A stretch of DNA of 55,573 nt. It comes from Nemertoderma westbladi. Its lineage: Eukaryota > Animalia > Xenacoelomorpha. The notes below the pieces were generated by a model. The model worked only from the letters and a program-made list of their open reading frames with translations. It was not told the origin of the DNA and searched no databases. This document shows, in pieces, positions 1 to 55,573 of this stretch (positions within the stretch are counted from its first letter, which is position 1; each line of letters starts with the position of its first letter). A program made the position numbers and the translations under genes. The stretch lies in NCBI GenBank assembly GCA_032718475.1, contig JAUCBJ010004679.1:1-55573 (forward strand). The letters are read 5' to 3'.

Positions 1-1
1 A

Positions 2-285
2 TTATCATCAACGTATAAAAATTTGAACGGCCCAGTGCTTACAATGATATTCCCATAGTATTCACTGGGAAGAGTTATTCATCTGGTGGGGTAATACATT
101 ATACAAACTTACAGTTGATGTTTGATTACTGTCTGGGATAGAGTTATCATCAACGTATAAAAATTTGAACGGCCCAGTGCTTACAATGATATTCCCATAG
201 TATTCACTGGGAAGAGTTATTCATCTGGTGGGGTAATACATTATACAAACTTACAGTTGATGTTTGATTACTGTCTGGGATAGAG
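2..285. repeat. Tandem duplication of a 142-bp unit (may extend beyond the window edge)
   Basis: 2-143 is repeated exactly at 144-285 (ttatcatcaacgtataaaa...ctgggatagag). Confidence 0.9.
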
Positions 286-2685
286 TGAGATAGTAACAAA
301 TTTGGCAAGTAATATACTTCTCTGCAGTTTGGGCTATCCATTCAATAAATAGTATTAGCTTACTAGGCCCACATGAGTACCAGGAGCTGGTGTTTCTATC
401 GTTGAGTTGATGGCAATTTTCGTGTTTTCATTTTCGCTCACTAAGGGTACTGGTTTGAGGGGCAGGTTCGTTTAATGCCAGCTTGCTGGCTTTCTAGTAT
501 TTTTAAATGTTTTTCCTAAAAAATGGTTGTAGTTATATGAATTAATATAAATATAAAATATTAATAACGTTATTGTATTAATATAATAACACTGTGTAAA
601 CCATTTACCTAGCATTTACCTGTGCATATATTATATAAAAAAATGTTTCTCATACAGCGAATCTGTTGCAGAATTCTATCATAATTGTGGGAAGCCACGA
701 AATTAATTTCTCTGTTGTCCCAATATAGATTAATATTATTCTCATGAAAACATATAGATATGGTAAAATATGTTTAAGGTGAAATTTTACCAGCGTACAA
801 CTGAACATAACAGTAACTTGTTATGGGATTAACCCTGTATGCACCAAAACCAATAAAAACCAATCACCTTATTAGCCATCAGCTGTATAACGGAAGTAAT
901 TATCACCCTACAAAGAAGGTACTGATACCTAGAAATGTCAAGGTATCAACCGGACCGAGCGGCCAAACCAAAGAGGTATCACGTGGTTGCGCAATCTATC
1001 ACATTGTCATATAGTAATTGTATTGTGCATTTAATATATTGCTTTACCCAGTGTACAGTAAATAGGATGTATTGGGAAAATATTATGTGACCCCACAATT
1101 ATTGTGTTATGACCAGCTGATAGAGAAACATTAATCAATTACGTTTACTAAAGAGCGATTAACCACACCTAAACTGCTACCATCTATTAAGATTAGTGGT
1201 GTGCAGAACCAATCACAGGCCTTCTCCAGATAAGCCAATCAGATTAGTTCAGCTTTCTCTCTCTCTGTGGTATATCATTTTATTATACCGTATATTACAG
1301 ATAGTTGCTTGCTATCTTCACATGATATAGTGAGCGTAACGTTATTATGGTACGAAGACCGATTTAGCTATTCAGTTTGTGCGGTGCCATTGCTTCGCCC
1401 AGGCCCAGACTTTGGGGCATTGACTGGCTATGTGTGTTACTTACATTTATAGTGTATTAAAAATTATATGTAATGATAAAGACGAGTCCAGTTGAGTTTT
1501 CACTAAGATCCAGAGCTATCAAGACCCCTGCGACCAGTAATATTTCACTGTATTACCACCCCCGTTTGTTATCTAGGACCAAGCAACTCACCTTCCTTCC
1601 TTTTTTTTTACAAGTTTATGGGTGATTTGCACCCTTTTGGGTAAAGATGATCAAACTTTACCCTCACTTCATCCCTCAATAAATGTTTCACTTTTCGTCG
1701 ATATTAATAAAGTCAGACCACCTAAATTATCTGAAATCAAGTTTAGAGAATATTAATTCCAATTTTTTGACCAATTGAACGCACGAGGTCTGCTCGAAAA
1801 TGATTTTACAACTACTACATATCACATATTACTATATATCACAAGGAGTAAGTATGTAGACATACTTATGTAACATAAGTATGGAGAACTTGTAGCCGGA
1901 ACCAAACCAGATTCGACACAGTAGCATACTATGTGAAACTGCAACAGTAATCTTCATACAGGGATACCATGTGTATATTGAATATTATGCGCATTCCACT
2001 TAAGCAGTCCTGATGCCCAAAACAGGTGTTTTGGGAACTGCAAGAGCAGACATGTTTTTAACAATAAAGGTATATTGGTCTATCGAGGAATCGTTAAAAA
2101 CAATTCTGCTCTTCAACGGCACCTTTTACACATCATAGAGGGAATGCGGGACCTCTACAACACTTAGAATATCTAGCTCGGATAGATTAATCTCATGAGG
2201 AAAATGAAGTCAAAAATATTTGAGTTCTGCCGTCAATTGTATTTATCAAATGTTGAGAAATATTATCTCTAGGGTCTTTCAATTAAAAATTGATATCAGA
2301 TTCGCGTTCAACTTCCAAATTACCCCTGCATGAATAATTTTCACATCTATATTCAATGAATATAATGGCTTTAAATAGGAAAAATGTTGTCTGCGCACCT
2401 ATTGCTATTGACTAATTTTTTCGCCAAATATGAGACGGAGATGAAAATTTGAGGAGCCATAATTTTTGAACCATTGGATACCAGGATAGGGCATCAAATG
2501 TTGGGGTTTTTATTACCACATATATGGGTTATCATTTAGTGAAAGTCAATTTCAATGTCAATGTCACTTTTCCAGCTTTTGATTCAAATTGCTATCATTT
2601 CAAGAAATAGATGGAGAATGGAAAATTTGTCATTAATTTGTTGTTCCGAATATGAGCCTTTGTATATTATTCTATTCTATTCTAT

Positions 2686-3008
2686 TTATATTAAGAGTGA
2701 ATCAATATGGGGTCGAGTTGAGTGAAGTTGGATCAAAGGTGTCTGATACTTTGGATATAGCAGGATCAAGCATTTAATCAAAGAACAACAAATCAAGACC
2801 AAGGAGATAACAAAGTAAATTGGAGTCATACACTCGCTGAGAATAGCCACAATCCGAATAAAAAACAATACATAAAATTAGTGAAAGCAACAGATATAGA
2901 GGATGCCATCAAGAGCTTGCCCTGCCCTTGGGTTACAAACTCAAAAATCAGGAAGATTTGATGTAGAATGACCCCGCCCAGAGAACAAACCTGTTTATAA
3001 TGACTCAA
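2686..3008 (-). pseudogene. Possible degenerate 7TM-receptor-like fragment (TM1-TM3), frameshifted
   Basis: Two overlapping hydrophobic ORFs: LGGVILHQIFLIFEF / SISVAFTNFMYCF, then FVISLVLICCSLIKCLILLYP, which loosely resembles the end of GPCR TM3. The frames join across an A-run. Weak motif-level similarity only. Confidence 0.2.
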
Positions 3009-3749
3009 ATTATAATTTATTGGACTTATTAAATAGATGATTATAATCCTTAGAGCGAGAAAAGTTACCCATATTAACTTAACAACATTATTGGTTTTTA
3101 AATTATCCAGTTACTTCCCTCTATCTAGGTGTGTACAGTCCACACCTATAAAGAAATATATAAAGATAAAGGCGCCCGGGGGGGGGGGGGGTATAGTATC
3201 CTATTCCGTCCGAGAGAGGTGTGAGGGACATATCAAATACACTATGTACATAAGATTGGGATTCTAAGAAACAGATGAGTAAAATATACTTCATTAGCAA
3301 TTGATAGAATCTATTATATATACTAAGGATAAGTTAATAGGTGAATGTTGCACTCCCACTACGTCGTCCTTGAGAGTTTATACATAACAAGTTTGGGAGA
3401 GTAAAGCAACAAATAAAATGGTTTCAACAACATTAGTGCAGAAAAAGAAAGAAATTGGAGGGTGGAGGCCAATATCTAGCTAGCCATAGCATAATTATAA
3501 TTGCTTGCTAAGATGGCTTGTAGTTCTTCTCGAAGGGTCCACTCATGTAACTTTAGGGTCTTTGTAGTGTAAAAAGGATTATTACTTTTATCCCACAAAC
3601 ACAAAAAAGATATCGCAACAACAATTTCCTGGAAATAGTAACTTTTATTATCTGAAACTGTTTTGAAATAAAATGGTGATTCACATTAAATCTAGGCCTA
3701 TTAAATACAAAAATCTGTGATACTGTAAAATTATTTCTTAAATTTTTAG

Positions 3750-3883
3750 GTGGTCAACCTTAATTTATATAATCCTGAACTCGATAAAGTATATGGGTGG
3801 AAATATTTCGTCTGCAAAATTGAAGTAGCGCAAATTTTCATATACTTACCTATATTATTGACTGCTACGATATCTGTTGACAG
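3750..3883 (+). CDS. Internal exon of a rhodopsin-like (class A) GPCR: ECL1 and TM3 up to the DR motif
   Basis: Acceptor tttttag|G at 3749 and donor AG|gttag at 3884. Encodes ...WKYFVCKIEVAQIFIYLPILLTATISVD-R (conserved TM3 Cys, DR of the DRY-like motif). The phase-2 end joins the next exon in frame. Confidence 0.75.
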
Positions 3884-4786
3884 GTTAGTTATATATATGG
3901 ACAAACATTACAATGTTTACTATTTTTTTTTTCCAGAACATCGTGTATTATTAATCGCTGCCAATTGTCACTGATGTGCGTATTACTTATTTATTTACAA
4001 AATAATCATCATAATAATCATAAATCTAAATATATACGAGAAGTAAGTTCATTAGGGAAACGTTTAAGTCCGGGGTCGGATTGAGTTAGATTCCTAGAGG
4101 AATTCCGGCACCATCGTCAACCCCAATGCTGCGCCATTTGGTGCGAGACGATCTGAAGCAGGCGCACGTAGCCCTTAGGACGCCGAATGACAGTATATGT
4201 TAATGTACAATGTATGTATATGTTAATGACAGTTAATGTATATATATATGTATTTAATACGTGAATTTATTCCACAAAAAAATGATTAAATGTACATAAA
4301 TGGTGTAGCCCCCCCCCCCCCTAAGTATACCATTTATTTAGTAAATCCAAATATTTAATATTTCTGGCTGACGTCGAGCGTGGCGTAAGCATGATTAATA
4401 TACTTTCAGGTACACTCCGGGGGGTTGAGAATCTGTTGGGGGTGTAGAGGGTCTTGCCATGAGTTATAAAAATATAAAAAAATTAATGTTACCGTATTTA
4501 CCGTTGTTTGGTTGATGGTATTTTTTGTCAAAATTGGTGGCTGCACTAAAATTACAAATTTTCAGATTTTGGGTGAAAATTACAAAGGTTGCTATAACTC
4601 TCTAGAACGAAACAACTTATTGAAAAAATAATTTAGATTCGGAATCACCATAAAACTGTCGAAAAAAATCACTGGATTGAACCCCAGTCAAACTCCCCCC
4701 CCCCCCCCCCCCCTTTTTAGGACACCAACCCTATTTTGTGGAATAAACAAACATCGATGTTTTTTGACAATAATACTTATTTGCAG

Positions 4787-5396
4787 ATCTATTGCTATCA
4801 GTTTTCCCACTCCTTACAACATCAAGTATTCAGGCACTATCGCTGTAACAGGAATTGTAACAAGTATATTGCTTGCTGTGGTTGTTTCGATTCCATGCTC
4901 TGCAATTCGATACGTGACAACGAATGATATTAATGGCGCCATAACAATAGAATGTGAAGTAGTCAACAACATGGGATGGTTGTGTGATTATGTCTTAGTA
5001 CTAATGGAGGTTAGCTTTATTTTATTGATTATCTCTAATGGAGTTATCATCTATAAGTGGCTGATAATAGAAAGAGTTGAAACACCTAATGTTGTGGATT
5101 ACATAACCAGAATGGTGTTGGCCGTGTGTATCAGCCGGATACTTCTGTGGTTTCCATCGTTACTTACTGCCATCGCAAATCATTTACATTCGACTTTACA
5201 CACCACTTTCACTGCGATTATATGTGATGTTCTCTACAAGATATCAATCATTTTCATTGGGGTCAGCAGTAACTTGAATTTCTTCATATATCTGTTGTTC
5301 AACCCACACTGGAGACAGTCAATGTTGGCAATGTTCAAAAAGATAAGATCCTTGAATAACGAGGTCAGGCCAGCTGAACAGAACATTGCAATGTAA
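4787..5396 (+). CDS. Terminal exon of the same class A GPCR (TM4-TM7 and C-tail), peptide-receptor/chemoreceptor-like
   Basis: Acceptor ttgcag|A at 4786 completes ISVDR|SIAISFP. Four hydrophobic helices, TM6 ILLWFP, TM7 SNLNFFIYLLFNPHWR (NxxxY-type), stop TAA at 5394-5396. The TM1-2 exon(s) were not identified in the window. Confidence 0.85.
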
Positions 5397-5544
5397 CGAG
5401 TTTATTTATTAATTATCCAAATTAACAAAAAAAATTGTTGATGTGGCATTAATATTTGTATGTTTATGTACCTGTATTTGTTTTTGTATGCATTTACTAT
5501 TTGTCTGTTTATGTACGTGTATTTGTGTATTTGTATACTGTATA

Positions 5545-5935
5545 CAGTATATGTATGCATTTACATACTTTGTATGTTTATGTAGGTGTATTATTTTGTA
5601 CTGTATATGTATGCATTTACATACTTTGTATGTATATGTTTATGTAGGTGTATTATTTTGTACTGTATATGTATGCATTTACATACTTTGTATGTTTATG
5701 TAGGTGTATTATTTTGTACTGTATATGTATGCATTTACATACTTTGTATGTTTATGTAGGTGTATTATTTTGTACTGTATATGTATGCATTTACATACTT
5801 TGTATGTTTATGTAGGTGTATTATTTTGTACTGTATATGTATGCATTTACATACTTTGTATGTTTATGTAGGTGTATTATTTTGTACTGTATATGTATGC
5901 ATTTACATACTTTGTATGTTTATGTAGGTGTATTT
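5545..5935. repeat. 56-bp minisatellite in the GPCR 3' flank
   Basis: Unit tatgtaggtgtattattttgtactgtatatgtatgcatttacatactttgtatgtt; taggtg recurs at 5645, 5701 and 5757; about 7 copies. Confidence 0.9.
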
Positions 5936-6184
5936 GTATACGTATTAAGTGTTTTATATATTTTTTAATTGTATTATTTGTCTGTCTGTCCGTCATGCTA
6001 ATAATATCATCTATAATTTTCATAAGCTAATTTGTGATGAATTAAGTTTCTAGACGTAAAATTATTTTAATCAGGTATTAGATTGATTAGGAATAAATAT
6101 AATATAGTAGGAGTTCATTTAGCAATAATAAGAATGATTGATGTTCTCACTGAAGAATTAGGCTACTGAGAGCAAACTTTGGAT

Positions 6185-6311
6185 AGGAGAAGCGCCCGAG
6201 CCTACCTTCGGGTTGCAGCCCCGCACTTACTGTATCTTCGGGTGGTGGTAGCTATCGAAAAAGGAGCCTCAGGGTCTCCTCCGGCTCTCGGCCGACTGTT
6301 TGCTTTGCTTT
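6185..6311 (+). other. GC-rich SINE-like or structured-RNA-like insert with a (TTTGC)n tail
   Basis: GC island in AT-rich DNA, two c-TTCG-g loops, a GAAA loop, ending gtttgctttgcttt. Confidence 0.3.
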
Positions 6312-6539
6312 AATGATTGATGGTACTTATTAGCTGCAGATGATAGAAGGAAATGATATTTTATGGAACAAACTCATCCAACACACAACTTGTATTAATA
6401 TAAATAATTATCTTATTATGATAACTGATAAAAGAACAGATATTGACAGCAATAAATGTGGTAATATTCCTTTAATTATCCTGCTATCTTTTAAAAATAA
6501 TGTTTGCAAATATGAATAATATTCTATTACCTTCTATCA

Positions 6540-8400
6540 CACAGTGGTCCCAATTGGGAGCATTTTTTTAAATTCAACTGGAGGAAATATAATATAGGCT
6601 TCTGTTACTTTTTTTAATGTTAATATAGTTAGGAAGAGTGGAATATTGTTTTTTATTTTCAACTTCAAGTGTTTTCAAACTTCAAGTTGGTCTTTTGGCA
6701 TGCCAAATTATGCCAATTCTCATTATTTTCGATTTTGTGACATGCAAACAATATTGGTCAAAAACGTTACAAATTTGATATTCCAATCCAGTGGCGACAT
6801 TAAAATTAGACATTTAAATAATATGACATTACTATTTGAAAAAAAAAACCAGAAAAACGACTATCTTGTGCCAAATTACTCTATTTAAAAATTGATGTTC
6901 CCATTTGGGAACACTGGTGAGAAAATAGAATATCAAAAATTAGAAAATAATTGTACGCGATGTATTACTGTTGAAAATCTGGTTATTGAAAAATAGTTTA
7001 AAATTACATAACATATATGTATTATTGTATTTGTGTCCTTCTATATCAAAAAAGACCAGCTATTGTCCCATTTGGGAACACTATATGGGAACGTATTTCT
7101 GCTGTAAAGCAATATAGTACAATTTAACCAAGTACTGTTGGACTATAGATGTAGGTAGGACAAATGCAATATGTATAGCCGAAATAAATCTTCTTATGCA
7201 ATTTTTTGTCCCATTTGGGAACATTGGTAAAATACTTTTTCGCACAAAGTGTTACTTTATTAGGCCAACACTTTACTAGAACTTCAGTTTATCAGTAGGT
7301 TGTATAGGCTCGGCTCAGGACGCAAGAATATGTCTAATGTAACGCAGTAGAGCATGTTGGCTCGGTTCATGGTTCAAACATAGATATAATGGTGCACAGT
7401 AGGCCGTGTTGGCTCGGTTCAGGACGTGAGAATAGATCTAATGGAGCGCAGTAGCGCGTTTTGGCTCGGCTCAGGACGTGAGAATAGATCTAATGGAGCG
7501 CAGTAGGCCGTGTTGGCTTGGTTCAGGACTCGGAAATAGATCTAAAGGAGCGCAGTAGAGCGTGTTGGCTCGGTTCAGGACTCGGAAATATATCTAATGG
7601 AGCGCTGTAGATAATGTTGGCTCGGTTCAGGACTCGGAAATAGGTTTAATGGAGCGCAGTATATCATGTTGGCTGGGTTCAGGGCTCGGAAATAGATCTA
7701 ATGGAGCACACACAGTAGGGCATGTTGGCTCGGTTCAGGACTCGAAAATAGATCTCATGGAGCGCAGTAGGGCGTGTTGGCTCGGTTCAGGACTCGGGAA
7801 TAGATCTAATGGAGCGCTGTAGATCATGTTGGCTCGGTTCAGGACTCAGAAATATAACTAATGGAGCGCAGTATGGCATGTTGGCTCGGTTCAGGGCTCG
7901 GAAATAGATCTAATGGCGCACAGTAAGGCGTGTTGGCTCGGCTCAGGGCGCGAAAATAGATCTAATGGAGCACACACATTAGGGCATGTTGGCTCGGTTC
8001 AGGACTCGAAAATAGATCTAATGGAGCGCAGTAGGGCGTGTTGGCTCGGTTCAGGACTCGGGAATAGATCTACTGGAGCGCAGTAGGGCATGGTGGCTCG
8101 GTTCAGGACTCAGAAATATAACTAATGGAGCGCAGTATGGCATGTTGGCTCGGTTCAGTGCTCGGAAATAGATCTGATGGCGCACAGTAAGGCGTGTTGG
8201 CTCGGCTCAGGGCGCGAGAATAGATCTAATGGAGCACACACAGTAGGGCATGTTGGCTCGGTTCAGGACTCGAAAATAGATCTAATGGGGCGCATTAGGG
8301 CGTGTTGGCTCGGTTCAGGGTGTGAGAATATATACAATGGAGCGCAGAGGGCGTATTGGCTCAATTTAAGGTAGCACAGTGTTCCCAAATGGGACTGACC
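6540..8400. mobile_element. Probable non-autonomous DNA transposon with repeated palindromic subterminal motif GTCCCATTTGGGAACA (Transib-like CACAGTG start); the motif resumes at 22053-22212
   Basis: Motif variants at 6547, 6897, 7065 and 7208, inverted at 8381, 22053 and ~22196. CACAGTG at 6540 and 8375. No right terminus or TSD found. Confidence 0.35.
7307..8362. repeat. ~52-bp GC-rich minisatellite, about 20 copies
   Basis: Unit gttggctcggttcaggactcggaaatagatctaatggagcgcagtagggcgt, period 52 (7564 to 7616), with recurring 56-bp variants containing acacac. Confidence 0.92.
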
Positions 8401-8420
8401 TGGTGATTATTAGATAAATA

Positions 8421-9917
8421 TACTACTACTAGGTCGAGCGAACTCGGACAGTGGAAATGAGATCCTTCCAGGCTTCCCGATTCTCCATAGTTGTCGCAAT
8501 TTCGTTTCTCCCAAGTTCAGTATCCCTTTCAAGTTGATCTATATATGTTATGGCAGGTCGTCCACGACTACGCTTTCCATGAGTTGGTTGCCAGAGAAGT
8601 AGATCTGGTATGAACTCGTCTTTACTTCGCCAGCAGTGCCCACTGAATCTTAATCTGCGTTCACGGAAGGTGGTTGATACAGGTGGTATTGTACCATAAA
8701 GCTCGGCGTTTGTCATTTGTTGTCTCCAGCTGATGTTTAGGGCTGCCCTTAGTAGTCTTGTGTAGCAACCATCAATTCGTTGTTCAAGTGATTTAGTCAG
8801 TGTCCAGGTCTCACCCCCGTATAAAAATACACTTTCCACTGTGGCTCGAAAGAACTTAGTCTTCAGGTGCCTGGAGAGATCTGATTTCCAGATGGTATCC
8901 ATTTTTGATAGAGCTACCCAAGTCTTTGCTTTCCTAACTTCTATGTCCTTTTTGCTACTCTCCTTAGCAGCCCTCTCCACTTTATTTAGTAGAAGCTGTG
9001 CATCTGCTAGCGTATTAGAGAGCAGGGCGATGTCATCCGCAAAGTCGGTGTCTGTGACTGTAGTTGCCGGATATCTACTACTTCTGCGTTCTTAAAGTGT
9101 GAATCCCAGATCTTCACCCTTTGTGGCCGTCCTCATTGCGTAATCCAGCACAATTACAAATAGTAATGGTGCTAATGTGTCACCTTGCAGTACGCCAGCC
9201 AGGATTGAGAAAAACTCAGTTTCACCATCTGGTGATAGTACCTACGCTTCTGTGTCACAATATAACAATCCAATGCCAGCAACAATTACTTCTGGTATTC
9301 CATAAGCTCTTAGGATTTCAAGCATTTTACTTCTATGGATGGAGTCGAATGCCTTCTTGAAGTCCACAAAAGTCATGACTGCGGGGAGATTCTTTGACGT
9401 AATTCCTTCAATCAGTCTCCGTAGTGCAAGTATCTGAGCTATTGTTGATCGACTTGGTCGAAATTCGTTTTGGCTCTTACGCAGTAGTTTCTCTATGTGA
9501 GGCCTAATCCTATATAGAATCATTTTATTGTATGTTTTGGCAGCTAGCACAAGCAGACAGATCCCACGATAGCTTGTTGGTATGCCGAGGTCTCCTTTCT
9601 TGGGGAGAGGCTTTAGTTGACCTTTAGTCCAAATTGGTGGAGGCTTTTCCCCTTTTTACATCCGGTTGCAAACATTCAATAATGGTCTATTTAGCACTCC
9701 GGTTTTCCATACCTCCACTGGGATTTCGTCTAATCCACTCGCTTTATTATTGGACATGCTTTTAATGCTTCTTTGGAGTTCGGCAGGTGTGAAGTCCCCT
9801 GTTTCTATAGGTAGTGTCTTGTCATATATTTTCCTTGTAGGGCTGACCTCGATGTTTGGTGGCTGCCCAAGCAAGTTGCTGAAGTGATTTTTCCACTTCC
9901 CAACACGTTCTTCAGGA
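8421..9917 (-). mobile_element. RTE-clade non-LTR retrotransposon (family RTE-A), 5'-truncated and defective
   Basis: RT motifs KASGLDEIPVE, FVDFKKAFDSIHR, GVLQGDTLAP, FADDIAL and C-terminal RLRFSGHCWR..RGRP; (TAG)n tail at 8421-8432; internal stops and a ~130-bp deletion at ~8960 relative to the copy at 54133-55282. Confidence 0.93.
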
Positions 9918-12900
9918 CGAGCGCAAAGAACGAGAAGTGAGAGAGGCAGCGAGGGCGGAGAGAGAAACGAATGAATATAGAGAGCGGGAGGCGAGAGTAG
10001 AGAGCGAGCGTAGAGAGCGGGTGGCGAAAGAGGCAGAGTTGGCGAACCAGAGTTTGCGAGAGGATAGAGAGAGAGAGAGAGAGCGGGAAAGCGCATGCGG
10101 GATGATATGCATGCCCGGTTGAGGGGGCTTATGCAATATCAGGCCAAACAGAAGCGCTGACTGGAACTGGCGCAGTTGGGATTATCTGAGAGTGAGGCTG
10201 GCTCGGGTAGTGTTTACGAGGAGCCAGAGGTAATGGAAACGTTAGTTAATACCCCACTTACAGGGACCGGACGACAGACCCAAGGCTGGTGTAACCATAT
10301 GGGCAGGGGGGGGGGGGGGGGGGGTGGGGGTAATAATAAAATGCTAGAAGGCGTTAATATTAATAGTACGGTAGTAGACAACACTAATCAAACTTTCATT
10401 CCAGGAAATAACGGAAATTTGCCCGACAATAATAATTTAAATCCGAATATCTCTAATTTAAATGCACAAAATAATTCAAATAATAATTTAAACCAAAATA
10501 TGGAAAATAATTCAAATATACAAAGTAATTCGAATAATTTAAATTTAAATACGCAGAGTAATCTAAATAATAATTTTAATTCAAACGAGCAAAATAATCC
10601 GGATTCCAATCCAAATATACAAAATAAATTAAATAATAATCCGAATTCAGCACAAAATAACTCCAATAATTTTAATAATTTGAATAATAATCTTGATAAT
10701 GGTGCTATCAATATAAACGCAGCAGACGTAGGTGGTCCGACCAGCGAGGGCCTGGAAGGCCACGTAGTCAATACGCAGGGAGCAGCGGGGGTGAGTCAAC
10801 CCGACGAGAGTCTGCTAGACCACGCAGCAGCGGTAGAGGGAGAGGCGGGGGTGAATAGACCCGGCCGCAGTAGAAATAGTGCGTCGGCTAGGGAGAGGTG
10901 TAGAAGCGAAGTAAGAGATAGTCAAGTAATAGGTGGCAAGCGGGGGGGGGGGGGGGGGGGGGGGGCACAGGCGCCCCATGACGAGAGATTAGTGGCGAGA
11001 GGGGGGGGGGGGCAGAGAGTGTCCCACGGGCGTCGGCGGATAATGCGCGGGGCGAATTAAATGAACTGCAGCACCCGGCGATGGAGAATAGTAGGGGGAT
11101 TACGAATGTCCCTGGCCGCGTCCGACCGGGTAGAGAGAGGGACGTTGGCGTCATGAGCGGGCGAGCGACGAGACATCGAGCCCAGTCAGAAGAGGGAAGA
11201 AGAACAGTGGAGTTTAACCGGGAGGTCGATGAGAGATCTCACGAGCGGGGACGCTACACTGAAGAGAGAAGAAGAGAAGAGAACAGAAGAAGGGTCGCTA
11301 TGAGTGACCAGAGAGCGAGGATGGATAGCGAGCTGTCGGTAGTAGAGATGGAGTTGGAGAGTCAGTGGGGTCGAACTCCGGGAGATTGCCGTCGCCCCGG
11401 AGAGACACGGCCTGGCGAGATGTACTATACGCCAAGAGAGGGATACAGAACGTACCGGTACAAGGACGAGAACAGGAGAGGGGATCAAGGGGAAACTTCC
11501 AGACGGGATATAGCTGCTGATCGAGAGTATGGTAGTCGCGGGGAGGACTTCTTGGACTATTCGAGAAGGTTAAACTTCGGTCCGGAGGGACACATACAGA
11601 CTGCAGGTCATATTGTAGGCCTTACTGCACATACTATAGGCCATGCTGGGAGAGATAGTGTATGCGATAGGGTAGCTCAGACAACGGGATTAAACCTGGA
11701 AGTCGCGGAGTATATACTGGTAGGTAGGCCAGAAGTGGATAGGCCTATACCGGTACCAGCACAGCAGTATGACTATAACATGCAGGGACATAACATATAT
11801 CCAGGGGAGGGGAGAGTTATTGCGGATAGGTGTATGGGCCCCAATATATTAACATCAACTCCAGTACCAAACATACCACCGGTGGGGGGGGGGGGGGGGG
11901 GGGATAGGGTGACATTCCCCCATTACAATATCAACAATACACTCAAACAGAAATAAGAACATCAAACCCCCTGGACGAGAACAGGTCTTGCGACATGGAA
12001 ATATGGAGGGGGCCGTTACCCCCAATGGTATATCCGATGCAAAGGAAGACAACAGGCCGGACGGGCGGACCGCACCCAATGGGAGAATCTGTACAGCATC
12101 CTTCGAACCCATTGGAAGCACAGGCGATGGGAATGGCTACACTAATCGATGCGCTCAAGACCAGAATTGAGCTACCACCTGTAGAGCCATTTAAATTCGA
12201 CAGAAGTAGGCCGGAAGAATACCTGCAATTTCGGCGCATGTACAGCAACGAGATATTAACTAAGAACCTGACGCAGGCGGAGTGCCTAAAATATCTACAG
12301 GTATATACAGGAGGCCCAGCATACGACATCGTGAGGCAGTATCAGGGCATCGAGGGTGGCTTCACGACTGCATGGCGGGCCCTAGCCAGGGAATACGGGC
12401 AACCAGCCAAGATCATCCGGCAAACCCCGAGGGGTATAACATCGGGTGGCCTACAGGATAACCCTGTTAGCTTAAAGACGTTTGCGAACAAGGTCGAGAA
12501 GGCGTTAATCGTGCTGAAGACACTAGACGCGCCATACGAACTCAATGCATCTAATAATATCACCACGATAGCGCAGGCACTGCCGATCTGGCTGCTCAAT
12601 AAATGGAGAAAGATCGCCTTCTCCACCCGGGAGAAGAAGGGTGCGGAACCGGGCCTAGAAGAAATGTCGAACTTCCTCAACTACGAAGCTGAGTTGATCA
12701 TGGACCCAGTCTATAGCAAGGATAGTCTGGGGAAGGGGCCAAAGACCGAATATAACAGGCCGAAACCAGAACACAACACGGCAAACGCATTGCCAAAACT
12801 TAGACAATCTCTGCCATACGCGGTGACGCAGGGGACTGCTAGTCCACATGTAGCCGGGGGTAGGGCCACACCATGGAGTGGACAGGGGCAAAATAACAAC

Positions 12901-13232
12901 ACAAACAAATATAACCCCAACACACCCAGTAGGCCAAACCCAAACAATAAGAACAGTAGGGAACTAGGTACGAACGAAGTGCGATACGCAGCGCACTGTA
13001 TAGGGATGGCTATAATCCAAACAACAAATGCCAATTGCATTCGAATGCACTTCATCAGACCATGAACTGCAGATATTGGCAAGCATTGCCCAAACAAGAT
13101 CAGGTAGAATATGCAAGGAAGAGTGGAATCTGTCATCGATGTGTGGCGGGCGGACACAATGCTGATCAATGCAAAGAAACACCAATTACGTTCGGTCAAG
13201 GCAAAGGGCAGACAATGGCGACAACACCGTAG
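9918..13232 (+). pseudogene. gag: BEL/Pao gag (frameshifted): Asn-rich and R/E-rich N-terminus, DUF1759-like core, Cys/His knuckles
   Basis: ORFs 10176-11060, 11081-11956, 11995-13065 (LPPVEPFKFD..EEYLQF..LKYLQVYTGGPAYDIV..AWRALAREYG) and 13035-13232 (CHRCVAGGHNADQC). Several frame breaks lie at poly-G runs. Confidence 0.85.
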
Positions 13233-16200
13233 GGGTGAAGAAAAGAGGAACGGTACTACTTGGGCTAGTACCAGTGAGGGTGATTGGAGAAGGCGATCGA
13301 TCAGTAACCACACTGATGCTAGTCGACAGTGGAGCAGCCTTCACATTGGTGGAGAATTGGGTGGCCGAAGAGATAGGACTAAAGACGAGGCCAAGTAGGA
13401 TGGCGGTAACAACCATCTCCAGCAAAGATGAGGTCCTGGAGATGAGGACGGGACGGTGCGAGATAGCAGCGATAGCACCGGGATGCGACTATGGGGCGAC
13501 CATCGACCCCATCCAGGTAATAGAATCGATCAACATCAAGCCAGGCGACCAACCAACATCGAGGTCGAACAATACAGATTCCTGGACAACATCGATTTCT
13601 CAATACCGGAGGTGGACATCAGGAAGGTATCCATCATAGTGGGAATGGATTGCCCAACGGCCCACGAGAGAATGCAAATGGTCTTCGGCGAAGACAGACA
13701 GCGTGACCCGATGGCAATTCTAACACCATTCGGGTGGACGATAAGCGGCCCAATTAAAACCAAGATTCCGTTTAGGATGTCGGAGACATCAGGGTCCATG
13801 TTCGCAGGAACTATGAGGGAGATGGAAGGAGCGGAGGAGCAGCTTAGGAGACTGCTGAGACAGGACTTTGAGGGATTAAAGGAGACCGGGGTCGGAACCT
13901 CGGTAGAGGATAAACAAGCGATACAAAGTGTGAAGGAGTCAATGAGATGCGACGAGGGGCGGTACACCATAGGCATGGTGTGGAAACAACCAAAATTACC
14001 GCTACCGGAGAACAAGGGAGTGGTACTCACGAGGCTTCGTAAACTGAAGCAAACGCTGAAACGGAGCCCCGAGAAGGATGAGTACATCCATAAGACGATA
14101 AAGAAGTATGTCGAGAAAGGATGGGCCGTGGAGTTGCCGGTCGACGAACTGAACACGGACAGGACCTACTACCTGCCTCTTCATGTGGCTTTAGATCCAA
14201 AGAAAGGTAAATTGCGGATGGTAGTTGACGCATCGGCTAAAACCTACGGCAAGTGCCTAAACGACTATCTGCTGGAGGGCCCCAATATCTATAACTCGGG
14301 AATCGAGGTCCTACTGAGATTTAGAAATGGGAGACACGCCTTCACCTGCGACATTGAAGGCATGTTCAACCAAGTCCGTGTGACGGAGGAGGATAGCGAC
14401 AGCCAGCGCTTCCTATGGTACAACGGCGATGAGGAACCGTCGAAAATACCGATGTACAAGATGGTGGTGCAGAACATGGGGGCCAAGTCGTCCTCATTCA
14501 CGACGACTGTGGCTGTAAGATATACAGTAGAGGGGAAAGAAGGGAAGTATAGTGCCAAAGCGGTCGATATGAATCGACGCGGCTTCTATGTAGACGACAG
14601 AATGGAGTCTGGGAACACGGTTAAAGAACTACTGGATACAGGGCGCGAGGTTCTCGACATCCTGAAGGGATCCGGGTTTAACCTGACCAAGTTCCAATCC
14701 AGCTCAGAGGAGTTTATGAAAGCCATAGAGGACAGACGGCCAGAGTCGACCATGGATAACCCCATAACAGCCAAGGGACAGGACATGGGGAGCAAGAGAG
14801 CGGAGTCTCAGCAGAAGGCACTGGGGATCGTGTGGAACCGGGAGACAGACGAGTTCAAGTACCAACTGAGCCAGGAGGGCGCGGACATCCACACAAAGAG
14901 GGGCTATGTATCGTACATAGCAAGGATATACAATCCCCTAGGCCTAGCATCCTCACTGTTAGTCATGGGGAAACAGATACTTAAGAAAGTTTATAAGTTA
15001 AAGGACGAGTGGGATACAGAAATCAGCAAGCAGTGGAGTAAGTGGACAGGGAGTTTAGAACAGATGGGGACGTACGCGTGTATTTCCCAGATGGGGACAT
15101 GACGGATCTGGACCTATACATGTTCTCCGATGCATCATTGGAAGCATATGGAGCGGCACTCTACGTTGTACAACGAAAGGGGGCTCATAAGCCCAGACTT
15201 GCATTCAGCAAAGCAAAGTGAACGCCGCCAGATTTAGCATCGGTCCCGAAACTCGAGTTGACAGCTGCAAGATTAGGAGTAAGGGCCACAGCCTACTTGA
15301 TCGACACTATTCCCAACATAGTGGAAACGCACTACTGGACGGACTCCATGGTAGTGCTTGGATGGCTGCACAATGAGAAGACGAGATACCCTATATTCGT
15401 CGCAAATAGGGTGGACGAAATAAGGGCGACGACAGGCTTGGAAAGGTGGCACTACTGCCCAACAGACGAGAACCCAGCAGACTTGTTATCGAGGGGCGTG
15501 GCACACCACACTTTCTCAAAGAAGGAAGTGTTGTGGCAGCACGGGCCACACTTCCTGAACGATAGGTCGGCCTGGCTACCAATGAAGAAGGTGGACCCGG
15601 GCTCAGAGGAAGTAGCACCAGGGGAAGAGGGAGAAGACTCAGAAGGTGAAGAGATATATAGTCAGATGGTGAGGGAAATCAAGGGGGTGCAACCAAAATT
15701 AGAACAGCCATGCGACAACCCGATGGATAGGCTTCTCAGCTACAGCTCAAGCTGGTACAAGACCAAGAAGTTGGTGGCGTACTGGAGGGCCTTCGGGGAT
15801 TTCCTCAAGGGAGTTGGCAAGGACGCCAAGAGGAAACCAAACATCGATCTGGAGGGAGCGGCTAAGGCCGTGATACGGTACGAACAGAGAAAGAACTACG
15901 GCGACGAAGTGGAACGCGTCAGCAAACAACAACACCTTCATTGGGACAGCGAGCTCATCACGCTGTCACCACAACTCAATGATGACGGGATTCTGGTGAT
16001 GAATTCCAGAGTGCTGAATAACAACAGCCTCATCATCCCACCAAAACCCATTATCATCCCAAACAGGTCGCCAATAGTCCACCAGATCATTTGGGACTCC
16101 CACAAGTCAATATTGCACAGAGGCACCAACCAGACCCTCAAGGAGATACGGAGGACCTTCTGGATCACGCAGCTAAGAAAGAAGGTGAAGGCGGTAGTGG

Positions 16201-17179
16201 GGCAGTGCCAGACCTGCCGACGGACGAGAAAGGAGCGGGCCGTACAGGAGATGGCGCCATTAGGGTGAGACAGTATGACCCGCCATTCACACACTGCGGT
16301 GTAGATATGTTCGGGCCGATAAAGATCAAGGTGATCGACACACGGAGAAACACTACGGCATCATCTTCGTATGTAACAACACGAGGGCGGTGGAATAGAA
16401 CTCGCCCAAGACGCTACCGCATCGGCATTCATCAATGCCCTAGAGAGATTCAGAGACCGCAAAGGTGGGACGATCGCAGTGATCTATTCCGACAATGGAA
16501 CCAACTTTGTGGGGGCAGAGAATGAGCTGGCGGAGGTCTTGGGCATCCTGGAAGGAGAAGAAGTCAGGGCAGCCATGAGGAGATGACAGGTGAAGTGGGA
16601 AAGGAGGACGCCATATGCTCCGCATACTTTAGGATGCGTCGAGAGACTCGTGGGTAGTTACAAGCGTCTGATGACGAAGTTGATTAACACCCACATGGTG
16701 ACAGAGGATATACTAAGGACGGTGCTAGCTAAGTGCAAGGGTATCATCAATAGCAGACCGCTATATCCAGAAAATAACGACCCAGAATCATTAGATATGC
16801 TAACACCCAGCCATTTTCTGATGGAAAGGCCGGCGACCAGATGTTAGAGATACACTCCCGACAGAGTTGGAAAGTCGCCAAGGCGATAAGCGCAGAGTAC
16901 TGGAGGAGGTGGGTCGAGGAATATCAACCCACATTACATAGGAGGAGCAAGTGGAGAAATACCACCAGAGAGTTAAAGAAAGGTGATTTAGTGATTGTCA
17001 CGGATGACACAATCATCAACAGTCAGTGGAGGCTAGCAAGAGTAGTAGACACTTACTCCGATGAGGACGGAAGAGTCCGATCGGTGGAAGTGCGGATAGG
17101 GGGTAAGATAGAAGCGAAAGATAGGAAGACCTACAGGAGGGCTGTAGGTAAATGTTGCCTGCTAGAAGGGGCACCATAG
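13169..17179 (+). pseudogene. pol: BEL/Pao protease-RT-RNase H-integrase, disrupted by frameshifts and stops
   Basis: LVDSGA protease; YLPLH..KLRMVVDASAK..CLNDYLLEGP..RFR..CDIEGMFNQV..FYVDD RT; FSDAS..ELTAA..WTDS..ENPADLLSRG RNase H; H..H..CQTC zinc domain and CGVDMFGP..SDNGTNF..ERLV integrase; YWRRWVEEY..KGDLV..WRLARV C-terminal domain. Confidence 0.93.
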
Positions 17180-17339
17180 AGTTTAGTCGTCCAAGTGTTG
17201 GACTGAGGGGGGTGGGATTGAGGGCGAGATGCCCTTCCCACAAAAAATATAAAAAATAATAAAAATAATAAAATAATAGAAAGAAAGTAAGAGAAAGGAA
17301 AGCAACAGTACATAGTATGTAGTAGTAAGTAAGTAGGCA

Positions 17340-17745
17340 GATAAGAGTTAGTAGTAAGAGGGTACATAGTACCGTTAGTAAGAGTTAGTAAGAGTTAGTA
17401 GTAAGAGGGTACGTAGTACCGTTAGTAAGAGTTAGTAGTAAGAGGGTACGTAGTACCGCTAGTAAGAGTTAGTAAGAGTCAGTAGTAAGAGGGTACGTAG
17501 TACCGTTAGTGGAGTTAGTAAGAGTTAGTAGTAAGAGGGTACGTAGTACCGTTAGTGGAGTTAGTAAGAGTTAGTAGTAAGAGGGTACGTAGTACCGTTA
17601 GTGGAGTTAGTTAGTAGTAAGAGGGTACGTAGTACCGTTAGAGGAGTCAGTTAGAGAGTAAGAGGGTACGTAGTACCATTAGTTAGAGAGTTAGTAAGAG
17701 TTAGGGAATTAGTGGAGTTAGAGAGTTAGTAGGGTTAGTAGTAAG
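17340..17745 (+). repeat. Purine-rich tandem array in the 3' region of A1
   Basis: About 8 units of 34-44 bp of (gttagtaaga)n-gttagtagtaagagggtacgtagtacc, each containing ggtac-gta-gtacc. Confidence 0.85.
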
Positions 17746-18250
17746 AAGTGAGAGGGGGGCATGTGGGTACAACAGGACAGACTGTGTAGGCCGCACGGGA
17801 CATACTACTGTACTGCACAGCCCGTAGAGTAGGTCAGAATGTTTGATACAGGGCCAGGAGGTTACCTGGTGCAGACTAGCACAGTAAGGAATTGCTAGTC
17901 TATCCTGTATACAAACCATAGGGGTTATTTAAATAAATAATCCATTATAAGTATTGATAGCACAGTAATAGAGTTAAAATCAATATTAAAATTAAAATTC
18001 AACAAATTATAGCAACAGTAGGCAGAAAATCCTATAAAAGAATAACATAATAAAAGTAACTGACAGATTTAGGGAATTTAGGGAAATTTAGCACTTTAAG
18101 GGGTAAATAGGCAAATGCAGCAACAAAACCTAGCGTTCTGAGGGAGATAGGCCATTATCGGACCACACAGACCATCCTAACTACATCACTCACCTATATT
18201 GAGCCTTGGCAAGGCACCACCTTATAGGTGAGCGATCGGGAGCGTTCGAA

Positions 18251-20665
18251 ATGGCGGAGAGACTTGTCAGAAAGAGAAATGCGGAAATGGGTGGAAAGGA
18301 GATACTAGTAGATTTCACCGAGAGGCATCCGGAGGAGAAGACGAGGGGATACTACGAGCGGTTAGAGAATGGTCACAAGGCGCGAGCGCTGCAGGACCAT
18401 TTCAGGGAGGTGCACGAGAGGCGGCTGGTTGGGACCTACGGGACGCCGTCGCTAGACAACGCGATCCTTGAGCATTTCCACTATGTGGTGAAGGGAGACA
18501 AGGCGAAGTTCGGGATACCAAAGTATCTGAGGGAACCACCGAAAAAGGACTGGAAGAGGTTTGTAGAGTCCGTCAGCAGGGGGGGATACATGGTCCTGGA
18601 CGACGAAGGGACCGTGGAAGACGACGAGGGTTCGAGGAGAGGGTCGGCGGGGTCGGCCAGAACCATACTTCTGCATTTGGCTGCGCCAAATGGGGACACA
18701 TTCCTGTTTGATCTGGGAACGTATGGGAAGAAGAGCGGGCCGAAGTTGAACCAGTTGCCAAGGGTGGTGCAGAACGTAGTAAGGGAGAAGTCGACGATGA
18801 AGGTGGGATCGGCGATCCGCGACGATGCGGAGAGGATCATCGGTCCGGAGACCCCCAACCTCCTGGACATGCAAACGGTCTACATGGCTATGACAGGGCC
18901 AGCAGGGTTGGGACTAGTAGAGAACACAGGACATTGTGGAGCGGTGGTGATGGGCCAGCTGATGGGGCTCGTCTGCCACAAGCCGATGGACTGGAGTAAA
19001 TTCAGGGAGGAGTACGGAGCGGACTTGGCAAACTCGCTGAAGTGGGGAGCGAGGCCAGGGAAACAGGAGGTGTATCAATTCTGGAGAGGAGCGATAAAGA
19101 TATATCAGAAGCGATATATCCTGTAGGAGGATTGGATGATGATAGGTTTACTAAACCTATTCATGGCCGTGGGAGGGAGGTGGATGGGGAGGTGGATACA
19201 CCATATCAGAGGTGGGAGAAGCTGGAGGCAGATAGACAAGAGGAGAAGCGATTGGAAGAAATCGCTAGACGAGAAAGGAGGGAGGCAGACGAAAGAGAGG
19301 CGGAAGCTAGGGTTCGAGGCCCAGGCCTTGGACGATTTGCAGTGGGCATCAGGGAGCTCAGGCGAGTCCCTGGGGCAAGAGTTGGGATGGACGGGAGGAT
19401 CGCCGAAACAGTCGACATCGGGATTGCAGGCGACGCCCATGCCAGCGGGCGCCGAGGGCGATTTCGCGAAGAAAAGACCAGGGGAACGGGAAGGATGGAA
19501 AGTCACGGGCGAGAGCCAAGGTGGGAAGGGATACAGTGGGTCTACCGGGATACCGGGTTTGGAACCACTCCCAGCGGAGGACGAGGATGACGACGAGTTC
19601 GGGGAGATGCCGCCCATCGGGAGAATCGGCCACTCAGACACGGACTGGGTTGGCGGGAGAGTGGTGACGGCCAGCGGGGCGAGGGCCTTCTGGGATAAAC
19701 CCGGCAAGTGGGCCTGGGTGCATGAGGAGCCGGCGATGGATTTCGCGGGGAGCACCATCAGGTTGGGTGAGCAACCGGGAACGGCACCACGGGTAGTGTT
19801 CGGAGAGACGATGCCGAGGTGAGACGAGGACATAGATATGGACAGAGACGTTAACGTCCAGAAGTTTGCTTACCAGCGGCTCCATAGACCGAGGAGGTCG
19901 CTTGGGGCAAAGGACGACTTGGGGTGGGATGCGTTGGTACTCAGCTGCGATTACTGCGGGAGGCTTACTCACCAGGAAAGGAGCTGCTTGTATCGATTCC
20001 AGAAGGGGACGAGCTGCCTCTACTGCCGCGAGTTGAGTCACAGGATGGGGGCGTGTCCACGGTTGCACAACCGGTGTTCTAAGTGCAACTTTCGGGGGCA
20101 CTATGGACGCCAGTGCGACTGGATGGATGACGAGGAGAAGTTTAAGATCTTCGAGGAGTGGGCCGATGTCGGCGTCATGACGCGGCAGCGAATGAAGGCC
20201 CTGGAATTCCGGTGGGGTTTCTTTAATATTAACCAGGAGGCCCACCTGGAAATCATTAAACTGAGACTTCCGTTTACTTATCAAGAAGTAGCAACGGCGG
20301 CATCGTATGCTGGAGTGATGAATACGCAGAGGTATTTAGATAAATGGGCGCCAGAGAACCGGGGAGAGTTCAGAGATTTCCTGGCGGAGCATGTGCCGCG
20401 GGCCATGAAGTTGATCTTATGGGATGCTACTAGGGGAAAGCAGCAGGGGCATTCGGAGGGGCCACCTGCGAAGCGATACCGGGAGCTAATAACACCAGCG
20501 CCCAAGGAATCGACCACGGGAATCAGTAGGGAAGTAACGGCAAGGATGAGGGACCTTAAGGGGGACAAGAGCAAGGGAGCGGTGTCAACCAGGAAGCGAC
20601 CGAGACAGAACGACAACAGAGGAAAGGAACTGAGATGGTTCCCAAAGACGGGAGGAGCAGAGTAG
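18251..20665 (+). pseudogene. Extra ORF of A1: DEDD (WRN/EXD/RNase D-like) 3'-5' exonuclease, charged linker and three CCHC zinc knuckles; interrupted by stops
   Basis: ORFs 18206-19126, 19136-19822 and 19838-20665 share one frame, broken by single stops. Exo I VLDDEG, LLHLAAPNGDTFLFDL, LPRVVQNVVREKSTM, Exo II KVGSAIRDD, LLDMQ, Exo III-like IKIYQKRYIL*ED. Three exact C-x2-C-x4-H-x4-C motifs at 19946-20116. Confidence 0.75.
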
Positions 20666-21413
20666 GACTCGGAGGGGAGATGTGGGGATGCCTGGAAGGC
20701 ACCACATGCGAAGTAATACGAACTTCTAAGTGCAAATTTAATAAAAGTGCAATTAGTATGTACGTATGTAGTAATCGATAGAATATAATCATATAATCAA
20801 TACAATCAATATAATCAAAGTAAGTACTATAGTCATGTAACCTTTTTCCAACTAGCTAGTGGGACTGGGGACCAACTGACTATGACAGGACGGGACACTA
20901 GTCGACTCACACTTCTTGAGTGCGACGGCACGAGAGGGGAGGGTGAGGCTCGTCAGGAGTGAGTGGAGCGGAACGAGTAGGGGTTGAGTACAGGAATGCA
21001 GGGGAGATAGTGAGAGGTGTGTTGATGCGTGTGGAGAGAAAACGGGTGCGATTCAAATGTGGGGGGGGGGGGGGGGGGCGAGGAGTAAGAGGCAGAGTGA
21101 GGGACAAAGAGGTCCGAAAGTAGAGTGGAGTTAGAGTGGAACTAGAGAAGTCAGAGTCAGTGCAGGGTAGAGTGGAGATATAAAATTGTGTGAGATGAGT
21201 CCACAATTGTCTCGAACCGAGACGCCAGATGTCTTGGTGCAACATAGGTTGGGGTTGCACCAAGAGGGGGTAGCAACATCATCCCCAGAGGGAGCAGCCT
21301 GGAAAGCCGACTCCAAGAAAAGAACTCCACCCCACACCCGATAGTAGTTCGGGTTCCAGCGGAATTGAAGCGCACTTATGGGTGATGCTATCTTCTCACC
21401 GGGAAGATAGCAT

Positions 21414-21422
21414 GGGGGGGAG
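21414..21422 (+). promoter_or_regulatory. Polypurine tract of A1
   Basis: gggggggag immediately before the LTR TGT; same arrangement in A2 (44352-44359). Confidence 0.8.
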
Positions 21423-22027
21423 TGTAAGCGGATTCAGTTCCGCTGCAACACCCTCATAAATGGGAAGTGGCACATTTTCAGTAATATGTCGAAGGTACGA
21501 GATTGGTAATAACCAATCTCGTATCACAACCAATGACCGGGGACGACACGAACCCCAAAGCCACACAAAGGGAGGTTAGAGGTCAAACCACCTCGGGAGG
21601 GAAAAATAACCAACAGGGGCCAACAGGGGGAGGGAAGCACTCCCAGAGAGGTGAGAGGCGTGAAGTAGGTTATCAGCCAATAGGAGCGGGGGAGAGCATC
21701 CACTGAACAAACGCCACAGTAGTGTAGAAATGATTACATATATATTGTCAATGCATAACATTACCGGTTCAGTTACTCAGTCGTCAGTTCAGTGCAGACC
21801 GGTGATATTCTATACCGTCGCCGTCACCAATACATATATTTACCGGTACAGCATCCATCATATATCAATGCTGCCTAACTGTAACTCTTACTGTGCTATC
21901 ACATATATATTCATTATCCGAGTATCAAGAAACATCAATTAACTCTTATTGTTTTACTGCAACGGCCTCGGCCTAGGTATCACCCAAAGGTAAACACGGT
22001 GACGCGTAATATACAAATCCGGTCACA
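21423..22027 (+). repeat. 3' LTR of A1 (605 bp)
   Basis: Starts tgtaagcgg, ends ggtcaca; colinear with the A2 LTR (agccaata, TATA-like, tcagtt, caacggcctcggcct, gggtaaacacggtga blocks). Confidence 0.85.
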
Positions 22028-22244
22028 CAAATCACCAAAAAAACATAACCAGTGTTCCCAAATGGGACATGAAAGAAAGAAAGCCCCCATGACCAATAAA
22101 ATTGTATAAAATCGGTTTGTGGTTTTCAATATTTTGAGACACTACTTCTTATTTTTGTTATTCTATAAAATATAGTGGATTAGCTGTGCTGCCAGTGTTC
22201 ACAAATGGGAACAGGTCTTTTTTGAGAAAACTAACAAGTGCAAT

Positions 22245-22476
22245 GTAGGAGTTCAGCTGAAGGATGGTTTAATGGTAACAGTGCTAGCTTATGCCGATGG
22301 TAATGTTATCCTGGCCAAGTGTGAAGAGGATCTACAGTTCCTTTAAGAGGAGTACATTTATGGTGCAAGAAGTGGCTTCTGGAAATTAATGAAACGAAAT
22401 AAAATCTAATTCATTTTCATAGTGCCAGCACTAAGCGATCAACAAGTATAATTGGAGTGGGCAATGTAGTACTTAA
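22245..22476 (+). pseudogene. Old LINE reverse transcriptase fragment that continues at 28922-28985 after the nested insertion
   Basis: Reads VTVLAYADGNVILA..LEINETK..IGVGNVVL and resumes in frame across the TTAA site as KTVDHYKYLGIYFDE. Confidence 0.75.
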
Positions 22477-24254
22477 CCCTATTAAACCCGGGGGGGGGGG
22501 GGTCAATATGACCCGCCCGTGGTTTTTTTGTTATAATTCTGAAACAAACGCAGTTGGGAATCTGAAATTTTATGACTTTTCCTAAAAATCTATTGTCTTT
22601 CTAGTAATGAAAACCGTTTTCAAAGATATTGGGTAGTTTTCAAGTTATAGCACCATTTTTTAACCCTACTTTTGGCACTTTTTTTTGAGACGTTTTTTGA
22701 AAATTACAGTTCATTACATATGATTTGTAACATCTCTATTTTTGATTTACACCGGTTTTTTGGTGTTAGCAATTGGATGGAATTCATATAAATTGATGTA
22801 GAAATCTTGTTTTTTTTCGGCGGGTGCCAAATTTTGGTGCCAGCACCAAATTTTGAAATATGTAAATTTTGTAAATTGATTGTTTGAAACTTGTTTTATA
22901 CGCAATTGGGGTTTTTTTGGGTTCTGGTTTCGATGGAATATATACCAGTTGAACCAAGCGTATCAAACTTGTATTTTTCGGTGCTGTGTGCAAATTTTGT
23001 GCTAGCACGAAATTTTGAAAATCCATTCAATAGATAAAATTGCTTGTGACAATTTATTTCTTGCGTTTTACAGTATAAGTTTATGGCTGTTTTGAATTTA
23101 ATGGAATATATAATTATCGAACTAGATTGTATTTTTCGGAAGTGGGTGCAAAATGTGGTGCTAGCACCAAATTTTGAAAACCATCAAATATATCAATAGA
23201 TTGTGTCACCTTGTTTCTTGCGTTATACGGGTTTCTGAGGGTTCTGAATTCAATGGAATCAGTAAAAATTTCATAAGAGTTTTCAAACTTGTATTTTTCG
23301 CCGAAGAGTGAAAATTGTTGTGCCAGCACCAAATTTTTGAAAATAAGCAAATTGATCAGTAGATAGTATCATCTTGTTTCTTGTGTTATACGGGTTTATG
23401 AGGGTCCTGAATCCGATGGAATCAATAAAAACATCACTGGACATCGCATTGTACTTTTTGGTGATGGGTACGAAATTTGGTGCTAACACCAAAATTTGCC
23501 AAATTACGCCGAAAAATACAAGTAGCAATGATCTGGCATATTAGAAATGTATTCCATTAGAATCAGCGCCCTAGAAAACCTATAAATGTGAATTTATAGC
23601 ATTGTATAAGCGAATAAAAAATTTTGTGTTCTAACTTTTCATTTTTTTCCTACGCAGATAGGACTAAACAGCCATTTATAGTATTCATATCATTTTTTAA
23701 ATATTTTCCAATGTACTTTGCGCCCCAGAAAACCTGTATTGAAATACAATTAGCCGAAAAATGTAACTTTAAAATTTTGTGAATATTGTGCACTACTTGT
23801 AATTTTGGTGCTGCAAAATAACCAGCCCTGTACATTTTTTCGAAATTTTTTTTTCGGTCTGATCCGGACTAGTGATACCGACGTACAAACAAAAAATCAG
23901 TCGTTTTCTTAAAAATTTGTAGATTTTAGAGGGGGGGGGGGGGGGGGGGTGTCAATATGACCCTGTGATTATTTAATATTATCAATAATAGTATATCTAA
24001 ATTAATAACCTGTGTGAGAGAAAGTGAGTAGTGAGGGAGAGAGAATAGAGGAGAGGCAGAAAGGATTGGAAAAGTTGGCATAGTTATTGTGTGATGAATT
24101 GAAAGTCGAGATTGTTTCAGATTGTTTCTTGTTTATTTATTTAGTGTAATTAATTTCATTAATATTATCATTAATATATTGTTTAAATATTAAATTGTAT
24201 ATTCATATAAATTGCTTGTGTTTTCAATTACAAGCTATCACCACAACCAATATT

Positions 24255-24996
24255 ATGTCATTAAAGTTGCAACAATTAATCCGATCATTTAATGGCAAAG
24301 GTGATTTTCAAGAGTGGAAAAAGAAATTCGACCTTGTAGCAAGATCTCAGAAATGGGAAGAGAAGCATCTTTACTTGCCGATATTTCTGGAAGATCACGC
24401 TTTTACCGTTTATGACCAGTTAGACGATGTCAACAAAGAAAACTACGAAGTTATTGAAGCGACTTTAACTAAGGCGTTTTCTGTTACACCCTATCAAGCG
24501 TATACGCAGTTTGTAAGTCGGAAATGGGGCGTTGGGGAGGCGGTTGAAGTTTATTTATCGGACCTGAAACGTTTACTTGTGTTGTCTGATCTGAAACCTA
24601 CTGACATCGAAAGGTTTCATCCCGTGTTGAAATGTCAGTTTATTTGTTTATTGTCTACCAAGTGAGGTAGGTAGTCAACTTTTGACACTTACTGCGGTTG
24701 ACGATTATACGCTATCGTTGGAAGATCTCATGACCCGTGCTAGAAATATTATAGTTGATAAGAAACCAGATGACTCCTTGTATGCCGTGGGAGCGGTAGG
24801 AGGTAAAACGATAGTAGACCATCGCCATCTAGCGGGTCAAATAACAAACCAACGACAACTTTTGTTTGTTATAACTGTCAGAAAACTGGTCATTATTCCT
24901 CGAGTTGTCCGGAGAAGAAATCGATTAGATGCTTTAGGTGCGGTGGAGGAGGGCACATCGCTAGAGATTGCCCTTCTAAATGGTCGGGAAACGTGA
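24255..24996 (+). pseudogene. gag: gag of element C with two CCHC knuckles (frameshifted)
   Basis: MSLKLQQLIRSFNGKGDFQEWKKKF..LPIFLEDHAFTVYDQL; CYNCQKTGHYSSSC and CFRCGGGGHIARDC in a shifted frame. Confidence 0.8.
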
Positions 24997-27900
24997 AAGG
25001 GGGGTTGTAGGAGTTGCCGCACAACCAACCTCCCAGTTAAAATCCCCTAGATGTGCGGTTACATTATCTATTAACAACTATGAGCAACGTTACAAGTGCA
25101 AGGTGGGTATAGATACTTATTGTTCCCATACTATTGTTTCTGCTGGTTATTTATGTAATAAACCAAGTGCAAATTACTCAAATCAGTTCAGTCAGTCATT
25201 ACAAATGTTAAATGGTAGTAAAGTAAGAGTTATCGGTAAAGTGCAATTACATGTATATGATTTACCTGGTGTTGACAATTGTGTGCTCATTGAAGCGTGG
25301 GTGGTACATGGATGTAACATTTTTGATGTTGATATACTGCTTGGAATGAATGTTATTTTAAAACTAGGTGGTTTGAATGTTGTTACAAATCCTGTTAGAA
25401 ATTGTATCACTGCTGTTAGATTTCCGAATAATGTACTTGACAATGAAGTGTGTGGAGCTGTTAACAAAGTAAATGATAGTGATGACAAGGACAAAGGCTA
25501 TGAATCAGTAGGTAAATGTAAATCGAATATATTAACATCTAATACTGCTACTGTTCAGTGTTATGACAATGGCGATGTGACTATATCTGAAAGCGATTTT
25601 GTTGTAAAGTATTCAAGTGCAAAAGGGTTTTGGGAAGTTGAGTGGTTATGGAAAAGTGGAAATATACCAGTTGGTACTGTTGGCAGTGGTATTTCAGATT
25701 ATGGTATGAAATTGTCCAATGATCACATGTCCATGTTTTCAAAGGAAATGCAATTTTGGATAATAAATTTTTGGTTGAATATAAAGAAAATGTACATGGC
25801 AATGTCAAATGTGTTCTACCTGTAATGCCTGTGGTACAGGAACATAAACTTAGTACACCAGTGAGGCCAGTATTAGATTACAAACGTCTAAATGATTTAA
25901 TTGAAAGTTATCCAGGACAGCAAATGTCAGTCTGTAGTGAGAAAATACGAAAGTGGAGGCAATGGTCTGATAATTGTTCACTACTTGACATCAAGAAAGC
26001 GTACCTGCAAATTCGTGTAGCTCCACATCTGCTGTGTTATCAGGTAGTAGCGTATCAAGATAAACTGTATGTAATGTCTAGAATGGGATTTACTATTGTT
26101 GAGTTTATATTGTTTCATGCGTACAGCTTTTCACGCAATTGTGTTGACAGTTATGTTGACGACATCGATGTCGATCAAGATATTGTTTCTTGCAATGAAG
26201 TGTCACTTGCTTTAAACACGTATGGATTGCCTACAAAGGAACCAGTCCCAATAGAAGATAGTTGTGTGTTGGGTTTACAGATTGTAAATTCAAACGGCGT
26301 TTTGAAATGGACAAGGCGGGAAAAGGGGGATTTAAAACCAAATGTTTCCCAAATGTCTCGAAGGGAGCTCCATTCTTGGTGTGGTAAATTAATAGGTATA
26401 TACCCAGTTTGTGGATGGCTTCGTGTAGTATGTAGTTGGATGAAGCTTCAATGTAGTGAAGTTGAAGGACATTGTGATTGGGATGACCCAATACCTCCTT
26501 GGGTGTTAAACTTAGTCTTGGATGTTTGGAAAATAATTCAGCACAATGATCCTGTAGGAGGCATATGGCGGGCCAAGGTAGAGGATAAATGTTGTGTATT
26601 GTTGTGGTGCGATGCAAGTGATGTTGCAAAGGCAGTTGTGCTAGAAATTAATGGAGAAGCAGTAGAGGATTGTGCCTGGTTGAGAAAGAAGCGCGAATCA
26701 AAACTTCACATCAATGTTGTAGAATTAGATGCCGTTTTAGAAGCTGTTAATTTAGCCATTAGTTGGGAGATAAAGGATATCACCATCTGTACAGATTCTA
26801 TAACAGTTTGTCGTTGGGTGCAGTCTACCTTAAAGAATATACAACGTGTACATAGAGATGGTATGTATGTAAATTTAGTTAAACGACGACTGGAGCTTAT
26901 TCTAGAACTGACAAGAGTATACAAGTTAAATGTCAATATTCAGTGGGTTACTTCAAAGACGAATAAGGCTGATGTACTTACAAGATTACCTAAAGAGTGG
27001 TTATCTCCGAAAAAGTCACATATATGTAAAGAGAGTGGACGTCAATTGATAGAAAATGTTGAAAGTTTTGGTGGCATTGTTAAGAGTAACCAGAGTGAGT
27101 ATTACTGTGGTATATCTCTGTGTCGTATAAAGGAGGAACAATTGAATGACGCAGAAATTCAAAATCTTTTCAGCAAAGCCAAAGTTTTGTCAAATTTTAA
27201 TGGCATAAAAAGTCAGATTATCTCGTTTGATGATATATTATTTAGAACAGTGAAGGTTCCCCCAGATGAAGAATTTAATGTTCCCCTGCTATGCTATCAA
27301 AAACTCTAGAATGTGAAGCAATCGCGAATGTTCACAAATCATATGGGCACCCCTGCCATGAAACGACCAGAGAATTGTTGCGTCGTAAATGTTATTTCCC
27401 GAATATGTCAAGTAAATGTCAAGAATACTTAAGGAACTGCGAGGCATGTTCATTAGCAAATCCGTTAAAGCCAGAAAGTAGTGTTGGTAACGCGCGCATG
27501 GTTATTCCTGACAGACCATGGCAGGTTATCCAGATGGATACAGTCAAAATTCCAGGGGACAGTTATTATGTTGGGTTATTGGTTTTATTTGATGTCCTGA
27601 CCAAATACGTTGAAGTAGTATAAATTAAAAGCTATTCTCATGATGACATAATCGAGGCATTGTTAGAAATATGTCGACGCTGAGGGCCTCCAGAGATTAT
27701 CCGTAGCGACAGTGGTACTGAATTGTGGAATCGTATGACAAAGGAGTTATTTAATCAATTCAATATAGTAGTGCGACGAGGAGCCGTTAGACATCCTGAA
27801 AGTCAGGGTGCGGTGGAGAGATTCCATAGAACATTCCTAACTCTTATTAGAAAAACTGTTGACTGCAATCGATCATGGAAAGCAGATATAGATTTACTAC

Positions 27901-28541
27901 TATACTATTATCGCCATCGTCCAACTACTACAACATCAGTTACACCTACTAAGGCAATGTGTGGTTGGGACTGGCAGACACCAAGAATAAATAGAGACGC
28001 ATCGATAAGTATGATAAAATATTGCAGCCGTGACCCCAAGTTAGTCGACTATCTAGATGAGTGCCTATCTCATCTAGACAAGTTGTCTCTTAAACCTCCG
28101 AGAGTATTTTCAACGGGGGATCAAGTATATTTACAGCGTGAAGCGCGTGCACCAAAATCATTGAACCTATGGGTTAAAACTTGGTCAATTGTCGACATCG
28201 TTAATGAATCAACTGTTGTCATTAGCCACAACAATGGAAAGTTTCGTGACAAGATTGTCAATATTCACATTATTAAGCATGCAGTGGAAGTAGACTCTGA
28301 TAATGTTGTAAAGCTGGAACGTAGTAACATAGGATCCAATACTGATAGATCTAAAACTCTTTCATCTCATTTAGATCATGAAGTGGTAGTTAATGAATTG
28401 ATCGCTGGTGAAGAGATTAGCTCTTCAGATAACGTTGTCGAGGAGATTGGGATTGAAAGCAGTGACGACAGTGTAGAGTTAGAAATTCCGAGAAGATCCA
28501 CCCGTGTGCGTCGTCCAGTAGATCGTTACGGTATTATATAA
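24980..28541 (+). pseudogene. pol: pol of element C (protease-RT-RNase H-integrase), disrupted
   Basis: IDTYC protease; RPVLDYKRLN..LLDIKKAYLQI..MSRMGF (following motif apparently deleted in frame)..YVDDI; WCDAS..HINVVELDAV..TDS..NKADVLTR; H..GHP..CEAC zinc domain; PWQVIQMD..SDSGTE..HPESQGAVERFHRT. Confidence 0.88.
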
Positions 28542-29006
28542 AAAATTGATTGTTGAATTCCATTTTGATAAAAAATTGCGCGAATATTTTATCAGGGGAA
28601 GGTGTGATTATTTAATATTATCAATAATAGTATATCTAAGTTAATCAGCTGTGTGAGAGAAAGTGAGTAGTGAGGGAGAGAGAATAGAGGAGAGGCAGAA
28701 AGGATTGGAAAAGTTGGCATAGTTATTGTGTGATGAATTGAAAGTCGAGATTGTTTCAGATTGTTTCTTGTTTATTTATTTAGTGTAATTAATTTCATTA
28801 ATATTATCATTAATATATTGTTTAAATATTAAATTGTATATTCATATAAATTGCTTGTGTTTTCAATTACAACCCCCCCCCCGGTATTTGTACAACATTT
28901 TATAGCCCGGTACTAATAGGGTTAAGACGGTTGACCATTACAAATATTTGGGGATTTATTTTGATGAGCTTGGACATTTTTGTAAAGCTGTTAGTAGTAG
29001 AGACAC

Positions 29007-29290
29007 ATTGGGTGTCATATGACACCCAATTGTCACCCTATGGGTGTCATTGGCGCCATACTGTCTGGGTGACACCCCCGCCCCCAATTTGGCTAATTAG
29101 ACCCTAATTGACAGGTGTCATATGAATTAATTAGTACAATTAAACCCTAATAGTTGTCTTATGACTCCTAGTTAGGGTTTAATTGATTTTCCTAATTAAT
29201 CAGAATGATTAACGCCCTGACATGCAATGGTCATCAGTGATGTCCAAGTGTCCCAAAGAGGTGCAAAGGGTGTCATAAGTGACACCTCAG
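29007..29290. repeat. Palindrome-rich MITE/foldback-like segment
   Basis: Perfect 24-bp palindrome attgggtgtcatatgacacccaat at 29007-29030, repeated gtgtcat..gacac motifs, and an aattaaaccctaa / ttagggtttaatt inverted pair. Confidence 0.5.
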
Positions 29291-29354
29291 CTATTTTATT
29301 TATTAATACTTATTTATTTGTAATTGTATTTAATTTTAATTTATTTATTTGTAT

Positions 29355-31640
29355 TGTGGTGGTCTTGAGGAGTAAAACCTCTATGGGACTGGATGGCTCG
29401 CCCCAAGCAGGACTGTCGTCTGTTACCGGTACTTATTAGTAGGCATAGTTCTCAGTCATGCAATATTGCATCTATGAATTTTGCAATACATGTTCCGCCG
29501 ATATTGAAACCGCTACACTGGTGACCCGGACACCCACAAACGGCATTTTGTGTGGTTTTCCCTTATTACCAGTACTTTCCTACAACCTACGCAGCTTCAA
29601 CAATGGCAATTGCGGACATCAACGCGGTGGCACTCAAACTTCCGACATTCTGGCCTGCCAGCCCGGCAGTTTGAATCACCCAAGCAGAAGCACAATTCCA
29701 CATCCGCCATATCACTATCTCGGGAGTCAGCAGGAATAAACCTCGCCCCACGACATCTTCCATGCCAAAAAAGAACAATGAAACAACCGAATACTACTGG
29801 TACCGGTACTAAACAATACGCAGACAATGATAATGTTTGCTTTTATCACAGTCGGTTTGGCAATAACGCCTATAGATGATGTCATTCTCCATGTAAATTT
29901 GCGGGAAACGCTCAGGCCAGCGGAAACGCTCTCAGCGTTTCTCCTGGGAATTCGTAGTGGCCGATGTATCCCAACTGCTGCTTGGGGCTGACTTCCTTCG
30001 CGCTAATGCACTCATGGTCAATATGCATGATCAACAACTAGTTGATGTGCAAACGTTTCAACCAATTCCATTGGTCCGTGCTCCAGCCAATCACCACTCC
30101 ACTACTAAAACTGCGTCAGCGGCCACCATTGGCAGAATTTACAGCGAACTACTCAAGGAGTTCCCGACCCTCACGACTCCAATATTTACTGACTCAAAAC
30201 CCCGCCATGGTGTGGAACATTATATTCCCACACAAGGACCACCAGTACATGCTCGGGCCCACTGCCTCTCACCCAGCAAACTCGAGATAGCGAAGGCAGA
30301 ATTTCGCGCTATGGAGGAGTTAGGAATTATCTGTCGCTCTAGCAGCCAGTGGGCCTCCCCAGTACACATGGCGCCTAAGCCTAATGGTGGGTGGAGGCCT
30401 TGCGGTGACTACCGGTGCCTTAACAACGCTACTACACCCGATCGTTATCCTGTCCCACATATACAGGACTTCAGTGCTAATTTAACTGGGGCTCGAATAT
30501 TATCAAAGGTCGATCTCATTAGGGGTTATCACCAAATTCCGGTAGCAACTGGATATATTCCGAAAACTGCAGTGATAACCCCATTTGGACTTTATGAGTT
30601 CCTTCGAATGCCTTTCGGGCTAAAAAATGCCGCTCAAGCATTCCAACGCCTAATGGACACTGTGTGCGCAGATCTTCCATTCATCTTCATATAGATGGAT
30701 GATATCCTAGTATTTAGCCGCTCAGAAGAAGAACATTTAAAACATCTACGCGAACTCTTCCAAAGACTCTCCAACCATGGCTTGATTATCAATCTTGCTA
30801 AGTGCCAGTTTGGTGCAACTGATATCGACTTCCTTGGACACCATATCAACCAATATGGAGTCACACCACTAACCCAGAAAGTCCACGCTGTCCAGAATTA
30901 TCCTCAGCCCACTACTGCTAAAGGGTTGCAAGAATTTCTAGGAATGATCACTTTCTTCTACCACCAATTTATTCCCTCGGCAGCCAAGATTCTCCAAACA
31001 CTCTATCAGGCCATCACTAACAAATCAAGGTCACTCACCTGGACATCATCAATGCTTTCAGCTTTCAACACTGCCAAGCAGACTTTAGCTTCTGCCACAT
31101 TATTGGTTCATCCTCAAACGGATGCGCCCACAGCCATCACAGTCGATGCCTCGGATGCAGCCGTAGGAGCTGTTCTAGAACAGCTAATTGATGGTTACTG
31201 GCAGCCTCTCGCGTTTTTCAGCAAACAACTAAGACCTCCAGAACAGAGGTATAGTGCATTTGACAGGGAACTATTGGCCCTATACTTAGGTAGTCGACAC
31301 TTTCGTTATTTTCTGGATGGGCGAGAGTTCACGGCCTTTACAGACCATAAGCCTCTAACTATGGCAATCTCCAAAGCTTCGGACCCCTGGTCTCCTTGAC
31401 AACAGTGACACCTGGCCTATGTCTCCGAATTTACAACAACAATCAAACATATATCAGGGAAAGATAACCTGGCCGCAGGCGCACTTTCACAAACAGGGGT
31501 CAATGAACTTTCTCTGTCAGTTCAGTCTGGTTTAGACTATATATCCATGGCAGCTGACCAATGTACTGACCCTGATATTCAGGCTTATCGCACTGCAATC
31601 AGCAGTTTGGTATTACAGGATGTGCCGTTTGAGCCAGCAT
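29355..31640 (+). mobile_element. Ty3/Gypsy (CsRn1-like) LTR retrotransposon, 3'-truncated and defective
   Basis: Short LTR 29355-29517 (tgtggtggt..accgctaca); PBS tggtgacccggac at 29519-29531 (tRNA-Trp type); gag LKLPTFW..QAEAQF and CFYHSRFG; RT WASPVHM..WRPCGDYR..MPFGLKNAAQAFQR with the YMDD Tyr mutated to a stop; RNase H VDAS..FDRELLA..TDHKPL; no integrase. Confidence 0.9.
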
Positions 31641-31953
31641 GGTCCTGGGCTCTGTATGGTAATACAGGATGTGCCGTTTGAGCCAGCGTGGTCCTGGGCT
31701 CTGTATGGTATTACAGGATGTGCCGTTTGAGCCAGCGTGGTCCTGGGCTCTGTATGGTATTACAGGATGTGCCGTTTGAGCCAGCGTGGTCCTGGGCTCT
31801 GTATGGTAATACAGGATGTGCCGTTTGAGCCAGCGTGGTCCTGGGCTCTGTATGGTATTACAGGATGTGCCGCCGTTTGAGCCAGCGTGGTCCTGGGCTC
31901 TGTGTGGTAATACAGGATGTGCCGTTTCAGCCAGCGTGGTCCTGGGCTCTGTA
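31608..31953. repeat. 49-bp minisatellite (7 copies) at the truncation point of the Gypsy element
   Basis: Unit tggtattacaggatgtgccgtttgagccagcgtggtcctgggctctgta; period 49 (31621 to 31670). Confidence 0.92.
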
Positions 31954-31954
31954 T

Positions 31955-32470
31955 AAAGTAATTTTCACCGACATGCAGTGAATATTTTCAGCACTTTACT
32001 TTTTCGATATTTATTGCAATTCGTTTGGTGTCTTTGCTTCTGAGAGACGAACACAGTTATAAAAAGCCAGCAAGCTGGCTATAAGAAGGCCGTCCATAGA
32101 CAAACATAGTGTACACTGTAGTTGGGTCCCTCTCCATTCATTATTATTAACCCCTATTATTATTATTATACTCCCATTCAGACCATACACTTCAGGAGGG
32201 TTCTAAAAACAACACAATTGACCAGGTAGTTTCGGAGCCTTTTGTGTGACAAACAACAGTCAGACAGACAAACAAACAAACAGACACGATTTTCTTACAG
32301 TAAGGAAATCTGAAGATTTACAAATAAAACATTTGAACGGCCCTGTGCCTAGAATTCAATCAGCTGCCCCCCCCCCCCCCCCCCTAACATAGCAGTGACG
32401 GTATTAATTGCTATTCGATTAGTGTCTTTACTTCTGAGAGACGAACACAGTAAATAAAAGGTCAAACACG
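31955..32470. mobile_element. Possible Helitron/HINE-like interspersed repeat remnant
   Basis: (agac)n(aaac)n tract at ~32260-32287; shares aaagccagcaagctggc with 478-494 (inverted) and atttgaacggccc(t/a)gtgc with 21-38; internal ~45-bp duplication at 32012 / 32407. Confidence 0.35.
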
Positions 32471-32740
32471 TAAGTTGGAAAGTTGGAAAGGGCGCCTTTA
32501 AGCAATATTGGGGAGTACGAGGTTGATTACCAATCAACCTCGTATCACCCCCAATAAATGGGGACGACAAACCCCAAAGGGCCTCACACAATGGAGGTCA
32601 TAGGTTAAGCCTCCGGGGAGAAGGAAAGTAACATCAGCGGGGGGGGGGGGGGGGGGGGGGGAAACTATCCCACAGAGTAAAAGGCGTGAAGTGGGAAATT
32701 AGCCAATAAGGAACAAGGAAGGTATCGCTAGATGAAGGCC

Positions 32741-33275
32741 TAGTACTAGGATCGGCATGCTGCATTGCAGCTGCATTTTTAAGAATGCTGTGCCGGCTTG
32801 TCAACAAAATTGCACCGCCACAATTCCCTATCACCCATGACATTTGCTAGATCATCCGCATCTTTAAGGCCAGTGTCCTTTAAGATGCGTCTCAAGAAAG
32901 TCATGGGCTGTCCACCATGCTTATTCACTCCATGAGGCTGCCAAAGTACAAGATTATGCACTGGCTGGTCCTCACGGCGAAAGCAATGTCCTGCAAAGCG
33001 GAGGCGATTTTGTTCTAGTGTCAAGCTTGGGGGAACCAATGAGACACCTCCAATGTTATATAGTGTCTGGTTGGAGATGTGTGCATTGTACTTGACACAA
33101 TGTACCCGGCGTAGCATTCTTGTGAATGTGCCATCCAGAGATTTGGTGTCCTCAGCAGTTAGAGCCCAGCATGGACTCCCGTAGAGGAGTACTGAAACTA
33201 CTGCTGCTCTAAATAATCGGACCTTAAGTTTCCGATTAATTCTCGGTGACTTCCAAATCCTGGAAAGCCTATTCA
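32741..33275 (-). mobile_element. RTE-clade LINE 3' fragment (family RTE-B) inserted in the A2 5' LTR
   Basis: 11-bp TSD agatgaaggcc (32730-32740 / 33276-33286), empty site in the 3' LTR; ORF KVRLFRAAVVSVLLYGS..RLRFAGHCFR. Confidence 0.93.
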
Positions 33276-33309
33276 AGATGAAGGCCACAGTACCATAAGG
33301 GTGTTTAGA

Positions 33310-33345
33310 TATATTATGCTATGTACCATACCGGTCAGTTAGTTT
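33310..33345 (+). promoter_or_regulatory. Putative LTR core promoter (TATA-like plus TCAGTT initiator)
   Basis: tatatta at 33310-33316 and TCAGTT at 33335-33340 at appropriate spacing; similar arrangement in the A1 LTR (~21740-21775). Confidence 0.45.
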
Positions 33346-33610
33346 ACCCAGTCACTCAGTGAACACCGGTGACATCTTTGCACCGTCATCGTCACCCAAT
33401 ACTGCTATGCCGGTACATATCTTGTCAATCTACTATTGCTGCTTAACTGTAACTTACTGTGTCATATATATATATATCATTATCTGAATACCAAGGAACA
33501 TCAATCAATTCTTATTGTTTCACTACAACGGCCTCGGCCTCGGCACCCAAGGGTAAACACAGTGACGCGTAGCAAACCAAATCCGGTCGGGATCCCTCGA
33601 TCCCGTCACA

Positions 33611-33620
33611 GTGCAAAGAT
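33611..33620 (+). promoter_or_regulatory. Non-tRNA primer-binding position, complementary to the element's own LTR
   Basis: gtgcaaagat directly follows the LTR end (..gtcaca) and is the reverse complement of atctttgcac at 33374-33383; no TGG nearby. Confidence 0.6.
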
Positions 33621-33988
33621 CTAAGGGAACCACTATCAAAACTGTGACTGCCAAGGAAGTTAAAGATGAGCCAAGAAGGAGAGACGACACCGCCGCAGAC
33701 CCCGGACGACAACCTAACGATCCGCGAGGCCGCGGCGAGACGGTATCGACCCACGAGGCCGGATTCGCCGACGAGAGACAGTCCGGCGGCCCAGGCGGAG
33801 GGCGGCCGTCTACCACAGTGAGGGACGAGCGAGTCGAGAGAAGGGAGAGACGAGTCGACGCACGACGGCGGTCGACGTACCGATGTCGCTGGCCAGCCAC
33901 AGGCCGAGGGCGACGGATGGCCCTCCGGAACGGCGACGGTGGGGCCGCCGGTACGACAGGGGAGTAGAGAGTTATTGCAGATAGATGT

Positions 33989-35940
33989 ATGGGCCCCAAT
34001 ATATTAACATCAACCCCAGTACCAAACATACCGGTGGGGGGGGGGGGGGGGGGGGGGGGACAGCGTGACATTCCCCCATTACAATATCAACAATATACTC
34101 AAACAGGAATAAGAACATCGAACCCCCTGGACGAGAACAGGTCGTGCGACACGGAAATATGGAGGGGGCCGTTACCCCCAATGATATATACAACTCAAAT
34201 AAAATCAACAGATAGGACGGGCGGACTGCACCAAACAGGAGAATCTGTACAGCATCCATCGAACCCATTGGAAGCACAGGTAATGGGAATGGCGACACTA
34301 ATCGATGCACTGAAGACCAGGATCGAGTTACCACCAATCGAGCCATTTAAATTCGACGGAAGTAGGCCGGAAGAATACCTGCAATTTCGGCGCATGTACA
34401 GCAATGAGATATTAAGTAAGAACCTGACGCAGGCGGAGTGCCTAAAATATCTACAGGTGTATACAGGAGGCCCAGCATACGACATCGTGAGGCAGTACCA
34501 GGGCATCGAGGGTGGCTTCACGACAGCATGGCGGGCACTAGACAGGGAGTACGGGCACCCGGCCAAGATCATCCGGCAGACCCTGAGAGGTATAACATTG
34601 GGTGGCCTACAAGACAACCCTGTTAGCATAAAGACCTTTGCGAACAAGGTCGAGAAGGCGTTAATCATGTTAAAGACGCTAGACGCGCCATACAAACTCA
34701 ACGCATCTAATAACATCACCACGATAGCGCAGGCACTGCCGATCTGGCTGCGGAGCAAGTGGAGGAAGATCACCTTCTCCATTCGGGAGAAGAAAGGTGC
34801 GGAGCCAGGGCTAGAGGAAATGTCGAGCTTCCTAAACTACGAAGCCGAGTTGATAACACACCCAGTCTATAGTGAGGATAGTTTGGGGAAGGCGCCAACA
34901 ATACCGAATACAACAGGCCTAAACCCGAACACAATCCTGCAGATCCATTCCCGAGAGTAAGACAGTCGCTACGACACGCGGCCACACAGGGGGCTACAAG
35001 CCCACAGTTAGCTGTGATTAGGGCCACACCATGGCAGGGACAGAAAGAAAATAACACCACAAATAAACACAATCCCAACATACCCAGTAGGCCGAGTCTA
35101 GATAACCAAAACACTAAATCGGTAGATATAAACCTACGCGCGATACGTGAAGGACTATACAGGGAACGCTATAACCCAGGATTCGAATGTCAACTGCATA
35201 GGGACGGAACCCATAAGACCATGAGTTGTAAGCACTGGCAAGCGTTGCCCAAACAAGATCGTGTAGCCTACACAGACGCAAACGGACTATGTCATCGATG
35301 TGTGGTAGAAGGACACAGATCCGGAGAGTGTAGAGAAACAGCAGTTAGAGAGTCCGAGACTGGAGGCCAAACAATGGCTACAAGCACGACAGTGGCAAGA
35401 AAGAAGAGAAAAGTACTACTCGGGGTAGTACCAGTGAAGATATCAGGAGAGGGCAGTCGATCAGTAACGACATTAATGCTGGTCGACAGCGGAGCAGCCT
35501 TCACGCTGGTGGAGAACTGGGTGGCCGAAGAGATAGGGCTAAAGACGAGGCCGAATAGAATGGCGGTAACTACCGTCTCAAGTAAGGATGAGGTCCTGGA
35601 GATGAGGACGGGGCGGTGCAGGATATCAGCGATTGCACCGGGATGCGACTATGGGGCGACCATCGACCCCATCCAGGTGATAGAATCGATAAATATCAAC
35701 GCCAGGCGACCAACCAACATTGAGGTCGAACAATATAGATTCCTGGACGGTATCGATTTCTCAATACCAGAGGTGGACGTTAGGAAGGTATCCATTATAG
35801 TAGGAATGGACTGCCCGACGGCCCACGAGAGAATAAGACGGTCTTCGGCGAAGACAGACAGCGGGATCCGACGGCAATCCTCACGCCGTTCGGATGGACG
35901 CTTAGCGGCCCAGTTAAAACCAAGATTCCATCCAGAGTGA
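33989..35940 (+). pseudogene. gag: gag core and protease of A2 (frameshifted)
   Basis: ORFs 33989-34960 and 35014-35940 are near-identical to A1 in the DUF1759-like core and LVDSGA protease; knuckles CQLHRDGTHKTMSC and CHRCVVEGHRSGEC. Confidence 0.88.
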
Positions 35941-37047
35941 CGGAGACATCAGGGTGCATGTTACCAGGCACCGTAGACGCAGAGGACGCAGAGGAGAGAC
36001 CAGGAGACGGTAGATAAGCCAGACGGGGAAGTAACAGTAAGAGAGTGGGCGGAGGAGAATGGATTTGACGCGGAAGACTTAGAGGCAATGGGATGGAACA
36101 AGGGTCCCAGCAAGTATCGGTATGGGGATGGAGAGGAGCGGACGGCGAGATGTCCGGAGGACAACAGTGTCCGGTGGAGTGTCAGGAGGACAAAGTCGGA
36201 GGAGTGTCCGGAGGAGTGTCCAGAGGAGTGTCCGGAAGAGACGCCGGTCCGGTTGAGAGGCATACCGACAAGGGGAGGTCGAGTAAGGAAGACAGGATGG
36301 AAAGGGATAGGACTACTATTGTACGTTCTGTTTTGTCTGTTCTTTCACTTTCTTTTCATTCTGCCACCGGGAGACAACAAGGTGGGAGGTGGCATTTTGA
36401 TGCCAAGAGACGAGGAAGTTAAGAAGGCGGCGGAGAGACCCGATTTTGGGGTGGCAGAAGAGGGAGAACCAATTCCTGGTGAGTTGGAATTGGCGGAGAG
36501 AGTGTGGCGAAGAATAAGAGGACGTATAGGGGGGCAGTGGGAGAATGCCTCCTGGAAAGAATCGATGGAAGATCAAGGGGGACATTAGAGTTTAGTCGTC
36601 CAATATTTTGGACTGAGGGGGGTGGGAATGAGGGCGAGACGCCCTTCCCACACAAATAATTATTTAATTAAAATAAATAATAAATAATTAAATAATAAAT
36701 AAGTAGAAGTTAGATAGTAAGTAGAAATATTTAGAAATGTAATAAAGTTATTACAGTAGATTTATACTATATAATACTGTATACTTTTTTGGTGAAGGTT
36801 TACTACAGGTACAGTGCTGATAGATGATTTATTGTTTGAGAGACAAGCCAGCAAGCAGATTATTATATTTAGTATTGTCTGACAGCTGACCCCTTTTCTT
36901 GTTGCTTTAGCTGACTGCCGGATGCAGTCAGCATTATGTTCGACTGAAGGCTGACTGTTGGATACAGTCAGCACTGATATATTTGGTGTGTGTATATTCC
37001 GCACATTTTGGTGCCTGGACCCGGATCCTGTTGAATGAAGGAATATA

Positions 37048-37890
37048 AAAATCCCGAATAGATTTCAAAATCGCAGTTATGACGTTTAGAGCTATACAAG
37101 GCACTGCCCCTTCTTACTTGTCGGACCTTATTAAACCCTGCAGTAATAACCGAACAGGCCGAAATATGAGATCTGTTTCATCAAACTGTCTACAGGTTTA
37201 TCCAGCTCGAACAACGTTTGCTAGACGATCATTTAGCTATGCAGCACCGATGGTTTGGAATGCACTGACTTGTGACCTGAGAGATCCAAGTATTACACTT
37301 GAGATGTTTAAAGCTAGACTGAAAACACACTTTTTTAATCTGTATTTTAACTCATAATTGTTGCAAAGTTTTTAATTGGGAAATTATTTATAAAAATTAT
37401 AATTTTACACATAATTATTATTAAAGGGATAACAATACAGAACTATGATGCTATTTATGAATTATATGATTTTTATCGATAACATTTATTTAGAACATTT
37501 TTAGAACACGATTGCATTTTATGCATTTTATATTCGATATATTTTTAATTTACGGCCAAACACTGTACAGTATTACAACTTTGCTATTTATGGAATCGGT
37601 TATCTTTGCAAATTTGTAATGGAAGAACTTATATTTTTGAAATTAGTACTGTTTGTTTTTTAAATAATCGTAAATTATTTTGCGATAACTTGATGTAATA
37701 ATTTTAAATCCCTTGTATTTTTAATGTGTGTTGTAAATATAAGTTTGTAATAATTAATTAGTATGTAATAGTTAATTAGTATTTGTATTTAAATAATGTG
37801 CAGAACTATAAATTTGATTACGGTGCCCTCTGCATGACTAATGTTAGAAGGGGGCACGTTAATAAGCCATTATTATTATTATTATTATAT
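37048..37890 (+). mobile_element. L2/CR1-group LINE 3' fragment inside the leader of BEL family B
   Basis: RIDFKIAVMTFRAIQGTAPSYLSDL..RSFSYAAPMVWNAL..FKARLKTHFF C-terminus; 3' stem gtgccctct..agggggcac followed by an (TTA)n tail. Confidence 0.85.
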
Positions 37891-38253
37891 AATCAGTGTT
37901 TGGGAATACTGTTTGGCAGTTTGGTGAATACTGGAATACCTACTGCAGTACTGAACTGGAGTAATTAATCAGATAGGCTCAAACTGCAAACTGTTATATT
38001 TGGATACAGTACAGCAGTAAACTGCGTATTCGACGGACGTACCTGTATCTACGGTCAGACGGTTAGGCCTAACGAGCCTATTGGCCTACCTATATTCATA
38101 TTGCTGTATTAGTCAGTACGGTATATAACGGTACTGGTACTGCATTTCGGCATTCGGAAATAAACTGGAACTGTGACACAACGCAAATTACGAAGTCAAT
38201 CCGGCCAGAAATATTTGTAATTTAATCTACCTAACCTAGGCCTTGTAGATAGA

Positions 38254-41200
38254 ATGGCTGAACCGCTGGGTAAGTTAAGGAAACGGAGAGCAGGTCATAA
38301 AGCAACCGCTACTCGTTTAATGGGAGATCTCCATGGCGAAATGTACTCAGATTTCGCCAACCGTACATTACACGATGATGTCAATGTTGAAACTATAGAG
38401 GATTTATCCGAGGGATTGCGAAATCAGAGGGCGAAAATAGCTGAGTTGACTGAGGAGATTCAACATCTTGTAGAAGATGAAGATCAGTTAGTTACCGAAA
38501 TCAATTCGTCTGCTAAGGATGACATGCAGATAGGTTCCTTATTGCATCGAATAGATAAGTTATTAGGTCTAAGTAATTCTGTAAGTCAGCATGGCCAAAT
38601 CCACCCTTCTGATCACATCGGTTTTAATCCGGAAAATACTGGGTTAGATAGAACCCAGATAGGAAATACGAGGCCTATGGGATTAACCCCTCAGAAGCTT
38701 CCAAACCTTAAACTTCCAAAATTTAGTGGCGATCCGATAGAATGGCCCAATTTCTGGGATCAATTTGAGGATGCAATACATAAGAGAACTGATCTAGCTA
38801 TTACATCTGATACAGGGGATGTTTGTTTGGCAACTTCGGGTGGATCTACATTACTTCCTACCGCAATCTGTCCTATAAGATTCCTAAATGATGGGAAGGA
38901 GGATGATTACTCTGTTCGTACAATTCTCGATCAAGCTGCACAACGTACTTTTATACTCCGTCGAATTGTCAAGGCATTAGGATTGAAGACAATTAATAAG
39001 GTTTCATCTTCTATAGACGGATTTAATAAGGAAGGACCAAGGAAGGTTTATGATGAAGTTCGTTTCCGAATTTCAACTTCGGATGGTTTAATTGAGACTT
39101 GGGCGTTAGTTGTAGATAAGTTGCCTCTTAGATTATCTTCCCCGGGTCGTACCAAGATGGTCTCTCAACTACAGCTGCGTGGATTTAAGTTAGCAGATCC
39201 TCGTACCGGAGATGATTTATCTGACATTGGGTTGTTGATAGGAGTCGACCAGTACTTTAACTTCGTTTATGGGGAATGTATTCAAGGTGGTATTTATCGG
39301 CTTCCTTCTAATCTTGGTGATGTCATTACTGGTACATTGCCTTTATGTGATTCCCAATCAAACTCAATTCAATCAAATGTTATTACGGCTCTCCTTATTG
39401 GTTGTGTTGAAGAGTCGGATAATCTTGATGATGCCCTCGAACGACTTTGGAGATTAGATACAATCGGTATCTCATCTGATGACACCAACCCTATTGATGA
39501 AGCTGTTATGAAGGAATTTGAAGAAAACACTAAGTATGTTGATGGAAGATATGTTGTTCGTCTACCTTGGAAACCGGATTTTCCATGTCTACCATCCAAT
39601 TACGGATTATCGATAAAGCGACTTCAGTCGACATTGACGAAGTTGTCAAAGAATCCTTTGTTATTGGAATGTTATAATAGTATTAAATTCTTCAACAGTT
39701 AGAACGTGGATTTATAGAACTAGCACCCCCCTATATTGCTACGGGTTCTAAAATACACTACCTAGCCCACCATGGAGTTGAAAAACAATCGATAACAACT
39801 CCATTACGAATCATATTCGATTGTTCGGCACGGGCTGGTCGTGGGTTACCGAGTCTCAACGATTGTTTGTATTCGGGACCGAGTTTAATCTCACAAGATC
39901 TCATTGAAATGCTACTGCGTTTTCGTCTGAACCTGTATTGCGCATTGGCGGATATCGAGAAGGCTTACTTACAGGTGATATTAGATGAAAACGATCGTGA
40001 CGTCACACGCTTCATGTGGCCAGAGGATCCAACCAATCCTCACAGTCCTTGGGTCACATATCGATTTCGAGTAGTCCTTTTTGGTGCTACTTGTTCCCAA
40101 TTCCTTCTCAATGCTACTGTGCGTCATCATGTCCGCAAACTAAACCCTCCATGCGCTCAACGTATTCTCAATGGTTTGTACGTAGACAATTTACAAGCTA
40201 ATGATAATTCTGAGCATTGTTTAATTAATTTTTATAACGAAAGTCGCGGTATTTTATCCGCTGGTGGGTTTCCTTTAAGGGAGTGGGTTACTAATTCACC
40301 AGAATTAGCTGAGTTGATAAAAGTAAACCATGACGGACCTAAAGTAACTAATAATGAACAAAAGGTTTTGGGATTATGTTGGAACATGTCTGATGATGCC
40401 ATAGGATTCCAAGATAGGAGGAACATGACATCATCAGCGGTTATTTTAACAAAACATAAGGTTGTTAGTTTGGCATCAAGGGTTTTTGATCCATTGGGAT
40501 TCATAAATCCAGTGACAATACGATCTCGTTTATTAATACGGGATATATGGGCTCTCGGTATTAAATGGGACGCCCCACTCCCAGACAACATTGTAAAAGA
40601 GTGGCATAACATTGTTTCTGATCTTATTTTGTGCTTTAGTTTTTGTCTGCCTAGGCAATTATGTGTAACTCCTGAAGCATCTATACAGTATACACGCTTT
40701 TTGTGATGCATCAGGAAAAGCTTTCGGTGCTGTTATTTATATTGTTTTAGATAATATTTCTAAAGTTGTGATTTCCAAGTGTAAACTTGCTCCAATCAAG
40801 GGTGGTAAAACCACGCCATCATTACCGCAGCTAGAATTGACAGCTGCTGCTATTGGATCAAAACTTCTAAAGTTTGTAACAAATGTTTATAAAGTTGAAA
40901 CTGATAATAGTAATAAATTATTTTTGTGGACTGATAGTAAAATAACATTGGCCTGGATTAATTCTGACAAAATACAAAAACCGTATATCCAACGCCGTGT
41001 TCTAGAAATAAGAGAAAACTTACCCAATGGTACATTTCTTTATGTACCAACAGACGACAATCCAGCTGATTGTTTATCTCGTGGTATTTCGGCCAAGAAA
41101 TTTCTTAAATTTAATTTATGGATTTCTGGTCCAACCTGGCTCACATCTGATAATTGGCCAAATCAAAATGATATTTCTGTTGACCAAATGGAGCCAGGTG

Positions 41201-43022
41201 AACAGCCAATTGTATCTATTGCAACAATGTCTGTTAATGAGACTGTTATTTGTACTCCCCCTGTTATATGTCCAATCGATATTAAACGTTTTGGGAATTT
41301 CAATAAGTTGATAACTGTAACAGCTTTAGTATTTCGTTTTATTAGAAATTTAAAGTGTGCAATTGTTGATAAATCTCGTACTCGTACTATAGTTGATATT
41401 GTGCCAAGTAATGTGCATTTTAATATTTTTCCATTGTTACGAGTGAGTGAAGTGCGCGATGCTGAAATTTGGTTAGTCCAACAGGCACAGCGTGAATCTT
41501 ATCCGGAGGTTTGGGATTACTTGATTACTTCTAAAGGTCGTATGCCAACTATTGTGCGTCAATTACATCTTACTATGATGGATGGTATGATTCGTAGTGT
41601 GGGAAGAATCGACAATGCCAATCTGCCATGGGAAACTAAATACCTCTTGTTTCTACCATCCCACCATTGGTTAACACATTTAATCATTAAGTACACGCAT
41701 GAACATTTAGTTAAGCACTCGGGTATTGCAGATACAGTAGTTTTCTTAAGACAAAGGTGGTGGATTCCAGCTATCCGTCAACGAGTTCGATCTCTGTGCA
41801 GACAGTGTACAACATGTCGTAAAATTCAAGGACCCCATTATCAAGTACCCCCTCCTCCCCCATTACCTAACATTCGAGTACAGGAATGTCATCCATTTAA
41901 GTGTAGTGGTGTAGATTACACCGGCAGTTTATTAGTGAAAGGCAACGACGACAAATTCAAGGTGTATATAGCATTATTTACTTGTGCTGCGAGTCGTGCG
42001 GTCCATTTAGAAATAGTGCGTGATAATAGTACTGATGCTTTCCTACTGGCTCTGCGACAATTTGTTGGGCGGCGAGGGTGTCCTTCGAGATTGTTGAGTG
42101 ATAATTCGTCGACATTCACCTCAGCAGATGGTTGTTTAAGGCAGGCCAAAGAAGACCCTAGTGTCAGTAAGTTCTTATTGTCACATCGAATTACATGGGA
42201 TTTTATCCCCCCAGCAGCACCATGGTTTGGCGGGATATGGGAACGCCTGGTGCGAATGATGAAGACTAGTTTGAAGAAGGTGTTAGGTTGCGCGTTAATA
42301 TCTCTAGAAGAGTTACAAACGCTTATTGTTGAAGTTGAGTGTATAATGAATGACAGACCTCTTACTATGTTTCGGGAGATAATAGTGATCCACAGCCACT
42401 AACTCCATCAATGTTAATATCAGGTCACCGCATTAATACATTGTATAATCCCAATAGCCTCGATAGTGATGTGTGGCGTGATCCCGATTATTGTCCAACT
42501 GTATCTAGAGATAGTCTAACTCGTAGTCATCTTCGTTTGCTAAAGTTATTGAGTGATCTGTGGACCCGGTGGTCCAAAGAATATTTAACAACATTGCGGG
42601 AGCACCATCGTTGGGATTCTCGTGACCCTAGTAATGTTGTGAGTGTTGGAGACGTAGTTCTCATCCATGATAATGTCCTACCGCGTGGGCGTTGGAATCT
42701 AAGCAAGGTGATAGACTTACATCCGGGTAATGATGGGTGGGTTCGATTCGTAACCTTACGTACTGCTACGGGAATATACAAGAGACCAATTAAGAAACTC
42801 TATCCAATAGAATTAGCGTCTCCCGCCTCCGACGATCCTATTGGTAACAACCCTGTGGTTTCTGCACGCCCCCAAGCGGTGGTTAAGTTCGACAATCCTT
42901 CAGAATGCCAGCCCTCACAGCGTAAGGCGGCTCAATCGGCTAGAGAGAGAGTTTCATCTTATTATGACGATATTAGTGAGTCTTCAAAGTCTGAGTGCAG
43001 TTCTGGAAGTGAAAGTTTTTAG
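38254..43022 (+). pseudogene. pol: gag-pol of BEL family B, frameshifted, with an in-frame gag deletion
   Basis: KLPNLKLPKFSGDPIEWPNFWDQF runs abruptly into the protease region (LDQAAQRTFI) with no knuckles; RT ADIEKAYLQV..FGATCSQFLL..LYVDN; RNase H FCDAS..ELTAA..WTDS..NPADCLSRG; integrase GVDYTG..SDNS..WFGGIWERLV; WTRWSKEYL..VGDVVLI. Confidence 0.93.
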
Positions 43023-43544
43023 TAACAAATGACGGATTTGTAGTTAGTTAATATGTATTGTTCAGTAATTGTTATTTACGAAAGATGTTTTTAATAATTT
43101 TAGTGTATATTATTTGCAACTGTACCCAATTGATTATTTTTGGGCGGGAGAATGTAATAAAGTTATTACAGTAGATTTATACTATAATACTGTATACTTT
43201 TTTGGTGAAGGTTTACTACCGGTACAGTGCTGATAGATGATTTATTGTTTGAGAGACAAGCCAGCAAGCAGATTATTATATTTAGTATTGTCTGACAGCT
43301 GACCCCTTTTCTTGTTGCTTTAGCTGACTGCCGGATGCAGTCAGCATTATGTTCGACTGAAGGCTGACTGTTGGATACAGTCAGCACTGATATATTTGGT
43401 GTGTGTATATTCCGCACAAGAAGTATGAAAGTTAGTAGATAGTTAGATAGTAGAAGATAGTAAGAAGATAGTAAGTAGTAGTTAGAAGATAATAGAAAGT
43501 TAGGTTAGAAGTCGGCGGGTAAGGGAGTGTGGTATATTAACATG

Positions 43545-43745
43545 CCACGAGTAGCAGAAGGGTTGTGGGCACCAGAAGCGCCACGTAGAAAGTAGTAGTA
43601 GAGAGGTTGTGAGAGCCGGAAGCGCCACGTAGATGGAGGTAGTAGCAGAGAGTGGTTGTGGGCACCGCAAGCGCCACGTAGATGGAGGTAGTAGCAGAGG
43701 GTGGTTGTGGGCACCGAAAGCGCCACATAGAAAGTAGTAAGCGGA
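43545..43745 (+). repeat. 44-49-bp tandem array in the 3' region of A2, followed by (agagtt/agt)n tracts
   Basis: gcgccac recurs at 43578, 43622, 43671 and 43720. Confidence 0.8.
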
Positions 43746-44359
43746 GTACACTTAGTAGAGAGTTAGAGAGTTCTAGTTAGAGCTAGTAGAGTAGAGTTAG
43801 TAGAGAGTTAGGAGTTAGTTAGAGCTAATAGAGTTAGAGTTAGAGTCAGTAGAGTTAGAGTTAGTAGAGTAAGTAGTAAGTAAGATTTAGATAAGAGAGT
43901 AAGTATAAGTTAAATTTAGATAAGGTAGATAGCACGATAGCACAGTACGGTAGCACAAGTATAGGAGCACAGAGATAGTGAGAGGAGCTGTTGGCGAGAG
44001 AGAAGTTAGATTGCGAGTCAGGTGTGGGGAAAGAGTAAGAGTGGGGAGAGAGTAAGAGCGGAGTTAGAGTGGAGTTGGAGGAGAGTTGGAGTGTGAAGTT
44101 AGAGTTTAAGAGAAATATTTAAAAATTGAGTGAGAGTCCACAATTGTCTCAAACCGAGATGCCAGATGTCTTGGTGCAACATAGGTTGTGGTTGCGCCAA
44201 GAGAGGGTAGCGACATCATACCCAGCGGGAGCGGCCTGGAAAGCCGACTCCGAGTAAGATAACTCCACCCCACACCCGATAGTAGATCGAGTTCCAGCGG
44301 AATTGAAGCGCACTTGAGGTTGATGCTATCGTCTCACCGGGAAGATAGCATGGGGGGAG

Positions 44360-44974
44360 TGAGAGCGGATTCAATTCCGCTCACCAACCCCCATAAAGTT
44401 GGAAAGGGCGCCTTTAAGCAATATTGGGGAGTACGAGGTTGATTGCCAATCAACCTCGTATCACCCCCAATAAACGGGGACGACAAACCTCAAAGGGCCT
44501 CACACAATGGAGGTCAGAGGTTAAGCCTCCGGGGAGAAGGAAAGTAACAGCAGCGGGGGGGGGGGGGGGGGGGGAACTCTCCCACAGAGTAAAAGGCGTG
44601 AAGTGGGAAATTAGCCAATAAGGAACAAGGAAGGTATCGCTAGATGAAGGCCACAGTACCATAAGGGTGTTTAGATATATTATGCTGTGTACCATACCGG
44701 TCAGTTAGTTTACGCAGTCACTCAGTGAACACTGGTGACATCTTTGCACCGTCATCGTCACCCAATACTGCTATACCGGTACATATCTTGTCAATCTACT
44801 ATTGCTGCCTAACTGTAACTTACTGTGTCATATATATATATATATCATTATCTGAATACCAAGGAACATCAATCAATACTGTTTCACTACAACGGCCTCG
44901 GCCTCGGCACCCAAGGGTAAACACGGTGATGCGTAGCAAACCAAATCCAGTCGGGATCCCTCGATCCCGTCACA
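44360..44974 (+). repeat. 3' LTR of A2 (615 bp)
   Basis: Starts tgagagcgg after the PPT, ends cccgtcaca; matches 32479-33610 once the RTE insert is removed. Confidence 0.92.
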
Positions 44975-45016
44975 TAATCCTCTAAATAATAATAATAATA
45001 ATGTTATTCTCCATAA

Positions 45017-46395
45017 TTTTTTTTTTTTTAGTAACGATACATACATTTATTATAATAATCTTAAATCATAAATTAAAAAGATGTGCACCAAAAATAACAA
45101 AATTAATTCCGCCACCACACAAATATCATCGGGCCTACCACCAAAGCACCGGAAGGATATGTTGGAGCTCAGAGGCAAGGGATCAGTACCGATCAGGAAG
45201 GTCAGACCCCCGCAGACCGGCACCATCCCCAAATCCGAGCGCCCTCCATGGCCGCCTACCACCACGCAGGCACAGGGAGCTCGAGCGCAGAAGCGCGAAC
45301 TGTAAGCGCCTCCGCACTCCCCCTAACACACAAGCGAGGCCTCGCTTGCGCATCCCCCGCTGCCGGGCCACGAGGGTCTCAGCGAGGTGGGGGATCAGAA
45401 TATCGGCCTCCTTGCACCACACCCCGTCGGTGGTTCCGACTAGGGGGGTGAAGGAGATCCGACGATCTTCGCACACCCCGCTGTAGTGGACCATCTTGGA
45501 ACGAACTCGCTGCTCGAGTACGGAGTCCACGGACCGATTAACGTATGAGGGGGCGTCGGCGTTAACAATCGCAATGTCGAAAGACGCCACCCTCTGTTCG
45601 GCCCAGACTCCCCTCGCCAGGAGATCCGCCCTAACTCCACCCACCTCGCGGCCCTGTCTGTCCAGGTAGCCGGACGCCAACGTAACCTCCCGCTGGATGC
45701 ATGAGCCCCCGAATGCGGACGCAATGAGGTCCCCGAACACCTCCCTCACCTCGTTGTGCCGCTTTATGATCAGGCCCCCCGACTTGCAATTAAGGGCATG
45801 GGACGTCGAGAACGACTCCCCACACCCCTCGCACTTTGCCAGGAGGCCCGGCGGCGTCCGTCCATACCTCAAGGCGAGGTTGTCCCGGAACACCTCTGGG
45901 TCGAGGTCAGTGTGGTCGACCATAGAGGGCTGCGCCGTCAACCATCCCCCAGTCTTATGGGACATCGTACGTTCGACGGTGCGTCGTCGTTCCGAGGGAA
46001 TGGCTTGGAGTGCGCTCATCTGTATCACCTTGTAGGCCGCATCCTGAGTGATCCGGCTCTCGGCGAGGGCGGAGGCGAGACAGGCTGCGTGGTCCGCGAC
46101 ATGGAGGGGGTGACCCGTAGTCATGGCGTCAACCGTTCCAGCGAGAGATGCCTCACGGGCGGGGCCACGGCGCACCGTCGGATCACGGATCCCAATGCCG
46201 CCATGTCGAACTGGGAGGAGGGGCAACTCCTCGTCGACAGACCCAGGCAAACCAAACAGAGCCGGGATAAACTGGCGCAACAGTGCCGAACGGATGGGCG
46301 CCACATCCTCCACCTCTGTGTCCACCACCCGCAACAGGTAATCCCACTCTGCCTGAACACAGCGGGTCAACCCAGTGTGGGCGGTCTGGGGCGTT
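45017..46395 (-). mobile_element. CRE-like non-LTR retrotransposon 3' part with restriction-like endonuclease
   Basis: Uninterrupted ORF: LPVRHGGIGI, GGWL, FRDNLALRYG, CEGC..HALNC zinc motif, RHNEVR, RADLLARGVW..FDIAIV..K..HY..FTPLV; GC-rich; poly-A on the minus strand at ~45017-45029. Confidence 0.85.
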
Positions 46396-48060
46396 AAAAT
46401 AACGGAACTGAGAACGGAGAAACTAAATTTGAGAGCATTCACAGTAATATCTATAATATAATAAATACTACTGTAGACTGTAGTACTATCTAATGGTGAA
46501 TATCAGAAGTTAATAACATATCAAGTAATAATATCGAGCTTAATTCAACCGGCCTTCGTCGACCTTTCAGCACTTCCTATACATCCAGAAATGCGGTGAC
46601 GAGAAGTTCCGTCTGGATCTTCCTAGCCAACCAGGATCCCATCACATAAATTAGGAATTTAATAAATTTATTATTACGGCTTTACCAAAAGCGGCAAATA
46701 TATAATAACTTTGTCGGACGTTACATGTTGGATGTTACGAGACTAATTCTACTGTATAATATATGCCTGTGAAATGCCTTGTATTCTATGTGTTTGCACA
46801 GTACTGCGGTTCTTAGACCATTCTTTATCAATTTAAAATAAATCGATACAAGTAACTGCTACAAAGTTATTGAATAAAATGTTCAATAAAGTGTCGAATG
46901 TTACAAACATTATAAGCAAAGTTTTACACTGAATAAGTTAGGTATGTGTGACCAAGGGAATGTCAGATTTGGATTTTCCCAGTATATTCAGTATGTTATT
47001 ATTATGGCACTTATTTAGTGGCAATAAACGCAAATAATTTACAAAGATTATTTTAAATAACTCACTTTTGACTACTCATTTTCATAACTCAAGTAAGTTT
47101 TATAGTACATTTTAGTGATGTTATTATACCACAAACTTGAATTTTTTGCCAGATTTGAAAAATTCAGTAATTGTGTTAGAGGAGACATAAATTCCAACCG
47201 ATTATGAAGAGGTTGTGTTTACTCGAAAATGTCTCCAAACTTATGGAATTTCCCAATAACGAAATCCATCACCTACCAATACCTATTCCAGTATTCACGG
47301 TTTGTCAGACAACATGCCTCTCTCCCCACCACCAAATCCCTATCAGAATGTACAGTACTGTAGGCATAGGCCTATTGAACCTGGTTTGCCTTTTTACCAA
47401 AGGTAGCTCACCAAGGCCCACTCTAAAGCAAGTTTGTGTGTTACTTTACTGCCTCCTAAACTGTAGAGATTGCTCTTGTATGAATTTCCAACGACCGTGC
47501 ACATAAATTACGTTGCCGTGGATACTTTTTGCTTCCGATTTGGTAAGAAAGATTCTCAATTTTCCTACAAGAGTGATGTTATCTCACGTCTCTGATTGGT
47601 GAATTTTGCTTAAGTGACATACGGAATTCTAAACGCATACTCACTTCTTGTCACATACACAACCTTTATTCTCGGTATGATCAAAGAGGAATCCTGCACT
47701 GTTTTATTGCACAGTAAGTAGAACTGCAGTATTTTTTCTCACAGAATTCTACGGTTCCTTTATACAGTACTATATACACTGTAGAAAATATATATAATTT
47801 TCTTTACTAAATATAAGTTAATGGACCTATTTGGTCCCAAATATTTACTACACAATTGATGTGAAGGAAAAAACTATATTGTAGTTTTATTATTTGATGT
47901 TAATACAGTACAGTATTATTATATGAAAATTAAATAATGATTATAAATATGATTGAATCTGACCACTAAAATGGCCAATAAGTATTGTTCGAGCATTTTT
48001 ATCGATTCCGCATTTCGTTATCAAGCTAAGCTTAAAAAAATGAAATCAGTAAGGGGATCG

Positions 48061-48141
48061 TTACTACTACTATGTGTAGTGCTATGTCGAGCGAACTCAG
48101 TGGAAATGAGATACTTCCAGGCTTCCCGATTCTCCATAGTT
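48061..48141 (-). mobile_element. Very short 3' fragment of RTE-A
   Basis: tcgagcgaactc..agtggaaatgagat..ttccaggcttcccgattctccatagtt matches 8434-8492, with a (TAC)n tail. Confidence 0.75.
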
Positions 48142-48383
48142 TTGTGTATCGAACATTAATTACCATATATATATTGTACGAAGTGTTTACATGCAGTACA
48201 TAAAGACATAAAAACCTTTTTACCTTAAAATACCTTTTTTGTTAAAGACGGCCAAGTACGGTAGGGTTGAGCACAGTGGCAGCAAATCATGGTATTGGCA
48301 GATGTGAGGCCATGATGAGGTTAATTGCGGCATACTGTACAAGGTATCTGGTAGTATTTCCAGGTATACCTTTTACTTGAGCC

Positions 48384-48420
48384 GCTGCACTAGCTGAATG
48401 GTTAGAGCATCAGATTTCCA
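48384..48420 (+). other. tRNA-like 5' half (possible SINE head remnant)
   Basis: tagctgaatggttagagc resembles a Pol III A box/D arm; no T arm or B box follows. Confidence 0.25.
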
Positions 48421-49396
48421 ACAAAATAATTTATAAATAAAAATATAAATAAAATAAATTATAATAATAAAAAGACATGGGGCACTCAAAATATTGTTTC
48501 CCTATGAAACCAACAACTTTACACAATGCGAGGACTGCGCCTTGAAATATTTCTCTAAGACGTCATACTGTACAAATATATAATTATTATAATTACGCCT
48601 ATTGCATTATTGGTGGTAACTGGTAGGCCTACCAGTACAATAGGGTGGACTACAGTACAAAGTTTAGTCGGGATATAAACTCCCATTGAGGATCTACTGT
48701 AATGTCCCCCGTGATATAAAGTTCGGAGGGAGACCCTAAATATCGGTCAGTTGGGCCACTTATTTTATCATACTTATTTTACAGTTTTCTAGGAGATGAT
48801 ACCATTTCTCAATCTTTTGGTGCTCTTTTCCAAATTGGCCAATTAGCCAAATTGGGATATAATTTGGTATACTGTAGGACTACAGTTCCCAATTTCAACC
48901 AGTGTCAACTTTTCGGTCTGTTTATGAGATTCAGCCATATATTTGTTATGATATACTGTACACAATTTTCTTGGTGGTTGGTTGGCTTTTCCTCCTATTG
49001 AGCAGGATTATTGAATGCCATGCCTGGGCTGATTGACTGATTGATTGCTATCATCGACATTATTAATGGCATAATTGATAGGCTCCTTCAGATTATCAGA
49101 GTACTGCCTGTTAAGGAACCTAGATGCAGCCTTCCTGCATCCTTGGCTGTCCCTGTCCTCGTTGCCCGCGCCGGTGAGACTCATTATGCGCCTTAGAGGG
49201 CTCATTTCGGGACCACTGAATTCTGTGGTCAGTCCAGGGGCCTTTTCTCCTATGTCGAGGGTAGATACTGTTGTAACTGTAAGAATTGCTCCTGGGGTTC
49301 TGAAATTAGAATTTAGGTGTGTACTGATTGGTTAATGTAGAGTAAGACGTAATGTGTTCGTTTAGTCAAGTACTGTAGTTATTTTGTGTGTGTGGG

Positions 49397-50660
49397 ACTA
49401 CTATTAGGATTGGCATGCTGCATTGCAGCTGCATTTTTAAGAATGCTGTGCCGGCATGTCGACAAAATTGCGCCGCCACAACTCCCTATCACCCATGACA
49501 TTTGCTAGATGATCTCCATCGTTAAGGCCAGTGTCCTTTAAGATACGTCTCAAGGAAGTCATGAGCTGTCCACCATGCTTATTCACTCCATGAGGCTGCC
49601 AAAGCACAAGATTATGCACTGGCTAGTCCTCATGGCGAAAACAATGACCTGCAAAGCAGAGGCGACTTTGTTCTATGTCAAGCTTGGGGGAACCAATGAG
49701 ACACCTCCAATGTTATATAGTGTCTGGTTGGAGATGTGTGCATTGTACTTGACACAATGAACCCGGCGTAGCATTCTTGTGAATGTGCCATTCCGAGATT
49801 TGGTGTCCTCAGCAGTTAGAGCCCAGACAGATCAGATCACAACAACAGATCAGCAGGCCAGACTCGATGTATCGGTATCGGGGTTTTGGGGTAGTCGCTA
49901 TCAGAAAACTTTTATCGATGTTTCCGTATTTAACCCGCTGGCAGAAACCAATGCAGCAATGAATTTAGAGGAAGCCCATCAATAAATACCACGAGCGACG
50001 GAAGCAGCTAAAATATGAGGAGCGTATCCATGAAGTCGAGTTCTCACCTTTTACACCCGTCATATTCTCTGCATTTGGAGGGATGGCGCCGACAACACAG
50101 CAGTTCGTGAAGCGGTTGTCCCTAAAGATTGCGGACAAACGTGGCATCAGCTACCCGGAATGTGTGTCATGGATGTGGAGGCATCTCAGTTTCTCTCTTC
50201 TGAGATCTTCTCTAATGTGCCTTCGTGGGTCCCGCTCCTCAAGCAGACGTCCGGTTCACAACGAAATTGCGGAGACATCCATCATGCTGTCAAATGTTGA
50301 CACAGCAACCGCAATTCCGGTTCAATCGTAAACAGGGGGCAGCTTGATTCAAACAGTACTGCAGTAGGCCAAACTGTACTAAGTACGGTACTGTTGGTGT
50401 TGCTTGGTGACGGGTGGTGACGTAGGCTACGTTAGGCTACGTAGTTACAATGTTAATGGATTATTTTCGTTATTAAAAAAATGAAAAATAAATAAAAAGT
50501 TAGAGCCCAGCATGGACTCCCATTGAGGAGTACTGGAACTACTGCTGCTCTAAATAATCAGACCTTAAGTTTCCGATTAATTCTCGGTGACTTCCAAATC
50601 CTGGAAAGCCTATTCAAGGCTGCCCATGCCTTTCCCTTACGTATTCGAAGGTCCTCACTT
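49397..50660 (-). mobile_element. Second RTE-B fragment, interrupted by a CRE-like insertion
   Basis: 49405-49826 and 50511-50618 match 32746-33277; extends further 5' (SEDLRIRKGKAWAALNR). Confidence 0.9.
49827..50497 (+). mobile_element. CRE-like LINE 3' fragment (second family)
   Basis: 13-bp TSD agttagagcccag (49814-49826 / 50498-50510); A-rich tail; ARLDVSVSGFW..FIDVSVFNP..KYEERI..FTPVIFSAFGGM..LSFSLLRSSLMCLRGSR. Confidence 0.88.
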
Positions 50661-52189
50661 ACTAACTTACTCAAACTAAACAATGGCGCCACAGTTTGAG
50701 TTAGGCTGTCCTACAACAGTGCCATACTCTGCATTACTGTACCTGTATGGAATGGATAATTACTCTGCTTGAGTGAGACACCACATGGGGCCTCTGTCTG
50801 CTGCTTGGGATCTTGATTTATTAGGTTGAGTTGCATAATCTGGACAGGCCGGCTTGTAGTGTGTATCATAAAAGACATGTCAATCACGCCGTTCTTTTGA
50901 GTAGGCTTTATTAAAATATGTTATGTGAAGAGCAGAGTTTTATATAAGGGATTGGGCTATTAAATCACAGCTCGCTGCATGAATGCTACAGTAGTGGGGG
51001 GTTACGCGAGTTTGGGTTTGAGTTTGAGTAACCCAGACATGTTTGAGTTAGTAAGAGTGAGGTAAGAGAAAAGGTACCCAGTTTGAGTAACGGTATCTAG
51101 AATGAGATAGGGACTGTATCCCCACTCTTGTATATGGGAAAAATTGTTGCTTGTTTTCGGATATTTGAAAAGTAGTACTAACCAGTTCTTGTGTTTATAA
51201 AATTTGTGATTTGTGGGACATGGCCATACAATGCAATTTACAGTGATAGAGCAACAGGATAGTTATCTTTTAGTTGAGCAATTATTTCTTAAGTTTAAGA
51301 TGTTATATTTTTTTCGGTTTCGGACGTTTGGGAAAGGAAAAATGGGAGTTTAGGAAACTAGAATGGTGATTGGACGTAGTTCTTTTGTCAAATGGGTAAT
51401 GGGTCAGTGTGTTCTTGTAGTAGTTTTAAGTTTTTGGTGTATAAAGTGGTTTTGTCTTACAAAGTTTATACTGTAGTTTGCCAAGTGTTCATCGTATTAT
51501 TTTGGTGTTTTTTGATAGAGCCAAGTATGACTTTGTTGTCAGTCTTAGTATATTTGAAAGTTTGTTGCGGTATTTTTGTAGTAATATAATTTTCTGGAGT
51601 AATTTGTGTTTCTTACCTAAGGAGGCATATTATATATTTTTTATTTATTGAATTAATAAATTAAACATGGTTTTCAGTCATCCATTTATTTTTTGGTGTT
51701 TCCTTTTTTTATAGTTATTTTTTTGGAACATTGGTTATTTCTTTCTTTTCAATCTGATGAAACTTTGCAGATTTAAACTAAACCATACTTTAGCTGTGTC
51801 AATCGAAGGAGGCTAATCCGTCTGCAGTTCCCTACTCTACCGCCAGGGGAATAAATGTCTGAAAGTTTAAATCCTTGACCCATTCCCTTATTTTTGATCT
51901 GTTCCAGCTCCTGAGATGTGCTAGAACACATCCTGTGTCTTTGTGGGGTCGATAATTGGTCTGAGGTTCTCCTCTCTTCTGCTAGAGCGCAAAATTATGG
52001 GATAGTAAAGTCATATTAGTCAACTAAAGGCTCTCCCCAAGAAAGGAGACCTCGGCATACCAACAAACTATCGTGGGATCTGTCTGCTTGTGGTAGCTGC
52101 CAAAATATACAATAAAATGATTCTATATAGGATTAGGCCTCACATAGAGAAACTACTGCGTAAGAGCCAAAACGGATTTCGACCAAGTA

Positions 52190-54130
52190 CAATCGGGGTC
52201 TCAAAGTGCATCTGTTCTTTGAGATTTTCTAAGTTTTTCTAAAAGTGTCTAAAAGTCATTACATTACTCCCAACGGCCGCTTTGAATTCTTGTAGACACT
52301 TTTAGTTGGGAATCTCAAAGTGATTTCCTGCTTTTAGGCACTTTGAATTCTTTGAGAAATGTCACTTTGAGGTAGTTTGCGGCACTTTTAATTCTTTGAG
52401 AAAATAAACTCCGAGGTATTCCTGATTGACAGCTCGTGGTAAGTTAACTGAGAGGCAGAGGCATTCTCGGGGAACAATATTATGCGGGCAACAAAGTGAT
52501 ACTTGTGTGCTGGCCAGTTGTTGCATAGAAGCTATATTCCCATTAATTTATCAAATTGAGGTTCCTGAGGTCATTACGGGATGGGTTTTCGGTCGCAAGT
52601 ACAAATTGAATTTAGGGCACCCTAAAGTCTTTCTAAAAAACATTCATTCAAATAATACATGAAACATAATTAGTGAAACAAGATAAATGCTTGACAAGAT
52701 TGATTATTTTAATAACATAATACAATATCAGATTAACAATTAATATAAGAGAAACTGCACTGTAGTATCTCTGTGTATATGCAGTTTCATTATAATGACC
52801 TAAAGAAGCCCTGTTGGGAGAAAGCTTGTAATAACATTTGTTATTCATTTCATTAGTCACCTCAGGTCAAACCGTACTACCTTAACTGTTTAATTAATAT
52901 GATAACTATGTTGACGAGAGCGCGAGAATTCCTTCTTAAAAACTAAGAAAGGCTTTCGACTTTCAAGTACGATAGAACGGCTACAATCTTGTATTGTTTT
53001 AGCTTAATAGAGATATTAAAATATACCCTGCCGCTGCCGCTGGCGTTTATATTTGAGCATATTTTAAATGTTTGCCTCATATTCAATTGATGTGTACCGC
53101 CTTCTGGCAAAGCGGCACCCAGTTTAAAGTATCAATCACAGCTAGTGAGTAGCGACAGGTGCAGAGTCGGAAAGAACTGTCACATGCTTTGCTTGGCTTG
53201 TGGTACCATTTGATTACATAATAGATTTTGGCAGACTGGGCGGTCGCTCTGGCCATATGCATTGCGCACCAACAATGCCTAAAACATCTATGGGAACAGC
53301 CAATTAGTGCGCTTGAATCATTTATCTTTATTCCTGCCTCTATCGTTATTCTTTACTTTGTATAACACAATTTACAGTGCGGCAAAGTATGGCTGGTTGA
53401 CCATTGAAATGCATTGGTAAAGGTATTCGGCGTTCACGTGGGCTAAACAAATTTAAACAGTACAGTTTTGGCACTATACATTAATATAGATAGGGCAACA
53501 GACAAACTGTCTAAGACACAAATACCAACACAATCTGATAGCCCGCAATTATGGCGTCTCTAAAGAGTCCAAATATAAATTAATAAAATCCTCTATGAAA
53601 CAATAAAAATACCTACAAAAAATACTGCTGTATTAAATATTAGTTACTGCAGTAACATATAATAATTACTGCAGTAACAAATATTTATTACTGCAATAAT
53701 AAATATTAATAAATAATTTAATAACAATTTATACTGCAGTAATCAATATTAATAAATAATTGAATAAAAATTTATACTGCAGTTACAAATTATTTGTTAC
53801 TGCAGAAAAAGACAATTTTTTATTACTGCAGTAAGTTTAATTCTTACTTTCAGTAACAAATATTTATTACTGCAGTATTTTTTGGAGGCATCTTTATTGT
53901 TTCATAGAGGTTTTTATTACTTATATTTTACCCTATAGTCAAAGTCAATATACCCCATACCATAGACAGCTTCAGGCAGGACTGTATGAAATGACTGACA
54001 GTACTACTTTGAAATCTTTGAAATCTTTGAGGACACTTTGTCATTTTCTTGGACCACTTTTAGAAATTTGAGACACTTTTAGTTCTTTGAGAAAATCTCA
54101 AAGAACAGATGCACTTTGAGACCCCGACTG
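52190..54130. mobile_element. Non-autonomous Tc1/mariner-type DNA transposon (1941 bp)
   Basis: TA TSD (52188-52189 / 54131-54132); 41-bp TIR ca(a/g)tcggggtctcaaagtgcatctgttctttgagattttct with 1 mismatch; subterminal cacttt repeats; removing it restores the RTE sequence; no transposase ORF seen. Confidence 0.9.
53571..53928. repeat. Foldback/MITE-like inverted repeat with internal ttactgcagtaa palindromes
   Basis: Left arm aaatataaattaataaaatcctctatgaaacaataaa mirrors right arm tttattgtttcatagaggtttttattacttatattt; many actgcagt copies between them. Confidence 0.7.
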
Positions 54131-55294
54131 TAGATCAACAATAGCTCAGATACTTGCACTACGGAGACTGATTGAAGGAATTAAGTCAAAGAATCTCCCC
54201 GCTGTCATGACTTTTGTGGACTTCAAGAAGGCATTCGACTCCATCCATAGAGGTAAAATGCTTGAAATCCTAAGAGCTTATGGAATACCAGAAGTAATTG
54301 TTGCGGGCATTGGATTGTTATATTGTGACCCAGAAGCGCAGGTACTCTCACCAGATGGTGAAACTGACTTTTTCTCAATCCTGGCTGGCGTACTGTAAGG
54401 TGACACATTAGCACCATTACTATTTGTAATTGTGCTGGATTACTCAATGAGGACGGCCACAAAGGGTGAAGATCTGGGATTCACACTTCAAGAACGCATA
54501 AGTAGTAGATATCCGGCAACTACAGTCACAGACACCGACTTTGCGGATGACATCGCCCTGCTCTCTAATACGCTAGCAGATGCACAGCTTCTACTAAATA
54601 AAGTGGAGAGGGCTGCTAAGGAGGTTGGATTGCATATAAATGCTACAAAGACCGAATTCATGACCTTTAATGTTGATGGAAACTTGACAACCATTGATAA
54701 TAATCAACTAAGGAAGGTCGATGACTTCCAGTACCTTGGATCATGGATAGAGAGTAGCAAAAAGGACATAGAAGTTAGGAAAGCAAAGGCTTGGGTAGCT
54801 CTATCAAAAATGGATACCATCTGGAAATCAGATCTCTCCAGGCACCTGAGCACTAAGTTCTTTCGAGCCACAGTGGAAAGCGTATTTTTATACGGGGGTG
54901 AGACCTGGACACTGACTAAATCACTTGAACAACGAATTTATGGTTGCTACACAAGACGACTACTAAGGGCAGCCCTAAACATCAGCTGGAGACAACACAT
55001 GACAAACGCCGAGCTTTATGGTACAATACCACCTGTATCAACCACCCGCCGTGAACGCAGATTAAGATTCAGTGGGCACTGCTGGCGAAGTAAAGACGAG
55101 GTCATACCAGATCTACTTCTCTGGCAACCAACTCATGGAAAGCGTAGTCGTGGACAACCGGCCATAACATATATAGAAATTGCATACATAGAAAATAACA
55201 TAACGAAATTGCGACAACTATGGAGAATCGGGAAGCCTGGAAGGATCTCATTTCCACTGTCCGAGTTCGCTCGACCTAGTAGTAGTAAAGTCAT

Positions 55295-55341
55295 ATCTGA
55301 ACCTATCTGAACCCAATCTGAACCCAATCTGGACCCAATCT
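55295..55341. repeat. Short 10-11-bp tandem repeat (aatctgaaccc)
   Basis: Four imperfect copies. Confidence 0.7.
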
Positions 55342-55573
55342 CGAGAATTATACCAAATCTGAATCGGAAATAGAAAGAGGGGTGAAAATTTTAAATTTTT
55401 GCATTAACAATTTTGAAATTTGAAAAAATATTACATACAGTATCCCTTTTCATATTTAAATTCGCGGGCAGCCGCAGCACTACTGCTATATTGGGGACTG
55501 CAGTTACTGCAGTGTAGTGCTGTTTCAGTCGTTCAGTCGTTAACATTATAGCTCACCTCTACCGATGGGCGGT

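Follow-up and report, generated by a model that had tools for sequence, protein, structure and literature searches.

A selected third gene with zinc knuckles and a probable, very divergent DEDDy nuclease domain in a BEL/Pao retrotransposon of Nemertoderma westbladi

Organization of the element and its surroundings

The window analysed here is the whole 55,573-nucleotide contig JAUCBJ010004679.1 of Nemertoderma westbladi (assembly GCA_032718475.1). A decayed BEL/Pao retrotransposon occupies its plus strand from about 10160 to 22027. The gag region (10161-13065) is decayed by several frameshifts and matches DUF1759 over 11908-13062 (Pfam, E 3e-10). The pol region (13166-17179), which also contains stops and frameshifts, encodes protease (PR), reverse transcriptase (RT) with a YVDD motif, RNase H (RH), integrase (IN) and a DUF5641 tail that runs up to the pol stop at 17179; its Pfam matches are Asp_protease_2, Peptidase_A17 (E 4e-11), Integrase_H2C2 (E 4e-12) and DUF5641 (E 2e-24). 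The pol order is PR-RT-RH-IN, as in Belpaoviridae, and the BEL-type markers DUF1759, Peptidase_A17 and DUF5641 are all three above the Pfam cut-off. Downstream of pol, on the same strand, are a purine-rich tandem repeat spacer (17250-17750), recognized from its repeat family and sequence, the third gene, ORF3 (18251-20665), a polypurine tract (PPT, 21414-21422) and a 3' LTR of the TG...CA type (21423-22027). The 5' LTR and the primer site of this ORF3-bearing element are absent from the window, and even without its 5' LTR the element measures at least 12 kb. A LINE fragment (8421-9621) lies upstream of the gag region. The gag region opens (10161-11060) with a long Asn-rich low-complexity frame and an Arg/Glu-rich stretch before DUF1759, and this opening is longer than in the sister element described below.

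The 3' end of the element was fixed by alignment with a defective sister element at 32479-44974. The alignment begins at 20987 and runs through the PPT, which is supported by its sequence and by the matching place in the sister, into the 3' LTR, which aligns to both LTRs of the sister. ORF3 therefore lies inside the element, in the env slot. Together with the Pfam markers, this bears out an earlier note on this DNA, which had placed the frame in a BEL/Pao host between pol and the PPT/LTR. The other possibility, an independent insertion with its own termini, found no support: no LTR pair, inverted termini or second copy bounding the ORF3 module was detected in the window. A nested LTR element around ORF3 had been considered from purine runs followed by TG near 17760 and 20680, and was ruled out for lack of a repeat pair. 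No Rfam match was found in 17100-22100 and no tRNA gene in the window. A 14-base inverted repeat within 18185-18236, directly upstream of the ORF3 start codon, might influence translation or splicing.

The two LTRs of the sister element are 97.4% alike, and its gag and protease are 84% alike to those of the main element. In place of RT, RNase H and integrase it has an unrelated ORF (35977-36588) that contains a hydrophobic stretch, stops where pol stops and has no Pfam match; the ORF3 module is absent as well. The 10 bases after its 5' LTR (33611-33620) pair perfectly with 33374-33383 inside the LTR, a result seen in 4 of 2000 shuffles, and the complement of this primer site is also present at 44740-44749. 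The site does not start with TGG, and the layout is of a non-tRNA, self-priming-like kind. Nested in the sister (36737-43418) is another BEL/Pao element, which looks complete and belongs to a different family; its LTRs are 99% alike, and it has a TGG-type primer site and a further insertion in its leader. Elsewhere, the window holds a young LTR element (23964-28872) with 270-base LTRs (99%), gag knuckles, an RT-like region, DUF7047 and RNase H. On the minus strand, a 439-residue frame (45183-46502) with only a weak zf-C2H2 match in Pfam resembles the C-terminal region of non-LTR elements that have a zinc finger and restriction-like endonuclease. A 254-residue hydrophobic frame on the plus strand (4632-5396) looks by eye like a fragment of a seven-helix receptor and has no Pfam match above cut-off.

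The ORF3 frame and its conservation among copies

ORF3 starts at the ATG at 18251 and ends at 20665. In this copy it is interrupted by in-frame stops at 19124 and 19820 and has lost short stretches at about 19172-19187 and about 19310. A likely DEDDy (WRN/EXD2-like) exonuclease domain (18581-19171), suggested by targeted profiles, models and by-eye alignment to WRN and EXD2, is followed by a charged helical stretch (19187-19310), a low-complexity, partly acidic linker (19311-19945), three CCHC zinc knuckles (19946-20116) and a C-terminal region with a basic tail that belongs to no known family and matches nothing in Pfam (20117-20665). All motifs listed in the earlier note were recovered in place: VLDDEG starts at 18593, KVGSAIRDD at 18800, LLDM at 18860 and YQKRYIL at 19103, the last followed by the stop at 19124 and by the E/D pair at 19127-19132. 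By itself, this motif order is only modestly above chance. Over 19 residues, hydropathy in the 18251 frame never exceeds 1.39, and the first 40 residues lack a hydrophobic core; the frame thus has no membrane segment or signal peptide and gives no sign of env, just as had been claimed.

Other copies of the family were sampled by aligning public short contigs from four runs (three samples) to the stretch at 80% likeness; three runs of one organism had about a third of their sampled words in common. Contigs covered 30 of 30 bins of 16500-22100 in three of the four runs and 29 of 30 in the fourth. In runs X1-X3, 8,111-14,677 contigs were aligned, with 13-54 contigs per listed ORF3 site, similar to pol sites, and the number of variants over ORF3 was similar to that over integrase. 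Summed contig depth is a rough measure only and gives no copy number. The family is clearly multi-copy. Contig depth over the pol tail and the pre-LTR region exceeds that over pol or ORF3, and there may be many short derivatives like the sister element.

The stop at 19124 belongs to this copy alone: none of the aligned contigs carries it, the entire depth differing from it in all four runs and three samples. The second stop, at 19820, does not appear among the variants listed, and contigs cross it without gaps; ORF3 is probably one protein across this site. At about 19165-19172 the contigs of other copies diverge from this copy and rejoin it at about 19187 (four of four runs), and a second departure and rejoining was seen near 19307-19310 (three of four runs), with depth dips at both places. 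Hence this copy is without two short stretches, which explains the local frameshift suspected earlier. Between the two deletions, the likely coding frame is that of the ORF at 19000-19590, whose translation gives the charged helical stretch; loose contig ends and depth dips mark both borders of that stretch.

Selection was evaluated on 33 of the best 40 variants listed and on 14 of 17 further listed ORF3 variants (from the best 40 of 1098); the site of the first stop and six variants almost confined to one contig beside a compensated indel were left out. Among these listed variants, 34 sites vary among copies; 27 of them fall on third codon positions in the frame of ORF3 (p 5e-8), and 25 are silent, where 32% would be expected. 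Only two of the 13 listed sites private to this copy are at third positions, as expected for decay after insertion. The linker (19311-19945) shows purifying selection in the 18251 frame, with 24 of its 30 listed among-copy sites at third positions and 23 silent. Because 30 of the 34 sites lie in the linker, the nuclease core is backed mainly by gapless pieces that are 12-18% diverged. Gaps were present in 2 of 19 listed pieces inside ORF3 versus 5 of 7 in the non-coding flanks (Fisher p 0.006, six pieces spanning borders or pol being left out), and the single piece with several gaps has a net loss of three bases. A connection from the ORF3 module into the pre-LTR region (20909-21074) is provided by one diverged contig; no aligned short contig joins ORF3 to pol across the tandem repeat. 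The third-position and silent bias, the rarity of gaps and the private nature of the first stop answer the question raised in the earlier note of whether the frame is under purifying selection in other copies. In this multi-copy BEL/Pao family, ORF3 is a genuine accessory gene that selection holds in frame.

The N-terminal domain and the zinc knuckles

ORF3 is an orphan in every protein database searched. A word-index search with its N-terminal 291 residues, at longer and near lengths, found no homologue. Among 1.84 billion protein representatives the same residues gave two matches, both rejected as unrelated repeat proteins, and no homologue; no match was found in viral, metagenome and prokaryote contigs or phages. 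Contig searches with the RT region of the element likewise found no related loci. Pfam, NCBIfam, PHROGs and PDB sequences returned no exonuclease match for ORF3. In the comparison with Pfam that the earlier note had proposed (DNA_pol_A_exo1, WRN_exo), no ORF3 match rose above cut-off, and the curated cut-off of PF01612 was not reached with or without reading through the stop as X. Since ORF3 fails the curated Pfam test, we do not file it as a member of a DEDDy family.

Targeted test profiles were built from bacterial PF01612 proteins. Against a 60-sequence EXD2/WRN-like profile, the N-terminal part of ORF3 scored 6.5 bits (P 2.8e-4), a value that would be unremarkable in a library-wide scan; the significance of the HMM match is confined to the Exo II region, a helix-strand-helix at residues 170-208. 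This score was reached by none of 2000 global and none of 2000 local shuffles, nor by any of 250 column-shuffled and 250 block-shuffled decoy profiles, and the N-terminal part of ORF3 was the top domain of the profile across six frames of the window. End-to-end alignment to the same profile gave z 3.6-4.3 versus global shuffles, and under two gap settings its score was reached by 0 and 8 of 1091 real window pieces. The score climbed with profile diversity, from 3.2 bits for a narrow EXD2-like profile (reached by 2 and 1 of 2000 shuffles) to 6.5 bits. A mixed profile gave 1.8 bits (z 1.4-2.0), no signal came from a short-RNase-D profile (z 0), and neither BLASTP nor hhalign of the lone ORF3 sequence against bacterial exonucleases reached significance (hhalign probability 0.4-3.5%). 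Among the sequence searches, the claim of a DEDDy exonuclease thus has in its favour a weak signal from the targeted profile, which exceeds its shuffle and decoy controls, and finds no counterpart in the sequence libraries.

Candidates for the catalytic residues of such an enzyme are present. Exo I would be formed by D117 and E119 (18599-18607), Exo II by D192 (18824) and Exo III by Y289 with E293 or D294 (19115-19132), so that the tyrosine and acidic residues occupy all four expected places. The form of Exo III is Y-x3-E-D, slightly odd against Y-x3-D, with either E293 or D294 as the fourth acid. Compared by eye with mouse WRN exonuclease, the 24-residue stretch LPRVV...IRDD needs no gap and is identical at 7 positions, and the two preceding strands keep the WRN spacing in alignments to WRN and EXD2. 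Two automatic alignments placed Exo I in a different register.

Structure prediction followed by Foldseek, also proposed in the earlier note, gave a divided answer. The unguided single-sequence model (pLDDT 35) had no nuclease match in the fold search. Its strands at 113-116, 137-144 and 150-158 and its helix at 171-178 coincide with those of a guided model, and the strand and helix order in this low-confidence model fits what the DnaQ fold needs. The guided model was made from 41 bacterial exonuclease rows trimmed to the domain, with X at the stop, and reached pLDDT 69 overall, 77-88 over its residues 31-110 and 56 at Exo I. Its likeness to WRN exonuclease (Z 11.8, rmsd 3.0, 144 residues) is circular and uncontrolled and speaks for compatibility only. 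EXD2 came first in Foldseek (best E 1.5e-3), the structural neighbours include Egalitarian, EXD1 and TbRND, and there was no match to viral structures at E <=0.001. From the profiles and models combined, we consider it likely that the N-terminal part of ORF3 adopts a DEDDy fold. Given that fold, acidic residues at the Exo I, II and III places together with the tyrosine make activity plausible, and we would lean towards a catalytically active domain.

The three knuckles (19946-19987, 20015-20056 and 20075-20116, plus strand) follow the pattern C-x2-C-x4-H-x4-C exactly, confirming what the earlier note had read as perfect, and only four further knuckles of this pattern occur in six frames of the window. 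In the PDB, the knuckle region weakly resembles LIN28 (E 0.024) and TbRND (E 0.19). Copying from the element's own gag was considered and rejected, as the best match to the gag knuckles is at E 1.5.

Relation to known systems and possible function

DnaQ-like domains are known accessory domains of LTR elements (PMC6338049, in excerpt), and DEDDy ORF3s occur in the Juno and Vesta LTR elements and the Terminons of bdelloid rotifers (PMC5408684 and PMC6431247, in excerpts), in agreement with the statement in the earlier note on gypsy-like and Penelope-like elements. According to the excerpt of PMC5408684, the ORF3 of Juno/Vesta and Athena/Terminon resembles the present gene in being a separate third gene after pol, without TM segment or env character and of DEDDy type. 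It differs in that its hosts are gypsy-like or Penelope-like instead of BEL/Pao and in its strong HHpred homology and DEED motif, the domain described here being far more divergent; a CCHC array is not named in that description, whereas the present ORF3 has three knuckles and a further domain. The element agrees with Belpaoviridae that have an env-like third gene in gag, PR-RT-RH-IN order, PPT, LTR and a third gene in the env slot. In contrast to the ICTV profile of Belpaoviridae, where third genes are only env-like and the length is 4.2-10 kb (PMC8742986), its third gene is not env-like and it spans at least 12 kb without the 5' LTR. Dada and KolobokD also carry DnaQ-like nucleases, with DEDDy/DEDDh domains, but they are DNA transposons, and the Dada domain sits within the transposase (PMC3706591 and PMC9587614, in excerpts).

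We found no report of an exonuclease in BEL/Pao in the literature searched; Repbase reports, subscription journals and supplements were outside the search, and an earlier mention may exist. The word 'exonuclease' is absent from the text of PMC3118150 examined, which was an excerpt. The earlier note had regarded the exonuclease-plus-knuckle architecture as unfamiliar in BEL/Pao, which these searches leave standing, although the architecture itself is known outside transposons, in TbRND (PDB 7c42; PMC7797062, in excerpt), where a DEDDy exonuclease is followed by a CCHC knuckle array. TbRND turned up in the exonuclease profile search, in the fold searches and, weakly, in the knuckle search. As described in the same excerpt, its knuckles boost RNA binding and cutting, and their removal lowers both sharply; it is a host mitochondrial enzyme with four knuckles near the domain, whereas ORF3 belongs to a transposon and has three knuckles about 250 residues away. 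The likeness may be convergent. WRN, EXD2 and Mut-7/Nibbler (Pfam DNA_pol_A_exo1) share with ORF3 the motif order and the helix-KxG-x5-D core, and this group provides the best neighbours of the guided model, but ORF3 falls below all curated cut-offs, has extra residues inserted behind Exo I and strand 3 and ahead of Exo III, and carries Y-x3-E-D.

On balance, we slightly favour the reading that ORF3 is a selected accessory gene for a DEDDy-fold, knuckle-linked protein that handles RNA 3' ends. In a fuller scheme, the protein would be made from its own or a spliced transcript, and a WRN/EXD2-like DEDDy 3'-5' exonuclease domain, probably joined to the three CCHC knuckles, would trim RNA 3' ends; by analogy with trypanosome RNase D, the knuckles would hold on to single-stranded RNA and deliver its 3' end to the nuclease. 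The substrate most likely to be useful to a transposon would be host small silencing RNAs or their precursors, so that ORF3 would act as a counter-defence. Where a selfish element retains a separate gene under selection, counter-defence against host small-RNA silencing would seem its most plausible purpose; the whole chain, from knuckle-fed trimming to counter-defence, is put forward tentatively and is less likely than not. Mature piRNAs bear a protective 3' methyl group, which counts against a piRNA target. Somewhat more doubtful still is the specific version in which a BEL/Pao knuckle-guided 3'-5' exoribonuclease, TbRND-like but of independent origin, destroys or mis-trims piRNAs or siRNAs and so helps to explain the high copy number; in bdelloids, the presence of ORF3 does not clearly track copy number (PMC5408684, in excerpt).

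Several other explanations of the same observations have to be weighed, all of which we regard as unlikely. The domain could have the DEDDy fold but be catalytically weak or dead and act as an RNA binder like EXD1, Egalitarian or Maelstrom, shielding or carrying element RNA or soaking up piRNA factors. Two of these proteins, Egalitarian and EXD1, are among the structural neighbours, inactive DEDD derivatives take part in piRNA biogenesis (PMC5408684, in excerpt), Exo III reads Y-x3-E-D instead of Y-x3-D and is preceded by about 35 extra residues, and model confidence is lowest at Exo I (pLDDT 56); yet all four acidic places and the tyrosine are filled, and we think such a loss of activity improbable. 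We would give less weight to a nuclease in the service of replication, which, within the particle, would trim either the 3' ends of RNA/cDNA or an RNA primer that the element makes itself. The sister element is without a TGG-type tRNA site, its LTR-complementary primer site could need 3' trimming, and the DEDD nucleases of Dada and KolobokD have been proposed to process transposition intermediates (PMC3706591 and PMC9587614, in excerpts). However, the window does not include the primer site of the ORF3-bearing element, whose LTR is different at the corresponding place, and ORF3 is a separate gene, unfused to pol or gag.

It is slightly less probable again that the N-terminal part is no exonuclease, that its motif likeness arose by chance and that ORF3 is an orphan RNA-binding protein of another fold. 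This would account for the absence of a library match, the uninformative unguided fold and the ambiguous register of Exo I, but it sits poorly with a targeted profile score above all shuffles and decoys, with the strand and helix order and with the gapless likeness to WRN. Least probable of all, in our estimate, is a module from a separate non-autonomous family with the same LTRs that template switching brought together with this pol. Such exchange is brought to mind by the sister, in which a different ORF replaces most of pol and the ORF3 module is absent, and no aligned contig spans pol to ORF3; the module, though, is without termini of its own, and contig numbers and summed depth over ORF3, a rough measure, resemble those over integrase.

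Our preferred reading remains the selected accessory gene whose product would handle RNA 3' ends, and we regard ORF3 as probably a very divergent DEDDy nuclease with knuckles. With a selected, orphan, non-env ORF3 that bears a likely nuclease domain, the capture of DEDDy domains, published for gypsy-like and Penelope-like elements of bdelloids, would reach a further family of retrotransposons, here with a proposed RNA-gripping knuckle array added to the captured nuclease. Should small RNAs be its substrate, ORF3 would be a rare example of an animal-transposon enzyme directed at host silencing; should it trim a self-made primer, a step of tRNA-free priming would be explained. Because its host has so many copies of the family, natural variation can show which residues matter.

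What the first reader, a model, noticed from the sequence alone, without database searches (positions are those of the whole stretch)
33335..33620. Candidate self-priming (tRNA-independent) reverse transcription in a BEL/Pao element
Seen: the 10 nt right after the 5' LTR (gtgcaaagat, 33611-33620) lack the TGG of a tRNA PBS (family B and the Gypsy element in this window both have one). They are the exact reverse complement of atctttgcac at 33374-33383 in the same LTR (also 44740-44749), shortly downstream of the TATA/TCAGTT start region. Pairing puts the 3' end of that segment against the first base after the LTR, the geometry needed to prime minus-strand DNA; chance of such a match is roughly 600/4^10. 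The next 9 nt (cgtcatcgt) can pair with U5 acagtgacg (33559-33567, 8/9; acggtgatg in the 3' LTR, 9/9 with G-U), and this helix is kept in the diverged A1 LTR (cgtcgccgt 21816-21824 / acggtgacg 21996-22004). A cgggatc/gatcccg hairpin closes U5. Established: self-priming via a 5'-end/PBS duplex cut by RNase H is known for Tf1 and related Gypsy-group elements, whereas BEL/Pao elements are described as tRNA-primed. Inference: independent evolution of self-priming in a BEL lineage; speculatively, the family's cargo exonuclease could trim the primer 3' end.
Basis: partly seen in the sequence, partly recalled or inferred. Interest (0 to 1): 0.88.

Follow-up and report, generated by a model that had tools for sequence, protein, structure and literature searches.

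The report
Likely self-priming BEL/Pao retrotransposon
A jumping gene of a family described as tRNA-primed lacks the usual tRNA landing site and carries there ten letters that exactly pair with a stretch near the predicted start of its own RNA, so it likely starts copying itself with a piece that would be cut from its own transcript.

Summary
Confirmed: the 10 nt after the 5' LTR (33611-33620) have no TGG and are the exact reverse complement of 33374-33383 (chance 0.0003-0.004). The element is a deleted BEL/Pao copy (gag and protease, no RT). Corrections: the LTR is about 615 bp, not 332. A TATA-initiator pair kept in the sister copy A1 puts the likely start near 33337, so the primer would be nt +38 to +47, not the 5' end as in Tf1. 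U5 holds a near copy of the PBS that pairs with the same segment; A1 keeps that helix with 2 compensatory changes, which suggests a two-state switch. Host contigs show many subfamilies sharing the LTR end, often followed by GT, then differing, with a conserved leader motif. The decisive pair (A1-type primer with A1-type PBS) was not seen. Folding supports the primer duplex only for short windows. The cargo exonuclease got no tool support. Self-priming in some form about 0.6. It is known in Tf1/sushi and predicted in plant Copia; I found no print report for BEL/Pao. This scan noted it before on other DNA (8 notes, at least 3 genomes).

The parts
32479..33610 (+). 5' LTR of element A2; first 35 bp missing, U3 interrupted by a LINE piece
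   Evidence: 32479-32740 matches 44395-44652 and 33276-33610 matches 44642-44974; the missing start is found nowhere upstream
32741..33275 (.). LINE-like insertion in U3 with an 11-bp target duplication (32730-32740 / 33276-33286)
   Evidence: matches 49395-49826 and 50498-50618
33310..33340 (+). TATA-like box (33310) and TCAGTT initiator (33335); predicted start near 33337
   Evidence: spacing 25 nt in A2 and 28 nt in A1, CCAAT box 61-64 nt upstream of TATA in both; start site inferred, not mapped
33349..33355 (+). 5' strand of a predicted outer helix (P0) with the leader motif 33644-33650
   Evidence: 7 of 7 Watson-Crick pairs; probability 0.92 for the fold ending at 33655, 0.17 or less otherwise at 37 C
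33374..33383 (+). candidate self-primer (10 nt)
   Evidence: exact reverse complement of 33611-33620; duplex -12.7 kcal/mol
33384..33392 (+). 5' strand of helix P2 with U5 33559-33567; the predicted cut lies between 33383 and 33384
   Evidence: cut site inferred from Tf1
33559..33576 (+). U5 partner: P2 3' strand plus a near copy of the PBS (33569-33576) that pairs with the primer
   Evidence: 16-pair helix, 46 of 48 cells paired in 3 copies, 2 pairs changed on both sides in A1
33588..33605 (+). U5 terminal hairpin
   Evidence: probability 0.98-1.00 in all folds; highest summed contig depth of the LTR
33611..33620 (+). PBS position; no TGG; complementary to the primer
33641..33650 (+). conserved leader motif; pairs with either the LTR end (33605-33612, 8 of 8) or 33349-33355 (7 of 7)
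   Evidence: 11 of 18 listed contig pieces differ across the PBS yet align through to 33652-33659
33968..35940 (+). gag (DUF1759) and aspartyl protease, in broken frames; RT, RNase H, integrase and cargo deleted
   Evidence: Pfam; alignment to A1 jumps from 35971 to 36575
36738..43418 (+). nested BEL/Pao element of family B with a TGG PBS (control)
   Evidence: RT 27% identical to A1
44350..44974 (+). polypurine tract (44350-44359) and 3' LTR (44360-44974), primer copy at 44740-44749
   Evidence: 9 substitutions in 328 aligned columns against 33279-33610
9918..22027 (+). sister element A1: 5' end lost; gag, pol, cargo ORFs 18203-20665, 3' LTR 21423-22027 with a different primer segment at 21805-21815

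Best explanation
This BEL/Pao element has no tRNA-type PBS and its first 10 post-LTR bases pair exactly with 33374-33383 of its own LTR, so it likely primes minus-strand DNA with that segment, which would lie at +38 to +47 of the RNA and would be freed by a cut between 33383 and 33384. Predicted working: the leader has two near-equal folds. In the resting fold the primer is held by a PBS-like copy in U5 and the first PBS bases are held by the leader motif at 33641-33648. In the priming fold the primer moves onto the PBS, the RNA's 5' arm (33349-33355) takes the leader motif, and U5 loops out with its hairpin. An RNase H-type cut, as shown for Tf1, would then give the 3' OH. Shown: the sequences, the complementarity, conservation of the primer-U5 helix in A1, PBS variability in host contigs. 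Inferred: start site, switch, cut, priming. RT would come in trans because this copy has lost it.
For: 10 of 10 match at offset 0, chance 0.0003-0.004. No TGG; controls with TGG have 3-5 nt self-matches. The primer's last two bases AC and the next four are the same in A1 and A2 while the rest of the primer differs. In host contigs much of the depth carries on through GT and then disperses: run X1 20,033 at 33607-09, 12,986 at 33610-12, 1,439 at 33613-15, 323 at 33619-21; run X3 12,320, 7,459, 980, 229. None of the 6 listed loose ends opening at 33610-33617 gives TGG in the first five bases (13 rows shown, 18 not shown). Primer-U5 helix: 46 of 48 cells paired, 2 double changes; Monte Carlo p 0.001-0.04 depending on transition bias. 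Resting fold -68.9 and priming fold -69.1 to -74.5 kcal/mol for 33337-33655. Tf1 uses an 11-nt self-primer, an RNase H cut and a three-duplex structure (PMC7175516, PMC10085805, passages). The match meets the criterion used to call self-priming in plant elements, 10 bp or more within 0-5 bp of the LTR (PMC6317226, passages).
Against: No linked primer/PBS pair from a second subfamily was seen; the A1 primer does not pair with the A2 PBS (-1.2 kcal/mol), so the test is open. The primer duplex has probability 0.91-0.99 only when the fold ends at or before 33670; it is 0.47 at 33685 and 0.24 or less for all six longer windows from 33337 at 37 C. The covariation found is primer with U5, not primer with PBS; it rests on 3 copies (2 lineages), the helix was derived from those copies, and 62 of 500 shuffles reach 2 double changes. 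The primer is not at the predicted 5' end, unlike Tf1. Contig depth is no copy number. A single, deleted copy. Many LTR elements are scanned, so a 1-in-300 to 1-in-3,000 match will occur somewhere by chance.
Confidence: 0.45

Rival explanations
1. Self-priming by the RNA's 3' end: R ends at the primer (44749), and the 3' end of the genomic RNA anneals to the PBS after loss of its tail. This would explain why the primer is internal, and would give a 3'-5' exonuclease a job.
For: The 3' LTR carries the same 10 nt. The primer ends near a CA. The idea was noted for another genome (e1-7468529, unchecked).
Against: None of 12 poly(A)-signal hexamers occurs in 33279-33610, and none lies 10-30 nt upstream of the primer in any of the 3 copies. 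U5 would be about 225 nt. The cargo ORF has no detectable exonuclease match and is absent from this copy.
Confidence: 0.13
2. A host tRNA fragment or other small RNA primes at this site, and the LTR match is incidental or a decoy.
For: Belpaoviridae are described as tRNA-primed (PMC8742986, whole text). Half-tRNA priming occurs in Copia lineages (PMC6317226, passages). The last seven bases of the A2 primer read like an anticodon loop with UGC (recalled tRNA anatomy, not tested).
Against: It does not explain a 10 of 10 LTR match. The post-LTR sequence varies among host subfamilies from the third base on. The A1 segment lacks the anticodon-loop pattern. No host tRNA set was available (0 tRNAs in the window).
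Confidence: 0.15
3. The pairing is real but structural (packaging, dimerisation or translation switch), or the PBS-position sequence is a duplicate of the U5 segment; priming is by something else.
For: U5 33569-33576 is a near copy of the PBS and covaries with the primer in A1. The leader motif can sequester the first PBS bases (8 of 8 pairs; probability up to 0.8 at 37 C in long folds from 33337), which could by itself explain the conserved GT.
Against: The PBS pairs 10 of 10 while the U5 copy pairs 7 with a bulge. The match begins exactly at the first base after the LTR, where a primer 3' end must sit. No other primer site is evident.
Confidence: 0.15
4. Chance match in a decayed copy.
For: One copy, internally deleted; element C also lacks TGG; empirical rate 195 of 54,863.
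Against: The match falls on a segment already in a conserved helix, next to the initiator. Near-identical PBS-spanning contigs occur in two samples (records 2 and 15), so the PBS is not private to this copy.
Confidence: 0.08
5. Classic Tf1 layout: transcription starts at 33374, so the primer is the capped 5' end.
For: 33373-33374 is pyrimidine-A in both A2 and A1; the match is exactly 10 nt long and begins there.
Against: The conserved TATA box is about 64 nt upstream of 33374 but 27-30 nt upstream of the TCAGTT initiator in both lineages.
Confidence: 0.04

Closest known systems
Tf1/Tf2/Tj1 and the Tf1/sushi group (Ty3/gypsy chromoviruses): self-primed reverse transcription
   Same: No tRNA site; 10-11 nt right after the LTR complementary to the element's own LTR; neighbouring duplexes and a U5 stem-loop (PMC7175516, PMC4600332, PMC10085805; passages).
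   Different: BEL/Pao polyprotein, no chromodomain hit. The primer is predicted to be internal (+38 to +47), not the first 11 nt. A PBS-like copy in U5 and an outer helix with the RNA's 5' arm are not part of the Tf1 'pretzel' as described in those passages.
Plant Copia TAR lineage (Houba, Osr-1) and Tcn1: predicted self-priming
   Same: Called from the same kind of sequence evidence (10 bp or more, 0-5 bp after the LTR; PMC6317226, passages). It indicates self-priming may have arisen more than once.
   Different: Different superfamilies and plant hosts.
Belpaoviridae / Semotivirus (BEL/Pao)
   Same: DUF1759 gag, aspartyl protease, RT, Peptidase_A17, integrase in PR-RT-RH-IN order, TG...CA LTRs of about 0.6 kb, purine tract.
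   Different: The ICTV profile gives an 18-nt PBS for tRNA-Arg or tRNA-Gly (PMC8742986, whole text); this element has none. A1 also carries unplaced cargo ORFs.
Fungal GalEa Copia elements with a Conserved Hairpin Site
   Same: No classical PBS; hairpin near the LTR end (PMC5445492, passages).
   Different: The authors found no complementary LTR sequence there; here a 10 of 10 match exists.

Membership tests
BEL/Pao (Belpaoviridae) | BEL/Pao Gag-Pol domains in the order Gag, PR, RT, RH, IN | tested here: met
   DUF1759 and protease in A2; DUF1759, protease, weak RVT_1, Peptidase_A17, Integrase_H2C2 in A1. All named RT relatives carry BEL/Pao domains. A2 and A1 are 84% identical over 2 kb.
BEL/Pao (Belpaoviridae) | LTRs of 0.2-1.2 kb with a purine tract before the 3' LTR | tested here: met
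   615-bp LTR after a purine tract in A2 and A1
BEL/Pao (Belpaoviridae) | 18-nt PBS complementary to a host tRNA 3' end (as described by ICTV) | tested here: not met
   No TGG in 33611-33640. This is the departure reported; family membership rests on the polyprotein.
BEL/Pao (Belpaoviridae) | Target-site duplication around the element | not testable with these tools
   The start of the 5' LTR is missing from the window
BEL/Pao (Belpaoviridae) | Placement in a named branch (Pao, Sinbad, Dan, Flow, BEL, Tas, Suzu) | tested here: inconclusive
   Quick tree of 50 rows: A1 is a long branch (2.34) in a 44-row group (SH-aLRT 96) with coral, brittle star, limpet and loach elements, apart from family B; no labelled reference elements were on hand
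Tf1/sushi group (membership) | Ty3/gypsy chromovirus polyprotein | tested here: not met
   BEL/Pao domains, no chromodomain hit
Tf1-type self-priming (works like) | PBS complementary to own LTR, 10 nt or more, adjacent to the LTR end | tested here: met
Tf1-type self-priming (works like) | Primer is the 5' end of the transcript | tested here: inconclusive
   TATA-initiator spacing points to +38 to +47; no start-site data
Tf1-type self-priming (works like) | Three-duplex structure around the primer/PBS helix | tested here: inconclusive
   Flanking helices can be drawn and one is conserved, but their partners differ from the pretzel description and the fold depends on window length
Tf1-type self-priming (works like) | Primer and PBS covary between families | tested here: inconclusive
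   Primer differs in A1 and the PBS varies in contigs, but no linked pair was seen
Tf1-type self-priming (works like) | RNase H cut frees the primer, which is found on minus strong-stop DNA | not testable with these tools
   needs RNA or particle data
DEDD 3'-5' exonuclease (A1 cargo) | Exonuclease fold and DEDD motifs | tested here: inconclusive
   No family, sequence or fold match; models had mean pLDDT 38-40. A D-x-E motif after a predicted strand resembles WRN/EXD-type domains by eye (recalled).

The most novel reading that the evidence does not exclude
A whole BEL/Pao lineage, with many subfamilies in this host, has replaced tRNA priming by an internal self-primer controlled by an RNA switch: a PBS decoy in U5 holds the primer until the leader refolds, and primer, decoy and PBS drift together between subfamilies, giving each its own priming code.
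Probability: 0.3. Interest if true: 0.85.

Novelty: new variant of a known kind. Interest (0 to 1): 0.6.

Why it matters
BEL/Pao replication is called poorly understood and assumed to be tRNA-primed (PMC8742986). A self-primed lineage would make BEL/Pao a third LTR superfamily with tRNA-independent initiation, after Tf1/sushi (shown) and plant Copia TAR (predicted). It would also explain BEL/Pao elements that PBS-based annotation misses. An internal primer with a U5 decoy would be a layout not described for Tf1. The claim is cheap to test in any assembly of the host, because it predicts the 10 bases after each subfamily's LTR.

Tried and rejected
No whole genome is held. The U5-hairpin pattern gave 24 loci in metagenome contigs, none like the window beyond the pattern by blastn or tblastx, 0 in viral contigs (27) and 5 in bacterial genomes, judged chance from their record titles and not aligned (84). 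Protein-led locus searches found no relative. No RNA holder was listed among the 6 runs. The two loose-end rows at 33617 would fit the A1 prediction only if the aligned letters before them were A1-type, which the output does not show. Splice-made primer (e1-7811049, e1-7882409): not needed, since the match is contiguous and no AG precedes 33374. An apparent compensatory pair between the two A2 LTRs (33367/33585) was set aside because both changes are CpG transitions. An alternative R/U5 helix (33403-33410 with 33567-33574) dominates short folds of the 5' LTR, but it rests on G33409, a variant that contigs and the 3' LTR mostly lack. The constraints for the resting fold and the U5-leader stem were mis-registered by one base; one search has the corrected values. 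Cargo ORF: no relatives (the 2 hits were repeat proteins), no fold match at Z 5 or more, ESM Atlas not answered. Primary Tf1 papers were not held. Two searches used 'BEL Pao' with a space, which misses 'BEL/Pao', and are weak.

Full report
OBSERVATION. The ten bases after the 5' LTR (33611-33620, GTGCAAAGAT) are the exact reverse complement of 33374-33383, a 10-mer found only there and at 44740. The LTR ends in CA at 33610 and 44974. There is no TGG in the next 30 bases. An exact match of 10 at offset 0 occurred in 8 of 20,000 shuffles of the 332-bp part and 9 of 30,000 shuffles of the full LTR; 195 of 54,863 window 10-mers have such a match in their upstream 614 nt. Family B (TGG at 37009) and the Gypsy fragment (TGG at 29519) self-match for 3-5 nt only. 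So does a third element at 23964-28871 that also lacks TGG.

ANATOMY. The element (A2) is a BEL/Pao copy with DUF1759 gag and protease in broken frames. It has lost RT, RNase H, integrase and cargo, and family B is nested in it. Its sister A1 (9918-22027; 84% identical over 2 kb) keeps pol and cargo but has lost its 5' end. It starts at 44360 after a purine tract (A1: 21423), 615 bp in all. The 5' LTR runs from 32479, lacks its first 35 bp and holds a LINE piece at 32741-33275 with an 11-bp duplication, so no target duplication can be checked. CCAAT, TATA-like and TCAGTT motifs keep their spacing in A2 and A1. That points to a start near 33337 and puts the primer at +38 to +47; this is inferred. 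The RT's best relatives are 39% identical or less in the tree alignment. In a quick tree of 50 rows, chosen from 166 hits, A1 is a long branch inside a group of coral, brittle star, limpet and loach elements, apart from family B (27% identity to family B).

RNA STRUCTURE. Folding 33337 to 33630-33670 gives the primer/PBS duplex with probability 0.91-0.99. It drops to 0.47 at 33685 and to 0.24 or less for the six longer windows (37 C). Of 48 cells, 46 are paired and two pairs inside the primer part change on both sides in A1. Random placement of the same number of changes keeps this much pairing with p 0.001-0.04, but 62 of 500 column shuffles reach two double changes, and the helix was derived from these three copies. 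A leader motif at 33641-33650 pairs either with the LTR end plus the first two PBS bases (8 of 8) or with 33349-33355 (7 of 7). The two arrangements have close energies for 33337-33655: -68.9 for primer-on-U5, -69.1 for primer-on-PBS with the second helix forced, -74.5 with the rest free.

OTHER COPIES. No related locus was found in any collection. Six runs of the host species label were listed and four were laid, all as contigs. On 33580-33662, 165 contigs of X1, 127 of X3 and 2 of X5 were laid. Summed depth in X1 falls from 20,033 (33607-09) to 12,986 (33610-12), 1,439 (33613-15) and 323 (33619-21); X3 shows the same shape. This fits many subfamilies sharing the LTR end, a large share continuing with GT and diverging from the third base. 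Depth is no copy number, so this is a pattern, not a count. Of 18 listed pieces (276 not shown), 11 differ by 5-8 letters and 3-8 gaps yet align through to 33652-33659, so the PBS region varies while the leader motif is kept; 2 span the PBS region to 33655 with 0-1 differences, one in each sample. None of the 6 listed loose ends opening at 33610-33617 gives TGG in its first five bases. The primer's final AC is shared by A1 and A2 while the rest differs, which matches the constant GT; the leader stem could explain the GT as well. The A1-type PBS, the decisive test, was not seen.

MECHANISM. Best reading (0.45): the primer is held by the U5 copy in a resting fold, moves to the PBS in a priming fold, and is freed by an RNase H-type cut between 33383 and 33384, with RT supplied by an intact relative. 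The cut is borrowed from Tf1, where the first 11 bases pair with the PBS and RNase H cuts between bases 11 and 12 (PMC7175516, passages) within a three-duplex structure (PMC10085805, passages). Rivals: priming by the RNA's 3' end at the same 10 nt (0.13; no poly(A) hexamer upstream in 3 of 3 copies); start at 33374 as in Tf1 (0.04); tRNA fragment (0.15; no host tRNA set); purely structural pairing (0.15); chance (0.08). Self-priming in any form is about 0.6. The cargo exonuclease idea has no tool support (models pLDDT 38-40) and A2 lacks the cargo.

COMPARISON AND NOVELTY. It is a BEL/Pao element by its proteins, and not a Tf1/sushi member. It works like Tf1 in the one feature that sequence can show, and seems to differ in primer position and the U5 copy. 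The ICTV profile (PMC8742986, whole text) describes an 18-nt tRNA-Arg or tRNA-Gly PBS and calls replication poorly understood. Self-priming is shown for Tf1, proposed for Tj1 (PMC4600332, passages) and predicted for plant Tcn1 and Copia TAR (PMC6317226, passages). The BEL/Pao survey PMC3118150 has no occurrence of primer, PBS or tRNA in its main text. Passages of PMC13524379, PMC5443660, PMC5445492 and PMC3601003 showed no BEL/Pao self-priming. Ten literature searches (listings) showed no paper reporting it, but subscription journals, Repbase and GyDB entries are not covered, and no supplements were read. The title of a paper stating that the Tf1 self-primer is not removed was seen only in a reference list. 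This scan has noted BEL/Pao self-priming in at least three other genomes (unchecked notes, not support); none matched this sequence or genome.

VERDICT. Observation confirmed; interpretation partly supported; new variant of a known kind; interest 0.6. One assembly-level covariation check would settle most of the doubt.

Noticed in passing
window 23964-28871: A third LTR element (269-bp LTRs 99% identical, 4-bp target duplication, DUF7047 and RNase H-like hits) has neither TGG nor a self-match above 5 nt after its 5' LTR; its primer is unexplained.
   Followed up: partly
window 18203-20665: A1 carries about 2.4 kb of cargo frames after the integrase: a 307-aa ORF with no relatives among 1.84 billion representatives, and a downstream frame with several Cys/His knuckles (zf-CCHC_4, E 0.022).
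   Followed up: partly
window 33567-33614 and 33663-33960: Summed contig depth is 8,000-19,000 at the LTR end and up to 290,000 in the leader/gag start, against a few hundred for the rest of the LTR in run X1: a large family of diverged subfamilies shares these parts; joints going back from about 33957 to 33878 suggest a tandem unit of about 110 bp.
   Followed up: partly
window 33279-33610 and 44645-44974: None of 12 poly(A)-signal hexamers lies downstream of the initiator in either A2 LTR; how the RNA 3' end is made is unexplained.
   Followed up: partly
window 22008-22027: The A1 3' LTR lacks the 20-bp U5 hairpin, lost between two short near-repeats.
   Followed up: partly
window 44130-44590 and 21190-21650: The 3' UTR and U3 are strongly conserved between A1 and A2 and are rich in short inverted repeats, suggesting further RNA structure.
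   Followed up: no
window 45183-46502 (-): 439-aa frame that reads like the C-terminal half of a non-LTR retrotransposon with a zinc knuckle and restriction-like endonuclease (recalled resemblance; no Pfam hit), right after the A2 3' LTR.
   Followed up: no
window 4632-5396 (+): 254-aa frame with hydrophobic stretches, resembling part of a seven-transmembrane receptor by eye; no Pfam hit.
   Followed up: no
window 5461-5990, 7241-8328, 31556-31973: Tandem arrays of 56, 52 and 49 bp; the last lies inside the Gypsy pol fragment.
   Followed up: no
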